From positions 256,001 to 320,000 of the forward strand of contig OZ250150.1 of the NCBI GenBank assembly GCA_965237675.1: 64,000 nt of DNA, in the 5' to 3' direction. The notes beneath the pieces are model-generated. The model saw only the letters and a list, made by a program, of their open reading frames with translations, had not been told where the DNA came from and made no database searches. The translations under genes and the position numbers were made by a program. Of the stretch, positions 1 through 64,000 are shown piece by piece (within the stretch, counting starts at the first letter, position 1; each line of letters starts with the position of its first letter). This DNA comes from Candidatus Latescibacterota bacterium. Lineage in GTDB: Bacteria; Latescibacterota; UBA2968; GCA-2709665.

Positions 1-85
1 TTTTAAGACAACTTCTAATGAATATTCCGTTTTTCGGTGAGTGAGTCAAGCCGAATTCCGGCAATTTGAACCCCAAGGAGCGAGG

Positions 86-1417
86 ATGGAGCAGCTTGCG
101 TTCTTGACGGAGGAAAAAATCCGAGAGATCAGGCGCCTGTTTGGCACGCCTGTCTTCGTCTACGACCAGGAGACATTGGAAGCTCGTGCACGGGACGTGT
201 TGGATTTTCCGAACGCGTACGGATTGACCGCCCGCTACGCGATGAAGGCGTTGCCCGCGGCGGCCGTTGTGAGAATTCTGAACCGGGCGGGGCTGCACAT
301 CGACGCCAGCAGCGGATACGAAGTGGAACGTGCCATGCGGGGCGGCGTGTCTCCGGAGCAGATCCAGCTCACGGCGCAGAGGATGCCCGGAAACCTGGAG
401 TACCTGGTGAAACAGGGGGTCATTTTCAACGCCTGTTCGCTGCAGCAACTGCGCTGCTATGGCGAACTGTTTCCGGGCCGATCCGTGACCGTACGAATTA
501 ATCCCGGTCTCGGGTCGGGGCATAGCAAAAGGACCAATGTGGGTGGACCATCCGCCAGTTTCGGGATCTGGCACGAATATCTGGATGAGGTGCTGGCCAT
601 TGCAAGGGCCTGCAAATTAAAGATTTCGAGTATGCATACCCACATTGGTTCGGGCAACGATCCCGAGGTCTGGGAACACTGCGCCATGATCTCGCTGCGC
701 ATTGCCGCCCGCCTGCCGGAGGTGGGGGTGCTGAGCCTGGGCGGCGGGTTTAAGGTGGGGCGTGTGGCGGGGGAGGCGTCTACCGATCTGAAGCGGGTCG
801 GGTTGCATGTTGTGGAAGCGTTCCGAGCCTTTCGGAGCGAACATGGGCGCGGACTTCGGCTGGAGGTAGAACCGGGCACCTTTCTGGTGGCCAATGCGGG
901 GGTGCTGATCTGTTCGGTAATCGATTGTGTGGATACCGGCAGCGACGGCTACAACTTCCTGAAAGTGGACGCCGGTATGACCGAGGTATTGCGCATCAGC
1001 CTTTACGGTGCGCAGCACCCGATTGTGGCCGTACCCGCGCAACCGGGGGCGCGACGTCAGCGGGAATATCTCATCGCAGGCCACTGCTGTGAGAGCGGGG
1101 ATGTGCTGACACCGGCGCCGGACGATCCGGAGGGATTGCGGCCCCGGCTGCTTGCCGAGGCGAGGACTGGCGATCTGCTGGCTGTGGGGGGATCCGGCGC
1201 GTACTGTTCCGGCATGGCCTCCAAGAATTACAATTCGTTTCCCGAGGCCGCCGAGGTCCTGCAAGCCCCGGACGGCACGCTGCACCTCATTCGGAAACGG
1301 CAGACGCTGGAACAGATTACGGCAAACGAGGTGATGCCGGATTTTTTGGATGACGGGGCTCACCTAAACCCGCGACGACCTTCGGGCATTGAGCCTGCAC
1401 ACGGAGCCGCTCCATGA
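86..1417 (+). CDS. lysA: Diaminopimelate decarboxylase
   Basis: Motifs YAMKA (PLP Lys), HTHIGSG, LGGGF, EPG, CESGD, GAY..M.S.NYNS. ATG at 86 follows aaggag; the ORF track starts at 41. Confidence 0.9.
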   Translation: MEQLAFLTEEKIREIRRLFGTPVFVYDQETLEARARDVLDFPNAYGLTARYAMKALPAAAVVRILNRAGLHIDASSGYEVERAMRGGVSPEQIQLTAQRMPGNLEYLVKQGVIFNACSLQQLRCYGELFPGRSVTVRINPGLGSGHSKRTNVGGPSASFGIWHEYLDEVLAIARACKLKISSMHTHIGSGNDPEVWEHCAMISLRIAARLPEVGVLSLGGGFKVGRVAGEASTDLKRVGLHVVEAFRAFRSEHGRGLRLEVEPGTFLVANAGVLICSVIDCVDTGSDGYNFLKVDAGMTEVLRISLYGAQHPIVAVPAQPGARRQREYLIAGHCCESGDVLTPAPDDPEGLRPRLLAEARTGDLLAVGGSGAYCSGMASKNYNSFPEAAEVLQAPDGTLHLIRKRQTLEQITANEVMPDFLDDGAHLNPRRPSGIEPAHGAAP

Positions 1418-1424
1418 GCCCGTA

Positions 1425-1521
1425 CCCTGAGCCTGTCGAAGGGTAGCGAAACGCGGGCATTTCGAAAAGCTCAGCGTCCATATTTCGAAAAACTCAACGA
1501 GACGTTTCGGCAGGCTCAACG
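1425..1521. repeat. REP-like cluster (CCCTGAGCCTGTCGAAGGG plus three degenerate inverse copies)
   Basis: ccctgagcctgtcgaaggg at 1425-1443, then ttcgaaaagctcagcg, ttcgaaaaactcaacg and ttcggcaggctcaacg; lies between convergent genes. Confidence 0.6.
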
Positions 1522-1621
1522 ACCGCAACGCGGCGAGACGGGATGAACCGGCGCCTGCCTGTGCGTGCTGCCTCACGCACGCAGACAGGGAAGAATGGTG
1601 ACATATTTCCGGGACAGGACA

Positions 1622-2407
1622 CTACCCGATTCCGCCCACCAGGTAGTCCCAGCACCGGCGTCGGATGTCACGCTCCTTGTAGTGATCGCTCTGAGAAACA
1701 CCGAGTGGATTGCCAAACGTCAGGATATTGTTGACATCGCCTGCCTTCTCGCGCAGGTTCCAGTCCCGACGGCCGTCGAGCGCGTCGGGATCGTGGTTCC
1801 ACGTGGGCCGGGTGTTGTCTTCCGTGCGGTGAAAGAGGAATTTGATCATGTGGCGTTTGGCCCCGGAACGGTTGGCAGCCGTGCCGTGCCAGAGATCGTA
1901 ATGGGTGAAAGCCAAGGTGCCCGCTTTGACCGTAAGGGAGATCTGTCCGCGGATGTTGGTATAGGTGGCCATGCGGTCTGTGGGCGCGTTGCGGAAATGA
2001 GTACCGGGTACAATCACGGTAGGGCCCATGTCTCCTGTCACGTCGCGTGGATAGTAGAGGCCCAGGAAGCGGTTAAGGCGGATGTCCCGTTTGTTGGTGC
2101 TGTCCTGGTGCCACTGCATGTAACCTGACCCCGGCTGTTTGCAATGCCAGTGACGGTGGGATTGAACCTCGTACCCCGGGCCTAGCAGGCTGATGAGGAC
2201 GCCCTTTACAACCGGATGGTCAAGAACCTGCCAGAGTTCGGGCACGGTATCGGTGACGGCGTCGCCGGGATTCTGGTCCAATGCGTCCAGTTGTCCGGCG
2301 ATGCGATCGTTTAGTCCATCTGGCAGGTCGGGTCGCGCGATATGGTAGCCGGTGACGAGGAACTGCGCTACCTCGAAGTCGGTGAGCAGGTGACATTTAC
2401 GGGTCAT
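1622..2407 (-). CDS. Phytanoyl-CoA dioxygenase (PhyH) family protein
   Basis: F..GYH start, WHQD, MGPT.IVPGTH, DLWH motifs; probable ATG at 2407. Confidence 0.8.
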   Translation of the reverse strand: MTRKCHLLTDFEVAQFLVTGYHIARPDLPDGLNDRIAGQLDALDQNPGDAVTDTVPELWQVLDHPVVKGVLISLLGPGYEVQSHRHWHCKQPGSGYMQWHQDSTNKRDIRLNRFLGLYYPRDVTGDMGPTVIVPGTHFRNAPTDRMATYTNIRGQISLTVKAGTLAFTHYDLWHGTAANRSGAKRHMIKFLFHRTEDNTRPTWNHDPDALDGRRDWNLREKAGDVNNILTFGNPLGVSQSDHYKERDIRRRCWDYLVGGIG

Positions 2408-2702
2408 GGACGACCTCCATTTTTTGAAGGATGAACTCGTAGCCCACCACGTCCAGATTGGTATCGTCATACGGCGCCTGCAGGTGCGGGAATTGCACGA
2501 TCTGCCAACCGTCTACCAGAGCGTCGTGCACGGTTTGATAGGGCCATTCCTCTTCACTGGCGGTGATTTCCGCCTGGAAACCCCGGACCGGTTCGATCAG
2601 CGTGAAACCCAGGATGGCTGAAAAAACGCTGGGGGTCCGCGCGTGCAGGTAAAGCAGGCGCTGACGTGGCAGCGTGGATGGACTGAATGTCGCGATTTTC
2701 AT
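2397..2702 (-). CDS. Small hypothetical protein, overlapping the PhyH gene start
   Basis: 101-aa ORF with RBS-like gaggag upstream; protein-like composition. Confidence 0.6.
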   Translation of the reverse strand: MKIATFSPSTLPRQRLLYLHARTPSVFSAILGFTLIEPVRGFQAEITASEEEWPYQTVHDALVDGWQIVQFPHLQAPYDDTNLDVVGYEFILQKMEVVHDP

Positions 2703-2839
2703 GTGCTTCGCGCTCCTCTGAGAAGACGCCGCTCCCTTTCCTCGTCCAACCTTCGTTTGGACAATCTACCTCCAAAACAGCTGCATAGCCCCATTGACTC
2801 TTGCCCCGAACGGATGGAACCTGCTGTCCGCGTTTCGTA

Positions 2840-4699
2840 TTATTCGGAAACCCGGTAGCTGTAGAGATGGGATCCGCTGCCGAAGTAGATATGGCCGTCG
2901 AGGATGTCTCCTCCCGGACCGATAGATACGGGCGATTCCGCCAGCATCCGTATGGCGTATGTATCGGGTTCCACAATGGCGATGCCCTTTGTGAAGAGGA
3001 TGTAGACGGCGCCGTCCGGCGCCGTGACAAACACCCTCGGGCCCTGTTGCGATGTCGTGGGACCGAACTCGGATTCGAGATCGTGCTGGTGGACCACCCT
3101 TCTGCCGCCGGGATCGAAGACGAAAAAGCGCCTGCGGTCGGCAATGCCGTAGACGACACCCTGCGGTCCTGAACACATGTCGGTATACCCCTGCACGCCA
3201 GGGAAGACGACCCCGTGCCAATCGAGTTGTCTCGTGGCCATGTCCATGATATAAAGCTCCGCCTCTTCGGCCTTCTGTTCACCGCCGGTGCCGGGGCTTG
3301 TCGTGGTGCCACCCAGAAGCCTGTTGTCGGGCAGGGGAACCAGGCTCATGGTGGATTGATCGGGCAGGATATCGGTGTGTTCGAGCAGGGTGTGCTCACG
3401 GGTCTGCCTGTCCCAGAATAGCATGCCGCCCCCGGTAAGCCCGTACCCGGGGGTGCCGGCGAGGACGACGGTTCTTCCATCCGGATGGGCAAGCAGCATG
3501 TGGGGGCGGTTGATGACCTCGTGGCATTCGTATAGCAGTTCCGGGTTGCAACCGGCTTTGTCTCGCTCGGTGTGTACCCATGGTTTGGCGGGGTCCCATT
3601 CTTCCAGCAGGCCGTGCGTGTATGCGCCGACAAAGAACATGTCGCCCTCTCTGGCAACGGTATTCCATTGCCCCAGGGCCGGGCGGTTGATCCAACTGGC
3701 GGTATCCGGATTGAAGCTGAAAAAATGCATGGGGAAGGCGGTGCCGCCGCAGATGGTGTTGTCCGGAGCCGTGGCCACGCCCATCATGTGAGCGCCCTCG
3801 CTTGTGTAGTCGAAGGAAACTTCGCGGGTTGCGCCGGTTCGGGGATCCTCGACGGCCAGTCTGCGGTCGACCAGGCTGCAGGCCACCATGCGTTTCCCAT
3901 CCGGAAAATCGGTGTGGAAGAGACCCTGGCTGCCGGCAATAAAGGGTTTCTCGCGTCTGTTCTCAATTTTGCCGACATCCGTTCGCACACCGCGGTACAG
4001 TTCCATCCAGCCGTCCTCGGAACCGCCGTTTGTATGACCGTAGACCTTCCCGTTCAGGTCGCGGTACACAGGGGCGTGGGCCTGGGTTCGTTCGTCTTCT
4101 GCAAGAAGAGGTTCCGCTTTGCCGGTTTCCGGGTCCAGGGAGATAATCTGGCTGGCCGTGCTGCCCGCCCCGAAATATATCCAGCCGGTATCGTCAGCGG
4201 CGATGGCGCGGGGATACTGCCGCCAGTTCTGATCGTATAGATTGCCGTAGTCCCGAAATTCGCCCGTGTGGGGATTATAGGAAGCCACCGCACTGTTCGG
4301 GTACGTCCCTGACCAGATGCGGCCGTCGTCGTCTTCGGTCATGCTCATGGCCATCTGGGGCACGGTTTTGTGGTGGAAGGTGAATGCGCGCTTTTCCGGG
4401 TCGAATTCCACAAAGTGGCTGTTGAAGTGGGTGTAATACCTGTTTCGGCTGGACAGGATAGCGGCAAACGGGCCGTCGCCGCCCGGCGGATAGGGCATGG
4501 GGAATTCTTCACTATTTCCGGTTTCCGCATCGATCATCAGGAGGGCGTACCCGCCCCGGTTGTCATAAAGCCAGATCAGGACTACGTTGCGGCCCGCGCC
4601 GTCCACGGTAACGGCGGTGCCCCGGTGGTTGCTGATGGGGGTCGCTACGCCGTGGTGGAAAAAGCCGTTGCCCATCGCTTCGGTGCTGGAACCAGACAT
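2840..4699 (-). CDS. Hypothetical beta-propeller-repeat protein
   Basis: 619-aa ORF with RBS ggaggt and repeated ..DG.IY.G / YDP.TG blade-like motifs. Confidence 0.7.
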   Translation of the reverse strand: MSGSSTEAMGNGFFHHGVATPISNHRGTAVTVDGAGRNVVLIWLYDNRGGYALLMIDAETGNSEEFPMPYPPGGDGPFAAILSSRNRYYTHFNSHFVEFDPEKRAFTFHHKTVPQMAMSMTEDDDGRIWSGTYPNSAVASYNPHTGEFRDYGNLYDQNWRQYPRAIAADDTGWIYFGAGSTASQIISLDPETGKAEPLLAEDERTQAHAPVYRDLNGKVYGHTNGGSEDGWMELYRGVRTDVGKIENRREKPFIAGSQGLFHTDFPDGKRMVACSLVDRRLAVEDPRTGATREVSFDYTSEGAHMMGVATAPDNTICGGTAFPMHFFSFNPDTASWINRPALGQWNTVAREGDMFFVGAYTHGLLEEWDPAKPWVHTERDKAGCNPELLYECHEVINRPHMLLAHPDGRTVVLAGTPGYGLTGGGMLFWDRQTREHTLLEHTDILPDQSTMSLVPLPDNRLLGGTTTSPGTGGEQKAEEAELYIMDMATRQLDWHGVVFPGVQGYTDMCSGPQGVVYGIADRRRFFVFDPGGRRVVHQHDLESEFGPTTSQQGPRVFVTAPDGAVYILFTKGIAIVEPDTYAIRMLAESPVSIGPGGDILDGHIYFGSGSHLYSYRVSE

Positions 4700-4874
4700 G
4701 GGTTGACCTCCGTTGGGAATTCGTAAGTGATGCGGGGGCGGAAGAATCAGGAGAAGGGGCTTGGTTCAGCGACTTGAACCAATATACGCCGTAGAAACGG
4801 AAGGGAAAAGCCAAATTCAGACGACGACCCACAGCGAATATTACGACTGATCGTCCGAGTACCGCTTTCCCGAT

Positions 4875-5680
4875 TCAGGAACCGGAAGACCTGACCGGCA
4901 TCAGGGCGGCGAGGGGCTCGGAGATCTCGTAGACGCTGTCGACCGCCAGGTCGTGGTTGAAGAGTTTTCTTTCTTTTTCGGCCCGCAGTTGCAGACGCTC
5001 CATATGAAATTCCAGCACGTCGGAGGGAACGGGCACCGCGGCCGGGTCCAGGAAACGAAGATAACCGTCCGTGTCCTGGACCAGGTGCGGGTCTGGCCGA
5101 GTTCGAGGCCGTAGTTGCGAACCCCCTGCGCCGCTGCAAGCAGCAAATCAAGAATGCAGATTGTGATGGCGATTGACGGCGGAATGTTGGTGCCGGTCAG
5201 GAATCCGGGTTGACGGCGGTGCAGTTCGATGCCCCGTTCGAGATACAGCGCCGCGAGACGGTCCAGGTACTGGTAGTTGCGGATGCCGTCTTCAATGGAC
5301 ATCTCCTTCGTATATGACACGTTATACGCGATTCCCGACCCGAGATATCCGGTGTAGCCCGCCGCGAAGCCGATTTCGGACGTGAGCTTCGGCATTGCCG
5401 TTCCCGACAGCACAATGGCGGGTTTGTCAATGGCGTGAATCAGACGGCGGCAGGAAGATATGCCGTAGTTGACAATCGGGAGACCGTTCAACATGGAGCG
5501 GCCGGCCCGTGGCTGGGTCAGGCACCGGTCTTCAGCCGCTGCCCGCCGCAGAACCGGCGCAAGTTGTTTGTGCCGCGGCAGGCTTCGGTGAAAGGCGACG
5601 GCTTCGTCGAGGTCCACCTTTGAGCCAGTGGGCCAGCGGGCGAGATTCTCGCGGCGCAGGCGGTCAACTCGCGTACCAGG
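4875..5680 (-). pseudogene. glmE: Methylaspartate (glutamate) mutase epsilon subunit, with internal deletions and a frameshift
   Basis: RRENLARWPTGSKVDLDEAV, QPRAG|RSMLNGLPIVNYG, YNVSYTK, AAAQGV; C-terminus DGYLRFLD...ERLQLRAEKE is in another frame. Confidence 0.8.
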
Positions 5681-5686
5681 CCCTCG

Positions 5687-5846
5687 TAATCAGCCGAAGT
5701 CCACCGGCCGCACTGCTGCAGGCCAGCCTGTAGCGGTAGCGTGGCTGTTTGGGCAGACGTCGGTGCAGAATCTGGAGGGCATCGGTGAATCCCAGCGAAA
5801 CGTCGGATTCGACCGTCGAGGGCGCCTGACCGGATCCCAGAAGTCG
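5687..5846 (-). pseudogene. glmL: Fragment of glutamate mutase reactivating factor GlmL/MutL
   Basis: STVESDVSLGF...LACSSAAGGLRL matches the GlmL N-terminal signature ACSSAAGGL; fused in frame to truncated glmS. Confidence 0.7.
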
Positions 5847-6191
5847 ACCCCTGTCCAGAAATCGCCGCTCCACTTCGCGCCAGTCCTGTTTTCCCACAAC
5901 GACGTTACCACCGACGTAGATCAGAATACCTCCGATTCCCGCTTCGATACAGATATCGCGAAAGCCGCGGCAGTCGAGTTCGCCCTGTCCGTACAACGAG
6001 GAAACCAGGATGGCGTCGGCATCGGTTTCGACCGCCGCGTTGACGAATTCAATGGACGGCGTGAGGGCGCCAAGCGACACAACGTCGTATCCCGCCTTCT
6101 CCAGGGCCATGCTGAGAATACGGGTGCCCACGATGTGGCAATCCGATCCAATCACGCCGGTGATCAAAGTTTTCGATTCACTGGACTGCAT
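5847..6191 (-). pseudogene. glmS: Methylaspartate mutase sigma (B12-binding) subunit, C-terminally truncated
   Basis: GVIGSDCHIVG (DxHxxG), AILVSSLYGQGELDC, YVGGNVVVGK. Confidence 0.85.
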
Positions 6192-6242
6192 CGTGCGTGA
6201 AGTCTCTCACTACAAAGTCAGGTTGGCCCGCAGGCGGGCGTT

Positions 6243-7454
6243 TTACCTATGCCGCTGCGCCCATCGGCGCACGACGCGGCTCAACTGCTGAAGACGAATC
6301 TGCCCTACCTCAGGATACACCGGAAGAAACAGCAGGTGCCGCTGCAGGTCCATCGCGCAGATTGACATCTGGCCCGGAAATTCCCGACTGGACCGAACCA
6401 CGCATAGCGACGGCGGCCACAGATGTCCGTCGAAACCGGCTTCCCAGAGCCGCCGGCACAGGTCTGCAGCATTGCCGACCCGAACAACGAAGAGCCAGTA
6501 GGAGTGTTCCGCCCCGTGGCCCGGGTAGCAGAGGTCCGGAACCCTGCGGTGAAACGCCATGGCCTCCGGCCGGCAGCCGGTCCGCTCCAGGGCGTTCGAG
6601 CGCATGCGCCTCGAAAGTAGCGCCAAGAGGGCGCCGCACGGCTGACGGCGGATTTTTTTAAGCATTTCCAGCCCTCTGAAACTCCGCGTGGCCCGGTAGC
6701 TCACGGTATCGTGCGACCTGCCAAACAGATGGCACATCGCACACAGAAGGGTATAGGGTCCCGGCCTGCTGAGCAGGAGAACGACGCCGTATTTTGCCAG
6801 GCGCATGAAAAACCGCCCCTTGCTCTGTTCAGGATAGCCGTTATGCAGCCGCCGGACTCTGTCTCGCAGGACGGGATCGTCCACAAAAAGAAGGCCGCCC
6901 CCCAGGGCCGTGTTGTATTTGCTGGGGCCGAAACTGAACAGGCGCACGTGGCTGCCGGGGTGGCCGGTATAGCCGTCGCCCCAATAAGCCTGTGCGCAGT
7001 CTTCCAACAGCACCAGGCCGTGCCGCCCGGCGAAGCTCACCAGGGGATCCATGGGGATGCGGGCGCCGAATAAATGTGTTGCCAGCAGGGCAACGGTCCT
7101 GGGAGTGAGTCCGCTCTTCAGGCTCTCCGGATCGGGCGCGAGCGTGAGTGGATCCAGATCGACCGGCACGGGCACCAGGCCGTGGGCCCGGATGATTTCC
7201 AGCATGTCGGGAATGGTGATAGCCGACACCAGAATGTGGGACCCGCGCGGGAATCGGGCGGCCTGGAGATAGGCATCGAAGCCGCTGCGAAGCGAGAGAA
7301 AAAACTGCGCCTGGTCGGGGGCGCCGGTGCTCTCCCGGCAGGCAGAATGGCCTACCGCACGCCCGTCACTCACCAGGCATTGGCTCATGCCGAAAAGGAG
7401 ATCGCGCCAGCCGACATCCAATCTTTTTCGAGGAACCATGGCCGATTCACTCAT
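6243..7454 (-). CDS. DegT/DnrJ/EryC1/StrS family PLP-dependent aminotransferase
   Basis: THLFG, EDCAQA, FSFGPSK...GGG motifs; start at 7454 or 7439. Confidence 0.8.
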   Translation of the reverse strand: MSESAMVPRKRLDVGWRDLLFGMSQCLVSDGRAVGHSACRESTGAPDQAQFFLSLRSGFDAYLQAARFPRGSHILVSAITIPDMLEIIRAHGLVPVPVDLDPLTLAPDPESLKSGLTPRTVALLATHLFGARIPMDPLVSFAGRHGLVLLEDCAQAYWGDGYTGHPGSHVRLFSFGPSKYNTALGGGLLFVDDPVLRDRVRRLHNGYPEQSKGRFFMRLAKYGVVLLLSRPGPYTLLCAMCHLFGRSHDTVSYRATRSFRGLEMLKKIRRQPCGALLALLSRRMRSNALERTGCRPEAMAFHRRVPDLCYPGHGAEHSYWLFVVRVGNAADLCRRLWEAGFDGHLWPPSLCVVRSSREFPGQMSICAMDLQRHLLFLPVYPEVGQIRLQQLSRVVRRWAQRHR

Positions 7455-7790
7455 TCGCCGGCGCGGGCGGGTAGGATGGGGCGTTGTGGGGGAACTGACT
7501 CCGCATTGGGCAAACGCCTTGTGGGGTTGTGCCTGAGGTCCCTGCCCCGAAAAATCATACATCCTCGCAGCATGCGAACTTAAATTCGGATTCCCTCCAT
7601 AATAGCCATTTCCACTTATTTACTGCAACACATTATTTAACTTCGATATCGCAACGCGTGGGCGCACACGGGCGCCATTGCCGACCCGGAAACTACGATC
7701 GCAGACGCGTTTCTTCCGGCGCGTCTTCTCGTCCCGTGAGAACGATCGTATACAATGGCCCTTACGAGAGCATTTGTTGGCTTTCCGACA

Positions 7791-8618
7791 TCAGACTGGC
7801 TCCTGGTCGACCGACGCTTCGACCGGCTCGCCTCCGCGTTTTACCATCTGATTGAACCAACGCAAACCGACTACTGCGAGGATGATGCCGCACACGTTCA
7901 GCCACCACGGAAGGAACACCAGGTGATTGAAATCATCCATAGGCCCGAGTATCTCGTAGCGCGCAACCATGAGGAAAAGGAAATTATGCAGCGCATGACC
8001 CGCAATCGCGGGGATCAGCGAACCGGTTTGAATCACCCACCGGGCAAATACAATTCCCACGATAAGGGGCCCGGGAAATTGCCATGGATTCATATGAAAA
8101 ACAGCGAACAGGAATGCCGACCAGAAAATGGCGCGTTTCCGGGTTTGGTGGGCCAACAAGCCAATCAGTATGACACTTCTAAACAGCACTTCTTCGGTAA
8201 GCGGCGCCTGGACCGCCAGGTTATAGAAGGCGAAAGTGTACGGCGTTTCTTTCCACACCAGTTCTCGGAATATCTTGACTATCGGTTCGGGCATCGGAAT
8301 CAGGTAATGTACCGCGCTTTCCACGATGGATATAGCGATCGACAGGCCAACAATGGAAACCGCAAGGGGCAGGTACAATCCCCAGGGTACCGTTCTGAAG
8401 AGCAGGATATTGGGCCAGGTCCGATCGGTTCGCCGCTGTGCGTACACGATCACCAGAACGAGACTGACCAATGACACGAAGCTATTCACATAGAGAATGG
8501 AGAGCGGATCCTGGTCTAGAATCGTGCCGAGGAGGTAAAGAAGCAACGATGATCCCGCAATGATCAGGTAAAATAGAACCACCAGCCAAATGGATTGCTT
8601 CAGATTCGGATACGCCAT
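7791..8618 (-). CDS. CPBP (CAAX/Abi) intramembrane metalloprotease, paralog 1
   Basis: EEVLFR, FAVFH, HALHN motifs; multi-TM; RBS ggagg. Confidence 0.9.
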   Translation of the reverse strand: MAYPNLKQSIWLVVLFYLIIAGSSLLLYLLGTILDQDPLSILYVNSFVSLVSLVLVIVYAQRRTDRTWPNILLFRTVPWGLYLPLAVSIVGLSIAISIVESAVHYLIPMPEPIVKIFRELVWKETPYTFAFYNLAVQAPLTEEVLFRSVILIGLLAHQTRKRAIFWSAFLFAVFHMNPWQFPGPLIVGIVFARWVIQTGSLIPAIAGHALHNFLFLMVARYEILGPMDDFNHLVFLPWWLNVCGIILAVVGLRWFNQMVKRGGEPVEASVDQEPV

Positions 8619-8702
8619 GTATGGCCTCCCATTTAAACGATCAGCTGTCCGTACATCAATCGATCCGGATCCCCGGCGAGGGTCGTTTGAGGGGTTCCGC
8701 CA

Positions 8703-9530
8703 TCAGACATGCTCCCGTTCTGCTAGCGTTTCGACCTGCTCGCCTTTGCTTTTTGCCATCTCATTGAACCACCACAAACCGACTACTGCGAGGATGATGC
8801 CGCACACGTTCAGCCACCACGGAAGGCATGCCAGATTATTGAAATCATCCAAAGGCCCGAATATTTCGTAGCGCGCAACCATGAGGAAAAGGAAATTATT
8901 CAGCGCATGGCCCGCAATCGCGGGCAGCAGCGAACCGGTCTGAATGACCCACCAGGCAAATACAATTCCCAATACAAGGGCGGCGGGAATCTGCCACGGA
9001 TTCAAATGAAATAGAGCGAACAGGAATGCCGACCAGAAAATAGCCCGTTTCCGGGTCTGGTGGGCCAGCAAGCCAATCAGAATGACACCCCTGAATAGCA
9101 CTTCTTCCGTAAACGGCGGCTGGACCGCAAGGTTATAAAAAGCGTAAGCATAGGGCGTTTCTTTCCACACCAGTTCTCGGAATATCTTGACTATCGGTTC
9201 GGGCATCGGAATCAGGTAATGTACCGCGCTTTCCACGATGGATATAGCGATCGACAGGCCAACAATGGAAACCGCAAGGGGCAGGTACAATCCCCAGGGT
9301 ACCGTTCTGAAGAGCAGGATATTGGGCCAGGTCCGATCGGTTCGCCGCTGTGCGTACACGATCACCAGAACGAGACTGACCAATGACACGAAGCTATTCA
9401 CATAGAGAATGGAGAGCAGATCCTGGTCTAGAATCGTGCCGAGGAGGTAAAGAAGCAACGATGATCCCGCAATGATCAGGTAAGATAGTACCAGCAGCCA
9501 GACGGATTGCTTAAGATTCGGATACGCCAT
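8703..9530 (-). CDS. CPBP (CAAX/Abi) intramembrane metalloprotease, paralog 2
   Basis: EEVLFRG, FALFH, HALNN motifs; RBS ggagg. Confidence 0.9.
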   Translation of the reverse strand: MAYPNLKQSVWLLVLSYLIIAGSSLLLYLLGTILDQDLLSILYVNSFVSLVSLVLVIVYAQRRTDRTWPNILLFRTVPWGLYLPLAVSIVGLSIAISIVESAVHYLIPMPEPIVKIFRELVWKETPYAYAFYNLAVQPPFTEEVLFRGVILIGLLAHQTRKRAIFWSAFLFALFHLNPWQIPAALVLGIVFAWWVIQTGSLLPAIAGHALNNFLFLMVARYEIFGPLDDFNNLACLPWWLNVCGIILAVVGLWWFNEMAKSKGEQVETLAEREHV

Positions 9531-9682
9531 TTATGGCCTCCCATTTGAACGTTGAGATGTGAACACATTCAACGTTCCGTATACCAGTACGCGGCCCGCG
9601 TTGAATCCCTTTCTTTCTATAGGATTCAATCTTCATGCATCAGCTGATTGTACATCTGATATTGGATACCAGAGCAGTGCCC

Positions 9683-10510
9683 TTAGACATACTCACGGTC
9701 TGCTAGCGTTTCGACCTGCTCGCCTCTGCTTTTTGCCATCTCATTGAACCACCACAATCCGATCAGAGCCAGGATAACGCCACATACGTGCAGCCACCCG
9801 GGAAGCAACATCACGGCATTGACATTATCCACGGGTCCGAAAATTTCCAGATGCGCAACGGTCACTATCAGAAAATTGTTCAGCGCGTGTCCCACGATCG
9901 CGGGCAGCAGAGAGCCAGTTTGGACGACCCACCATGCGAATACGAGTCCCAATATCAAGGCCGTGGGAAATTGCCATGGGTTCATATGAAATATAGCGAA
10001 CAGGCACGCCGACCAGACAATGGCCTGATTCCGCGTTCGGTGGGCCAACAAGCCACCCAGTATAACGCTTCTGAAGAGGACTTCCTTAATCAATGGCGCC
10101 TGAACGACCATGACATAAAATGTGAACGGGTAGGACTTCTCCTTCCCTGCCAGATCCCCGAATACGTTGAGCATTATTTCGGGCACCGGTATCAGGTGCC
10201 GCAACAGGTTTCCCAGGTCCGAGCCAACGATTGCCAGTCCAACAATGGACACACCGAGCGGCATGTAGAATTGCCACGAAACCCGCTCAAAAAGCAGGAT
10301 CTCGCGCCAGGTCCGATCTGCTCTACGCTTTGCGTAGATTACCGTCAAAACGAAACCGGCTAATGTCAAGAGCTGGATTTCGTGTGGACTGTGTTGTAAA
10401 GACCGGTCGAAGATGAGACCCAGGATAGCGATCGGCACGCCCAGTACCACGCTGATCAGGAAAAACAATATCAGGAGCCAAACGGATTGCTTCAGGTTCG
10501 GATACGCCAT
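9683..10510 (-). CDS. CPBP (CAAX/Abi) protease paralog 3 (EE motif changed to KE)
   Basis: KEVLFRS, FAIFH, HALNN; MAYPNLKQ start at 10510 after ggagg. Confidence 0.85.
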   Translation of the reverse strand: MAYPNLKQSVWLLILFFLISVVLGVPIAILGLIFDRSLQHSPHEIQLLTLAGFVLTVIYAKRRADRTWREILLFERVSWQFYMPLGVSIVGLAIVGSDLGNLLRHLIPVPEIMLNVFGDLAGKEKSYPFTFYVMVVQAPLIKEVLFRSVILGGLLAHRTRNQAIVWSACLFAIFHMNPWQFPTALILGLVFAWWVVQTGSLLPAIVGHALNNFLIVTVAHLEIFGPVDNVNAVMLLPGWLHVCGVILALIGLWWFNEMAKSRGEQVETLADREYV

Positions 10511-10615
10511 GTATTTCCTCCCATTTAAACGATCAGATGTGAACACATCCAACGATCCGCATACCAGTGCGGGCGCGGCTCAGTCTCAGTACCCTTTCTT
10601 CATTCATGTGTACAC

Positions 10616-10673
10616 ACCACCTGCAACTGCTGACCGCACACGTGATATTATAGACCGCGCCGCCACATCAGCT
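10616..10673 (-). pseudogene. Relic 3' end of a second peptidase-ABC exporter gene
   Basis: 48/58 nt identical to 13383-13440; reads LMWRRGL*YHVCGQQLQV versus LMVRRGLYYHMCSQQLQV. Confidence 0.75.
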
Positions 10674-10692
10674 GACCGAACGTGCCGAAACG

Positions 10693-10915
10693 GGCACAAA
10701 AAAATCCCGCTCCATCCCCTCGCCATTCAGTGATGAACTTTCCGGCGGCACCCCGATTAAAGGGTGCCGGGCAGTGTCACCACTCACGCAGCTTTGAGGA
10801 TGCGGGAAGGTCCTACGTATTCGCCGAGGACATGGGAGCTACCCTTGCCCCTTGAAAGTCAGCTATTGTATTCGGTAGGCTACCCGACATACGGGTACTG
10901 CCCGAGTGGTGACAA
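10693..10915 (-). ncRNA. Candidate structured RNA or attenuator leader (family unassigned)
   Basis: 11-bp terminal stem tgtcaccactc/gagtggtgaca (10775-10785 with 10904-10914), internal stems, a GC hairpin at 10747-10768 and a U7 tract; begins just after a sigma70-like promoter. Confidence 0.45.
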
Positions 10916-10919
10916 CCGA

Positions 10920-10948
10920 AATATAGATTCCGCGAATGAGAAAGACAA
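10920..10948 (-). promoter_or_regulatory. sigma70-like promoter TTGTCT-N17-TATATT
   Basis: Read directly; predicted +1 coincides with the 5' arm of the long stem. Confidence 0.5.
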
Positions 10949-11135
10949 GCGCAATTTCAGGTTAAGACTGAAGAATGCTATCGGACTGCAGCGTCGGCGT
11001 GCGCTTATCCGAAGTCAGCCGCTGCGTTGACGGTTCGCTACGATTGAGCCCAACCACCGGTAAACCGGAGGCGTACCTCGAGGTCTATTTCGCTGCCATT
11101 GGTGAAGCACGCAGTCACCGGCCTCTGCCGGGCAT

Positions 11136-11954
11136 TTATTGTCGCATCTGCTTCCCGGCCTCCCAGATCGGATAGCGTATGTCCGCCCGTTGCAACTCTC
11201 TCTGCAGCCACTGGCTGAACAATGTGTTGCGAATCTCGTCTGTGATGCGATCGTCCAGCGTGGCGGGATAGGTTTGCTGCATCATGAACAGCGCAAACCC
11301 GCCCGATGCCTTTTCGGGGCCGAAGATTTCACCTGGCGAGGCGGCAAAGAGGCGTGCGGCAATTCCCTTCGGCAACTGCTTGCGCCGGACGCGCCCCATA
11401 AACCCGCCGGCCGGGCGCGTGCGATCATCTTGGGAGAACTCCCGGGCCATTGCGCAGAAATCGGCGCCGTCCTCACTCGTCTGAAGTCCAATCTCGTCGA
11501 TAACGCCTCTGTCCCGATGGAAAATCCAGCAGACCTCCGCCTCGTCGAACTCCAGCGTGTGTTGCGCAAAATAGGGTTCGATCCCTCCCTCGGCGACTTT
11601 GTCGGAAAGCAGGCGCTCCAGCAGCCTGGCTTCGGCATCCGCCGCAACGTCCCGTAGTGTAATGCCTCGTGAAACGAGCCAGGCTTCCGTGTCTTCAACG
11701 CGTTCCAGCCGATTTTTGTACCGCCACCCATCCACATCGCGCTGGATGTCCTCCGGCTTCGTGCGAACACCCTCACGGATGGCAAGCTGGCGGATCAGTT
11801 CTCTTCGCGCGAACTCACCGAAAAAGCTGAGCTTGTCGGCAACACACATTTGACGGACTAAATGGTTCAACGAGACGTCGGCTCCGTTGACCCGAATCAC
11901 GGTAATATCCCGCTGCGCAATTTCCGAAGCGGCCTCTTCCGGACCCCGCATCAC
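11136..11954 (-). CDS. PpiC/parvulin-type peptidyl-prolyl isomerase-like protein (peptide maturation associated)
   Basis: DF..MAREFSQD...AGGFMG.V....LP...A..F rotamase motif; coupled to hlyD. Confidence 0.8.
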   Translation of the reverse strand: MMRGPEEAASEIAQRDITVIRVNGADVSLNHLVRQMCVADKLSFFGEFARRELIRQLAIREGVRTKPEDIQRDVDGWRYKNRLERVEDTEAWLVSRGITLRDVAADAEARLLERLLSDKVAEGGIEPYFAQHTLEFDEAEVCWIFHRDRGVIDEIGLQTSEDGADFCAMAREFSQDDRTRPAGGFMGRVRRKQLPKGIAARLFAASPGEIFGPEKASGGFALFMMQQTYPATLDDRITDEIRNTLFSQWLQRELQRADIRYPIWEAGKQMRQ

Positions 11955-13351
11955 GTATCCCCCGGAATAGTAACCGACGTTTTCGTGGCATCATAGGTCG
12001 CCGACTCGTACAGCTTTCGCAAAGGACTGAGCAGCATCAGCAATACCGATTGGCGGTCCGTCATGATCTCCGCCGTCCCCTTCATGCCGAAGAGCAACGG
12101 CTTAGGTTGTCCTTTTACGACCATGGAGGTTTCTTCCAATTCAACAACACCTTTGAAGATCGGACCGACACGCTCGTCGATGACGGCATCGGGCGAGAGT
12201 TGTTTGAGCCATCCGCGTTTGATGCCGAAGTCCTGAAATGCAAATGCGTCGTACTTCAGTTTGACGATCTGTCCCGGTTTGAGCAGGCCCACGTCTTTGT
12301 TCAGCACCGTGAGTTCGGCAACCATGGGGACGGAGGCCGGCGCCACTGAAACCAGCGCCTGCCCCTTGCTGATCACCTGTCCGACCGCGTTCACCATCAC
12401 CTGGGTTACAATGCCGGGTTCGGGCGCCAGAATCAGATCCGATTCGGCTTCCAACTGTCGATCGACGCGTTTGCGCGCCTGGTCCAATTTCAATCGCGCG
12501 GTTTCATACGCGTGTTTCATCTGCGAGGCCTCACGCCCGTGGGCGATGCGAGCCTCGAGAATCTGCCGCTGGAGATCCTGGACAGCCGTTTCGTTCCTAT
12601 AGATTTCCGACATGCGTCCCGGAAGCGCCGCCAGGGCGTTTATGTACCGGACGCGGGCGCGGTTGATTTCCGCCCGGCTGATCAACTTGCGCTCAAACAG
12701 CATTTTCTGCTGAACGTACTCCTGTTTCAATTGGTCGATTTCAGCCTGACGAAAACCGATCTGCGCCTGCAACTCCGCATCCGAAGCGGCTTCCCCGGAT
12801 GACGCGGCATCGCCCAAATCGGCGCGATAGTCTCGCAGGGCATCCCGGTGTGCGTCCATAAACCGCTCCAGGACAGACAGTCGTTTCTCCAATGAGGCGA
12901 TCGTTTCCCGGGTCAATTGAGTCCTCTGCGGCAATACCTTTACGACATCGTACCTGGCCTTTTGGAACGCCATTTCCGCCTGTTCCAGTTCTCTCAGGTC
13001 TCCCCAGGTCTCCCATGACTTCAGCTTGAACAACAACTGGCCTTCCTCGATCCGATCGCCCTCCCTGATGCCGATATACTCAATTTCACCGTCTCGAAGG
13101 GCCTGCAGCGTTTTCACTTTCCCCAGAGGTACCAAACGGAAGGGCGCCGATGCCACCACGTCCACCTTGCCCCACCACGCCCAGACGACCGCAATTCCGA
13201 CAAATAGAAGAACGATATACAGCAACGCCCGACCCCAGAACGGCCTAAGAGACCCCACGAACGCGCGCATTTCTTCCGCGTCGTCGTCCCGGCCCGGGAG
13301 AATGACCGGCGTCGCTGCTGCCGACGGCTTTGTTAGTCCGGGTTCCGCCAT
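11951..13351 (-). CDS. HlyD family membrane fusion protein
   Basis: N-terminal TM, lipoyl-like halves, coiled coil, KYDAFAFQDFG...ISPDA-like motif, GMKGTAEI. Confidence 0.9.
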   Translation of the reverse strand: MAEPGLTKPSAAATPVILPGRDDDAEEMRAFVGSLRPFWGRALLYIVLLFVGIAVVWAWWGKVDVVASAPFRLVPLGKVKTLQALRDGEIEYIGIREGDRIEEGQLLFKLKSWETWGDLRELEQAEMAFQKARYDVVKVLPQRTQLTRETIASLEKRLSVLERFMDAHRDALRDYRADLGDAASSGEAASDAELQAQIGFRQAEIDQLKQEYVQQKMLFERKLISRAEINRARVRYINALAALPGRMSEIYRNETAVQDLQRQILEARIAHGREASQMKHAYETARLKLDQARKRVDRQLEAESDLILAPEPGIVTQVMVNAVGQVISKGQALVSVAPASVPMVAELTVLNKDVGLLKPGQIVKLKYDAFAFQDFGIKRGWLKQLSPDAVIDERVGPIFKGVVELEETSMVVKGQPKPLLFGMKGTAEIMTDRQSVLLMLLSPLRKLYESATYDATKTSVTIPGDT

Positions 13352-13378
13352 CAGATCGGCTCCTGGTCTGCCGGAGGT

Positions 13379-16300
13379 TCAAACCACCTGCAACTGCTGA
13401 CTGCACATGTGATAGTAAAGACCTCGGCGAACCATCAGTTCTTCGTGCGTGCCCATGTCGACGATGTGGCCGTTTTCCAGTACAACAATCGTGTCCGCAT
13501 CCCTCACGGTGCTCAGACGATGGGCAATAACGAGGGATGTGCGATTTTCCAGGAATAGCGCCAGGTTGGACTGAATCGCCCCTTCAGAGTCCGTATCCAG
13601 CGCATTTGTCGCTTCATCGAATATCAGTATTTTCGGATCGCGATACAGCGCCCGCGCGATCACGATCCGTTGCCGCTGCCCGCCGGACAATCCGATTCCC
13701 TGTTCGCCCACCTTCGTCTCATATCCCAAAGGCATATCGCTTACGAAATCGTGTACGCAGGCCAGTCCGGCAACTTCCATAAGCCTGTCCATGTCTGCGT
13801 CGGGTTCTCCGACCGCGATGTTCTCCGCAATGGTGCCGCTGAACAGAAACGAATCCTGCATGACCATTCCCACCTGGCGTCGCAGCCAGTGCGGGTCGAA
13901 ATCTCGCACATCCATCCCGTCCAGAAGCACACGCCCTTCCGAGGGATCGAACAGGCGGGGCACCAGCTTTACGAGCGTGGTCTTTCCCGCGCCACTGCGT
14001 CCGGCAATGGCGACCTTTTGGCCCGGTTCCAGTTCCAGCTTGATGTTGTTCAATACATAGGGTTCGTCGGATCCGACGCCGTACCTGAAAAATACCCCAT
14101 CAAACACCAGGCGGCCTTCAACCCGTTTCAGTCTCAGCCCGTGTCCGCGTTGGCGCGCATCCTCCATCTTCGATTCGTAGATGTCATTCAGCCTATCCAA
14201 TGCGACCCGGGCTTCCTGGACCTCCGGCCATATGCCGATCAGTCCCATAATGGGTCCCATCACATTGCCGATGAGGGCGTTGAACGCCATCAACTGCCCG
14301 ACCGACAACTCCCCTTCGATCACCAGGGAGGCGCCATACCACAATATCACCGTGGAACTCAACAGGTTGATCATACTTCCGCCCGCACCGAACAACATCT
14401 CCATTTTCAGCCGCCGAAACCCGATCTGAATTTCCTTCGTAAACTTGCCCTCCCACTGCCATCTCGTAGCGCGCTCGACGGCTTCGGCTTTCACCACGTC
14501 AATGCCATGCAGCGAATCGATCAGGACAGACGACTGTTCCGCGCGGGCAAGAAAAGCGCGCTGGCTGAAGGACTTCAGAATCGGGGTGTAGATCAGCGTC
14601 AACCCCACGGACGGCGGCACGAATATCAACATCACGAGCGTCAACTCCCAATTGTAGTAGAACATCAGCCCGAGATAGACGAACAACATGATAAAGTCGA
14701 GTATCGCCGAGATGGTCGTGTCCGTAAACAGGCGCTGGATCGTGGCATTTTCCTCAAACCTCGTGGTCAGATCCCCCGTGCGGCGCAGCGCGAAAAACCG
14801 CATGGACAGGCCCAGCAGATGCCGATAGAACCGGGATAACATGGTCAGACTCAACCGGGCGCTCATATACCCGACCAAATACGCGCGCAACGTCGAGGTG
14901 CCCATTTGAAACAGCGCCACGACGACCATGCCCGCCAGCATCAGGTTCAAGAGATCCTCGTCGTGATGTACCAGCACCTGATCTACAATGGTCTGCGTGA
15001 AAATGGGCGAGGCAAGTCCGAACAGACTGAGCACCAGGGACGCCAGCAGAACCTCGACCAGAATGGCCGTATATGGCTTGATCAACGGGAAAAAACGTCT
15101 GAAGGAAGACCTGGAGGGTTCATTTTCCGCCACCTGATCCGTGTATTCCAGCAGCAGCGCCATGTTGGTCCAGCTTTTCTCGAACTCCGGACGCACCAAC
15201 CTGCGAATCCCTACGCCGGGATCCGCGATTTTCACATCCTTTTTCGTGATCTCGTACAACACCACGAAATGGTTGCCCTCCCAGTGCAAAATCGCCGGCA
15301 GTCCGGTCCGCATCAGCGCTTCATAGCCCGTGCGCACGCCCCTCGTGACGAACCCCAACGTCTCCGCCGCCTCGGCCAGCGCCGCCATCGACGTGCCCTC
15401 CCGCGACACGTTGCACATTTCGCGCAACCTGTTCAACCCGATCGGCATCTTGTAATACTTGCAGATCATCCCCAGACACGCCGCCCCGCAATCGGACTCG
15501 TCGTGCTGTTTTAGAAATGGAAAACGAAACGATGTGGGCGCTCTTTGTTCCTCTTCACCTTCCCCGGCGCTCACGACATTGGAAGCCGTGTCTTCTGATT
15601 CCTCGACACCCTGCCCCGGCGTCGATCGAGCCTGGACCCGGGCCCGAGATCCGCCAGGTCGAGACGGATCGAATGGAGGCCCGCCGGATTCCTGTTTCGA
15701 GTGCAATCGCCGTGCCATTTCCAGCAAGGACTCCAATGCAGGAATTGCATATTTGAGGCTATCAAAATCGTTTTTGTCCAAATAATAGATAATGCAATCG
15801 TTTTGACTGCGGATCGCCAGTGACTCGCCACCGGAAGACTCCGTATCCTGGAAGAAATCACCCGCACCCAGACTAAAGGTGCTGCCATCCTCGGCAACCC
15901 CTTCCAGAAGACCGCTGCCCACCAGATAAAACCGCCCGCCCGAACGACCGGGTTCCACAACCGTCGTTCCCTCCGCCACCTCTTCGCGCTTCAAACGCCC
16001 GAACAACTCCCGCATCGCGCCGCCATTCACTCCGCGGTTCAGATGCCGGGTAAAATTTCGATATGCGATATCCGCAACCTGATCCTGAAGATGGGCTTCC
16101 AGTTCCGGTTCTTTCTTCAACACCTTGAAGAATTCATCCCCGGACACCTCCAACACCCGGGAATCCTCAACCGCCCGCACTGTTGCCCGATGACCGCGCC
16201 CCGTCAACAGCGCCCCTTCGCCAAAGTGATCGCCGGCGTACAAAAACCCCACGGTTTCCGCCTGGGCATCCGCAATCTGCTTGATCACCCGCAATCGACC

Positions 16301-16450
16301 CGACTGAAGTATGCAGAAGACATCACCAGGTCCCCCTTGATCGAAGACGACCGACCCGAAAGGAAACCGGGCGGATTCTGACTGAATCGAATGTTGGGAA
16401 AAAAGGGAAGACACGTCCATTATTTGTAACCCTGCCAGAACATCGTACAA
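13379..16450 (-). CDS. Peptidase-containing ABC transporter (two cNMP-binding domains, C39 peptidase, TMD, ATPase)
   Basis: GDHFGEGALL...R.ATV (cNMP); QHDESDCGAAC, HWEGNHFVV, ADP (intact Cys-His-Asp); GRSGAGKT, LSGGQRQR, DEAT. Start uncertain (TTG 16450 or ATG 16420). Confidence 0.92.
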   Translation of the reverse strand: MYDVLAGLQIMDVSSLFSQHSIQSESARFPFGSVVFDQGGPGDVFCILQSGRLRVIKQIADAQAETVGFLYAGDHFGEGALLTGRGHRATVRAVEDSRVLEVSGDEFFKVLKKEPELEAHLQDQVADIAYRNFTRHLNRGVNGGAMRELFGRLKREEVAEGTTVVEPGRSGGRFYLVGSGLLEGVAEDGSTFSLGAGDFFQDTESSGGESLAIRSQNDCIIYYLDKNDFDSLKYAIPALESLLEMARRLHSKQESGGPPFDPSRPGGSRARVQARSTPGQGVEESEDTASNVVSAGEGEEEQRAPTSFRFPFLKQHDESDCGAACLGMICKYYKMPIGLNRLREMCNVSREGTSMAALAEAAETLGFVTRGVRTGYEALMRTGLPAILHWEGNHFVVLYEITKKDVKIADPGVGIRRLVRPEFEKSWTNMALLLEYTDQVAENEPSRSSFRRFFPLIKPYTAILVEVLLASLVLSLFGLASPIFTQTIVDQVLVHHDEDLLNLMLAGMVVVALFQMGTSTLRAYLVGYMSARLSLTMLSRFYRHLLGLSMRFFALRRTGDLTTRFEENATIQRLFTDTTISAILDFIMLFVYLGLMFYYNWELTLVMLIFVPPSVGLTLIYTPILKSFSQRAFLARAEQSSVLIDSLHGIDVVKAEAVERATRWQWEGKFTKEIQIGFRRLKMEMLFGAGGSMINLLSSTVILWYGASLVIEGELSVGQLMAFNALIGNVMGPIMGLIGIWPEVQEARVALDRLNDIYESKMEDARQRGHGLRLKRVEGRLVFDGVFFRYGVGSDEPYVLNNIKLELEPGQKVAIAGRSGAGKTTLVKLVPRLFDPSEGRVLLDGMDVRDFDPHWLRRQVGMVMQDSFLFSGTIAENIAVGEPDADMDRLMEVAGLACVHDFVSDMPLGYETKVGEQGIGLSGGQRQRIVIARALYRDPKILIFDEATNALDTDSEGAIQSNLALFLENRTSLVIAHRLSTVRDADTIVVLENGHIVDMGTHEELMVRRGLYYHMCSQQLQVV

Positions 16451-16721
16451 GTGGGAACGATACGTCCAGAAACCCGGATCCTGAAATTAACGGATACAAC
16501 GCCATGACATACTAAAAATAGTATGATAACAGCCATTGACCACAATCAGGATTCATCCAACCAGAGGATCAGTTACGCGTTTGGCAATGTAGCGATCTTT
16601 GGCAGGAGAATTACGATTCGGTAAATGCTCAATTGATGTGGTCTGTCACGTTGATAACAGAGAGCCATCTCTACAGTACTTTGGAGGCGTCGCCTGCCGG
16701 CTCTTGCGATTCCGGTTGGGT

Positions 16722-17534
16722 TTAGCCAGTGTCCGCGCATTTGTCCGCCGGCAAAATGCGGAAGCCGATTTCCGACGGGTGATCGCGAACGTATCTGTCA
16801 TTCTCAAATCGGCGGACCTTGATAAACAGCAGCACATCTCCGGCACAACTGCAGAACGTGAGACTGAAGAGCAATAGCGACCAGATCGCCGGGTCCCACC
16901 ACAGTATCAGACCGGCGGCCGGCGTGGTCACAATCAGGGGCAAGAGCGCGAACACCCGGTAAACACCCACCGTCATGGGTCTGTCGACGTGACAATACAA
17001 GGCCACCCATCGCCTGAAGATTCCGAAGTGCAGCGATTGAATTGGAATCTTACCCCAGCACAGGGCGGCAAGACCGTGGAGTGCTTCGTGGAAGACATAG
17101 AAGGCGATCAGGTATCCTGGAAACTTCAGTAAGTCGTTGAACATCAGACGCATATCGATTTCCCGTGACAAGGCATCTCCCGCCAGGATACCACTTGCAA
17201 ACGCAGTCCAGAACATGAGCATGAAAATTATGCCCACATCTTCTATATCCAGACCCACATCTATAGGTTTCTGCGCGTTGTTGCGATCCTCTTCCCCTGT
17301 TCCCGATGTGAAGACATCGCGTATGATCGACACGAATCTGTCGCCATACGCACAGAGCGCCTTTCGTGACATCAAAAAGTACATCGACATGCCAGTTAGG
17401 ACGCCAATCACTATCGCATAGTCAAGATCAAGTAAGTACCTGAGGATGAGCATGGCCGGCGCTACGGATAGCATCCCAAACAATGCGGCAGCGACAATCA
17501 GCCGTTTCCACGTGTTTCCGAGACAGGCGTACAT
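16722..17534 (-). CDS. DUF3267-like membrane zinc metallopeptidase
   Basis: FHEALHG, LYCH, ALLPL, CAGD, VRDHPSEIGF; ATG at 17534 after ggaggt. Confidence 0.75.
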   Translation of the reverse strand: MYACLGNTWKRLIVAAALFGMLSVAPAMLILRYLLDLDYAIVIGVLTGMSMYFLMSRKALCAYGDRFVSIIRDVFTSGTGEEDRNNAQKPIDVGLDIEDVGIIFMLMFWTAFASGILAGDALSREIDMRLMFNDLLKFPGYLIAFYVFHEALHGLAALCWGKIPIQSLHFGIFRRWVALYCHVDRPMTVGVYRVFALLPLIVTTPAAGLILWWDPAIWSLLLFSLTFCSCAGDVLLFIKVRRFENDRYVRDHPSEIGFRILPADKCADTG

Positions 17535-17640
17535 CAAACAGGACCTCCGTTCATGGTTCCATTGCCCTTTTTGAGGGGACGGAAAGGGGCGCGTACCGTA
17601 AATTGCTCGGACCGAGAGGCCAGATACAATCGACCAGCGT

Positions 17641-18495
17641 CTACCGGTCATCACTTGCAGCATCTGGCGCCACAAGTCCGTCCGTGGTGTCGGGTTGGGT
17701 GCTGTTCGAGACGTGGTAAAACCACCACAATCCAAGAGATGCCACAATTGCCCCCGCTGCACTCCACCACCACGGATTAGAGGTCACAACATTAAGGTCT
17801 TCTGCAACACGGAAAAAAGGAATGTCAAAGTGTTGGATGGTCACTGAGACGAAATTATGCAATGCGTGTGCGACAAGCGCGGGCCACAAAGATCCCGTGA
17901 GGATAACCCACCAGGCAAATACGAGACCCCATATAAGGGCCGGCGGAAGTTGCCAGGGGTTCAGATGCCCCACACCGAACAGTATCGCTGACCAGACAAT
18001 CGCGTAGATGCGGGTATAATTCGCCAGCAGACCACATAAAATGACACCTCTAAAAAGCAACTCTTCGATCAACGGTGCTACGAAAACTGCCACGAACAAG
18101 GCTGCCGAATAGGTTGTCTTGCGACCGGCCGTCGATTGAAAGACCTCTTGAAAAAAATCAGACATTGGAATTAGGAATGTGACGACCTTGTCCAATTCAT
18201 CAAGGACCACCACCATGCCAGCCACCGTTATTGCAACGCAGGGCCATACTCGCCAATCAAAGTCTATTCTCATGAGTTGCGATACATCATTCCACGATCG
18301 ATCAGTGCGACGAAAAATCCATATTAGAAGGAGAAGGAAAACTGCCAGTTGTAGTATACCGATCAGGAGGTTTTCCTCGTGCAAACGCTCGCCATAGGTG
18401 AGCCGTACAATACCGATGAGCACTCCCAAACCGACTTGAATCAGAATGTACAAGACCAGCAACCAAATCGCCTGTTTCAGATTCGGAAACACCAT
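17641..18495 (-). CDS. CPBP (CAAX/Abi) protease paralog 4
   Basis: EELLFRG, FGVGH, HALHN. Confidence 0.9.
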   Translation of the reverse strand: MVFPNLKQAIWLLVLYILIQVGLGVLIGIVRLTYGERLHEENLLIGILQLAVFLLLLIWIFRRTDRSWNDVSQLMRIDFDWRVWPCVAITVAGMVVVLDELDKVVTFLIPMSDFFQEVFQSTAGRKTTYSAALFVAVFVAPLIEELLFRGVILCGLLANYTRIYAIVWSAILFGVGHLNPWQLPPALIWGLVFAWWVILTGSLWPALVAHALHNFVSVTIQHFDIPFFRVAEDLNVVTSNPWWWSAAGAIVASLGLWWFYHVSNSTQPDTTDGLVAPDAASDDR

Positions 18496-18743
18496 TCAAC
18501 TGCCCTCTCTTACGACTCTTATGATCTCAATTTCCCGTAAATGTCACCGGCTGCGGTTGATAAAAATCCAACCGCTATGCCTGTCGGAATTGGCAATTTC
18601 AATCTAAAGGATATCGTCGCGGAGTGTACGGAATCAAGAAACCCCGCTCTCCTCTCCATTAATCCCTTACACGACTGGAGCGGGGGCGATTGTTTGTTCC
18701 TGTCCCTGGCGCAAAAGTTGCGAGTCCATCCTTACAGGTCATC

Positions 18744-19586
18744 TCATTCGCCATCTGGCGCCACGACTCCGTCCGGGGTAACGGGCTGTCTGCCGTTTGT
18801 AGCCAGGTAAAACCACGACAGTCCAGTCGCAGCTATTACTGCCCCCGCTGCACTCCACCACCACGGATTGAAAGACACAACATTCAGGTCTTCCGAAACC
18901 GCGAAATATGGAATTTCAAAGTGCACAATTGTCGCGAAAATGAAGTTGTTCAAAGCGTGCCCAACAAGCGCGGGCCATAAAGATCCCGTCCTGATAACCC
19001 ACCAGCCCAATACCAGGCCACCTATCAGGGAAGCCGGAATTTGCCAGGGGTTCAGATGACTCACGCTAAACAGTATCGATGACCAGATAATCGCGTATGT
19101 CCTGGAATAATTCGACAGCAGGCCACTCAAGACAACACCTCTAAAGAGCAACTCTTCGACATATGGTGCGACAACGGCTCCCCGGAACAGGGCAGATGGA
19201 TAGGATGTTCCGCGCCCGAGCGTTGTATGGAAGATCACCTGCATAGATTCCGGTATTGGAAATCCGCATACTACGGCTTTGTTCAATTCAAAAAGAACCA
19301 TCACCGTGCCGGCTATCGATATTGCAACGCAGGCCCATATGCGCCAATCGAAGTTTGTTTTCGCAGGTTGCAAGAGACTTACCCACCGTCGATCCGTACG
19401 ACGGGAAATGTATGACAAAATCAGAAGAAAAATCCCGAATACCAAGAGCCCCATCGCATAGTTGTTATGCTCAAGGGACTCGCCACTGATAAGTTGCACA
19501 ACGTCGATGAATATTCCCATGACCACTTCCATCAGGATGAGCAGGGCTAACACCCAACAGGCCTGCCTCAAGTTCGGATACGCCAT
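18744..19586 (-). CDS. CPBP (CAAX/Abi) protease paralog 5
   Basis: EELLFRG, FSVSH, HALNN. Confidence 0.9.
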   Translation of the reverse strand: MAYPNLRQACWVLALLILMEVVMGIFIDVVQLISGESLEHNNYAMGLLVFGIFLLILSYISRRTDRRWVSLLQPAKTNFDWRIWACVAISIAGTVMVLFELNKAVVCGFPIPESMQVIFHTTLGRGTSYPSALFRGAVVAPYVEELLFRGVVLSGLLSNYSRTYAIIWSSILFSVSHLNPWQIPASLIGGLVLGWWVIRTGSLWPALVGHALNNFIFATIVHFEIPYFAVSEDLNVVSFNPWWWSAAGAVIAATGLSWFYLATNGRQPVTPDGVVAPDGE

Positions 19587-19732
19587 TTCAATTCCCTTTT
19601 TTGACCTTCAAACCTACGGGGTAGCGGTACTTCAGAGTACCGCGATCAGCCCATCCGCATTTTCCGGGATAGGAGCACGAATTGCAGAATGCTCCTATCC
19701 CAGTATTCAACACGAGGTTCGCCTACATTATT

Positions 19733-20011
19733 CTATCGCTTGCAGCAGCAACAACTGCAACAGCTTTGGTGGTTGGACGGTTTCTTGTTGTCGTTCGATG
19801 TCACCTCAGCCACAGTCACACCGGTGGCAACGCCTGTTATATACGTGAGAACCTGCTTGCCAACTTCGATGGCAATTCGTACCCAATTGCCACCGAGTGT
19901 TTCTCCCATTTGTCTACGATCGAGCAATTCTTCGCGCCGATGCAAAGGGCTGCAGGTTACAACCATGTTACCAGCATCTGTCGCCATCGGATTGGCCAAA
20001 GCATGAGTCAT
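19733..20011 (-). CDS. Double-glycine-leader peptide precursor P1 (92 aa, Cys-rich tail)
   Basis: AGGAGG RBS; 41-aa leader ending ELLDRRQMGETLGG; core NWVRIAIEVGKQVLTYITGVATG...SCCSCCCCKR. Confidence 0.8.
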   Translation of the reverse strand: MTHALANPMATDAGNMVVTCSPLHRREELLDRRQMGETLGGNWVRIAIEVGKQVLTYITGVATGVTVAEVTSNDNKKPSNHQSCCSCCCCKR

Positions 20012-20476
20012 GAAGTCCTCCTGGAGAATTGATGGTATTAAACGATGTTCGACAATAGGGTGTGCAAACGATTGCAACAAGAGGGATTGGTTCCCTCAAA
20101 GTTAGGGGTTGTAAGGATTTCACTAAATATTCAACGACAAGTCACATCGCGCGCAGGTTCGATTCCATTTCCGGTCTGTCGAAGGCAGCCCATAGAAAAT
20201 CGCTCCGTCGTTAACTTAACCCGCTCGGCCATTTTAATACGCCCTTTCTCGACCGCTTCAGTGAGGCGCAAACAGGTTCCGTTCTACGATGTCCCACGAA
20301 CCTTCAGCAACTCGCTGAGATGTTGGTTTGCGGACGATTTTTCTCGGCTTCGGCAAGATATCAACACAGCGGACGTGAAGAACGAGCATGTTGAAAGTTC
20401 AGTTCGGAACGGCGGCTGTGGAGAACCCCGGAAGAACGGCTATGCAACAGACTACTTCCGCTGCTGGATTCAGCCT

Positions 20477-20683
20477 TCAACGAGGTCTGGCCAAGTGCTC
20501 GATAACTTCAGCGACAAGTCGTATGGCAAAACCCACGTATCGACCGAGTCGGTCATTTCCTGGAAAAACAAGCCCACCAGAGGCATGCATCATCTCACGA
20601 TGCGCCAGTTCCATCTCCCGGCCGGGGAGTTGGGCACAGGTCACGGAAACCTGGCCTCGTCTTGAGGGAAATCGATCGCTCAT
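20477..20683 (-). CDS. Double-glycine-leader peptide precursor P2 (68 aa)
   Basis: AAGGAGGTGA RBS; 37-aa leader ending ELAHREMMHASGG; core LVFPGNDRLGRYVGFAIRLVAEVIEHLARPR. Confidence 0.8.
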   Translation of the reverse strand: MSDRFPSRRGQVSVTCAQLPGREMELAHREMMHASGGLVFPGNDRLGRYVGFAIRLVAEVIEHLARPR

Positions 20684-20846
20684 TTCATCACCTCCTTTCT
20701 TTGACATCGCAGCGATGCGCCGGGATGTCTTGTGGGCTTCGCCGCGAAATCAGGGAAGTCCGCGGTGAAAAGTTGAAGACTCAGTTCGAAATGTCGACAG
20801 GAGAGATCGCCAGGAAAAACGGCTTTCCGCCCGGTCAGCCCCAATA

Positions 20847-21050
20847 TCAGTTCCCGTCGTCGAAATAATCTACGATGGCCTCTGCAACTAACTTGGCGAC
20901 TGCTAGGATCACGATGCTTGGTCCAAAGGGTAAAACGAACCCTCCCGCCGCATTCTCCATCTCGCGGCGCGCCAGTCCAATTTCACGGCCAGGGAGTTGG
21001 GAACAGATCACGGCAGCCTGCGCTGGAGTCGATTGAATTAGATCCGTCAT
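20847..21050 (-). CDS. Double-glycine-leader peptide precursor P3 (67 aa)
   Basis: AAGGAGGTGA RBS; 37-aa leader ending GLARREMENAAGG; core FVLPFGPSIVILAVAKLVAEAIVDYFDDGN. Confidence 0.8.
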   Translation of the reverse strand: MTDLIQSTPAQAAVICSQLPGREIGLARREMENAAGGFVLPFGPSIVILAVAKLVAEAIVDYFDDGN

Positions 21051-21199
21051 TTCGTCACCTCCTTCCTCTTTGGGTCTCAGCGATACTCAGATGCATCCCT
21101 TAGCGCTAATTTGATGAGTCCATATACCTCTGCGCGAATGAATAGACGGACACATTTGGACCATCAAGGGCCACTTCTGGATGCGATATTGCTTGATGG

Positions 21200-21403
21200 C
21201 TACAGTACCGTAGACGGAACGTCGGGTTCAGGTAATTTCACGCCGAATAACTCAGCGATTAATCTTCGGAGGAGGCGCCCAAGCCCGGCGTCTCCACCGG
21301 AGATACGTGCGATCTGCCCGGCGGTCAAGTCTTCCGTCTGAATGGGTAACCGAGCCGGAATTCCGGACGAGTCCACAGGGCTTATTTCAATTCGTCTGGT
21401 CAT
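21200..21403 (-). CDS. Double-glycine-leader peptide precursor P4 (67 aa)
   Basis: AAGGAGGTGA RBS; 37-aa leader ending DLTAGQIARISGG; core DAGLGRLLRRLIAELFGVKLPEPDVPSTVL. Confidence 0.75.
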   Translation of the reverse strand: MTRRIEISPVDSSGIPARLPIQTEDLTAGQIARISGGDAGLGRLLRRLIAELFGVKLPEPDVPSTVL

Positions 21404-21631
21404 TTCTTTCACCTCCTTTCGTCAACATCCCAGCGATATCCAATCAATCTCCATTTTCTCTGATCAGGTAGCCGGATGCACATCGCTGAAATGCCGTGAT
21501 GCCCGAAGCGTTTTGTATGCCTTTTTCTGATCGCGGCACACGCCCCATTGGGGCGGCTTCGGCTGTGAGTCAACGGAAACTTCGTGACAAGGGACGCGGT
21601 TGGTCCCTCAATCCGTCGACGCATTGGACTC

Positions 21632-21646
21632 GCAAGGATTGTGCCA
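21632..21646 (-). promoter_or_regulatory. sigma54 (-24/-12) promoter
   Basis: TGGCAC-AATCC-TTGC on the minus strand, matching the consensus, about 230 bp upstream of P4. Confidence 0.7.
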
Positions 21647-22004
21647 CTCCCAGTACCCCTGGGCATAACTGTCTGGCTTGCAAACGCGGATTTATTTTTG
21701 AACTGTTGGCAAGTAGCCGTGGCACGGCTGGTTCCTGAATAATGTGTTCCACTCTGCGTCATTCAGATGAAACTTTGTTGCATTTTGCGCGGCGCCGAAC
21801 GAACCCGGAAGCGTTGCAACAAAAAAAACACCGGTGACAAGAGCCACCGATGTTCGATCCAACAAGAAACTTCAGATGGGTAATTTCAGCCCGCGCTCGG
21901 CGGGCAAGCACGCGAAGGGTATTTGGTCAACAAGGCTGCTTTATTCGCGAATCAATCATCTTCCCCGCGCACAATGGCTTGTCGAGCCCTTGAGGAATCG
22001 TGAA

Positions 22005-22309
22005 GGTGGGGCAGACATTCCTGTCTGCCCTTCTCATTGTCCTTTTGCCGGAATGCAGACAGAAGAAAGGCTTGCGCCGCCACTATAGAACCAATACTCG
22101 GGATGGCGCTTGAGCCACAGCTTACGCGCTTCTTGGAAGGCACGGCGTTTGTCCCTGGGGGATCGCGTCAGCCAGGCGAAAGGTGATCCAATAGACAGCG
22201 CCGTCCTACTTCCAGTGGGGAAGACGGCGGCGAGTTTTGGCGTTCCCGGACACAGCATTCTGAGATTTCGGTTTGCTGTATATGAGCAGACAAGAATGCC
22301 TGCTCCACC
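22005..22309 (-). mobile_element. Degenerate RAYT (REP-associated tyrosine transposase) remnant flanked by inverted REPs
   Basis: Reads RRRLPHWK*DGAVYWITFRLADAIPQ, then a frameshift, then RRAFQEARKLWLKRHPEYW. REPs: ggtggggcagacattcctgtctgccc (22005-22030) and agcagacaagaatgcctgctccacc (22285-22309). Confidence 0.65.
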
Positions 22310-22728
22310 TTTTCAAGCTTTTGTTCGAAGTATCGCTTGAGGGCATCAACCATCCGAGACAAACCGCCCTGTACTTGCTTCCGCCTCCCGAAACAGCAAG
22401 GCGCCATTGTCTCCTTTGCGCGTGCGGTGACGCAAAGGCAGACCGGTCGTCACCGTCAAATGCGAGCGGGAAACCGCTGGCATCCGCGAAGCGACGGCGC
22501 CTGGCTCTATCGTTCCGATAACGCCATCGAATGCCGCCGCTCGCTTTGACGTATTTCCACGAAAGACGTCCCGTTACAGTTGCCGAGGTTCCGAGATATC
22601 GTTAAACTTGGTAACGTCGTCGTTGAACGTTCCGCGGAACGCCAATGGGATGAGGATAACGAAGTGATAGGGCCCCGTAGCGTAAGCCGGGACCGCGTAA
22701 ATCCACCACCAGCAACCAATCGACATCT

Positions 22729-23172
22729 ATGCAACGATACGGAAAATTCCTGTCTCCGACATTCGTCAAATTCGTGCTGACCGGTCTCTCGGGAGTGTTC
22801 GTCAATCTCGGTTCGTTTCAGCTGTTGCTCAGTCTAGGCGTGCACGAATTGCTGGCGTCGCCGATTGCGATTGAACTGTCGATTATCTCGAATTTTCTGC
22901 TGAACAACTACTGGACCTTCAGCGACCGCGCGTTGTCCGGAAAGAAGCGCGTACGGGGTTTGAAATATCACCTCGTTACCCTGTTTACGCTTATGCTGAG
23001 CTATGGCACGTTCGTGTTGCTTTCCTTCCTTTTTCCCGCGGTACCACTCGTGATTTGGCAGGGCTGCGCGATTGCCCCGGCCGGTTTATTCAACTATTCC
23101 GTCAATTCCCTATGGACGTTTCGCGACGTGACCCTCGATCGGGCGGGAAACAGCGAGGACGGCGCCCAATGA
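22729..23172 (+). CDS. GtrA family protein
   Basis: FVKFVLTGLSGVFVN, NFLLNNYWTF, NY.VNSLWTF. Confidence 0.85.
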   Translation: MQRYGKFLSPTFVKFVLTGLSGVFVNLGSFQLLLSLGVHELLASPIAIELSIISNFLLNNYWTFSDRALSGKKRVRGLKYHLVTLFTLMLSYGTFVLLSFLFPAVPLVIWQGCAIAPAGLFNYSVNSLWTFRDVTLDRAGNSEDGAQ

Positions 23173-25250
23173 ATCGCGTGAATGCCATAAATAAAGGTTT
23201 TGAATCAATCCGCGATGGCACCGCTCTGGTTGCGTCCATTGTCGCGCCGCTCCTGCTTTACGTGCTGACGATGCCGCGCACCGTTGTTCTGGAAGACGAC
23301 GGGTTGTTTCTGATGGCAGGGGCGCACCTGGGCGTGGCCCATCCACCGGGATATCCGCTCTATACGCTCATTGTCTATCTCTTCACACAATTGCCCTTCG
23401 GCAGCGTCGCCTTCCTCGGCCATTTATCCAGTGCGGTACTGGGCGCGCTCGCGTGCGGTTGCGTTTATATTTGCGGCCGTCTGACAGGCGCCTCGTCGAT
23501 TCCGGCCCTGACCGCCGCGTGGCTGTTTGCCGCCTCCGAGCATTTCTGGTCTCAGGCCATTGTCACCGAGGTCTATACGCTCAATGCGCTGTTTTTCTTC
23601 GGACTCTACGTGCTGCTCTTGTTCGGCATCCGCCAGCCGCACCGAAACGGCATCTGGATTGCCGCGGCTGCGGCCTACGGATTGAGTCTCGCCAATCACC
23701 TGCCCCTGACAGTGCTGTCAACGCCGGGTTTGATCCTGCTGGTCTTTGCCGTTCGGCGCACAGTATATAGGAAACTCCCTCTGCTCCTGGCCATTCTCGT
23801 GTGCTGCGCGGCTTTTCCATATATCTGGATGATCTGGAGGTCGCACCATGAAATACTGATTAATTTCTACGGCCCTATCGATACAATTAAGGAAGTCTGG
23901 TTCTACGTCAGCCGGCAGGGGTACGTCGACGTCGATACCAGCCCCAGCGCGGGATGGGATGACCGGTTCAAGTTCATGCAGTGGCTTGGCAACGAGTCTT
24001 TGTGGCAATTGACGCTGCCGGGATTTGCCTTGTCGGTGTTCGGCCTGGTCGTTCTGTTTCGCAAGCGGCAGATCGCATTTGCGGCATCGGGATTGCTGGT
24101 CTTTTTGGGAAATAGTATTGTGTTGATCCTCCTGCTGCGCTTCGATTTCGACGATTTCCAGGTTGCGGTGTTTCGTCCCTATTCGCTGTCGTGTTACGCC
24201 ATCCAGGCAATATGGCTGGGCATTGGTCTTCACGTTGTCTATTCCTGGTTGGCAAGGAGCTTCTCCTCCAGGACGGTCCGGCAACCGAAAGTCAGAATCG
24301 GTGCGGCATCGCTGGCCGGCCTCGCGTTAGTCTGTTGGTCCGTGAATTCGCACTGGCGGGCAAACGACAGGGCCGATAGCGACTTTGCCGAGCGCTACAA
24401 TGAAATGGTGATGGACCTCGTGCCGGAAGATGGGGTCCTGTTCGTATTCGGAGATCCAACCGGCCACGTCGGCTACTATCGATACGTCGAAAACCGACGT
24501 CCGGACGTCACGCTGTACAATCTGCAGGGACTCGTATTTGGCACGCGCCTCTTCAGTCCGTTTATGTCCGCTGCGTCACGGAAAGAGACCCTGGAAAAAT
24601 TCGTCGACTCGACCGAACGCGCGCTCTTTTTTCCACTTGATGTCGATATCTATCCCGAACGTGAACAATGGATTTATGGCTTTCTTCTGCAGACCGCCAG
24701 AGGTGGCAAGCCGGGGACGATAAAGCTGAAGCGCCACCCACGCGGCGAGGAGTTCTTCGTACACCTCATCAACCGGCAGCCCATCGATCGCTGGGAGCGC
24801 GTCAGGCGCAACGAATTGCTGTTTCAATATGGGCAATACCTGGGATTGATCCATTTTACGGGCCACCCGCTACGCGATCAAGTACAGGACCTGCTCCAAC
24901 TCGCACATGGAACTTATGCAAGCCTCCTCGGCATGGCCACCGTCTTACTGGATAACGGAAACAGCTCAAACTGGGAGCAGGTCTCGGCATGGTTGGCCAG
25001 GGCGGAGACGCTGAAGCACGAAGCCCTGAAGAAGAAAACTCTCGCGGAGCTATACTACCTGAAAGGAAGGTTGCTACAGAAGCAGGATCAGACCAACGCG
25101 GCCATCGTGTCGTTCAGGAAGTCCCGAGATATATATCCCCATCCCCAGAACAAGGCGCTCGAAGCCCTCGACCAATACAGGATCGACTTCAAACGCGTCA
25201 ATCCGCCTGGTCCAAAGAGCTCCAAATCCGGCTTGCCCCTCCCCCGTTAA
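23169..25250 (+). CDS. DUF2723 / TMEM260-like GT-C membrane glycosyltransferase with a C-terminal TPR-like tail
   Basis: LEDDGLF, LGVAHPPGYPLY, FWSQAIVTEVYTLN, GLSLANH; ATGA overlap with the gtrA-like gene. Confidence 0.8.
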   Translation: MNRVNAINKGFESIRDGTALVASIVAPLLLYVLTMPRTVVLEDDGLFLMAGAHLGVAHPPGYPLYTLIVYLFTQLPFGSVAFLGHLSSAVLGALACGCVYICGRLTGASSIPALTAAWLFAASEHFWSQAIVTEVYTLNALFFFGLYVLLLFGIRQPHRNGIWIAAAAAYGLSLANHLPLTVLSTPGLILLVFAVRRTVYRKLPLLLAILVCCAAFPYIWMIWRSHHEILINFYGPIDTIKEVWFYVSRQGYVDVDTSPSAGWDDRFKFMQWLGNESLWQLTLPGFALSVFGLVVLFRKRQIAFAASGLLVFLGNSIVLILLLRFDFDDFQVAVFRPYSLSCYAIQAIWLGIGLHVVYSWLARSFSSRTVRQPKVRIGAASLAGLALVCWSVNSHWRANDRADSDFAERYNEMVMDLVPEDGVLFVFGDPTGHVGYYRYVENRRPDVTLYNLQGLVFGTRLFSPFMSAASRKETLEKFVDSTERALFFPLDVDIYPEREQWIYGFLLQTARGGKPGTIKLKRHPRGEEFFVHLINRQPIDRWERVRRNELLFQYGQYLGLIHFTGHPLRDQVQDLLQLAHGTYASLLGMATVLLDNGNSSNWEQVSAWLARAETLKHEALKKKTLAELYYLKGRLLQKQDQTNAAIVSFRKSRDIYPHPQNKALEALDQYRIDFKRVNPPGPKSSKSGLPLPR

Positions 25251-25569
25251 AAACCCGCTCTTGTTGCCCGTCCGACCCGCCAAACATACGCCGATAACAT
25301 ACCGGCACAATACGTAGAAGCATGGGAATTCAGCGAAGATCCCATGCCCGCATCGATGTGAAAGGAGACGCTTCTCTTCCTCAATAACCAGCAAGGATCC
25401 CCAAGTACGAAGGTGGCGGTTTCTCCGACTGCATCTGCTTGACATTGCTGGACATGGTGGGTATTTTCAAGAGGCAAGCGAAGAAAACCGCGACGCCATC
25501 GCTAATTTACTAGTTTAATCGTGCGCTCTTCGAGGGGTTGAAGCCAGTCAGGGCGTGGAGGTACATACA

Positions 25570-26022
25570 ATGAGAAATGTCGATATAGCCGTGTCCAGTA
25601 CGGATGAAAAACTCCAACTCGTCGTGGAAATCAAGAACAAACCAGGTGCGTCCGCCGAGTGGGTCACACTCATGCGGCGCAATTTGCTGGTGCATTCATT
25701 TTTGCCTTTGGCTCCATACTTCCTGCTTGTGCTCCCAGACTACCTCTATCTTTGGACGGAGGCCTCTACAGCAGATAATCTGGCAAAACCTGACTACAAA
25801 ATTGAGACCACCGAAATATTCGCACCCTATCTCAAATCCAACCAATCCCTTAATGATTTAAGTGGGTATGGGCTCGAATTGCTTACGATTTCGTGGCTGG
25901 AAGATTTACTTCATACAGACATGGGACGTGACTCGGTTGACAGAAATCTCCACTGGCTCTTTAACTCGGGGTTATATGAAGCAATTACAAACGGTTCACT
26001 TGAACTCGAAGCTACAACATGA
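25570..26022 (+). CDS. Hypothetical protein (D...VVEIK nuclease-like motif), partner of the PIN gene
   Basis: RBS ggaggt before ATG 25570; ATGA overlap with the next gene. Confidence 0.6.
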   Translation: MRNVDIAVSSTDEKLQLVVEIKNKPGASAEWVTLMRRNLLVHSFLPLAPYFLLVLPDYLYLWTEASTADNLAKPDYKIETTEIFAPYLKSNQSLNDLSGYGLELLTISWLEDLLHTDMGRDSVDRNLHWLFNSGLYEAITNGSLELEATT

Positions 26023-26624
26023 TTGTGTATTTGGAGTCAAATTTCGTTCTTGAACTTGCTTTTCTTCAAGCCGAGCATGAAAATTGCTCGGCACTTTTGC
26101 GTCTATCGCAATTGGGGAAGATTCGCTTGGTATTACCCGCCTTCAGTATTGGTGAACCGTACGAAACGTGGGTGCGCCGCTCGAAGCGAAGACGAGAGAT
26201 TCACGAGGACCTTACATCGGCCATTCGAGAACTCTCTCGTTCAAGTCCTTACGAGGGGGCATCCGAACATTTCCACGAACTCACCAGCATATTGATCCGC
26301 AGTGGTGAAGAAGAGAAGCGCCGGCTGGATGAAACTCTGGAAAAAATCTTACAGACCGTTGAAGTCGTACCGGTAGGATTAAGTATTATCAGAGCCGCGA
26401 TAAATTACCAAAAGAAGCTTTACCTTTCGCCACAAGACTCGATAGTTTTTGCTTCGATTCTCGATCATCTGAATACAGCGTCCCCGGAGCCTTGCTGTTT
26501 CATCACCAAGAATTCCAAGGATTTCGCGAATCCTGATATTGAAAACGAATTGACCGTGAACAATTGCAAGCTGCTGACAAAATTCGCGGATGGCGTGGGG
26601 TATGTCGGAAGTCAGTTGGGGTAA
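26019..26624 (+). CDS. PIN-domain protein
   Basis: VYLESNF, ..QDSIVFAS, FITKNSKDF. Confidence 0.75.
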   Translation: MIVYLESNFVLELAFLQAEHENCSALLRLSQLGKIRLVLPAFSIGEPYETWVRRSKRRREIHEDLTSAIRELSRSSPYEGASEHFHELTSILIRSGEEEKRRLDETLEKILQTVEVVPVGLSIIRAAINYQKKLYLSPQDSIVFASILDHLNTASPEPCCFITKNSKDFANPDIENELTVNNCKLLTKFADGVGYVGSQLG

Positions 26625-26683
26625 GTGAGGTCACAACACAGGACCGAAGGCCGATGTGATGCCGCGCGGTGAGGCTCCCCGCT

Positions 26684-27100
26684 TCACCCGTCGCGGATTG
26701 CATCCAACTCGGGCAGCAGCCGGACGCTCTCCTGCTCGTTTGGGTCGGTGCGGGCGATGACGACGGTGCAGGTTTCGGTCTCGCTCGGATTATAGGGAAG
26801 GTGGGGCACGCCGGGTGGGATGTAGACGAAATCGCCGCTGTTGACGCACATGTGCTCCTCCAGGTTGTCACCGTACCACATCCCGGATCTGCCGCTGATA
26901 ACGTAAACGGCGGTCTCGTGGCCTTCGTGCAGATGCGCCCTGGCGCGTTCGCCCGGAGGAATTTTCAGCAGGTGCATGCAGACCCCGCGCGAGCCGGTGT
27001 TCTCGGCCGCGACGCCGGTTCGATACGTAAAGGCCTGCTTGCCGGTGTAGACTGCCTGGGAGCGAATTAACTTGCACGCTTGAGTAGTTGGCGACGACAT
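26684..27100 (-). CDS. Cupin domain protein
   Basis: IPPGERARAHLHEGHETAVY, GDFVYIPPGVPH. Confidence 0.85.
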   Translation of the reverse strand: MSSPTTQACKLIRSQAVYTGKQAFTYRTGVAAENTGSRGVCMHLLKIPPGERARAHLHEGHETAVYVISGRSGMWYGDNLEEHMCVNSGDFVYIPPGVPHLPYNPSETETCTVVIARTDPNEQESVRLLPELDAIRDG

Positions 27101-27169
27101 AGTTCCTCTCTTCCGGATTTGGCGACAAGGTCGAATCAATACACGGCGGGCCCCGCGTTATCGCGGGTT

Positions 27170-27943
27170 TCAGATCTTCACGACTCGACAACAGAAAACC
27201 GGCCAAAAAAACTCGAAATCGTCATCACCTGAACGACGTATCCCGAACTCACTTCTGACATCCTGAGATGCGGCAGCGAAATCCCGATACAATCCCTCCG
27301 AGGCCGCCTCAGGTGTACCCGACCTGTTGACCCAATCCCAGAACGTCATGTCCACCTGCGTCGCGGCAGTATGGGTTATTTCAAAACCGGTGTCTGTCAC
27401 GTGCCTGCGCCACTCAGACGGTGTTGGCGCCGTTGCGTGCGAGGGATCCCGCGCCACTTCCACACGATGATGCCACGTAGCGACGGCGGCGTCCTCCGAT
27501 GTGGTCGTATCGCACAGCAGAAAGACGCCCCCGGGCCTCAACACCCGGTGGACTTCTGAAAGAAACTTCCCGATGTCCCGAAAATGGTGCGGTGCGGTCC
27601 GACAGGTGACCAGGTCAATGGATGCGTCCGGGTACGGAATATCGCTTGCATCGATCCTTTCGAAACGGACGTTTGCAATGCCTCGCCTGGCGGCGATTTT
27701 GCGGGCCTGGTCCAGCATGCCTTGCGCGATGTCAGAAGCCACGATTGTGTCGCAGAACCCGGCAACAGCGAACGCCGTAAAGCCGGGACCGGTGGCAATA
27801 TCCAGACCCAACGGGTAGCGTTCGAGGGATGCCCACTCCGTGAGGATGCGCAAACTCTCTCCAGACGAGTGCGCCTCGCTCACCGCGTATTTCGCCGCCT
27901 GGCGGTCGAACTGCTCCCCGGCCTCGGTCGATGTCATGTTCAA
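27170..27943 (-). CDS. Class I SAM-dependent methyltransferase
   Basis: LDIATGPG, DLVTCRTAPHHF, RVLRPGG. Confidence 0.85.
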   Translation of the reverse strand: MNMTSTEAGEQFDRQAAKYAVSEAHSSGESLRILTEWASLERYPLGLDIATGPGFTAFAVAGFCDTIVASDIAQGMLDQARKIAARRGIANVRFERIDASDIPYPDASIDLVTCRTAPHHFRDIGKFLSEVHRVLRPGGVFLLCDTTTSEDAAVATWHHRVEVARDPSHATAPTPSEWRRHVTDTGFEITHTAATQVDMTFWDWVNRSGTPEAASEGLYRDFAAASQDVRSEFGIRRSGDDDFEFFWPVFCCRVVKI

Positions 27944-28036
27944 ATTTGTACCTTCATCGTGAAATCAAACGTCCGATCGATGGACACAGTTGCCACGGCT
28001 CATACGACGCTTCAAAATGCGTTGGCAGCCGACGCC

Positions 28037-28777
28037 TTACCGCACCGCATTCGAATACCAGCCCTTCCAGGCTGGTTTCCAACCCCGGAACAACGCGATA
28101 TATAACGGGTTGGTCCATAGCAGGATCTTCCACACCGGCCACTTGTCGAAGCGCCGGCAGGATGGTTTTACCCGCAGTTCTCCAATAAATCGGACTGTCT
28201 GACCGGTTGACCTAGCAAAGAAGTCGACGTCTTCGCCTATCCAGGCCCCCTCGTCGTAGCCGCCTGTTTGCTCGAAGACACATTTGCGACAGAATTGCGT
28301 GGCGCCCTGAACCATCCCCGTAACGCGACCGAACAGCCGCCAGGCTTGCAGATAGACCCGGATAGAGTAACGCCGTGGATGATAGTCGACGTCCACACCC
28401 CCTCCGACACATTTCGGATCGCCCATCGCCGTGCAAATCACCTGGAGAAGGGCGCACGGTACGACGACGTCCGCATCGATGAAAATGAGTACCTCCCCGG
28501 TGGCGTGGCGCGCGCCTGCGTTACGTGCCCGGGAGATGCTCTGTACCGGCTCGCGAACAACCGCCGCTCCCTTCGCTCGCGCGACGGCCGCGGTGGCATC
28601 CCTGCTGTTGTTGTCAACGACAATCGTCTCGACGTCTACGTCAGTACCCGCACGGACCATTTCTGCGGCATCATGGATCGAGTCCAGCGTCGCCGCGAGA
28701 TAGGCCTCCTCGTTGAAGGCGGGGATAATAACCGTCATCCGGAGACCGGAATGCTTCGCTTCATTGCCGACCGACAT
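28037..28777 (-). CDS. Glycosyltransferase family 2
   Basis: VIIPAFNEE, VVDNNSRD, ARNAG, FIDAD, GEDVD. Confidence 0.85.
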   Translation of the reverse strand: MSVGNEAKHSGLRMTVIIPAFNEEAYLAATLDSIHDAAEMVRAGTDVDVETIVVDNNSRDATAAVARAKGAAVVREPVQSISRARNAGARHATGEVLIFIDADVVVPCALLQVICTAMGDPKCVGGGVDVDYHPRRYSIRVYLQAWRLFGRVTGMVQGATQFCRKCVFEQTGGYDEGAWIGEDVDFFARSTGQTVRFIGELRVKPSCRRFDKWPVWKILLWTNPLYIALFRGWKPAWKGWYSNAVR

Positions 28778-28829
28778 CAGATCTTCCAGGGATCTTGCCC
28801 GGCGGGAACAAAAACGCCAGATTTGGAAT

Positions 28830-29276
28830 TTATACAGCGCTGCACCCCGCCACCGGATTGCCTGGGATGCCTACGGAACAAGCAAGAATGACTACAAATG
28901 AAACTTCAAATGCGTAAAACACGACGAGTGTCACTGAGAAAATGGTTGCCATCCAGGAATGTCTCGGCTTGTCCTTATGCTGGCCCGGGTTCATGGAAAA
29001 GTCTGTCTCGTCCTGCTGTCGGACACGGTCGTATTCGGCGCGAAACAACCGCTCCTGCCACAGGAAATACCCATCCAATATCCAAAATCCGATTACGGGT
29101 ACGATAAGCGTCAATGCCAAAAGAGGCTGGTCTGTTCCGAGTCGCACCATTAATACGGCTCCAGCGACGAGGACGGTCATGCTCCAACCCTTGAGTAGGA
29201 ATGCATTGGCACCTAAGCGATTTACGACGCCCTGGATAAATTCCAAGTGCTTTACGACTCGTTCAGAGTTATTCAT
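28830..29276 (-). CDS. Small membrane protein (about 3 TM) next to TIR genes; candidate effector
   Basis: HLEFIQGVVNRLGANAFLLKGWS, FW.LDGYFLWQERLFR..YD.VR; RBS ggagg; 16 bp downstream of the TIR gene. Confidence 0.75.
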   Translation of the reverse strand: MNNSERVVKHLEFIQGVVNRLGANAFLLKGWSMTVLVAGAVLMVRLGTDQPLLALTLIVPVIGFWILDGYFLWQERLFRAEYDRVRQQDETDFSMNPGQHKDKPRHSWMATIFSVTLVVFYAFEVSFVVILACSVGIPGNPVAGCSAV

Positions 29277-29292
29277 TTGTCTTGTCCTCCGT

Positions 29293-29802
29293 CTAGTATC
29301 TCTTACGTGTGGCAATTGCGTCTTCAACCATACTCGAGAGGTTTCTGGAAATCCAACTATACCGATCCGTACTGTTCCAGCCCGATGGATTGTAGCAGGT
29401 CACAACTCTTGACATGAGTGTAAATGCCCCCGGAATCTGAATGTAGGAAAATGGAATGGAACCCATTATTGAGTTCTCGCCGAAAACATCCTTCAAACCA
29501 TGAATATACACACCCACAACGCCCATACCGCGATTCCAGGACTCGATGATTTCATAGTTTATCCACTTCCTATCTGCCGTGTTTGTCCCAGCAAGAACGA
29601 TCGTACATGACCTTCCAATCATCTGGCTCTTGATCCAATAGGCTATGGCCGCATCTCCTCTTCGCTTCACGACTTCCCAATCGTTGTCGGTCGCCGGCCT
29701 ATTACCTTCGATAACGCCGATATTGCGAACTTGGGAAGCCCGCCAGTTATCTTCCCTGTAGTAGAAGCTGTAAAACGCTCTTCTTTTTGGCCAGTTCGTC
29801 AT
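29293..29802 (-). CDS. TIR domain protein (ThsB/MTH538/DUF1863-like)
   Basis: RAFYSFYY..DNWRASQVRNIG, SCTIVLAG..TA.RKWINYEI (catalytic Glu), GVYIHGLKD. Confidence 0.85.
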   Translation of the reverse strand: MTNWPKRRAFYSFYYREDNWRASQVRNIGVIEGNRPATDNDWEVVKRRGDAAIAYWIKSQMIGRSCTIVLAGTNTADRKWINYEIIESWNRGMGVVGVYIHGLKDVFGENSIMGSIPFSYIQIPGAFTLMSRVVTCYNPSGWNSTDRYSWISRNLSSMVEDAIATRKRY

Positions 29803-30012
29803 TCTAAATCCAACTGGGAGTCGGTGAGACGCGCCGAGGACTACACTCGGCAACTATGGTTCGTCTTTCAGGATATGTACACGGGCAAAGGAGCCTGTCG
29901 GAGAACCCCAATTTTGTGCGATCATCATTCAATATATTGATTTTATATTCCCAAATAACACTATTTATTGTATGCCGGGAGATGCTGGCATAGGTATTCC
30001 GACAGGCACCTA

Positions 30013-31234
30013 GTACCTGTTGACTTCTAATACTGCGCGTGCCTATAGTTTGATGTCTCCCCTCAAGACGAAGGAGCCATCGGCATGCCGAAGAAATACG
30101 TTGTACGTCTGACGCCCGAAGAACGGGAGCGGCTGCAGGATCTGGTAAGCAAAGGCAAGACGCAAGCCTACCGAATAAGGCACGCCCACGTACTTCTCAA
30201 GGCCGATGCAGAGGGTCCGGCTTGGCTGGATCGGCAGATCGCGGAGGCCTTTTCGTGCAATCGGTCTACGGTTGAGGGCATCCGGAAGCGTTTTGTGTTG
30301 GAGGGCCTGGATTCGGCCCTTGAGCGAAAGAAGCGAGCCCATCCTCCCACCGAAAGAAAGCTGGATGGTGCTAAGGAAGCCCGATTGATCGCGTTGGCTT
30401 GCAGTGAACCTCCAAAGGGACATAAGCGGTGGACGCTGAAGCTGCTGGCCGATGAACTCGTGGCCCTGGAGATCATCGATAGCATCTCATACCGAACGGT
30501 GCAGCGGACGCTAAAAAAAACAAACTTAGGCCTCACCTGAGAACGTGCTGGGTGATTCCGCCCAAGCAAAACGCCGCGTTTGTCGCCGCGATGGAGGATA
30601 TCCTGGACGTCTATCAGCGGCCGTACGACGCCAAGAGGCCCGTTGTCAATATGGACGAACACCCGGTCCAGTTGGTCAGGGAGACGCGTACTGTGATCGC
30701 AACACGTCCGGGCAAACCTGAACGCTACGACTACGAGTATGAACGTAACGGAACCGCCGTGAACTTCATGTTCACCGAACCGCTGGCGGGCTGGCGCAAG
30801 GTCCGTGTAAGACAACGCAAGACCGCGGTGGACTGGGCCCAAGAGATCAAGGATCTCCTTGATACTCACTACCGTGAAGCCGAAACCGTCGTCTTGGTGT
30901 GTGATAACCTCAACACGCACACGCCCGCGGCACTCTACAAGGCGTTCTCACCCGAAGAAGCTCGCCGTCTGGCCAAGCGTCTCGAAATCCACTACACGCC
31001 CAAACACGGGAGCTGGCTCAACATCGCCGAGATCGAACTCAGCGTCTTGAGCAACCAATGCTTGAAGGAACGCATCCCCGATATTGAATCCCTCAAAGAG
31101 CAGATTTCCGCCTGGACGAACGATCGCAACAACAAAAGCAAGGCTGTCCATTGGCGGTTCACGACCAACGATGCTCGGATCAAACTGAGAAAGCTGTACC
31201 CAGACTACGCGGCGCTTTAGCCGTCAATGGGTAC
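30013..31234 (+). mobile_element. IS630-family insertion sequence
   Basis: Ends tagtacctgttgac / gtcaatgggtacta; TA duplication at 30011-12 and 31235-36; split transposase. Confidence 0.9.
30085..31220 (+). CDS. IS630 transposase (orfA 30085-30540 plus orfB via -1 frameshift at the A8 run 30513-30520)
   Basis: HTH orfA; the -1 frame continues KKNKLRPHLRTCWVIPP; DDE motifs MDE, CDNLNTH, YTPKHGSWLNIAEIE. Confidence 0.9.
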
Positions 31235-31988
31235 TAGTCATTCACATTCATTCTTTAACAATTTTGCAAATCTCGTAGTCGTCAATGTTGTCTCTCAGTT
31301 GTTCTGCATCCCTAAGGTATTTTTCCTTTTCTGCAATAAAGTCACACCACTTTAATGAGTATATGTAGCTGGATGCGCCAGTATACACAGGATTGTCAGA
31401 TTTATGGTTTGGGCAACTGTTAAATTTGGGATTCTTTACATTAAACATATTGTCTCGTAGTATTTGAAACAGCTGGTTAGTGCATAAAGTTCTGCAGTGG
31501 CAATTTGAACAGGTGTCATCTTCAATATAGTAACCGTAGGAGGACGATCGATCCGGCAAGACTACAGCCAATATACCGTTTGTGCGACTCGTTCGACCAC
31601 CACGTGAGATTTCCTTAAGAGAGTAGGAGATTTCCCACGGAATCCATTGATCGGATTCACTTTGGTATTCGTCTCTCATATTGGGCGAAATCAACACGAG
31701 TGTGATGCTGCTATCGTAAATCTTGTCTTTTAAATGAGTAGCGATTGTATCATCCTTGAATTCGCTCAAGTCTTCATTTCCTTCTCCTTTGTATATTTCA
31801 TCGCCTTCAAATAAATCCACTATCTCATCCACATATGCGCGAGCAGTGGTTCCAGAGTTGAGGGGCTGCACAGCATCATCGTGATTAGCGACATTTAGAA
31901 ATCCGTTCTAACGACAATTAAAATTCCCGGTATGGCAAGCGGTTCGTAAACTAACCCAGACCCCTTCCCCAAGCGATAGGAGGGCTGG

Positions 31989-33479
31989 ATGGTTACGGAC
32001 CAGCAAGTGAGGAGACTCATGGCGCTGATCCCGAGAGAACCGACGTTGTGCTTGGCAGCAGCAAAGGCCGGGATGGACGAGAAGACGGCACGAAAATACA
32101 GGAGGTCAGGTCAGTTACCCAGCGAGGTTCAAGCCCCCCATACGTGGCGGACCCGTCCAGACCCATTCGCCGAGGTGTGGGGCGAGGTCGTGCTGCTTCT
32201 GGAGGTGAACCCGGGGCTTCAGGCCAAAACGGTGTTTGAGCACCTGCAGCGTCAGTATCCGGGTCGGTTTTCGGATGGCCAGTTGCGCACGTTACAGCGC
32301 CGCGTGAAGGTGTGGCGTGCCACAGCCGGTCCTCCTCGGGAGGTATTTTTCCCTCAGGTGCACTATCCCTCAGACCGTTGCCAGTCGGATTTTACGTGTC
32401 TCAACGACCTATGTGTGACCCTCGGTGGCTTGCCTTTCGATCATTTGGTCTACCACTTCGTGCTGATGTATTCCAACTGGGAGACGGCCTCCATCTGCTT
32501 CTCCGAGAGCTTTGAGAGCCTCAGTGGAGGGCTGCAGCAGGCGCTTTGGGAGCTTGGCGGCGTGCCCCGTACCCACCAGACGGACCGGCTCAGTGCGGCG
32601 GTTCAGGACGTGGGGCGCCAGGAGATCTTCACCGCACGTTATCGGGCGCTGCTGTCCCACTACGGCCTGGAAGCCCGTGCGACCCAGGCTGCCAGTCCTC
32701 ACGAGAATGGCGACGTGGAGCAGCGTCACTACCGCTTCAAGCAGGCCCTGGACCAGGCCCTGATGTTGCGTGGCTCCCGGGCGTTTGACACCCGCAGATC
32801 CTATGAGCGCTTTGTACGCCGTCTGCTTTCCCAACTCAACGCCGGCCGGAAGGATCGCGTGCAGGAAGAGTTGGCCCTGTTGCGTCCCCTTCCCCAAAGG
32901 CGTCTAGAGACCTGCAAGCGCCTGCGGGTCAAGGTCGGGAAAAGCAGCACCATCCGCGTGGTCCACAACGTCTACTCGGTCAACAGCCGCCTGATCGGGG
33001 AGACGGTGGATGTGCGTGTCCACACCGAACACATCGAGGTTTGGTATGGCTCCCGCCGTGTAGAGCGCCTGCCCCGGCTGCGTGGGGAAAGCCACCACCT
33101 GATCCAGTACCGGCACATCATCGACTGGCTGGTGCGTAAGCCCGGCGCTTTTGAAAACTATCGCTACCGTGCGGACCTGTTTCCCACCAGCCGCTTCCGG
33201 ATGGCCTACGACAGCCTGCGAGCCCATCATACCCCACGGCGTGCCGACAGTGCATATCTGCGCATCCTCCACCTTGCCGCCAAGGAGAGCCAAACCAAGG
33301 TGGAACAGGCCCTTTGTCATCTTCTGCGACAGGATAGCCTCAAAAGCGCCGAAGCCGTCGAAACGCTCATCGGGCAGCAACAAGCCGACGTGCCCATCAT
33401 CCCCGACGTCGCCATCCCTTCGGTAGATCTGAACCCCTACGATGGGCTCCTGCACCCACTGGAGGTGGCCGCCCGATGA
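31989..33479 (+). CDS. istA: IS21 transposase IstA
   Basis: HTH, QSDFT, TDR, ENGDVEQ integrase core; inside the IRs. Confidence 0.92.
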   Translation: MVTDQQVRRLMALIPREPTLCLAAAKAGMDEKTARKYRRSGQLPSEVQAPHTWRTRPDPFAEVWGEVVLLLEVNPGLQAKTVFEHLQRQYPGRFSDGQLRTLQRRVKVWRATAGPPREVFFPQVHYPSDRCQSDFTCLNDLCVTLGGLPFDHLVYHFVLMYSNWETASICFSESFESLSGGLQQALWELGGVPRTHQTDRLSAAVQDVGRQEIFTARYRALLSHYGLEARATQAASPHENGDVEQRHYRFKQALDQALMLRGSRAFDTRRSYERFVRRLLSQLNAGRKDRVQEELALLRPLPQRRLETCKRLRVKVGKSSTIRVVHNVYSVNSRLIGETVDVRVHTEHIEVWYGSRRVERLPRLRGESHHLIQYRHIIDWLVRKPGAFENYRYRADLFPTSRFRMAYDSLRAHHTPRRADSAYLRILHLAAKESQTKVEQALCHLLRQDSLKSAEAVETLIGQQQADVPIIPDVAIPSVDLNPYDGLLHPLEVAAR

Positions 33480-34240
33480 GCACCGATCGTTTGCGATCCG
33501 ACCTGGTGGGCTGTCTCAAGACGTTGCGCCTGCCCACCATACGGCAAGCCTTTGCACAGCAGGCCGAACTGGCAAGACGGGAAGGACAAAGCTATGAGCA
33601 CTATCTCCTGGACCTGCTTCAGCAAGAATGCGAGGTGCGCCAACACAACCGCACCCTCCGCTTCCTACGCGAGTCGAAGCTGCCGTTGGAGAAAAGCCTG
33701 GAGATGTTTGACCGCACACGACTGCCCGCACCCCAAAACGCCCTCGTCGCAACCCTTGTGGACGGCGCCTTCCTCGACCGCACGGAAAATGTGCTCGCCT
33801 TCGGGCCCCCCGGCAGCGGGAAAACCCATCTGCTTTGTGCCATCGCGCAGACCCTCATCCATCAGGGACGCCGCATCCTGTTCACGCCCTGCAACCTGCT
33901 GGTACAGGAACTCCTTCTGGCCAAACGCGATCTGCGCTTGCCACGCCTCCTCAAACGCTTTGCCAAATACGATGCCCTCCTCCTCGACGATATCGGCTAC
34001 GTCCAGCACAGCCGCGAAGAGATGGAAGTCCTCTTCGCCCTCCTGGCACATCGCTACGAGCGAGCAAGCGTCATGATCACTTCAAACCTGCCCTTCTCCG
34101 GATGGGAGGCCATCTTCAAGGACCCTATGACCACCGCCGCGGTGATCGACCGGCTCGTGCATCACGCCATCATCATCGATATGAACCTCAAAAGCTACCG
34201 ACTCGAACACGCACAAAAATACCACAAACATCACCACTGA
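33476..34240 (+). CDS. istB: IS21 helper ATPase IstB
   Basis: GPPGSGKTH, LLLDDIGY, ITSNLPFSGW, AVIDRLVHH. Confidence 0.93.
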   Translation: MSTDRLRSDLVGCLKTLRLPTIRQAFAQQAELARREGQSYEHYLLDLLQQECEVRQHNRTLRFLRESKLPLEKSLEMFDRTRLPAPQNALVATLVDGAFLDRTENVLAFGPPGSGKTHLLCAIAQTLIHQGRRILFTPCNLLVQELLLAKRDLRLPRLLKRFAKYDALLLDDIGYVQHSREEMEVLFALLAHRYERASVMITSNLPFSGWEAIFKDPMTTAAVIDRLVHHAIIIDMNLKSYRLEHAQKYHKHHH

Positions 34241-34446
34241 TCGGGAATTCTAATTGTCGTTGAACAGAAAAAATAGTTGACGTTAGTCATCATCGCTGTG
34301 TTTATAGGAAACGAAAATCTTTCTTGCCACGCCTTTGTTCTCCCAAAGTGCGCGTATGTTTTACTCTGAACTACACGATCGACCCATCGGAAATCTGCCG
34401 ACCGCCCTGATTTCACTCCCGTCAGGCGATTGAAGCCCGTTTTCGC

Positions 34447-35583
34447 TCACGACCCTCCCAGAACCTCCCGTAAGCGCCCACTGACCACGCCCAGGTCATC
34501 GTCCGTCAACGTGGGCACCGACACATGGAGCGCGTTTGCGCTATCCCCCAGCACAATGCTCGGCCGGCCCTCCTGCAATTCGGCCTGGATCTGCGATAGG
34601 GATTTTCCCAGGGCCTCTTCGTCGAACCGGATCAGCAGCCCATTGCCGAGCCCACGTTTTTCCGTTACATGCTCGACCTCGATGTGAGGAACTCCGTCCA
34701 GTGCGCGCAGGATTTCGTCGGCCTTGCGCCGGTGATCGGCGAAGCGCGCGTTGTGGTCCATTTCGAACCATTCCTTCAATGCGGCCGTTACGGCAATCAC
34801 CTCCTGGCGGTCCACCTTCAAGGGGCGGCCGACCGTGCGCGGTTCCTCGGTTTCAAATCCGATAAAACCGTGCACGAAAGCCGCATCCACCAGGTCTTTC
34901 CGTCCGCACATAATCCCCGTGGAGTTGCACGCGCCGAAATATTTCGCGCCATACCCCACCAGGTCCGCGCCCATCCTGGGGTACCGGCACATGGCGTCCA
35001 GCGGAAACACCTGGGAGGCTGCATCCACGATCACGGGAACGCCACGGTCCCTCGCAATGGCCATGGCGTCCTCCAACGGGACAACGCCCACCCCGCCCCC
35101 CGGCGCGACATAGAGCAACCCGGCCGTGCGCTCCGTCATCGCCGCATCGAGTTGCCGCGCCGTCGTGCCCTCCGCGTCTCCCGCCTCCACCAGTTTTCCG
35201 CCAAAAATCGTTACACAGCGTTCGTACTTGTACCGCTGACCGGCCTGAATCAGAAACTCGTCCCGCATCCCCGTGGTGTCGGGCAACCGCTCCATCTTGC
35301 CTGGATCGTCTCCCGTCATGCACGCTGCCGATCCGAGCGCCAGCACCGAGGCGCAACCGGGCGTGACCAGCGCCGCCTCGGCCCCCAACATCCCGGCAAT
35401 CACCTCGCCCGACCGCTTCAGCAGTTCCTTCATATCCACAAAGTACCGGTTCGCATCCTGCATGGCCTGCCGCACCCCGGGAGACAGGCGTGAACCGCCC
35501 AGTACGGTCTGGCTACCCATCCCATTGATCACAGGGTTTACCCCCAGGTCTTCGTAGATCCGGCGTCCTCTTTCGCTGTCCAT
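34447..35583 (-). CDS. SelA-like / DgaE-family PLP-dependent enzyme
   Basis: LGVNPVING.G..T.LGGS, VIVDAA, GAKYFG, GRPLKV. Confidence 0.75.
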   Translation of the reverse strand: MDSERGRRIYEDLGVNPVINGMGSQTVLGGSRLSPGVRQAMQDANRYFVDMKELLKRSGEVIAGMLGAEAALVTPGCASVLALGSAACMTGDDPGKMERLPDTTGMRDEFLIQAGQRYKYERCVTIFGGKLVEAGDAEGTTARQLDAAMTERTAGLLYVAPGGGVGVVPLEDAMAIARDRGVPVIVDAASQVFPLDAMCRYPRMGADLVGYGAKYFGACNSTGIMCGRKDLVDAAFVHGFIGFETEEPRTVGRPLKVDRQEVIAVTAALKEWFEMDHNARFADHRRKADEILRALDGVPHIEVEHVTEKRGLGNGLLIRFDEEALGKSLSQIQAELQEGRPSIVLGDSANALHVSVPTLTDDDLGVVSGRLREVLGGS

Positions 35584-35718
35584 ACACACCTCTTATTTGG
35601 CAAATGATTCGCGCGAAAACTGAAAAATCGGCGGCTCCCTTCACCGCTGATGACGCCGACAAGATAGCTTTCTTATAATTGCCGATCAATTCCTTTCTGT
35701 TCACGGGTAAACCAACAA

Positions 35719-35744
35719 AGGGCGACCACAAGGGTCGCCCCTAC
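35719..35744 (-). repeat. GTAG-type REP element
   Basis: gtaggggcgacccttgtggtcgccct: GTAG foot followed by a palindrome. Confidence 0.7.
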
Positions 35745-35808
35745 GTATCATTGGAAACCGGTCAGGCGATTCCGCGATAACGGACTCCCCGGCAGCCCCG
35801 GGGCGACG

Positions 35809-35922
35809 TCATCGCTCGCCAATGGGTTTCCATCGCCGGGCCGTCGCGCCATCGTATTCCGCCCGCGGCCGGATGATCCGATCCTGCGCCGTCTGCTCGA
35901 GTCCATGCGCCGTCCACCCTGC
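35809..35922 (-). pseudogene. C-terminal relic of a citrate synthase
   Basis: AGWTAHGLEQTAQDRIIRPRAEYDGATARRWKPIGER*. Confidence 0.7.
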
Positions 35923-35925
35923 TCA

Positions 35926-36385
35926 GGCGCGTCCACACGGTGGGGCCAGTGAACAGGTCGAGGCCTTCTTTCGCGAGATGGAGAGTCGACCCGACATCCG
36001 GCAGGCCATGCTGAACAGGCTCAAGCGGGGCGAAGCCCTGCCGGGATTCGGTCACGTTATCTACCGGGACGACGACCCCAGGGGCAAACTGCTGCTCCGG
36101 CTGCTCCACGAATCCTGCGGGTACCACCCCGACGTGCGCCTCGCGCTCGCGACGGTCCAGGCCGCGGCCGAAATCACCAGCCTCCCGTACAATATCGATC
36201 TGGCCCTGGCCACGCTCGCCCGCGTCCTCGACCTGCCGCCCGGGGGCGCGATGACGCTGTTCGCCCTGGGCAGAACCGTGGGCTGGATCGGCCACGCCAT
36301 CGAACAGTACCGGATCGGACGGATCATCCGCCCCCGCGCGCGGTACGTGGGTGAACTCCCGGAGGAAACGACGTCAATCCGGTAA
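35926..36385 (+). pseudogene. C-terminal fragment of a citrate-synthase-family protein
   Basis: HGGA, LPGFGH.IY...DPR, NID, FALGRTVGWIGHAIEQY...IIRPRARYVG; no N-terminus. Confidence 0.75.
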
Positions 36386-36463
36386 GCCATGCAAAATGGG
36401 GATCCCGTTCCCGAAACACTCCGAGGAATCCCCAGGTTGTTCGCGTCGTCGATTGTCGATACT

Positions 36464-37573
36464 CTATATCCCCGGCCGGCTGCCCGTCCCGTACCCCACG
36501 AGTTCTACGTACCCGTGCCCCATTGGCTTTCCGTCCGGGTCGGTGATCTCCACCGCCCCCTCCCAGTAAAACAGTGATTTCATCAATGCGCTGCGATTCT
36601 CCTGGTCTGCCATCACCGGCCGGATCAGCATCCGAAGGCCCTCGCCGGGCAACACGACCTCCCATCTTGAGGGATAGACCGCATCTGTCTCCGGACTCTT
36701 CCAGGTATCCGTTGGCCGTACGGAAAACTCCTCCGGCGCCAGGTAGCGCGCCTCACCCGAAGCCGCGACCATCGTCCCGCGGGAGAAATCCACGGCGCCC
36801 GACGTGTCCCGCAACACGTAAATCATCGCCTCCCGCCCGTCGTCAAGCTGCAGGCTGAACCAGTCCCAGCCCACCTGGTGGGCTTCGAGTTGGTTCGACC
36901 CGAACTCCTTGTCCATCCAACTCTGGCCCGTTACCGCCAATCGTTCGTCGCCCAGCCTGATCTCGCCCGTTGTCGCAAGCCGCGTAAAACTGTAATACTG
37001 GCTGGCCGCCGCCTCTCCCTTCCCTTTCCTGCTGTACCCGCCCGGCCCCTGAAACACCATCGGCTTTGCCGGTCGGGTGGAAAACGTGAATCCCGTACGC
37101 TGCCGATTGTCGGTCATCGAAAAATCGTATCCCTCGCCGTTCCAGCTAAGCGTCCAACGCGCCTCGGTACCCGCGGGGCCCCGGCTCCACGCGATTAACG
37201 AATCGGGATGCACGCCAAACCCGCCCAGCAGCGGCACTGCCCGGTATATCACCTCGCTGAACAGGTGCCTCCCCGAGGCCGGATCGCTGATGGCCGCGTG
37301 GCCCATGATCAGATTACCGGTCGCCCATTCCGACGCCAGGGACGGCCGGTGCGTCAACAACCCGACCCTGAAGAAGGTGAATTGGTACCCGAAGCGCCGG
37401 CCATCTTCCGACGTCAGATGTCCCGTAAAGTACCACCACTCCGTTTTGTATCCGTCCCGCGCCCAGTGATCGCGGGGAAAGTCCCAGGCGTAATCCCGCC
37501 GCGCGGCCTTCCACTCCTCAGCGTGGACCACATGGACGAAAGCAAACAGGCAAAAAGCGAGCGCAACCCTCAT
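36464..37573 (-). CDS. AttH / CrtC-like lipocalin-fold secreted protein
   Basis: Signal peptide; FPRDH, EWWYFTG, SQYYSFTR, WMDKEFGS, GWDWFSLQL, YWEGAV, GYVELVGY. Confidence 0.85.
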   Translation of the reverse strand: MRVALAFCLFAFVHVVHAEEWKAARRDYAWDFPRDHWARDGYKTEWWYFTGHLTSEDGRRFGYQFTFFRVGLLTHRPSLASEWATGNLIMGHAAISDPASGRHLFSEVIYRAVPLLGGFGVHPDSLIAWSRGPAGTEARWTLSWNGEGYDFSMTDNRQRTGFTFSTRPAKPMVFQGPGGYSRKGKGEAAASQYYSFTRLATTGEIRLGDERLAVTGQSWMDKEFGSNQLEAHQVGWDWFSLQLDDGREAMIYVLRDTSGAVDFSRGTMVAASGEARYLAPEEFSVRPTDTWKSPETDAVYPSRWEVVLPGEGLRMLIRPVMADQENRSALMKSLFYWEGAVEITDPDGKPMGHGYVELVGYGTGSRPGI

Positions 37574-37617
37574 TCTGTCATTCCACAGGGGGGCGCGCTT
37601 CAATTTCACGTTCGATT

Positions 37618-38250
37618 TCAAGATTCGAGTGATCGGTCCTCCGACAGTTCTTCGAGATTTGTCCGGACGACGACCGTACCCGCAATAAAGTCATGGATGG
37701 CGCGTCGGTTGCGGTTCGTGAGCATGGTGACGATTTCGGCAATCCACCAGGTAAATAGGACCAGGAAAGTCCAAATTGCGACTGGCGACATTTTGCTGCG
37801 GGGCAGTTCATTGCTCATCGTCACCAGTTCATACATCACATAGACCCCCATCGGGATCAGGATAATGATGGGGATGCTATCCCGAAGGAGGGCATGTCTG
37901 AATGATATGGCGTCGTCGGTTCTGGCGTCGACGATCCGCACGCGGGTGACCATTTTGCCAAGCGTTTGTCCGTACAAGCTGTGAAGGCAGATCGTATAAA
38001 TCCAGGAGCCTGCAGTCTGGACCAACAGAACGGCCGCGAACAGCCATATCGGGATATCGAGTCGCTGAATGTATTGTAAACTCTCGCTAAAGGGCCATAA
38101 AACCAGAAGATCGATCCAACCTGCCCAGAACCTTGGCCAGAACGTGCGATACCGATTCTCGAAAGCAACTGCGCATTTCTCATATCGCCACAAGACGATT
38201 AATGAGATTACCAACAATAGGACCAATGCACCTGGACCGGTAACGGTCAT
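37618..38250 (-). CDS. RDD family membrane protein
   Basis: FWPRFWAGWID, GQTLGKM, RRAIHDFIAGTVVV. Confidence 0.85.
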   Translation of the reverse strand: MTVTGPGALVLLLVISLIVLWRYEKCAVAFENRYRTFWPRFWAGWIDLLVLWPFSESLQYIQRLDIPIWLFAAVLLVQTAGSWIYTICLHSLYGQTLGKMVTRVRIVDARTDDAISFRHALLRDSIPIIILIPMGVYVMYELVTMSNELPRSKMSPVAIWTFLVLFTWWIAEIVTMLTNRNRRAIHDFIAGTVVVRTNLEELSEDRSLES

Positions 38251-38271
38251 CCGGATTCACCCTTTTCTAGG

Positions 38272-38423
38272 CCCGTGAAGCCTTCCCGCCCACGGAGGAT
38301 GAGCTCCCGGACGTCTTCGAGATTCGAGAGATTCATCCTCCGGGGGTTCTTCGAGATTTGTCCGGACGTTCACTGTGTCCGCGATAAAGTCGTACAAGTC
38401 CCGACGCCTGCGGTTCGCGAGCA
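38272..38423 (-). pseudogene. Mosaic of duplicated 3' ends (CehA/McbA end plus RDD end)
   Basis: 38272-38319 matches 38741-38788 at 42/48 nt; 38320-38423 resembles 37621-37724. Confidence 0.7.
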
Positions 38424-38497
38424 ACGAGGTCCGATCCCGTCGGGCATCCCAGTCGATGAGTTCAGAAGTTCAAACGACCATATTGTCCGACTCTTTA

Positions 38498-38719
38498 TCA
38501 GATGGTCTTACGTGACTCCAACATGCTGTTGAGCCTCTTGTCGAGCCCCATAATAGCGGCCTGAATCGCATTGACCTCGCGCTCCTCGAAGTATGCCTCA
38601 CCGCATTGGTCGCAGACCCAGGCAGGGACTGTGTCGAGTACAAGGTGATACCCGTTGCGGTCAACGTGGAATGGCGCTTTCGAGCGTTTCATCTGCCCGC
38701 GACAGTGGATACAGTTCAT
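38498..38719 (-). CDS. YgiT-type zinc finger protein
   Basis: MNCIHCRGQM...VPAWVCDQCGEAYF; ATGA overlap with the upstream gene. Confidence 0.8.
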   Translation of the reverse strand: MNCIHCRGQMKRSKAPFHVDRNGYHLVLDTVPAWVCDQCGEAYFEEREVNAIQAAIMGLDKRLNSMLESRKTI

Positions 38720-40173
38720 TTTGATCTTTCCCTTACCAGCCCCGCGAAGCCTTCCCGCCCGCGGAGGAACAGTTCCCTGACGTCTTCGCGCTGCCGGTCG
38801 GTGTTGTATCGACCCCACGTGTCGATCCACTTCAGCGAATCCTCGATTCCGTTCAGGAAATAACGGGCGGAATCGTCTCTTTCGGCGGGAGGGCGTCCGC
38901 ACGAAAAATAAACCGGACTGCTGTGGGCGTAGATGGACTGGTCGAAGCTGTCACGCCGGTCACCCCATAGCCGCGCGGCGATCCAGCCATCGCGGTCGAC
39001 CTCCACGCGGTGACGGATGGCGCCTTCGCGTTTGCCTTCAACATCGCCCTCGCTGTGAATCACGCGGCCGTTCATCACGATTTCCGCGCGGTGAACGGGA
39101 TAGAAGGAGGTGAACCTGGATTCGATATCGAGCGATCCCCCGCTGGGCAATTGAACCGTAGATCCCATCGGCTGATCGTTGACGCTCAGATCGATGGCGG
39201 GACCATTGGTGATGAAGGTATTGCCCGCCTTCATGCCGGCGATCCAGTTTTCGTAGGAGAAAGTATCGCTGGTGTTGACGTACACCCTGTTGTTGGAGCA
39301 GACGAACCAGTCCGTACCGGTGGATGCGGGCAGGCGGATGCCGCAATTGAGGAGCTTGTACCAGAGATCGTACTCGGGGTCCATCCAGAAGGGATCGAAG
39401 AGATTGAAGGCGTCCAGTTTCCCGAGCACCGCGGCAACCGGAGCCTCCATCCCGCGGCCGTTGTGGCACCAGATGACAATGCCGCCCTGGTCGCGGGCTT
39501 CGTCGCAACAGAAGCACAGGGGTGGATAGTCCGGGTCGAACTGCGCGGTGAGGATGTGGCCGCGGCTGACGGGCTGGATGAGATTGCGGATATTGAGAAA
39601 CATCACGTGTCCGTATCCGAAACCCCAGGGCGAGTGCTCGCCGTAGTGACGGTTCTCCTCGCCGATATCCAGGACGTGATGCGCCGTCGTAAAGTCGTTC
39701 ATCACGCCGATGGGATATTTGTTGCTGGCGTATGGCAGCTGCCTCCTGTCCAGAACGCTGACCACGGTCACGTTGTAGCCCTCTACGCTGCAGTCGATGG
39801 CCAGCCGGTCGTCCGGGCGCGTTTCCTTTTCGTCGTAATGTATGTGCGTGTTGCCCGGGTACCAGTTGTTCTCCTGTGGGAAATACCATCGGTTCAGGAC
39901 AATCTCGACGTCCCTTGCGCCGTGTTCGGGCATGTCGACCACCGTCCGCAGGGGCTCGTATTCCGTCCCGCGTTCGACCAGAACGTCGGTGCGTCCACGC
40001 CCGGCCCGAACTTCGAACGCTCCGTCGCTGAAGAAAAACGGCGTGCCGGGGCCCCGCTTGAGCATGGCCTCGCGTGGATGCGTAAAACGGCCGTCTGAAG
40101 TCAGGACGTGAACCTTGGCGCTGATCTGTTCACCGGTCGCGCCGTCGATTATATGCCCTCGCAAGATGCCCAT
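38716..40173 (-). CDS. CehA/McbA family (PHP-like) metallohydrolase
   Basis: ERGTEY, WYPGNTHIH, GEE, WYKLLNCGIRLPASTGTD, TFITNGP, AHSSPVY. Confidence 0.8.
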   Translation of the reverse strand: MGILRGHIIDGATGEQISAKVHVLTSDGRFTHPREAMLKRGPGTPFFFSDGAFEVRAGRGRTDVLVERGTEYEPLRTVVDMPEHGARDVEIVLNRWYFPQENNWYPGNTHIHYDEKETRPDDRLAIDCSVEGYNVTVVSVLDRRQLPYASNKYPIGVMNDFTTAHHVLDIGEENRHYGEHSPWGFGYGHVMFLNIRNLIQPVSRGHILTAQFDPDYPPLCFCCDEARDQGGIVIWCHNGRGMEAPVAAVLGKLDAFNLFDPFWMDPEYDLWYKLLNCGIRLPASTGTDWFVCSNNRVYVNTSDTFSYENWIAGMKAGNTFITNGPAIDLSVNDQPMGSTVQLPSGGSLDIESRFTSFYPVHRAEIVMNGRVIHSEGDVEGKREGAIRHRVEVDRDGWIAARLWGDRRDSFDQSIYAHSSPVYFSCGRPPAERDDSARYFLNGIEDSLKWIDTWGRYNTDRQREDVRELFLRGREGFAGLVRERSK

Positions 40174-40414
40174 AAAGATCTCCGGGGGGTGGTATGTGGT
40201 TGATCTCAGAGTGATTTTTCTCGTGTCAGGCGATACGCCGGATCGTTACGTCACGAGACAAGATAGGCCAAACTTCCGTATTGACGTACGACGGATTTCC
40301 TCCCCTTCAAGCAATTCGCACACAAATGGAGTCAATTGTCTTCGCGAAAATTGCGATGCAGCCGTCGTCCACCGATATATGCGTACCTGGATGCGCAGGT
40401 TGCCGCATGCCAGC

Positions 40415-41575
40415 CTAACTGCCGAAGGCTTTCGCAAAGATCAGAAAATCACCAAATCCAATGGCGCCGTCCCCGTCCAGATCATATTCCGCGTCGTACC
40501 CCGCATCGCCTTGATTCAACCCGAAGATCGCGGCAAACTGCAAAAAGTCGACGAAGTCAACGGCGCCGTTGCCATCGAAGTCCGCATTGGCGGTTTCAGG
40601 GGTGATGCGCGGCGCAATATTCCACAGTACAATCGTACTGTCCTGACTTCCACTCGCGAGGATCCTCCCGTCCGGTGAGAAAGACACGGAAAAGACATCA
40701 CCCGTATGCCCTCGCAATGTGGCCTTTTCCTGACCACTGGCCACGTCCCACAGTCGAACCGTATGGTCTTCACCTCCGCTGGCGAGAATGCTCCCATCAG
40801 GTGAAAATGACACAGAACCGACGTCCCCCGTATGCCCAATTAACGTGGCCTTTCTCCGACCACTGACCACGTCCCACAATCGAACCGTAGCGTCTCCACT
40901 GCCGCTGGCGAGAATACTCCCGTCCGGAGAGAACTTTACGGAGGTAACCCAACCCTCATGACCCCGAAACGTGGTTATCTGCTGACCGCTGCCCACGTCC
41001 CACAGCCGAATCACACCGTCATAGCCTCCACTGGCGAGAGTCCTCCCGTCAGGTGAGAACGTCACGAAGTGAAGACTCATACTCTGCCCTCGCAGTGTGG
41101 CTTTCTCCTGACCGCTGGCCACATCCCACAATAGAATATCCACAAGACAAACTGCGAGTGTACTTCCATCCGGAGAGAACGACATGGAGACGGGAACACT
41201 TATATATCCCTGTAGCGACGCCTTCTCCTGAAGGCTGGCCACATCCCACAACCGAACGACTTCGCTGGCACTGGCCAGGGTTCTCCCGTCCGGCGAGAAC
41301 GTCACGGACCTAACCCAACTCTTATGCCCCGTCAGTCTGGCCTTCTCCCTGCCGCCGGCCACATGCCACAATCGAACCGTTCTGTCCCAACTCCCACTGG
41401 CGAGTGTACTCCCGTCCGGCGAAAACGATACGGACCAAACCCGCCCGGTATGCCCTCGCAGTGTGGCGCCGCGTTCGGGCAAACTGATGGGGTTATTCTC
41501 TTGAGCGAGGCTGTTCTGTGCCAACAGGACACTGACTAACAGGACAGCAAAATAGAATCTATAGCTCTTCTTCAT
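40415..41575 (-). CDS. Secreted WD40-repeat protein with a C-terminal dockerin/EF-hand-like domain
   Basis: Signal peptide; about 7 GH...SV.FSPDG..LAS...D..VRLWD repeats; ADFDGNGAVDF.DF...YDLDGDGAIGFGDF. Confidence 0.9.
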   Translation of the reverse strand: MKKSYRFYFAVLLVSVLLAQNSLAQENNPISLPERGATLRGHTGRVWSVSFSPDGSTLASGSWDRTVRLWHVAGGREKARLTGHKSWVRSVTFSPDGRTLASASEVVRLWDVASLQEKASLQGYISVPVSMSFSPDGSTLAVCLVDILLWDVASGQEKATLRGQSMSLHFVTFSPDGRTLASGGYDGVIRLWDVGSGQQITTFRGHEGWVTSVKFSPDGSILASGSGDATVRLWDVVSGRRKATLIGHTGDVGSVSFSPDGSILASGGEDHTVRLWDVASGQEKATLRGHTGDVFSVSFSPDGRILASGSQDSTIVLWNIAPRITPETANADFDGNGAVDFVDFLQFAAIFGLNQGDAGYDAEYDLDGDGAIGFGDFLIFAKAFGS

Positions 41576-41606
41576 AGAATATCCCTTTCTATCGCCACAT
41601 GCGGAC

Positions 41607-41644
41607 CTCTCCCCCCGGCCCCCTCTCCTGCGAGGAGATGGGAG
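41607..41644. repeat. Extragenic palindromic (REP-like) element
   Basis: ctctccccccggccccctctcctgcgaggagatgggag between the WD40 paralogs. Confidence 0.45.
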
Positions 41645-41793
41645 TTGGACTATGCGTTCGTCGACCGATCATAGTTTCCCCCTTTCTCTCAGGAATCGGA
41701 ATAGGAGGCGGTCTGCCATCCATTGTGATTCCGGCATCAGCTTTCGTTCTCCGACGCCACTGCCGCGGATCAGCATGTCGCCTGCACGCCCGC

Positions 41794-43007
41794 CTAACCG
41801 CCGAAGGCTTTGGCAAAGATAAGAAAATCACCGAGTCCAATGGCGCCGTCGCCGTCTATATCATAACCCGTATAATACCCGACATCGCCAAAACTCAACC
41901 CGAAATGCGCCGCAAACCGCAAAAAGTCGGCGAAGTCAACGGCGCCATTGCCATCGAAGTCCGGATTGGCGGGCTGTGGGGTGATATGCGGAGACATATT
42001 CCACAGGACAATCGTGCCGTCCTTACTCGCACTGGCGAGAATCCTCCCGTCCGGCGAGAACAACACGGAAAAAACCCGACCCGTATGCCCTCGGAGTATG
42101 GCCTGCTCTTTTCCGCTGGCCAGATCCCACAATCGAACCGTATGGTCTTCGCCTCCGCTGGCGAGAGTCCTCCCATCCGGTGAGAACGAGAAGGACGAAA
42201 CCGAGCCCTTAGGCCCTTGAATTGTTGCCTTCTTCCGTCCGGTGGCCACATCCCGCAATCGTATCGTATCGTCTCCACTGCTGCTGGCGAGAATACTCCC
42301 GTCCGGAGAGAACAACACGGTACCAACCGCACCGGCATAATCCCAAAACGTGGCTATCTGCTGACCCGTGTCCGCGTCCCACAATCGAACCGAAGCGTCA
42401 TTGCCTCCGCTGGCAAGCGTTCGCCCATCCGGCGAGAACGCCACGGCAAAAGCACTGGGCGAATGCCCCCCCCCAGCCTGGACTTCTCCCGACGGCTGGA
42501 CACGTCCCACAAATGAACGTCTCCCAGACAGGCGGCGAGCGTGCTTCCATCCGGCGAAAACGTCAATTCAGAAAAAGCCCTCATATGCCCCTCTAGCGGC
42601 GCCTTCTGCTGACCGCTGGCCACATCCCACAATCGAACGTCTTCGTTGCTACTGGCCAGGGTTTTCCCGTCCGGCGAAAACGCCACGGAATTGACAAGCC
42701 CCGCGTGCCCCGTCAGTCTGGACTTCTCCCGAAGTGCGACCACGTCCCACAATCGGATCGTCGCGTCATTACTACCACTGGCAAGCGTTCGCCCATCCGG
42801 CGCAAACGACACGGACCAAACCCCGGCGGTATGCCCTCGTAATGTGACCTTCTCCTGACCGCCGACAGCATCCCACAGTCGAACTGTAGCGACAGAACTT
42901 GCATTGCCGAGGGTACTCCCGTCCGGTGAGAACGACACGGATGGGACAGTCATCGACAGGACACTGACAGACAGGAGGGCAAAATGAAACGTATAGCGTT
43001 TTTTCAT
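41794..43007 (-). pseudogene. Second WD40-dockerin paralog, frameshifted at a G9 tract (42466-42474)
   Basis: ORFs 42354-43007 and 41794-42510 join into one protein if the run is G7 or G10. Confidence 0.8.
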
Positions 43008-43076
43008 CGGACACCTCTTTCTTTCACTGAATGCGGAACCATCGGCTTACCAGCCTGATTGATTCATGAATTGTTA

Positions 43077-43283
43077 GCTGCTTTATTCACGGTTTTATAT
43101 TCTCCGCCCCCGCACACTGGCTTGTCGAGCCGGAAAATCGCGGTGGCGCCCTTGAGTTTGGTGAGATGGCGGCGATTCACGGCGTGCCCGGACACAGGAT
43201 TCTGAGGTTTCGGTTTGATGTCTATGAGCAGACAAGAATGTCTGCTCCACCTTTTCAAGATTGTGGACGAGGTATTCCTTGAG
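43077..43283 (-). repeat. Second, more deleted copy of the RAYT/REP remnant
   Basis: 43164-43283 resembles 22222-22341 and 43077-43131 resembles 21934-21988; REP agcagacaagaatgtctgctccacc. Confidence 0.7.
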
Positions 43284-43394
43284 CATGGTCTCGCGTGGAT
43301 GCGTAAGACGGCCATCGGATGTCAGGACGTGAACCTTGGCGCTGATCTGCTCACCGGTCGCGACGTCAACAATATGCCCTCGCAGGATGCCCAC
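43278..43394 (-). pseudogene. Duplicated 5' fragment of the CehA/McbA gene
   Basis: MGILRGHIVDVATGEQISAKVHVLTSDGRLTHPRETMLK versus MGILRGHIIDGATGEQISAKVHVLTSDGRFTHPREAMLK at 40173. Confidence 0.85.
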
Positions 43395-43580
43395 GGTAAA
43401 CTCCCGGAGTGGATGCGCACACGTTGGGGTGATTGCTTGGTGAAATGATGCGATTCACGTAGAGGAAGAAGCCACAACTAAAAATGTACATTCACATCCC
43501 AGTTCAAGAAACTCGAACAAATCCGATTATTCAAGCTATGTGTCACGGCGACCCAAAATCCGATCGAACCGCATGTCTGG

Positions 43581-43611
43581 CGTTGACAAATCGATCAACG
43601 GCGAATATATT
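43581..43611 (+). promoter_or_regulatory. sigma70 promoter with an overlapping operator-like inverted repeat
   Basis: TTGACA (43583) -N17- TATATT (43606); cgttga-N8-tcaacg covers the -35 box. Confidence 0.6.
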
Positions 43612-43671
43612 AGCAGAGGCCGTGACGAATAAATCATATTTCGGTGCGAATTTTATTAACGAAGGGGAAAA

Positions 43672-46521
43672 ATGGAATTTGGCGAATACATGCGTTCACT
43701 GAGAAGGAAGAAAAATATAAGCTTACGGTCACTGTCATCGGCCGTCGGCGTTGATCCGGCTCACTTCTCACGAATCGAGGCAGGAAAAATCCTGCCAACT
43801 GAGTCGTTAATCGTACGGCTGACCCAGGTTTTGGATTGCGATCCTGACGAACTGTTGCTTCGTTCGGGTAGACTCACAAAAACGATGAAGGAGTTTATAA
43901 GAAAGGATCCTGAATATGCCACATCCGTCCTGATTCGCTTATCTACCATTTCCGTTGCAGAGACGGTCGCACCCTATGGTTTACCGGACTTAGTAGATTT
44001 CAGTCTTAAGATGGGCGAAAACACACTATCAGAAAGGACTGAAGCATACCGTAAGCGAAACGGACAATTCCTTACACCCGATCTGGTTGGCCGTTTTATG
44101 GCCAAGCAACTCGGACCGGTGCGAAACGGGGAACGGTTGCTCGATCCATCCATTGGTTCCGGCGTTCTGGCATGTGCCCTTATTGAGCGCACCATAATTG
44201 AAGGACGCCCAATAGAGCTATGGATCGACGGATATGAAATCGACAAAGACTTAGTTGAAGTAGCGCGCGAGGCACTTGAAAAGGCAACAAAGCGTGCTCA
44301 AGAAAAGGGCATTACGGTTCACGCACAGGTACATAATCGCGATTTCATCTTCGATTGCATCCCTTCTTCTCAGCCTACACTCTTCGAAGCTGACAAAACC
44401 GGTGAACCGAGAAAACGATTACTATACGACAAGATTATCGCGAATCCACCCTATTTCAAACTCAACAGCGACGACCCTCGTGTGAAAGCAGTAGCCGGCC
44501 AAATTAAAGGACATTCGAATATCTACACCCTGTTCATGGCACTCTCCACAAGAATGCTTGCGCCCTTGGGGTGCGCATGTTTTATCGTCCCACGAAGCTT
44601 CTGTTCCGGCGCTTACTTTTCCTCATTCAGGCGGGAGTTTATCAGCCAAACGCTCCCATTGTCACTTCACCTATTTGAATCACGCCACGAGACGTTTAGT
44701 AAAGATTCTGTATTACAAGAGAATGTAATTATTACATACCGAAGATCACAGGACGAAAAAGCACCCGAACCTACATTCATAAGAATTGGATCATCCAAGA
44801 ATTCGCTGGATTTAGGCGAAACAAAATCCCGTATGGTATCGATGAAGCATTTCATTCGGGAATATAAGAACAAGGTGAACTTCAGATTGCCGACGAGCGA
44901 GTTCGACGAACAGGTCATTGAAATCGTGGATGGCTGGCCAGGCACGTTGCAGGATTACGGTCTGGAAGTGTCAACAGGTCCGGTCGTTGCCTTCCGCGCC
45001 CGACCATTTCTTACAGATGAAAACGCGGTTAAATGTGAACAAACAATCCCCCTTCTATGGATGCACAACATTCGGCACCGAAAGGTTGAATGGCCGGCGA
45101 CGAAAAGTAACAAGCCGCAGAGCATCCGTCTCGGCGAAGCCACTCACGATCTGTCCGTTCCGGTTTCCAACTATGTCCTGCTTCGCAGGTTTAGTGCAAA
45201 GGAAGAACCGCGTCGTCTAATTGCCGCGCCCTTTCTGAGAGACCAATTCACACATAAAAGGATAGGGCTGGAGAATCATCTCAATTACATATACAAAAAG
45301 AACGGCGAACTCGAAGCAGACGAGACGCTTGGACTATCAGCTATCTTCAACAGTGCACTATTGGATCGGTACTTCCGCATTTCAAGTGGAAACACCCAGG
45401 TAAACGCAATGGAATTGCGCGCACTGCCACTGCCACCTCGAAAAGTCATCAGGCGAATTGGAGAACAGTATCGGTCAACTGATATATCAGAAACAGGAGT
45501 GGATATAGACGTCCTGGTTTTTTCCACCTTGAGAGAAAATGGTTGTATTCCGAGAGACTTCCCGACAATAAAGGAAACCCGCATGGCGAACGGAAGGATA
45601 CAGGAGGCTCAGGAGGTATTGAAATCTTTAGGGCTACCTCCCGCACAACAAAACGAAATGTCGGCCCTGACATTGCTTGTTTTAGCGCAGCTTTCCGAAG
45701 ATACACCGTGGGCTGATGCCAATTGCCGTAGTTTGCGAATACACGATATTTTAGAAGACATCAAGGACAGATACAATCGCGAATATGCGGAGAACACCCG
45801 AGAAACGATCCGTCGTCAGGTCATTCATCAATTTGAGCAGGCAGGCCTGGTCGTACGAAACCCTGATGACCCTACCTTACCGACAAACAGCCCGCGCACC
45901 CATTATGCGTTGTCTGACTCCGCGGTCCGGACTATTTGCGCGTACCGTACTGAGATGTGGCAACAAGCGATTGCATCATTCAATGAAGCAAAAGGCGCAC
46001 TATTCGAAATTTACCAGAAACACCGAGATCAGCACAGAGTGCCATTACGGTTGTCAACCGGAGAAGAATTTCATCTCTCGCCTGGTCGACACAACGAATT
46101 GCAGGCCGCCGTTATTGAGGAATTCGGGCCACGATTCGCACCCGGAGCCCAGCTTGTCTACCTTGGCGATACCGAGGAAAAGGCGTTAATCGTGAATGAG
46201 GAGACCTTTGAGGAGCTTGGTCTGCCTGTTCCAAGCCACGACAAGCTACCAGATATAGTTTTATTTGAAGAAAAACAGAACCGGCTGTTTTTAATCGAAG
46301 CCGTCACTTCTCACGGTCCGGTGTCTCCAAAACGGCACCTCGAATTGGAAGAGACCTTTAAAGTCTGTTCTTCCAAACGAGTGTACGTAAGTGCATTTCC
46401 CGACTTCACGGTCTTCAAGAGTTTTATCGTAGAAATCGCATGGGAGACGGAAGTTTGGTTGTCCGAAATACAGGACCATCTGATTCACTTCAACGGAGAT
46501 CGATATCTGGCGCCTCGGTAA
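43672..46521 (+). CDS. Fused XRE-HTH / N6-adenine methyltransferase / BsuBI-PstI-type endonuclease
   Basis: HTH_3-like N-terminus; GQFLTP, LDPSIGSG, ANPPY, STGPVV, SGNTQVNA; then ENTRETIRRQ, HDKLPD...IEAVTSHGP, IAWETEVW, HFNG. Confidence 0.88.
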   Translation: MEFGEYMRSLRRKKNISLRSLSSAVGVDPAHFSRIEAGKILPTESLIVRLTQVLDCDPDELLLRSGRLTKTMKEFIRKDPEYATSVLIRLSTISVAETVAPYGLPDLVDFSLKMGENTLSERTEAYRKRNGQFLTPDLVGRFMAKQLGPVRNGERLLDPSIGSGVLACALIERTIIEGRPIELWIDGYEIDKDLVEVAREALEKATKRAQEKGITVHAQVHNRDFIFDCIPSSQPTLFEADKTGEPRKRLLYDKIIANPPYFKLNSDDPRVKAVAGQIKGHSNIYTLFMALSTRMLAPLGCACFIVPRSFCSGAYFSSFRREFISQTLPLSLHLFESRHETFSKDSVLQENVIITYRRSQDEKAPEPTFIRIGSSKNSLDLGETKSRMVSMKHFIREYKNKVNFRLPTSEFDEQVIEIVDGWPGTLQDYGLEVSTGPVVAFRARPFLTDENAVKCEQTIPLLWMHNIRHRKVEWPATKSNKPQSIRLGEATHDLSVPVSNYVLLRRFSAKEEPRRLIAAPFLRDQFTHKRIGLENHLNYIYKKNGELEADETLGLSAIFNSALLDRYFRISSGNTQVNAMELRALPLPPRKVIRRIGEQYRSTDISETGVDIDVLVFSTLRENGCIPRDFPTIKETRMANGRIQEAQEVLKSLGLPPAQQNEMSALTLLVLAQLSEDTPWADANCRSLRIHDILEDIKDRYNREYAENTRETIRRQVIHQFEQAGLVVRNPDDPTLPTNSPRTHYALSDSAVRTICAYRTEMWQQAIASFNEAKGALFEIYQKHRDQHRVPLRLSTGEEFHLSPGRHNELQAAVIEEFGPRFAPGAQLVYLGDTEEKALIVNEETFEELGLPVPSHDKLPDIVLFEEKQNRLFLIEAVTSHGPVSPKRHLELEETFKVCSSKRVYVSAFPDFTVFKSFIVEIAWETEVWLSEIQDHLIHFNGDRYLAPR

Positions 46522-46690
46522 GTCCCGCTGTCTCGGACGACAAGGGGAACCAACATATCTGTCTTCATCGAATAGGCCGAAAAAATCTATCACGCCTACG
46601 CCTGTTCACGCCGCCATCTCTTGCATCCCTCGCGAGACCTTTACTTACCGGCGAGTCACCCCGACCGTAAACACTGAACCACTCAACAAA

Positions 46691-46859
46691 CTACGCTCTG
46701 TTCAGCTTCTTCTTGTCGTCGCTTAACTCATGAATCGGCTCCGCGGTCGGGACGGCCGCGATCCGAGAGGGTAGGTCAATTTCGCCACGCACGTGGGCGA
46801 GTACTTCCCCAAGTGCGGTCTCGATCTCCTGGCCTAGTTGAGTGTCGTTCCGATCTCAT
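46691..46859 (-). pseudogene. Probable antitoxin (HigA/NadS-like) N-terminal remnant
   Basis: QLGQEIETALGEVLAHVRGEIDLPSRI...; start frameshifted and HTH missing. Confidence 0.4.
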
Positions 46860-47051
46860 TTGCCTTTCTCTTCTTCCTGGATTGTCGCAACCTCACCCTT
46901 TGGCGCCCCTTGGTTTACGCTCGGGTTGACCATCGTGCCGGCGTCCGGTTCGCCGGTTGAAGGATCCGAGGCTTCTTGCAGTACCCGCAATGGGGTCCGG
47001 CCGGCGGCATGGATGTCACCCTCCCGCATCAATCAGAACACAGGGTTGGCA

Positions 47052-48515
47052 TCAGCTATCGTCCTCCGGTACCTCGGATATAGCTGCTTCGTATTCGGCG
47101 ATCCAATTTTCGGCCTCTTCTTCGCTGTAGGTACCTGTAATGGCGCCGCTATCTTCCGGCAAATTGTGACTTATCGGCTGGCCGATGTGCGGTTCCAAGC
47201 GTGCACGTAAGTTTCCGATTCCAGAATCAGACAGGCCCTCGACAACGGAGTCCACGTCTTGCTGACGCAATCCACCTGCGAAAATTACTCCAGATAGATC
47301 GGTAACTATATTTTTTCGATTCCGTATTTGATCCGCGATCAAGGTCGAATCGTTTATGTCAAAACTATCCACTCCTTGCAATTGCGCGCGCTCGGGATTG
47401 ATCTCCTCGCTAAACGTCTCGCCAAAGTCTTTAAGACCCTGTAACGAACTGAATTTCGCCTCGTGTAATTGTGCAGCTCTGAGATATGTACCTTGCATCT
47501 GAGCATCACGTAATGTTGCCCCGTATAACTTTGTATTATGAAGGTACGCTCCTTGCATTTGGGCTGCGCCAAGGCTCGCCAATTGCATCCTCGCCAAAGC
47601 AAGGTTAGCCGCTTTCATATGCGTTCCATTCAGACCGGCTTCTTGCAGATGAGCAGCCGTGAGAATAGCTCCCTGCAGCAGAGCGTGATTAAGGATCGCG
47701 CCTCTGAGATCAGCATTTGAAAGAATCGCCTTTTGCATACGGGATTCAACAAGATTCACTTTACGTAGGTCGGCCTTTTCAATATATGCCCCCTGCAGAT
47801 TTGTTTTATACAGATTGGCATATTGCAGGCGTGAATTCCCAAGATCCGCCTTGTTCAGGTGTGTCTCGCTCAAAATTGCCCCCTCAAAACGCGCCTGTCG
47901 CAGATTGGCTCCGTTCAACCAGCTTCCTTGCAAGTTGATATGGAGAGCTTTAAAGACGGAATGGTCCTGGACAAAAAGCAGCGTCAAAAGACTTTGGACC
48001 TCCTCCGACGGCTTAGAATTGTGCTCTCTCCGATACGCCTCATCACCTGTCGTCTGCCGAATATGAGCACATAGAATGTCCAGTACCGTCTGTCTCAACG
48101 TAGCCGTATCTTCAGCCAGATGGAAGAGTTCATATGCCCCACCCAAGCGCACGGAGTGCGATTCGTGCCCCAAGTGTTCGATGGCGTTTTTCATGCGCTC
48201 CTGACGCTGCCCCTGCTCGGTCTTTAATACAGCATTTGCCTGTGCATCCGCTGTCTCCTCCATTGCCTTTGCGCGCTTGTACGACATCAGCGCTTGCAAA
48301 GCTACCAACACTCCGCCCATGCCGATTCCAAGGAACTTAAGTACCTCGTATTTAGGTTCCGATTTACGATCAATTCCCAAAAGGTTGAAACTCCATTCCG
48401 GGTTCTCGGAACGCATAACCGCAACAAAAACCCCGACCAGGACGACCAGAAAAAGGATTAGTGAGGTCTGAAATATCGTAAAAAGCTTAACCTTGATTTT
48501 GTCAGAACTTTTCAT
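47052..48515 (-). CDS. Membrane-anchored pentapeptide repeat protein
   Basis: 2 TM; AIEHLG....VRLGGAY, ILCAHIR; A(N/D)L repeats. Confidence 0.85.
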   Translation of the reverse strand: MKSSDKIKVKLFTIFQTSLILFLVVLVGVFVAVMRSENPEWSFNLLGIDRKSEPKYEVLKFLGIGMGGVLVALQALMSYKRAKAMEETADAQANAVLKTEQGQRQERMKNAIEHLGHESHSVRLGGAYELFHLAEDTATLRQTVLDILCAHIRQTTGDEAYRREHNSKPSEEVQSLLTLLFVQDHSVFKALHINLQGSWLNGANLRQARFEGAILSETHLNKADLGNSRLQYANLYKTNLQGAYIEKADLRKVNLVESRMQKAILSNADLRGAILNHALLQGAILTAAHLQEAGLNGTHMKAANLALARMQLASLGAAQMQGAYLHNTKLYGATLRDAQMQGTYLRAAQLHEAKFSSLQGLKDFGETFSEEINPERAQLQGVDSFDINDSTLIADQIRNRKNIVTDLSGVIFAGGLRQQDVDSVVEGLSDSGIGNLRARLEPHIGQPISHNLPEDSGAITGTYSEEEAENWIAEYEAAISEVPEDDS

Positions 48516-48607
48516 TGCGGATTTTTGAAAGGAAAGTTTGAGATCCGTGCATATGCTGCCAATTACGGCAGAAATCGAAATCGCACGCCTTCCAGGTAAT
48601 TTGACTA

Positions 48608-49870
48608 TCAGCCTTCGTCTGTTGGAGCTCCTGTCGTGGCTTCCTCGTATTCGGCGATCCATTTCTCCGCTTCTTCGTCGGTGTAGGTTCCGATGACCGC
48701 GCCGCTGTGTTCCGGAAGTTCGTAGGACGTCCTTTTACCGACGTGGGGCGTCAACTTGACTCGCAATTCGGTTGCCGTTTCGTGGTACATCCCATCCAGA
48801 ACGGATTCCACTTCCTCCAACGTCAATCCACCTGCGAAAACCGCCCCGCTCAAATCGCTCTCTTCACCGGTTGACTGCGTGATGCGCTGCGCAAAGGAAT
48901 CGGGGTAATCCACGTAACTCCTGACGCCATGAAGATTCGTCTCGGTGAGGTCCGCCCCCTGGAGATGCGCGCCGACAATAAAGGCTCCTTGCAGATGCGT
49001 CCGGCAAAGTGCTGCCCCCCGCAACATCGCCCGGGCAAGATCGGCCCCCTGCAGATTTGCCTTGGAAAGGCTCACGCCGTCGAGCCGTGCGCCGACAAGG
49101 TCGGCGCCTTGCAGCCGCGCCCATGAAAGTCCCGCCCCGTGCAGGTGCGCCCACGACAGATCGGCCCCCTGGAGTTGCGCGCCGACAAGATCGGCGCCCT
49201 GAAGCCTCGCGTCCGAAAGATTGGCGCCGCACAGGTACGCAGCACAGAGATTGGCCCCGTTCAACCAGCTTCCCTGAAGGTCAATGCGAAGACCCTTGCA
49301 GATCCCGTCGGGCGCGGCAAACAACAGGCTCAGCAGGCTCTGGACCTCAACGGAAGGTCCCGACTTGTGCCTTCGCCGATACGGGTCCGGGCCCGTGGAA
49401 CGCCGGATATGCGCGCAGAGAATGTCCAACACCGTCTGGCGCATCGATTCGGTATCCCGCGCCAGGTGGAAGAGTTCGTGGGCTCCTCCCAGGCGCACCG
49501 CCACCGAATCGTGTCCAAGGTGTTCAACGCCGTTATGCAGGCGTACATGCCGCCGCCCCAGTTCGGCGTCGCGGCTGGCTCGCGCCTGCTCCTTTGCGGC
49601 CGTGGCCTGCTCGCCCGCCGCGTCGGCCTGCGCTTTCGCAACCCGCTCCATTTCTCTGGCGCGCTTGTAGGACATCAGGGCGTTCAGGGCAACCAGGATA
49701 CCGGCAGCGCCGATTCCGAGTAATTCAAGCGCTTCGGATTTCTGGTATAGACCCAGAAGCGCGGATATATTCAGCCCGACGATCGGGACAAACAGGAGGG
49801 CGAGGAACGCACCGAACGCCAGGACGAGCAGGGCGATAAGTACAGTCTGCAAGATCAGAAAGAAATTCAT
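48608..49870 (-). CDS. Membrane-anchored pentapeptide repeat protein (tandem paralog)
   Basis: Same architecture and C-terminus (GTY..EEAE.WIAEYE); RBS ggagga before ATG 49870. Confidence 0.85.
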   Translation of the reverse strand: MNFFLILQTVLIALLVLAFGAFLALLFVPIVGLNISALLGLYQKSEALELLGIGAAGILVALNALMSYKRAREMERVAKAQADAAGEQATAAKEQARASRDAELGRRHVRLHNGVEHLGHDSVAVRLGGAHELFHLARDTESMRQTVLDILCAHIRRSTGPDPYRRRHKSGPSVEVQSLLSLLFAAPDGICKGLRIDLQGSWLNGANLCAAYLCGANLSDARLQGADLVGAQLQGADLSWAHLHGAGLSWARLQGADLVGARLDGVSLSKANLQGADLARAMLRGAALCRTHLQGAFIVGAHLQGADLTETNLHGVRSYVDYPDSFAQRITQSTGEESDLSGAVFAGGLTLEEVESVLDGMYHETATELRVKLTPHVGKRTSYELPEHSGAVIGTYTDEEAEKWIAEYEEATTGAPTDEG

Positions 49871-50057
49871 CGGGTCCTCCGGTCGTGGTGTCAATGATTG
49901 CAACCAGGATTCAATGGTCTTCCAGCGCAGTCATTATTCGGGCTGGCGGGGCAGCGCGTCGGCTGGAACGTACAGTCTGAAATATCCCGCCCCATCTTGG
50001 CTTTGGCAAACAAAATTCGCGCCACCGGGCTTCCCCGACCCGCGACGATGCGTGTTT

Positions 50058-52589
50058 TCACGCCAACAGGTCGTCCCGCCCCAACATCGTTGCCGGTGTC
50101 CGGCTCGCGAGCACGGCCGGATAGAGACTTGCCAGCAAGGCCGCGCCCAGTATGGTAGCCGCCTGCTGAAGGACCGGTCCCCAGGGCCAATAGACCTGGA
50201 TGGTCCATCCGAAATACGCCCGGTTGATCTCGAAAACCAGGATCCCCGCCAAGAGGACACCCCCCAGGACCCCCAGGCCCAACCCCAGCAGTCCGAAACC
50301 CATGCCCTGGCCCAGAAACACCCAGAAGACCTGCCTGCGCTTCGCGCCCACGGCACGATACAATGCCAATTCGGACACCTGCTCCCGAACGAGCACCAGG
50401 AGCATCAACATGATCCCGCATACGGCAATCACCAGACTCATCCCCTGCAGAATCCTTGTCACCAGAAATGTCTGATCGAATATCCGGAACACCTCGTCTC
50501 TGAGCCGGCGATTGCTGCGTATTTTAAGGGGCGCCTCCGAAAACCGCGCCTTCAAACTGTCGATGACCGTGTCGCCGTCCCAACCCGGCTTCAAAAAAAG
50601 CGCTGCGCCGTTGACCGGTCCCGGGCCGAAACAGGTCTCCAGTGTCTTCAGATCCATCACGACCGCGCCGCCGCCGGTATGGTAGTCATAGTACACGCCC
50701 GCCACGGGAAATCGGATCTCTCCCTCCGGCCCGGAAACCGCGATTTCGTCACCCGCCCATCTATCCACCGCGCGGGCGAGCGTTTCTCCGACAAAAACCG
50801 CTCCCTCCTCCCGCACCCGCCGAAACGCCTCATCCACGTCTCCATCCAGCAGCGGGAAGCGCGCCTCACCTCCGGGAAGCGCCATGTCCACGCCCGCCAG
50901 TCCGATCCGGCGGTCGCCTGACCAGGCGGGGAAACCGCGAAGGCGGTCCACCGCCGCCACACCAGGATAATCCGACAGCGCCTCGACCCATTCATCCTCC
51001 AGAACGCCCTCGGTTCCCCGCCCCCGCCAGGAAGCGGGCGATATATACACATCCGCCCGGACCGACGCGTTGACCCACACCTCCAGCGTTCGACGGAAAC
51101 TCCCGATCATCAGCGTAATGCCCACCAGCATGCTGACCGCAATGGCCAGCGACGCCACCGCGAACGACGTCGTCCAGATCCGAACACTCAGTCCCTTCAG
51201 ACTGTACCCCGGCCCGAATCCTCTAACCCGCACGCGTCCGCAGACCTGGCGGATTGTGAACGGCGCGCATAACGGCAGCCCCATCAGAAGCGCCACGCAC
51301 AGCACGAATCCCGCGTGTTTCCATTCCCTCCCCCACCCGAGGTACCAGACGCCCGCCGCCACAAGAATGCCCATACCCAATAAAAAGAGCCGTAAGGACA
51401 GTGAGCCCGTCCGCTCCTGAAGCGGAAATGACGAAAGCAAAGAGCGGGTATCGCGCCGGCACATATCCAGCGCGGGCACCAGCGCGCCCGCCAGGGCGCC
51501 GCCCATCCCGATCGCCACACCCAACCCGTACAACCAACGCGGCAGCGCCAGGGATGAAATCTCCTCCAGCAGGTAAAGATTCGTGAGCGTCGCGCTCACG
51601 ACCTCGAGGTTCGCCTCGGCGGCCCAATACCCCATCGGCAGTCCAAGCAACACGCCCAGTATGCCAAGAAGCGCCACCTCGCCCAGTATCAATCCGAGAA
51701 CCTGGGCCCTTGTGGCGCCCAGAGAGCGCAGAAGTCCGAACTCCGCCCGCCGCCGGACCAGGCCCGCCTGCGTGCTGCTGTAGACCAGGAAGAGCCCCAC
51801 GAACAGGCTGATGAGACTCATCGCCGTCAGGTTCAGCCGGAACGCCGAAAGCAGCCCTTCCACCTGCTCCGACCGCTGTCCGGGCGTGACCACTCGCATT
51901 CCGGGGCCCAGCCGGTCCTGCAATCGTCTCCGGACCTCGTCCGCGTCCGCGCCGCGGGCCGTACGTACGTCAATCTGATGAAGCTCACCCCGCCGCCCCA
52001 GCAACGCCTGCGCCTGCGCGATATCCATCAGCGCCAGGTTCGGGCTGGCCAGCGGGCTTAACTCCTGGAAGTCCACCAGCGCTCCCACGCGCAACCGCAC
52101 CCGCCGGACACCGCTGTGGACTTCGAACGTATCGCCGACCGCCCACCCGAACCGCGCCGCAAGCGCCGGCGTCACCGCGGTCCATCCATGACCCGCCACG
52201 GCCTCTGAAATATCGCCGGGATCGCCCCGCCACGGGATCCGCATCGGCGTAAATAAATCGACCCCCAACACCTCCAGAAAAAACCGGGCCCGATCCGCCA
52301 GGGCCACGTCCACCCGATAAAGCGGCCAGGCCGCCGCCACCCCCTCCACCGCCAGAACCTCGGCGTACAATTGCTCCGAAAACGCCGGCGTTCTTCCCAT
52401 CACACTTAAATCGGCCTCCCCGCTCACCGCCCGCACCGTCCCCTCGAACGCGGCCAGCGCGTTGTAATTGACAATCTGAATGGAGAGTACCGACGCAACG
52501 CCCAGCGCCACGCCGAATACCGTCAGAAAATAGAGGCTGCCTCCCGCGCGAAGTTGGGCGCCCAGCGAATTTGCGAAGTAGCGAATCAA
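50058..52589 (-). CDS. FtsX-like ABC permease (AttF/G type)
   Basis: GVALGVA, AFRLNLTAMSLISLFVG, MIGSFRRT, F.IFDQTF, IN...FGWT; start approximate (ORF open to 52715). Confidence 0.85.
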   Translation of the reverse strand: MIRYFANSLGAQLRAGGSLYFLTVFGVALGVASVLSIQIVNYNALAAFEGTVRAVSGEADLSVMGRTPAFSEQLYAEVLAVEGVAAAWPLYRVDVALADRARFFLEVLGVDLFTPMRIPWRGDPGDISEAVAGHGWTAVTPALAARFGWAVGDTFEVHSGVRRVRLRVGALVDFQELSPLASPNLALMDIAQAQALLGRRGELHQIDVRTARGADADEVRRRLQDRLGPGMRVVTPGQRSEQVEGLLSAFRLNLTAMSLISLFVGLFLVYSSTQAGLVRRRAEFGLLRSLGATRAQVLGLILGEVALLGILGVLLGLPMGYWAAEANLEVVSATLTNLYLLEEISSLALPRWLYGLGVAIGMGGALAGALVPALDMCRRDTRSLLSSFPLQERTGSLSLRLFLLGMGILVAAGVWYLGWGREWKHAGFVLCVALLMGLPLCAPFTIRQVCGRVRVRGFGPGYSLKGLSVRIWTTSFAVASLAIAVSMLVGITLMIGSFRRTLEVWVNASVRADVYISPASWRGRGTEGVLEDEWVEALSDYPGVAAVDRLRGFPAWSGDRRIGLAGVDMALPGGEARFPLLDGDVDEAFRRVREEGAVFVGETLARAVDRWAGDEIAVSGPEGEIRFPVAGVYYDYHTGGGAVVMDLKTLETCFGPGPVNGAALFLKPGWDGDTVIDSLKARFSEAPLKIRSNRRLRDEVFRIFDQTFLVTRILQGMSLVIAVCGIMLMLLVLVREQVSELALYRAVGAKRRQVFWVFLGQGMGFGLLGLGLGVLGGVLLAGILVFEINRAYFGWTIQVYWPWGPVLQQAATILGAALLASLYPAVLASRTPATMLGRDDLLA

Positions 52590-52657
52590 AGGAACAACCC
52601 TGATCTCCAGTAGAAAGAAATGGCCGCCGCACCCGGCGCCCACGGCCCCGGGGCGGG

Positions 52658-53356
52658 TCACGCGCCGGCGTAAGGCACGGGCGGAAGGCTTATCTCTCCG
52701 CTGTGCAACGCCCATACCTCATCGGCCAGCGTGGCGAATTCCCTGCTATGGGTCACATAGACAAGCGTCGCACCCTCTGTCTCCACCAGACCCATCATCA
52801 GGTCCATCACCCGCCGGCCGTTCTCGTCGTCCAGATTTCCCGTTGGCTCATCCGCCAGCAACAACCTGGGCCGCCGCACCAGCGCCCGGCAGATGGCCAC
52901 CCGCTGCTGCTCGCCGCCCGACAGCTTCTGCACCGGATCTTCCGCGCGGTCGGCCAGTTCCACGCGTTCCAGCAGTTCCCGGACCCGGGGGCGGTAGTCC
53001 CGTGGCTTCTCGCCCGCAATCATCGCCGGCAGGGCGACGTTATCCGCCACCGGCAGGTGCGGCATTAAATAGAAGAATTGAAAAACAAGCCCGACCTCGT
53101 CGCGTCTCAGCATCGTTCGCGCTTCTTCCGACAGTGCGCTCAGGTCCCGTTGCCCCACCCGCACCACACCTTCGGTGGGGACGTCAATGCCGGCTGCCAG
53201 GTGAAGCAACGTGGACTTTCCGCTTCCACTGCGCCCCACAACCGCCACCTTCCGGGCCGCGTTGACGACAAAAGACACGTCGCGAAGCGCATATCGCACC
53301 CCACTTCCGGCATCGTAAACCCTGGACACATTCTCAAACGAAAGCGCAGGCGCCAT
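52658..53356 (-). CDS. ABC transporter ATP-binding protein (LolD/AttE type)
   Basis: [28 protein letters not shown]. Confidence 0.9.
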
Positions 53357-53528
53357 GTCAAATTCACCATTCATCAGGACCGTTCCGCGGAACAACGCGA
53401 GGAAGCGATGAACCCGAACCGCCGTTCCGGATCGGGCGCGCCGATGGATTGGGGTTGCGATCGGGGTTGTTTTCCCGTATCTATTTCAGCACTGATCGCG
53501 ATGCGCGCCAACCTCAGGAGGCATCCCG

Positions 53529-54587
53529 GTGTTTTCTTTCATCAGAAAAAAACATACCCTCACCAGCCTGGCGCGGACCTGCGGGTGAGCGGCCAAAGTC
53601 AGTCCGGTCGGACTCAAGAAACTCCTGGACCGCCTGCCTCAAAACGCCGATCCGAACCTGATGGTGGGATTTCAGTCCAGCGACGACGCCGGCGTCTACA
53701 GGATGGACGATGAGACCGCCCTTGTGCTCACGGCGGACTTTATCACGCCGCCGGTGGACGATCCGTACGTCTTCGGTCAAATCGGCGCGGCCAACGCCCT
53801 GAGCGACGTTTACGCCATGGGCGGCAGGCCCATCGCCTGCCTGAACCTTATCGGATTTCCATCCCGGCGCCTCGGATCGGAGATCCTGGAAGGCATCGTC
53901 CAGGGCGCCCTCGACAAGATCACCGAAGCCGGGGCCGTCCTGGCAGGCGGACACACCACCGACGACGAAGAACCCAAGTTCGGACTGTCCGTAACCGGGG
54001 TCGTACACCCCGATAAATACTGGCACAACGCCGGCGCCCGTCCGGGCGACCTGCTCATCCTGACCAAACCCATTGGCAGCGGCGTGCTGTTCAACGCCAA
54101 TCTCAAGGGATGGGTCTCGGACGTGGCGCTGCAGGAATGCCTGAACACCACAACCGCCCTCAACAAAACCGCGGCCGACATCATGGCCGGGTTCGACATT
54201 CACGCGGCAACAGACGTGACCGGCTTCGGCCTGGCCGGCCACGCCCTGGAAATCGCCAGGGCTTCGGGCCTCACCCTGGAGATCTCCGGCACCGACGTCC
54301 CCGTGATGTCAGAGGCCCTGGACATGTACGGAAAAGGCATGGGCACCGGCGCCAACGCCGCCAATCGGGAACTCATTCGAGACTCGGTCCGTTATGACGC
54401 GGCCCTGCCTGAACGACACGAAGAAATAGTCGTCGATCCCCAGACCAGCGGCGGCCTCCTGGTCTCGGTCCCTCCTGATCAGGGCCGGAGCCTGCTGGCC
54501 GCCCTGCACGACGCAGGCGAGGACCGTGCGCGCATCATCGGATCCGTCAGACCGCTGGATAACAACGCGCACATCGTGTTTGCATAG
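53529..54587 (+). CDS. selD: Selenide, water dikinase containing selenocysteine (UGA at 53586)
   Basis: AGGAGG then GTG 53529; LTSLARTCG-UGA-AAK in frame with DDAGVY, ANALSDVYAMGG, TDVTGFGL.GH, DPQTSGGLL. Confidence 0.92.
53586..53616 (+). promoter_or_regulatory. Candidate bacterial SECIS hairpin
   Basis: agtcc-ggtc-ggact at 53601-53614, with a G-containing loop about 17 nt after the UGA. Confidence 0.55.
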
Positions 54588-54686
54588 ACGAAGCGTCCCG
54601 CCAACGTAAGGATGGGCAATGGTTCCTGGCCCGCCCTGTCCCGTTTGCTCCTCATTACCATGCCGTGCGGATCCCGCGAACGGAAC

Positions 54687-55706
54687 CTATCGACCCACCG
54701 TGCTTTCCGCCACGCGAAGCCCCGGACACTGCGCCAGGACCATCTGTCCCACTTTACCCACCGCTTGCTTCACGCCCCAGGTGGGCCGCGGCTGTCCGAT
54801 CGGGGACAATTTGATCAGCACCCGATTTCCAGGGCGCGCCAGGACCAGAACGCCGAAATATTGGGAGAATGCGCCTTCCTTCACCATCGTTTCCACCAGG
54901 TAGTCCCCGTTGCGATCGGTGTACACGTCCACCAGCTTGATGACCACCGTCACCCCCCGGTAGCCCGTCCGCCACGAACAGGGCTCAAAACCCACCGGCA
55001 ACCGGGTACGATCGTACTTCCCTTTCAGTAACATATTCGGCATCGGTCCGACCTTTTCAACGGGTTTCGGGTGTGAGACGCGGGCATGCCGTCGCCAGAC
55101 AAAATAACGAACGGGCACGCCCGCATCCAGGGCCTTCCGTTCGTACTTGGTGGGTTTCCGCCCGGGCAACGCCGGCACCGACGCGGACGGGAAGCCGGAT
55201 CGCAGAAGCGGCTGTGCTTCCAGCACTTCTGAAATCCACGACGCGTATCCCCTGTGGTCCGTCGCCACGGTTACCGTGCCGCCAGCCGTCAGTCGTTCCG
55301 CCAGCGCCCGCACAAACTCCGGCTGAATCAAACGCCTTCCATGATGCCGCTCCTTGGGCCAGGGATCCGGAAAGTTGATATAAACCTGCGCGACGCTATC
55401 CACCGAAAAGAGGCGCTCGAATACAAAATCCGCCCCGCCGTGAACCACCCGCACGTTCTCCGGGCCACCCCGGTCCAAGCGCTTGAACAGCCTCTGAACG
55501 GACACCCAGGACCGTTCGATGCCTACGAAATTCATCTCCGGATTCGCATGGGCCCGATCCACCAGAAACTCGCCGGTGCCAAAGCCGATTTCGACAGCCA
55601 CCGAACCGGCGCGGCCGAATATAACCTCCCAATCCGGCGGCCAATCCTCCGAGGTCCAGGAGACCATGTAGTTCAGGATGGCTTCACTAAGTGGAAGTGT
55701 GGCCAT
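54687..55706 (-). CDS. trmB: tRNA (guanine-N7)-methyltransferase with a C-terminal extension
   Basis: EIGFGTG, NFVGIE, NFPDPWPKERHHGRRL, ATDH, TKYERK. Confidence 0.9.
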   Translation of the reverse strand: MATLPLSEAILNYMVSWTSEDWPPDWEVIFGRAGSVAVEIGFGTGEFLVDRAHANPEMNFVGIERSWVSVQRLFKRLDRGGPENVRVVHGGADFVFERLFSVDSVAQVYINFPDPWPKERHHGRRLIQPEFVRALAERLTAGGTVTVATDHRGYASWISEVLEAQPLLRSGFPSASVPALPGRKPTKYERKALDAGVPVRYFVWRRHARVSHPKPVEKVGPMPNMLLKGKYDRTRLPVGFEPCSWRTGYRGVTVVIKLVDVYTDRNGDYLVETMVKEGAFSQYFGVLVLARPGNRVLIKLSPIGQPRPTWGVKQAVGKVGQMVLAQCPGLRVAESTVGR

Positions 55707-55743
55707 GACACCGCCCCGTCTGGAAGATGCCCGTCGTCTAAAA

Positions 55744-56652
55744 TCATCCGCGGCCGCGGCGCCAGGCAGCCAACTCTTCTCTCAAGGGCGCCCAGTAACG
55801 GCGGTCCACCTCACGTTCCCGATCTTCCTCCTCACGCAACAGACGCTCCGCTTCTGCGCGACTTCCCTCTCGAACACTTTTCAAAAGCGGGCGTTGCTCC
55901 ACCATTTTACCAGTCAGATTCGGAAACCGATTCGCAAGCATGGAGAATCTCGAGCGTCCTGCATTCAGCAAGCCAGAACAGCACCTTCTTTTCAGAAGCA
56001 CGGCTACTACGTTGATAGTAATCTGCCTCAATCAGCCGGCGGATCATCGGCCAGTCTTTGTCGCGTTGCGTTTTCTTCGCGCGAACCAGATCTTCCAGAG
56101 CCATCACCGGTACCGGACCAACCCCTGGAAGAACGATCTCCAACCGACGTTTCCACAACACATTGAAGTTCGCCAACCCTCTTATCCTACCCATGACATC
56201 GATTCTGAGTCCCTCTACACCATGTGCACCACACCGAAAATGGCAGGCATGGCCCTTCGTAAGCACCTCCCGGCTTAACAGCCCGTTGAAAAAGTCCATC
56301 CGGTCTGCGGCCGGCTCTTGTGGCCGAATTACTGCGTTGCGCTCCCTTCCCGAATCCCCCGATTCGACGCGGTCGCGCGCCTTATCCTCGGCCACAATGA
56401 CTCGGCCTCGCCTGCAGAGCAACTTTATCAATGGACTGTTAAACCAGGCACATACATCGTCTCGGCCTGCAGTTGATCAAGTACAATCCGCAGATGATTC
56501 AGATTGCCGGCCGATGTCAGAATCGCCAAGTCTATGTCCCGACTGAACTCCGCCGCTCCGTAAAGGATACAGGCCTGTCCGCCCATCAGCAGCGCCCGGA
56601 TCTTGGAACCGAAGATCGTGGAAAGGGCTTTGGGAATCGGGCTTTGGTTCAC
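55744..56652 (-). pseudogene. Nucleotidyltransferase-like gene interrupted by a MITE, plus a frameshift near 55960
   Basis: LLMGGQACILYGAAEFSRDID...YVPGL|SREVLTKGHACHF...DLVRAKKTQRDKDW. Confidence 0.75.
56279..56438. mobile_element. 160-bp MITE with TTAA target duplication
   Basis: TIRs cagcccgttgaaaaagt / actttatcaatggactg; TTAA at 56275-78 and 56439-42; removal restores the reading frame. Confidence 0.85.
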
Positions 56653-56758
56653 AGGTGCCTCCAAAAAGCAGGAATACGTCCCAGAGTTTCTGGGACTCAA
56701 CAAAACGTTCCACCGGGGAACGGGCGTACCATTCCTGAACTTCACCTTCATCCATCGC
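56477..56758 (-). CDS. Small hypothetical partner of the nucleotidyltransferase-like gene
   Basis: EWYARSPVERFVESQKLWD...PDSQSPF; overlaps the start of the downstream gene. Confidence 0.45.
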   Translation of the reverse strand, partial: AMDEGEVQEWYARSPVERFVESQKLWDVFLLFGGTCEPKPDSQSPFHDLRFQDPGAADGRTGLYPLRSGGVQSGHRLGDSDIGRQSESSADCT

Positions 56759-57256
56759 GTCGTGTTCCTGTAGATTCCTATTTGCGCGGATCATTTGAAC
56801 CCAATCACGCCTGTGGCTTTCGCTTCGCCTCTCGCGGTTAAGACTCGGACCCGTTTGAATTTAGCAGATAAGAGAAGACGAATCAAGAACAGCCTTCCGG
56901 CACCTGGGAGGTCGTGAAAAGGCGTTGACATCGCCCTTCGGGAAACGCATGTTGTGAACTCACAAGGGGACGCAGGCTTGAAGGTGAATAAAATCAACCA
57001 GATAAGTAATTCAACAGACTCACGAAATACCTACTCCCCTGACGTTTGCGCGCGAATACGCCGGGTTACGGAGCATGCCCGCACCTATTCGATCAAAAAC
57101 AGCCGCCGGGAGTCGGGTATACTTTGAACTGGACATTCCGGACCGGGCCGTTCGGATAGCTTTTTTGATGCGCGGACAGGCGAATGCAATTCCCGGCCCG
57201 CGTGACATCCGCCCGTAACAGGCAGGGTGGGGAATTTTCAGAGAGGAGGCATTGCG

Positions 57257-57895
57257 ATGAACGTGTTGATCCTGTCGGGGACCAATCACGGTTTTGACCA
57301 GAGCGCCGAACTGATCAGGGAATTCCTGGACGCGCAAGGCGACCTGTCCGTGGAACTGCGCGAGGACAAGGACCTGCTGGCTTCAGGGATGGACACGTAC
57401 GACGTCTGCGTGTTCGGAACGGGGTTCACGCGGACGGTGAGGCGGGAGGACGGTTCGCTTGCCCGCGAAGCGGACCTGACGCCGGCTCAGGAGGACGGGT
57501 TGTTCGCTTTCGTGAACGGGGGGAAGGGGCTGGTGGGGATTCACGGGTCCGGATGGTGGATTGGCGGGCGGGCGGTGGATCTGCTAGGTGGTCACGCAAA
57601 CTGGCACCCGCCCGGGCTGACGTTCACCGTGAAGGTGGAAGATGAGAACCACCCCGTGATGGAGGGCATCGCGGATTTTGAAGTCGACGACGAAATATAT
57701 ATGTCGGCGTACGAACCCCAACTGCGGATTCTGGCGTCCGCACAATGGCATGGCGGGACGTTTCCGGTGGCGTGGATAAAGGCGTACGGGTCGGGTCGGG
57801 TTTTCTACACGGCGCTTGGACACGGCCCGGGTACGTTCGCGAGGCCCCCGGTGCAGGCGATGCTCTGCCAGGGGGTCCGTTGGGCGGGAGGTTGA
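57257..57895 (+). CDS. ThuA domain protein
   Basis: FVNGGKGLVGIH, HPVMEG, DEIY, YGSGRVFYTALGH. Confidence 0.85.
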   Translation: MNVLILSGTNHGFDQSAELIREFLDAQGDLSVELREDKDLLASGMDTYDVCVFGTGFTRTVRREDGSLAREADLTPAQEDGLFAFVNGGKGLVGIHGSGWWIGGRAVDLLGGHANWHPPGLTFTVKVEDENHPVMEGIADFEVDDEIYMSAYEPQLRILASAQWHGGTFPVAWIKAYGSGRVFYTALGHGPGTFARPPVQAMLCQGVRWAGG

Positions 57896-58025
57896 ACGTC
57901 CAGGCGTGAAAACTACACCACGGGAGACGCGGAAAACCCGCGGGACGTGCGGGGTCCGACTGCGTTGACGTCTGGGTTCCAGGCTCGACGTTGACGGCAC
58001 CGTTTCGATTCAAGGAGGGATTGAG

Positions 58026-58811
58026 ATGTTGGATCTGAATCTGGCGGGGCGCGTGGCGCTGGTGACCGGGGGCAGCGAAGGGATCGGAAAAGGGATAGCC
58101 CGGAAGTTGGCCCACGAGGGTTGCAGGGTTGCGATATGCGCGCGGCGGCATGACGTTCTGTCGGGCGCGGCGGAGGCCATCAGGTCGGAATCGGGCGCCC
58201 AGGTGCTTGCGGTGGCGGCGGACGTCACGCTCGCCGCGGACGTGGAGCGGTACGTGAACGAAGCGGTGTCCGAATTCGGCGGCATCGATATTCTGGTGAA
58301 TAACGCGGGGCGTTCCGCGGCCCATTACTTCGAGAATGCAACTGAAGCCATGTGGCAGGAGGATTTCGATTTGAAATTCTGGGCCGCGGTTCGCGGCTCA
58401 AGGCTGGCGGTTCCACACATGAAGGCCCGGGGCGGGGGCAGCATTGTGAATATCACACACCCTGGAGGAAAGGCGCCCGGGCCCGGTTCGGTTCCCACGT
58501 CGGTGAGCCGGGCAGCGGGTATCGCGCTGAGCAAAGCGATGTCAAAAGACCTGGCTCTGCACCGGATCCGCGTGAACACGGTCTGTCTGACCAATATCCG
58601 GTCCGCGCAGGCGGAGCGGGCGTGGAAGGCGTCCGGCAGCGACCTGGATTTCGATGCCTGGTGCGATGAACTGGGAAAGGACGTCCCGTTGGGTCGGATG
58701 GGCGAACCCGGCGAGGTGGCCGATCTGGTCGCGTTTCTGGTCTCCGACCGGGGCGCATTCATTACAGGCGCGGCGATCAACCTGGATGGGGGATCCGGGG
58801 AGACGGTGTAG
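58026..58811 (+). CDS. SDR family oxidoreductase
   Basis: TGGSEGIG, LVNNAG, PLGRMG, INLDGG. Confidence 0.9.
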   Translation: MLDLNLAGRVALVTGGSEGIGKGIARKLAHEGCRVAICARRHDVLSGAAEAIRSESGAQVLAVAADVTLAADVERYVNEAVSEFGGIDILVNNAGRSAAHYFENATEAMWQEDFDLKFWAAVRGSRLAVPHMKARGGGSIVNITHPGGKAPGPGSVPTSVSRAAGIALSKAMSKDLALHRIRVNTVCLTNIRSAQAERAWKASGSDLDFDAWCDELGKDVPLGRMGEPGEVADLVAFLVSDRGAFITGAAINLDGGSGETV

Positions 58812-58816
58812 ACGGC

Positions 58817-59590
58817 TTATATGGCCAGTTGATGTGCCAGGGTGAAGCATCGGCGGCGGACGACGTGCACGACAATGATGGAGCCGATGGCGGTGGCGGC
58901 GACAATCATGAGCATCACGATTATCTGATACTTGATGGCGGTCATCGGATCCGAGCCGGCCAGAATCTGTCCGGTCATCATCCCGGGAAGGGACACGAGG
59001 CCAACGGTCATGAGGGCGTTGATGGATGGAATCATACCGGCTTTCACCACGTCGCGCAGAATGGTGGCCGTGGCTTCCTGGTAGGTGGCGCCCAGGCAAA
59101 GGGCGAGTTCAATCTGGGCTCGCTGTTTACGGAGGTCGGCAAAGAGGCGTTCCAGGGCGATTGTGACGGCATTCATGGAATTGCCGATAATCATTCCGCC
59201 CAGGGGAATGAAGTACTGCGGGGTGTACCAGGGTTTGACCTGGACGATTGCGGCAGTGACCAGGATGGACACGGTGGTGTAGCTGGCGACCATGGAAATG
59301 AAGGTGGGTACGAAGTAGGCCACCTCCTTTTCCTTTACCCGGCCGCGGATGGCGTGGGCGGCCCAGAAGACCATCCAGATGAAGAGAATGAGAATGAGGT
59401 ACGGGTTGTTGATCTGGAAGATGTACTTGAGGACGTAGCCGACCAGGAAGAGTTGCGCGAAGGTGCGCACCGTTCCCCACGCAAGGTCTCTTTCCAGGTT
59501 GAGCCGGAAGACGACGGAGCCGGCGCCCGCGATGAGGACGAAGACGAGACACAGCAGCAACTGCAGGGGCGAGATCTCGATCAGGTTCAA
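58817..59590 (-). CDS. fetB: Iron export ABC permease (UPF0014)
   Basis: RTFAQL..VGY, IPLGGMIIGNSM, GLVSLPGMMTGQIL.G, YQI. Confidence 0.85.
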   Translation of the reverse strand: MNLIEISPLQLLLCLVFVLIAGAGSVVFRLNLERDLAWGTVRTFAQLFLVGYVLKYIFQINNPYLILILFIWMVFWAAHAIRGRVKEKEVAYFVPTFISMVASYTTVSILVTAAIVQVKPWYTPQYFIPLGGMIIGNSMNAVTIALERLFADLRKQRAQIELALCLGATYQEATATILRDVVKAGMIPSINALMTVGLVSLPGMMTGQILAGSDPMTAIKYQIIVMLMIVAATAIGSIIVVHVVRRRCFTLAHQLAI

Positions 59591-60249
59591 GCAGACACCT
59601 CCTGAAGACCGCCGTCGAGCCGATAGCGTCTTGCACGGGCTCGTTGCGGTCTGAAGTCCAGATGCGTGACCAGGACAATGCCGATGTTCTGTTCCAGCGC
59701 GAGGCGTTCAAGCCAGGTTTCGACGACGGATTTGGACTCCGGGTCCAGTGCCGAGGTGGGCTCGTCGCAGAGGAGGAACCGGGGTTCGGACAGAAGCGTC
59801 CGAATGAGGGCTATCCGCTGTTTCTGGCCGACGGACAAGGTCTCCGCGTCGTCGTCGAGGTGCACGCCGTGAAGCAGGAAATCGTCCAGAAGCGTTCGTA
59901 GCCTGTCGTCGTCCGGAAATGGCCCGCCCCTGCCGGCTTTAAACGTGAAAGGAAGAATAAGGTTGTCACGCACGGCGCCGCCGGCCATTGCGGGCGTCTG
60001 CTGGACGTAACCGACGTTTCGCCGCAGTTCGGTCACGTCATGGCGCTCCACGGGTATGCCGTCCAGGATGATGTCCCCCGACGTGGGCTCCTGAAGCCGG
60101 TTGGGCAGCCGAAGGAAGCTGGATTTGCCGCTTCCGGATGGACCGTGGATGAGAATGAAATCTCCGCTGTCAACGGTGAGGTCGACCCGTTGAAACAGCG
60201 GTTTTTTTGTGCCGTATTGGAGCGAGAGGTTTTTGATCTCGAGGCGCAT
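59587..60249 (-). CDS. fetA: ABC ATP-binding protein (FetA-like)
   Basis: GPSGSGKS, LSVGQKQR, DEPTSALD; adjacent to fetB. Confidence 0.75.
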   Translation of the reverse strand: MRLEIKNLSLQYGTKKPLFQRVDLTVDSGDFILIHGPSGSGKSSFLRLPNRLQEPTSGDIILDGIPVERHDVTELRRNVGYVQQTPAMAGGAVRDNLILPFTFKAGRGGPFPDDDRLRTLLDDFLLHGVHLDDDAETLSVGQKQRIALIRTLLSEPRFLLCDEPTSALDPESKSVVETWLERLALEQNIGIVLVTHLDFRPQRARARRYRLDGGLQEVSA

Positions 60250-60272
60250 GGCTGTCTGAAATATACCCCGGG

Positions 60273-61658
60273 TTACACGTTCTCGAATGTATTGAGCACG
60301 TCGATGACGCTCAGCCCGGTGTGATACCCGGGATCGGCATCCGCGGTGGCCGGAATGACCGGTACGACCCGTCCTGTTTGGTCGCGGGTCTGGTAGGCCA
60401 TCAGATGGAGGTCCGGGCGAACGAAGTGCCGTGTGAACGCGTTGTGGCAGGCGCTGAAAATGCGGAGGGCGTTCTCCTGTTCCGTGGCGGACGAGGCTAT
60501 GGCCCGGCAATAGGCGGCCGCGCGCAACGCTTCAGGCAGGTTCCACCAGGGCATGTCGGTATTGGCGGGAGTCCGGGACACCAGATCGAAAACTTTGCAG
60601 ATGCCGCCGGGGCCGGGCTGGAAACCGACCTCGAAGGTATGTTCGAGCAGAGACGGCATCAGAGCTTCGATGCCCGCGATTTCATCAAGTTGCTCCGTTC
60701 CTGCGAGGCCCTGTTCCCTGAGGGCCGTGGTGAACTTAAGCGTCAGGCCGACGAATTCCATGACGTGACCCGGATCGGAGAGGATCTTCCCGACGTCTTC
60801 GAAGGGCCGGCCGTCATCGTCCACGGCTTCCCAGAAGTCGTATTCCCGGAGCCCTGGAACCCGCCCGTTGAGGTTGACATAGGTCTCCAATTCGTGACGA
60901 ATGAGACGCAGGCCCGTTTCCACGCTGTCGGGACTTCCGTGCTCGGCCAGGACTGCCGCGGCGCCAATCTGGATCATGAACGGTCCGTGAGGGTGGCATC
61001 CCGGCCGGGGTCCCGTGGGATTCTTGGGATCCAGCGCGATCTGGTCGGTAACGAAGCGACCCTCGTGAATGGCGTCGTCCACCCGGCGGCAGTAGTCGAG
61101 GGCTTCGGTTTCGGCATCCCGCAACTTAAGGTAGCGGGCGGCAGCGACCATGCCTTTGGCGCAGAACAGGTCGCTGAATCCGTAGCTCGATTTCTCCGTG
61201 AGCCTCAGCCGCCGCGTCTCGCCTTCCTCGTCCAGTGTAAACGGGTTCCCCTGCGGTGACATGAAAAAGGTAAGGTGGCCGGCGTTTCGGGCGCGGATTT
61301 CAAGCAGCTTCGTGAGCAAATCGGCCGCGATGCGCTCCAGCCGGAGCCGGAGGCCCGCGGCCTGGTTGTGCCGACGCATCCAGAGACAGTGCCCCGTCAG
61401 GGACTCGAGACCGCGCCCCTGGATCCAGCCATAGACCGCTCCGGGGCCCCTGACGGGATCGTCCGCCGCGAAATCCTCTCCGGTGATCAGGTCGAGTTTG
61501 GTATCGATGTAGGGATAACCGGGAGTACGTTCATACCGATCCGCAATGGCGGCCATGACAGCGATCAGCATGGCGCGGTAGTCGGGCAGGACGGACCGTA
61601 CAGCGTCGACGCTTGGACGCTCAGGCAGGAGAACTCCCTGGTACACCGCTTCTGACAT
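60273..61658 (-). CDS. Hypothetical protein, possibly AGE-epimerase-like (alpha/alpha barrel)
   Basis: WIQGRG, SDLF, DPGH..EF, PWW..PE, YH.G motifs. Confidence 0.55.
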   Translation of the reverse strand: MSEAVYQGVLLPERPSVDAVRSVLPDYRAMLIAVMAAIADRYERTPGYPYIDTKLDLITGEDFAADDPVRGPGAVYGWIQGRGLESLTGHCLWMRRHNQAAGLRLRLERIAADLLTKLLEIRARNAGHLTFFMSPQGNPFTLDEEGETRRLRLTEKSSYGFSDLFCAKGMVAAARYLKLRDAETEALDYCRRVDDAIHEGRFVTDQIALDPKNPTGPRPGCHPHGPFMIQIGAAAVLAEHGSPDSVETGLRLIRHELETYVNLNGRVPGLREYDFWEAVDDDGRPFEDVGKILSDPGHVMEFVGLTLKFTTALREQGLAGTEQLDEIAGIEALMPSLLEHTFEVGFQPGPGGICKVFDLVSRTPANTDMPWWNLPEALRAAAYCRAIASSATEQENALRIFSACHNAFTRHFVRPDLHLMAYQTRDQTGRVVPVIPATADADPGYHTGLSVIDVLNTFENV

Positions 61659-61766
61659 AGCAGCGACTCCCCGAGACGTGACCCGCGGATTCCCCTCGGG
61701 AAAAGGACGAAGTGTGCGCGACAAACTCCTATACGCTCCCGCTTCGCGCACAGGGGCCCGGGTGTG

Positions 61767-62603
61767 TCAGGACCAGACGTAGATTTCGCTGTCGTCGTCG
61801 GAATAGCCGATGAAGACGGCCAGGACGATTCTGGGGTCGGCTCCCTCGACCGCGGGGACCTCGTGGATGCAGCGGGTGTTGAAGAAGTAGAGATCGCCGG
61901 GTTCGAGGTCCACGCGGCAGTGTTCGATGTTGTTCTGCCGGGCGTATTCGTGAAAGGCGTTTGCGGCAATGTGAGATTCGACGTCTTCCGTCCACAGACA
62001 GCGGTGCAGGATGGCCTGGGTGGCCGGGCCGGCCTGGGCCGCGTTCTGGAAGCAGAGAACGCCCGCGAACTGGTGCTCAAAACGGGAGACCTCGTAATTA
62101 AAGCGTTTTTCACGGAGCGTGACGTGGTCAATGTGCGGCACGTAGGTGTGGTGGGTGTAGTGGATCCGGAAGATAGCCGGCCCGTAAAGGCGGGTGTCCG
62201 GTTCACGGGCGGTGAGCACCCGTTTCCCTGCGGCCAGGGCGGAGAGGCTGCCATAAATGACATCGACGGGGTTGTCGAAACCGTCGAAGAGATGTCCGAA
62301 AAGGTCCCGTGTCAGGGCGGCGTGTTCGAAAAAATCATTCCGGTCGTTACCCCGGTTTCCGAGACTGGTCCCGATGTCGATGCGGGTACGTTTGTCGTCG
62401 GAATCCACCTCCGAGGGATCCCGCATGAGACCCCGGTCTATGAAACGACGAATGAGGCCGGCGCACTGATCCGGGTCGTAGGCCTGCCGCAGAACGATCG
62501 CCGGTATCTCGGCCCTCGACAGGGCGTGGAGCGGACTGCCATAGCGCGCGGTGACGGAATTCAGGTTCGGACCCTCGGGCAGCCAGGTTTCGCCGGCGGT
62601 CAT
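61767..62603 (-). CDS. 2OG-Fe(II) oxygenase-like protein
   Basis: PHID...GDLYFFNTRCIHEV...RI (HxD..H..R). Confidence 0.65.
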   Translation of the reverse strand: MTAGETWLPEGPNLNSVTARYGSPLHALSRAEIPAIVLRQAYDPDQCAGLIRRFIDRGLMRDPSEVDSDDKRTRIDIGTSLGNRGNDRNDFFEHAALTRDLFGHLFDGFDNPVDVIYGSLSALAAGKRVLTAREPDTRLYGPAIFRIHYTHHTYVPHIDHVTLREKRFNYEVSRFEHQFAGVLCFQNAAQAGPATQAILHRCLWTEDVESHIAANAFHEYARQNNIEHCRVDLEPGDLYFFNTRCIHEVPAVEGADPRIVLAVFIGYSDDDSEIYVWS

Positions 62604-62615
62604 AACGGATTCCTT

Positions 62616-63110
62616 TCAGGCCAGGTCTCTGAATTCGATGTGCAGGTGTTCCCGGTATTCCGTGAGTTGGCGATAGACGACTCCTGCGCTGTTGAACATG
62701 CGCTTCGAGGCTCGGACGGAGTCGGTTTCAGCGTATTTGTCCGCCAGGTAGATAACCTCTCCAATGCCGGACTGAATGATGACTTTGGCGCATTCGTTGC
62801 AGGGGAAGTGGGTGACGTAGACGGTGCAATTGTAGAGATTGGTGTCGATCTTGTTCAGGATCGCGTTGAGTTCGGCGTGGCAGATATAGGGATACTTGGT
62901 ATTGAGAAACTCTCCTTCCCTCTCCCAGGGATATTCGTCGTCGGAGCAGCCGATGGGCAGGCCGTTGTAACCGATGCCCACGATTTTCTTTTGTTCGTTG
63001 ATGATGCAGGCGCCCACTCGGGTGTTGGGGTCCTTGCTTCTCAGGGCGGAAAGCAGCGCAACGCCCATGAAATATTCGTCCCACGAGAGATAATCTTCGC
63101 GCTTGTTCAT
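62616..63110 (-). CDS. dCMP deaminase
   Basis: SWDEYFM, RSKDP, GYNG, HAELNA, PCNEC. Confidence 0.92.
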   Translation of the reverse strand: MNKREDYLSWDEYFMGVALLSALRSKDPNTRVGACIINEQKKIVGIGYNGLPIGCSDDEYPWEREGEFLNTKYPYICHAELNAILNKIDTNLYNCTVYVTHFPCNECAKVIIQSGIGEVIYLADKYAETDSVRASKRMFNSAGVVYRQLTEYREHLHIEFRDLA

Positions 63111-63313
63111 TTGAGATCCGGGTGGCGTAGAAGCGCTCGCAGCGCAGAGTCGGGCCGCCTGTACCGAAGACGGAGAGAATCGAGGGTCCCGGTCATCACA
63201 TTGTATCGCGGCTCCACATAAACGTTGTTAATATGACGTTCGGAAATCGAGATTGCAACGCTTTCTTAAGCCGGGGCGGTATAGGTTCATTAGCTGCAAA
63301 ACCATTAAATAAA

Positions 63314-63342
63314 AGGCATCCGCCCCCAACTGACGGATGCCT
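63314..63342 (-). terminator. Intrinsic terminator after the TonB-dependent receptor gene
   Basis: aggcatccg/cggatgcct stem followed by a T-rich tract on the minus strand. Confidence 0.65.
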
Positions 63343-63371
63343 ACTTCGGAATCGTTAAAGAAAACGGACCG

Positions 63372-64000
63372 TCAACGCCCGAGGCGGTAGGTAGCCGCCA
63401 GCTTCAGACGCCGTCCCTTGGGATCGTGCGTGAAGCCATCGTAGGCCTGCTCGATATTAACGAGAGGAGGCCTTGTGTCGAGCAGATTCATCCCGGAAAG
63501 CGCGATGTTCACCCCGTTGGGCAAGTTCCACAGAATAGTCACATCCCAGGTTACAAATGGGTCGATGGTACCGAACAGACTCCTGATCTCCGAATTATCG
63601 GAGCCCATCGACCCCCGGTCCTCGTAAGACGAAATGTAGTTCAGAAAGCTGGAGACACTGTAGTCTTCCCAGTAATAGCTCCCCGATATCCGGCCCTTGA
63701 ACTTGGGAAGCGACGTCGCGATGGGATTGCCGAAATTCAGGTACCCCGCGGCGTCCGCCGCCTCCTGGAGCGCCAGGCCGCCCAGATTCAGAGCCTTTGT
63801 CTCGTACGCCAGCGTATAGGTGCCATCCAGGCTCGCCGCGAATATCCCCGCTCCCGCCGGCGTCCTGGTGCCCAGATGCAAATCAAGCCCCGAGGTCTTG
63901 ACCCCCGGCCAATTGACGATATCGACTTGCACCCGCTCGAGTTCCGAGGCCGCACACGTGCCGGTGCCTATCCCGTCCGGGCAGACGATGAATTGCTTAA
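63372..64000 (-). CDS. TonB-dependent receptor, C-terminal part (runs off the window)
   Basis: VKTSGLD, NLLD..PP, DPKGRR..L...Y beta-barrel end. Confidence 0.8.
   Translation of the reverse strand, partial: KQFIVCPDGIGTGTCAASELERVQVDIVNWPGVKTSGLDLHLGTRTPAGAGIFAASLDGTYTLAYETKALNLGGLALQEAADAAGYLNFGNPIATSLPKFKGRISGSYYWEDYSVSSFLNYISSYEDRGSMGSDNSEIRSLFGTIDPFVTWDVTILWNLPNGVNIALSGMNLLDTRPPLVNIEQAYDGFTHDPKGRRLKLAATYRLGR

Follow-up and report, generated by a model that had tools for sequence, protein, structure and literature searches.

What do four small tandem genes, P1–P4, beside a HetC/PteB-type exporter in Latescibacterota encode, and what are their products for? Exporters of this architecture are widespread and their substrates mostly unknown, and Latescibacterota is a candidate phylum without cultured members. 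We addressed the question in a 64,000-nucleotide stretch (the window; contig OZ250150.1), for which an earlier note had proposed a conserved leader family joined to divergent cores and had seen in the core charges a hint of complementary multi-peptide assembly. The features of the locus are collected in Table 1.

Table 1. Features of the peptide-export locus and its neighbors, in window coordinates
Feature	Position	Strand	Description
PMT/TMEM260-like GT-C glycosyltransferase	23055-25250	+	Pfam; divergent neighbor of peptide array
GtrA-like	22729-23172	+	Pfam; divergent neighbor of peptide array
P4 precursor	21200..21403	-	67 aa: 37-aa double-glycine leader and 30-aa core; first gene of array
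P3 precursor	20847..21050	-	67 aa: 37-aa leader and 30-aa hydrophobic core, acidic C-terminus
P2 precursor	20477..20683	-	68 aa: 37-aa leader and 31-aa amphipathic cationic core; optional array member
P1 precursor	19733..20011	-	92 aa: 41-aa leader and 51-aa core
CPBP_a, CPBP/Rce1-like protease	18744..19586	-	PF02517 E 1.6e-21; three motif regions present; putative immunity or processing
CPBP_b, CPBP/Rce1-like protease	17641..18495	-	PF02517 E 4e-20; 57% identical to CPBP_a
DUF3267 S2P-clan intramembrane zincin	16722..17762	-	PF11667 E 1.8e-14; HEALH; six hydrophobic segments by eye
Long-type C39 ABC exporter	13379..16450	-	Two cNMP-binding stretches, C39 peptidase, ABC membrane domain, ATPase (Pfam)
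HlyD-family periplasmic adaptor	11951..13351	-	PF13437; TIGR01843 205.6 bits, just below cut-off 208.65
PpiC/parvulin-type rotamase-domain protein	11136..11954	-	PF00639 E 1.4e-10; SurA/PpiC parvulin domain 160-226
CPBP_c, trailing CPBP paralogue	9683..10552	-	PF02517 E 2.5e-18; motif 1 K-E instead of E-E
CPBP_d, trailing CPBP paralogue	8703..9530	-	PF02517 E 1.6e-19; 87% identical to CPBP_e
CPBP_e, trailing CPBP paralogue	7791..8618	-	PF02517 E 3.3e-16

P1–P4 are real, conserved genes. GGAGG stands 5–8 nt ahead of each ATG (8 nt for P4); the CPBP_a and CPBP_b genes, downstream of the peptides, have no GGAGG site. The four-peptide profile, run against the 5.6-Mb genome, returned exactly the places of P1–P4 (E 7e-33 to 3e-24; 44 candidates scored) and, against a large protein collection, 36 relatives among 193 candidates. 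The leader profile gave 71 single-stretch matches in 1.84 billion proteins, and the likeness among P1–P4 is far beyond chance. The family is unannotated: Pfam (E up to 0.01) and NCBIfam (E up to 1) assigned no family to any of the four, and the curated bacteriocin and pheromone precursor models (Bacteriocin_IIc, ComC, and L_biotic, along with NHLP and Nif11) did not match them. Best scores in a protein atlas were 0.83 and 0.86 (range 0.80–0.86), below the level that counts, and fell to lantibiotic, ComC, and Bacteriocin_IIc-like clusters. The missing annotation, and the label "hypothetical protein" carried by named relatives, could be read as a sign of chance ORFs or pseudogenes without a product, but that idea is practically refuted by the strong ribosome sites, by dN/dS well below 1, by conservation across two bacterial families, and by the leader-profile matches just given.

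Measured to the GG, the leaders have 37 residues in P2–P4 and 41 in P1 (GG at 36–37 and 40–41), and the cores of P2, P3, and P4 have 31, 30, and 30 residues, all as the earlier note had described them; the P1 core has 51. By the definition of a double-glycine leader (terminal GG with hydrophobic residues at −4, −7, and −12), all four qualify, position −4 being T, A, A, and I in P1 to P4. Our own counts on the translations agree with the note on Leu at −12 and Met/Ile at −7 in P1–P4, on the V-x-C-(S/A)-(P/Q)-L-x-(G/R)-R-E block with Cys at −22 in P1–P3, and on (R/K)L(V/I)AE in P2–P4 (RLVAE, KLVAE, and RLIAE). V-A-E recurs in the P1 core, and a V/I-A-E motif is thus present in all four window cores. 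Recounted net charges are likewise +2 (P2), −3 (P3), and 0 (P4), with +3 for the P1 core.

That core runs from an amphipathic/hydrophobic helix region through the V-A-E motif and a polar linker to a C-terminal cluster of six Cys (ending CCSCCCCKR), and the P4 core from a helical N-terminal part into a Pro-rich acidic tail. G-x-x-x-G (small-xxx-small) is readable in the P1 and P2 cores. The suggestion that the cores look amphipathic was assessed by the best 18-residue hydrophobic moment and the fraction of shuffles reaching the same value. It stands for P2 (0.68; fraction 0.02), the N-terminal part of P1 (0.56; 0.01), and P3 (0.42; 0.03), but not for P4 (0.48; 0.18). P3 also has a membrane-spanning look, with a Kyte-Doolittle hydrophobicity of 2.10 over 19 residues. 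An AlphaFold2 model of the P1 precursor from an 11-row alignment was uninformative because of its mean pLDDT of 49.5 and pTM of 0.15. A CaaX box at the P1 C-terminus was considered and rejected: the last Cys is usually followed by two charged residues, and Cys at −4 is not constant.

The leader family with its divergent cores reaches well beyond the window. We aligned 56 distinct leaders from 23 loci without internal gaps and in a fixed register, so homologs do conserve the leader, and they join it to diverse core types. Leu −19 is universal (56/56), and Pro −18, Leu −12, and Met −7 occur in 46, 52, and 39 of the 56 leaders; the GG itself is invariant by construction because it served as the criterion for calling a leader. 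Cys −22 occurs in 40/56 and cannot be essential, being absent from all P4-type and from some P1- and P2/3-type leaders. Within types, the leader is more similar than the core in 126/153, 260/300, and 175/190 pairs. In the sister genus, a nearly identical P3-type leader is carried on quite different, very acidic cores.

As for the cores, their divergence holds between types; they are not hypervariable, forming instead discrete types under purifying selection. Within types, dN/dS is 0.17–0.25 for the core (0.17 for P4) and 0.26–0.49 for the leader, so selection on the cores is as strong as that on the leader or stronger. A V/I-A/S-E motif is family-wide and common to very different cores. All loci of the genus (15/15) have the P4 type, with two core alleles, and 13/15 have the P3 type. 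The Cys-tailed P1 type is present in 6/15, and also in the sister genus, where its ending is acidic (CCCCCCCDD). The hint of charge complementarity between P2 and P3 is not supported by this comparison: the P2 core type occurs in only 3/15 genus loci (the window, L030, and L035), and cores are mostly anionic, the three leader types having median net charges of −1, −4, and −3.

The adjacent exporter appears equipped to process such leaders. Its cNMP_binding stretches (E 4.6e-27) are followed by C39, ABC_membrane, and ABC_tran domains. The C39 domain spans residues 310–436 (PF03412, E 9e-40), its Gln, Cys, His, and Asp positions being readable and its catalytic residues intact, and PCAT1 (4ry2) matches residues 310–1018 (E 3e-129). 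We take P1–P4 to be its probable substrates because they carry canonical GG leaders, because this is the sole C39 domain of the genome and its gene shares their strand, 3.3 kb downstream, and because peptides, exporter, HlyD, and the PpiC-like gene are co-located in 21 loci from four genera. In relatives, the PpiC-like gene always follows that for HlyD. Its product has no signal peptide evident by eye and scored 79.1 bits against TIGR04500 (putative peptide maturation system protein; cut-off 180), over model positions 89–336 only. Scores for the NHLP export models also fell below their cut-offs, at 574.3 vs 853.3 bits for the exporter (TIGR03796) and 36.2 vs 156.2 bits for HlyD (TIGR03794).

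The same transport trio, a PCAT with an N-terminal cNMP (CAP_ED) region, an HlyD protein, and a rotamase/SurA-like protein, is described for cyanobacterial long-type double-glycine clusters (groups I/II/VI of Wang, Fewer and Sivonen 2011, PMC3140520; HetC, PteB/EbfG1–4). By the definition in that paper, the window, with its cNMP region plus C39-ABC, HlyD_3, and Rotamase, belongs with the long-type (CAP_ED) PCATs of groups I/II in architecture only, and its likeness to HetC and PteB is likewise one of architecture only. Group I clusters average 0.35 precursors each (PMC3140520), and hetC has no known GG peptide in its vicinity. The window differs in its host phylum, in a leader family of its own with a 37/41 register (not NHLP, Nif11, HetP, or DUF37), and in arrays of CPBP and DUF3267 genes; CAAX and Abi are not mentioned in the accessible text of PMC3140520. 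NHLP and Nif11 systems also combine long GG-ended leaders, a PCAT with HlyD, and several precursors per locus, but the window peptides match neither family, and there is no second ABC subunit.

Six protease genes accompany the four peptides, with catalytic motifs mostly kept. All five CPBPs belong to the CPBP/Abi family (PF02517, E 3e-16 to 2e-21); EExxxR, FxxxH, and HxxxN/D are all present in CPBP_a, CPBP_d, and CPBP_e, and motif 2 of CPBP_b is off the search pattern. Among relatives, only L030 has close counterparts of CPBP_a in the corresponding place, immediately behind the P1-type gene. The DUF3267 protein has HEALH at residue 225 and A-G-D at 307, and its translation probably begins downstream of 17640. 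Bacteriocin immunity has been reported as a role of CPBP/Abi proteins (PMC9298176, citing Kjos 2010), and the same source also describes bacterial CPBPs as processing enzymes, receptors, or signal maturases, with SagE-type members as proposed leader peptidases. The DUF3267 family has been characterized as TmcP, which is linked to the transmembrane-helix bacteriocin TMcin and cuts off its leader inside the membrane (PMC13712780).

TMcin systems (TmcA/TmcP/TmcBC/TmcE), known from Gram-positive phyla only (Bacillota and Actinomycetota), place a DUF3267/PF11667 zincin beside a precursor of ~90 residues that resembles P1 in its leader of ~41–45 residues, hydrophobic helix, and Cys-containing C-terminal part. 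A DUF3267 protein with HExxH and a distal Asp stands by a precursor in the window too, where two CPBP genes separate it from P1; in relatives, the DUF3267 gene comes directly after the P1-type gene in 4/6 P1a and 7/7 P1b loci. TMcin precursors have no GG leader and leave through TmcBC, whereas the window pairs a GG leader with C39 PCAT/HlyD, and neither TmcE nor TmcD was seen. Compared by description, P1 ends in a six-Cys cluster and not in two spaced Cys closing a beta-hairpin loop.

Relatives of the peptides were found in 41/168 genomes of the phylum (G000 counted) and, with G000 left out, in 14/14 genomes of the same genus and 21/21 of the sister genus; one genome has two complete copies of the locus (L040 and L041). 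Within the genus, the transport genes are 79–86% identical, and the proteases between them and the peptides mostly 35–74%, in numbers that vary from 0–3 DUF3267 and 0–2 CPBP matches (fragments counted). The discrete core alleles do not follow the exporter tree but are reshuffled across it: sister exporters (L030/L025, support 100/99; L029/L034, 99/98) sit beside different alleles, and all four P4a/b × P1a/b combinations exist. The independent assortment of P4 and P1 alleles argues against a strictly co-adapted P4–P1 pair. A short DUF3267 comes after every P1b allele (7/7 loci) and after no P1a allele (0/6), though such linkage of protease to peptide allele can reflect physical adjacency alone, the compared genomes being kin. 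In one genome, a unit of P4-type peptide, P1-type peptide, and CPBP occurs three times in tandem, a gene order that suggests a multi-peptide function.

For transcription, short contigs from RNA libraries of one study overlap P1, P2, P3, and CPBP_a, giving neither strand nor level. The contig over P3 (20806–20986) has 2 mismatches, and that over P2 comes from a relative, given its 11 mismatches. We treat this overlap as a weak hint of transcription, DNA carry-over being possible, and draw nothing from stretches that no contig overlaps. Of the sampled words, only 0.07–0.08 were present in two metatranscriptome runs of that study. A promoter and terminator scan of 19500–22800 gave 2 and 3 sites vs 2.2 and 3.9 expected, counts that match expectation and so carry no signal, and positions 7000–26000 had no Rfam match.

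The genes are real and conserved, their leaders have this anatomy, the exporter keeps an intact peptidase, and the loci are syntenic and modularly reshuffled. On this basis, we give roughly an even chance to the reading that P1–P4 are exported as unmodified, multi-peptide bacteriocin or microcin-like peptides, with the intramembrane proteases as immunity. The genes would encode ribosomally made precursors that stay unmodified, and no modifying enzyme was found in the 64-kb window. The C39 domain of the exporter would recognize the 37/41-residue leaders and cut after the GG, and the cores would leave through exporter, HlyD, and an outer-membrane channel encoded elsewhere. Cores are predicted to be short, helical, membrane-seeking peptides, including the longer Cys-tailed P1 and a Pro-tailed partner, P4, and would most likely act jointly on the membranes of competing relatives. 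Self-protection would fall to the CPBP/DUF3267 proteins adjoining the peptides and to the three CPBPs encoded past the transport genes, which would cleave or sequester any peptide entering the producer's inner membrane. Export may be gated by a nucleotide signal through the pair of cNMP-binding domains, and the PpiC-like protein may serve as a cytoplasmic chaperone or isomerase for Pro-containing precursors. We see a weapon-plus-immunity pattern here because the proteases are variable, the discrete core alleles are reshuffled and linked to proteases, and peptide/CPBP units are repeated.

Mostly anionic cores, unlike typical cationic pore-formers, count against a bacteriocin, though class II microcins are often anionic too. 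Those microcins (MccV-type) are Gram-negative GG-leader peptides exported by a PCAT with an adaptor, often anionic or hydrophobic; their immunity proteins are small and dedicated, not CPBP or S2P-like proteases. Only the window adds cNMP domains and a PpiC partner, and Pfam and NCBIfam indicate no sequence relation. Class IIb bacteriocins consist of two peptides, each weak alone and synergistic together, plus a dedicated immunity gene, and their leaders have roughly 15–25 residues, compared with 37–41 here. The window resembles plantaricin-type class IIb loci with Abi/CPBP immunity in its GG leaders, PCAT, adjacent small peptide genes, and CPBPs beside the peptides (PMC9298176, in part), as well as in small-xxx-small motifs and a variable peptide/immunity region by a conserved transporter. 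It departs from them in a host with a Gram-negative-type envelope and HlyD, in mostly anionic cores, and in having four peptides with six proteases and no three-component regulatory genes.

A locus universal in two genera, with conserved cores, fits housekeeping (signaling or matrix) as well as it fits a weapon, and by analogy EbfG1–4/PteB, the closest studied system, which serves biofilms, and HetC, which serves cell differentiation, would count against a weapon as systems with the same exporter architecture. In Synechococcus elongatus, EbfG1–4 are four co-transcribed small GG-motif proteins, secreted by PteB for biofilm formation and not for killing, and PteB has a domain organization like that of HetC (PMC4997328). 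The window too sets four tandem small GG-motif genes by such an exporter. P1–P4 might accordingly be secreted structural or biofilm-enabling peptides that build matrix or cell surface, with the proteases clearing mislocalized peptide; the P1 Cys cluster could cross-link them extracellularly, and the locus is universal in the genus. We hold this to be unlikely: the cores have just 30–51 residues, discrete reshuffled alleles and allele-linked proteases would be unexpected for matrix subunits, and intramembrane protease arrays do not figure in the accessible description of the ebfG locus (PMC4997328). Intercellular signaling strikes us as decidedly improbable. Here, the peptides would be signals released by a HetC-like nucleotide-gated exporter and matured or sensed by the CPBPs, as with SilX and MroQ. 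HetC, a cNMP-domain PCAT, bound ppGpp in vitro and is required for differentiation, a CAAX protease has been implicated in signal-peptide processing (PMC9298176), cores are conserved within types, and ComC-like clusters are among the nearest atlas neighbors, their scores of 0.80–0.86 being leads only. Yet receptor genes, histidine kinases and response regulators included, were not found in the 64-kb window, so that a regulatory kinase/regulator pair was rejected, and four peptides with hydrophobic cores plus six proteases seem a large set for a single signal. Signaling would not need reshuffled alleles, though pherotype systems have them.

The immunity role of the proteases has its own competitor, since other CPBPs have other roles and TmcP works as a leader peptidase rather than in immunity; both would count, by analogy, against immunity. 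The CPBP and DUF3267 proteins could instead be maturation enzymes of membrane-matured, RiPP-like peptides, whose products might still be antimicrobial, acting by in-membrane core trimming, as for TmcP/TMcin, or on the Cys tail, as Rce1 does on CaaX. TmcP strips the TMcin leader within the membrane (PMC13712780), and SagE-type CPBPs are proposed leader peptidases (PMC9298176). In relatives, a DUF3267 gene often comes straight after a hydrophobic-helix P1-type gene, two sister-genus loci add an S41 C-terminal peptidase, and proteases might recognize the V/I-A/S-E motif that recurs in very different cores. However, all four precursors already have a complete GG site for C39, residues past the final Cys form no consistent CaaX box, and the proteases outnumber the peptides with three of them far away, so that they look like spare immunity genes. 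We rate maturation as quite unlikely, and the bacteriocin or microcin-like reading with protease immunity as the better account. Linked by allele to exported peptides, CPBP and the S2P-like DUF3267 make the debate over immunity versus maturation directly testable.

A more far-reaching form of that preferred account, rather unlikely when all its parts are taken jointly, treats the locus as a modular peptide weapon of Gram-negative-type bacteria, not described before, with a nucleotide-gated exporter of HetC/PteB type at its base. The 37/41-residue leader would be a dedicated "address" delivering interchangeable membrane-inserting cores, each core type would be guarded by its own intramembrane protease (S2P-like DUF3267 or CPBP), and the cores could include a new class of helix peptide with a poly-Cys tail, metal-bridged, disulfide-linked, or lipidated. 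If so, the leader profile would be a handle on the substrates of HetC-type exporters; ordinary bacteriocins would extend the range of class II systems to Latescibacterota, which would be useful but no surprise. A HetC/PteB-type trio beside a conserved substrate family offers a clean model for long-leader recognition.

In other genera, the side of the array taken here by the GtrA/GT-C pair instead carries GT28C-like and GT1 genes, complete in 6 loci, where they lie ahead of the peptides, and as remnants in 2 others; under the modular-weapon reading, this sister-lineage cassette with its own glycosyltransferases would mean that ancestral products were glycosylated. No GT28C/GT1 homolog was found in the window, in the genus loci, or in the window's own genome (E up to 1e-10), and the window does not qualify as a glycocin-like locus, with no glycosyltransferase evident in its peptide cassette and only the divergent GtrA and GT-C pair nearby. 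Poly-Cys-tailed peptides and the cassette glycosyltransferases of relatives are unexplained and could indicate new peptide chemistry. The GtrA/GT-C pair, a possible part of the system, keeps its place in most loci of the genus, L033 retaining a PMT fragment only, with no GtrA match.

Four small minus-strand genes, P1 to P4, encode precursors with a leader ending in Gly-Gly and a short core. Each ATG is preceded 5–8 nt upstream by GGAGG, a motif not found in the same start-site check ahead of the two genes next downstream of P1. The leaders comprise 41 residues in P1 and 37 in each of P2, P3, and P4, and the cores are 51, 31, 30, and 30 residues long, with net charges of +3, +2, −3, and 0 (P1 to P4, respectively). 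No Pfam or NCBIfam model matched any of the four, and a four-peptide profile searched against the 5.6-Mb genome recovered only the P1–P4 sites. An earlier note had picked out Leu at −12 and Met or Ile at −7 in all four leaders, Cys at −22 and its surrounding block in those of P1–P3, and (R/K)L(V/I)AE in the P2–P4 cores; all are legible in the translations, and V-A-E occurs in the P1 core as well. No family member lies in the P2–P1 spacer (20012–20476), which is 465 bases long, against 146–163 for the others; it could represent a second promoter region or what is left from the turnover of peptide genes. Upstream of P4, a dispersed repeat makes up the intergenic stretch 21840–22345, with 71 matches across the genome (77–100% identity, pieces of ~30–365 bases) and a depth of 100–327 versus 16 in one DNA run.

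Peptide genes and their neighbors in the window
Feature	Position	Strand	Basis
P4	21200–21403	−	ORF, 67 aa
P3	20847–21050	−	ORF, 67 aa
P2	20477–20683	−	ORF, 68 aa
P1	19733–20011	−	ORF, 92 aa
CPBP/Rce1-like intramembrane protease	18744–19586	−	Pfam
CPBP/Rce1-like intramembrane protease	17641–18495	−	Pfam
DUF3267/PF11667 protein with HEALH motif	16722–17762	−	Pfam, motif reading
Exporter, 1023 residues: two cNMP-binding stretches, C39 peptidase, ABC membrane domain, ATPase	13379–16450	−	
HlyD adaptor	11951–13351	−	
PpiC/parvulin-domain protein	11136–11954	−	
CPBP paralogue, beyond transport genes	9683–10552	−	
CPBP paralogue, beyond transport genes	8703–9530	−	
CPBP paralogue, beyond transport genes	7791–8618	−	
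GtrA-like gene and PMT/TMEM260-like GT-C glycosyltransferase	upstream of peptides	divergent	Pfam

The exporter retains the catalytic residues of its C39 domain, the single such domain in the genome, and the solved transporter PCAT1 aligns with its residues 310–1018 at E 3e-129. P1–P4 are almost certainly substrates of this neighboring exporter. No histidine kinase or response regulator was found in the 64-kb window. Cyanobacterial clusters with a "long type" (CAP_ED) PCAT, HlyD, and a rotamase/SurA protein are described by Wang, Fewer, and Sivonen (PMC3140520), according to whom their precursors are seldom identifiable. HetC resembles our exporter in this long-type architecture; it is reported to bind ppGpp in vitro and to have no known substrate. 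PteB, with a HetC-like domain organization, is reported to secrete EbfG1–4, four co-transcribed GG-motif proteins enabling biofilm formation (PMC4997328). Literature searches on Latescibacterota together with bacteriocins and sponges, and on DUF3267, yielded no account of such a locus, supplementary tables aside.

Among the phylum's 168 genomes, a profile of 35 family members matched 41, counting the source genome: all 14 others of its genus, all 21 of one genus in a sister family, the single genome and both genomes, respectively, of two further genera of its own family (1/1 and 2/2), and two weak single matches elsewhere (E about 6e-4 and 7.5e-4), with none in the remaining 43 genera. The exporter is 79–86% identical to ours in the 13 genus loci where it is full length, HlyD 74–88%, and the PpiC-like gene 62–81%, whereas the DUF3267 and CPBP genes between peptides and exporter are mostly 35–74% identical across the genus (one DUF3267 reaches 94%), numbering 0–3 and 0–2 matches per locus, respectively, fragments included. 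In other genera, the exporter–HlyD–PpiC trio again follows GG-leader peptides, with exporters 63–76% identical. At one further locus of the genus (L037, genome G055), the exporter was recovered as N-terminal fragments only (11277–12322, residues 5–355), no HlyD or PpiC gene was found in the 11 kb beyond, and all four peptide genes are intact; this exporter may be broken or rearranged. At two sister-genus loci (L039, 11497–14271; L043, 12151–14928), the stretch separating the exporter from the CPBP genes encodes an S41 (C-terminal processing) peptidase together with two ORFs that belong to no family.

An HMM search of ORFs at 23 loci gave 69 matches and 62 distinct leaders, for which a Gly-Gly ending was the selection criterion; 5 further matches lacked it at that place. 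Leader length is 37 residues, or 41–42 in the P1 type, with a single exception of 39. Among the 56 that aligned without internal gaps, Leu −19 is invariant, and Leu −12 (52/56), Pro −18 (46/56), Cys −22 (40/56), and Met −7 (39/56) predominate. In most sequence pairs the leader is more similar than the core, bearing out the earlier note's picture of conserved leaders and divergent cores. By dN/dS, the first 17 leader residues are the fastest-evolving part. Searched against 1.84 billion representative proteins, a leader-only profile gave 82 matches (E up to 1e-3). Eleven with at least four matched stretches were set aside, the two with sequence inspected being repeat proteins; the other 71 were single-stretch, and the 58 inspected were short peptides with an N-terminal leader. 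A leader class in the same register, ending in Gly-Leu instead of Gly-Gly, occurs at L038 (15047–15427, minus strand), L040, L042, and L044; the cores that it precedes are long and either rich in Gly/Ala or Cys-containing.

Across 15 genus loci, the order of peptide genes by type is fixed. A P4-type gene is first in all 15 (core allele a in 7, b in 8) and a P3-type gene second in 13; some loci add a third peptide, which in 3/15 is of the window's P2 type. The P1-type gene is last, as allele a, with a Cys tail (6 loci), allele b, of ~58 residues and with no Cys tail (7), or a third type (1); in the remaining locus, another peptide takes this place. Among P1-type peptides, a Cys cluster recurs at the C-terminus, usually with two charged residues after it (CCSCCCCKR in the window, CCCCCCCDD in the sister genus). 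V/I-A/S-E within a hydrophobic stretch recurs among otherwise unrelated cores, and V/I-A-E is present in all four window cores. Within a core type, purifying selection on the core is at least as strong as that on the leader (dN/dS of 0.17 versus 0.31 and 0.24 versus 0.40, n = 7 each; 0.25 versus 0.26, n = 6; 0.23 versus 0.49, n = 3). Cores thus diverge through the replacement of one type by another and are not hypervariable.

The alleles are also reshuffled. P4a and P4b each occur with both P1a and P1b, and in a maximum-likelihood tree of 21 exporters (without L037, truncated, and L042, where the exporter is absent) close sisters differ in peptide alleles (L030/L025, support 100/99; L029/L034, 99/98), while one 100/100 clade holds three different P4/P1 combinations. 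Which gene comes next after the P1-type gene varies with the P1 allele: a short DUF3267 gene, aligning from residue 131–163 of the window protein, immediately follows P1b in 7/7 loci, and the gene next to P1a is a long DUF3267 in 4/6 and a CPBP in 2/6, never the short form. In one sister-genus genome, a P4-type peptide, a P1-type peptide, and a CPBP form a unit present in three copies. As the genomes are kin and the genes adjacent, these counts show cassette behavior and are not proof of functional pairing.

We consider it roughly an even chance that the locus encodes a multi-peptide bacteriocin or microcin-like weapon, presumably acting outside the cell, with immunity from intramembrane proteases. 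This reading is favored because a conserved transporter adjoins a fast-changing, reshuffled peptide-plus-protease segment, the proteases are allele-linked, CPBP genes are in surplus, and modifying enzymes and receptor genes are absent. Against it, the cores are mostly anionic, the locus is universal in two genera, and two studied exporters of this architecture serve non-antibiotic roles. Both protease families, moreover, have known processing roles: DUF3267 was characterized in 2026 as TmcP, an S2P-clan intramembrane protease of Gram-positives that strips a transmembrane-helix bacteriocin of its 45-residue leader (PMC13712780), and roles in immunity, processing, reception, and signal maturation have been assigned to bacterial CAAX/CPBP proteases (PMC9298176). 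Cooperation among the peptides is plausible; the suggestion of charge complementarity did not survive comparison with relatives.

In three other genera, the peptide genes are directly preceded by co-oriented GT28C-like and GT1 glycosyltransferase genes at six loci (L039, L040, L041, L043, L044, and L046), with remnants at L045 and L042. One genome has two exporter loci, and these genes were duplicated along with them; each locus has a GT1 copy (92% identical). Many cores in these genera begin with Cys immediately after GG. Ancestrally, the products of the cassette may have been glycosylated. Because the examined loci of the window's genus lack these genes and a GT1 query found no match in the source genome (E up to 1e-10), the window peptides probably escape glycosylation by this route.

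Elsewhere in the window, two ThsB-like TIR-domain proteins (Thoeris-type defense domain; 29293–29853 and 31248–31871, minus strand) adjoin an IS21-type transposase/IstB pair (31989–34240). A fused restriction-modification enzyme is encoded at 43672–46521 (plus strand), where one protein of 949 residues contains BsuBI/PstI restriction endonuclease domains, an Eco57I/N6 methylase, and an HTH domain. Three WD40 beta-propeller ORFs and two pentapeptide-repeat proteins occupy 40415–43007 and 47052–49903 (minus strand); two of the former, 41794–42510 and 42354–43007, overlap in different frames and may be one frameshifted gene.
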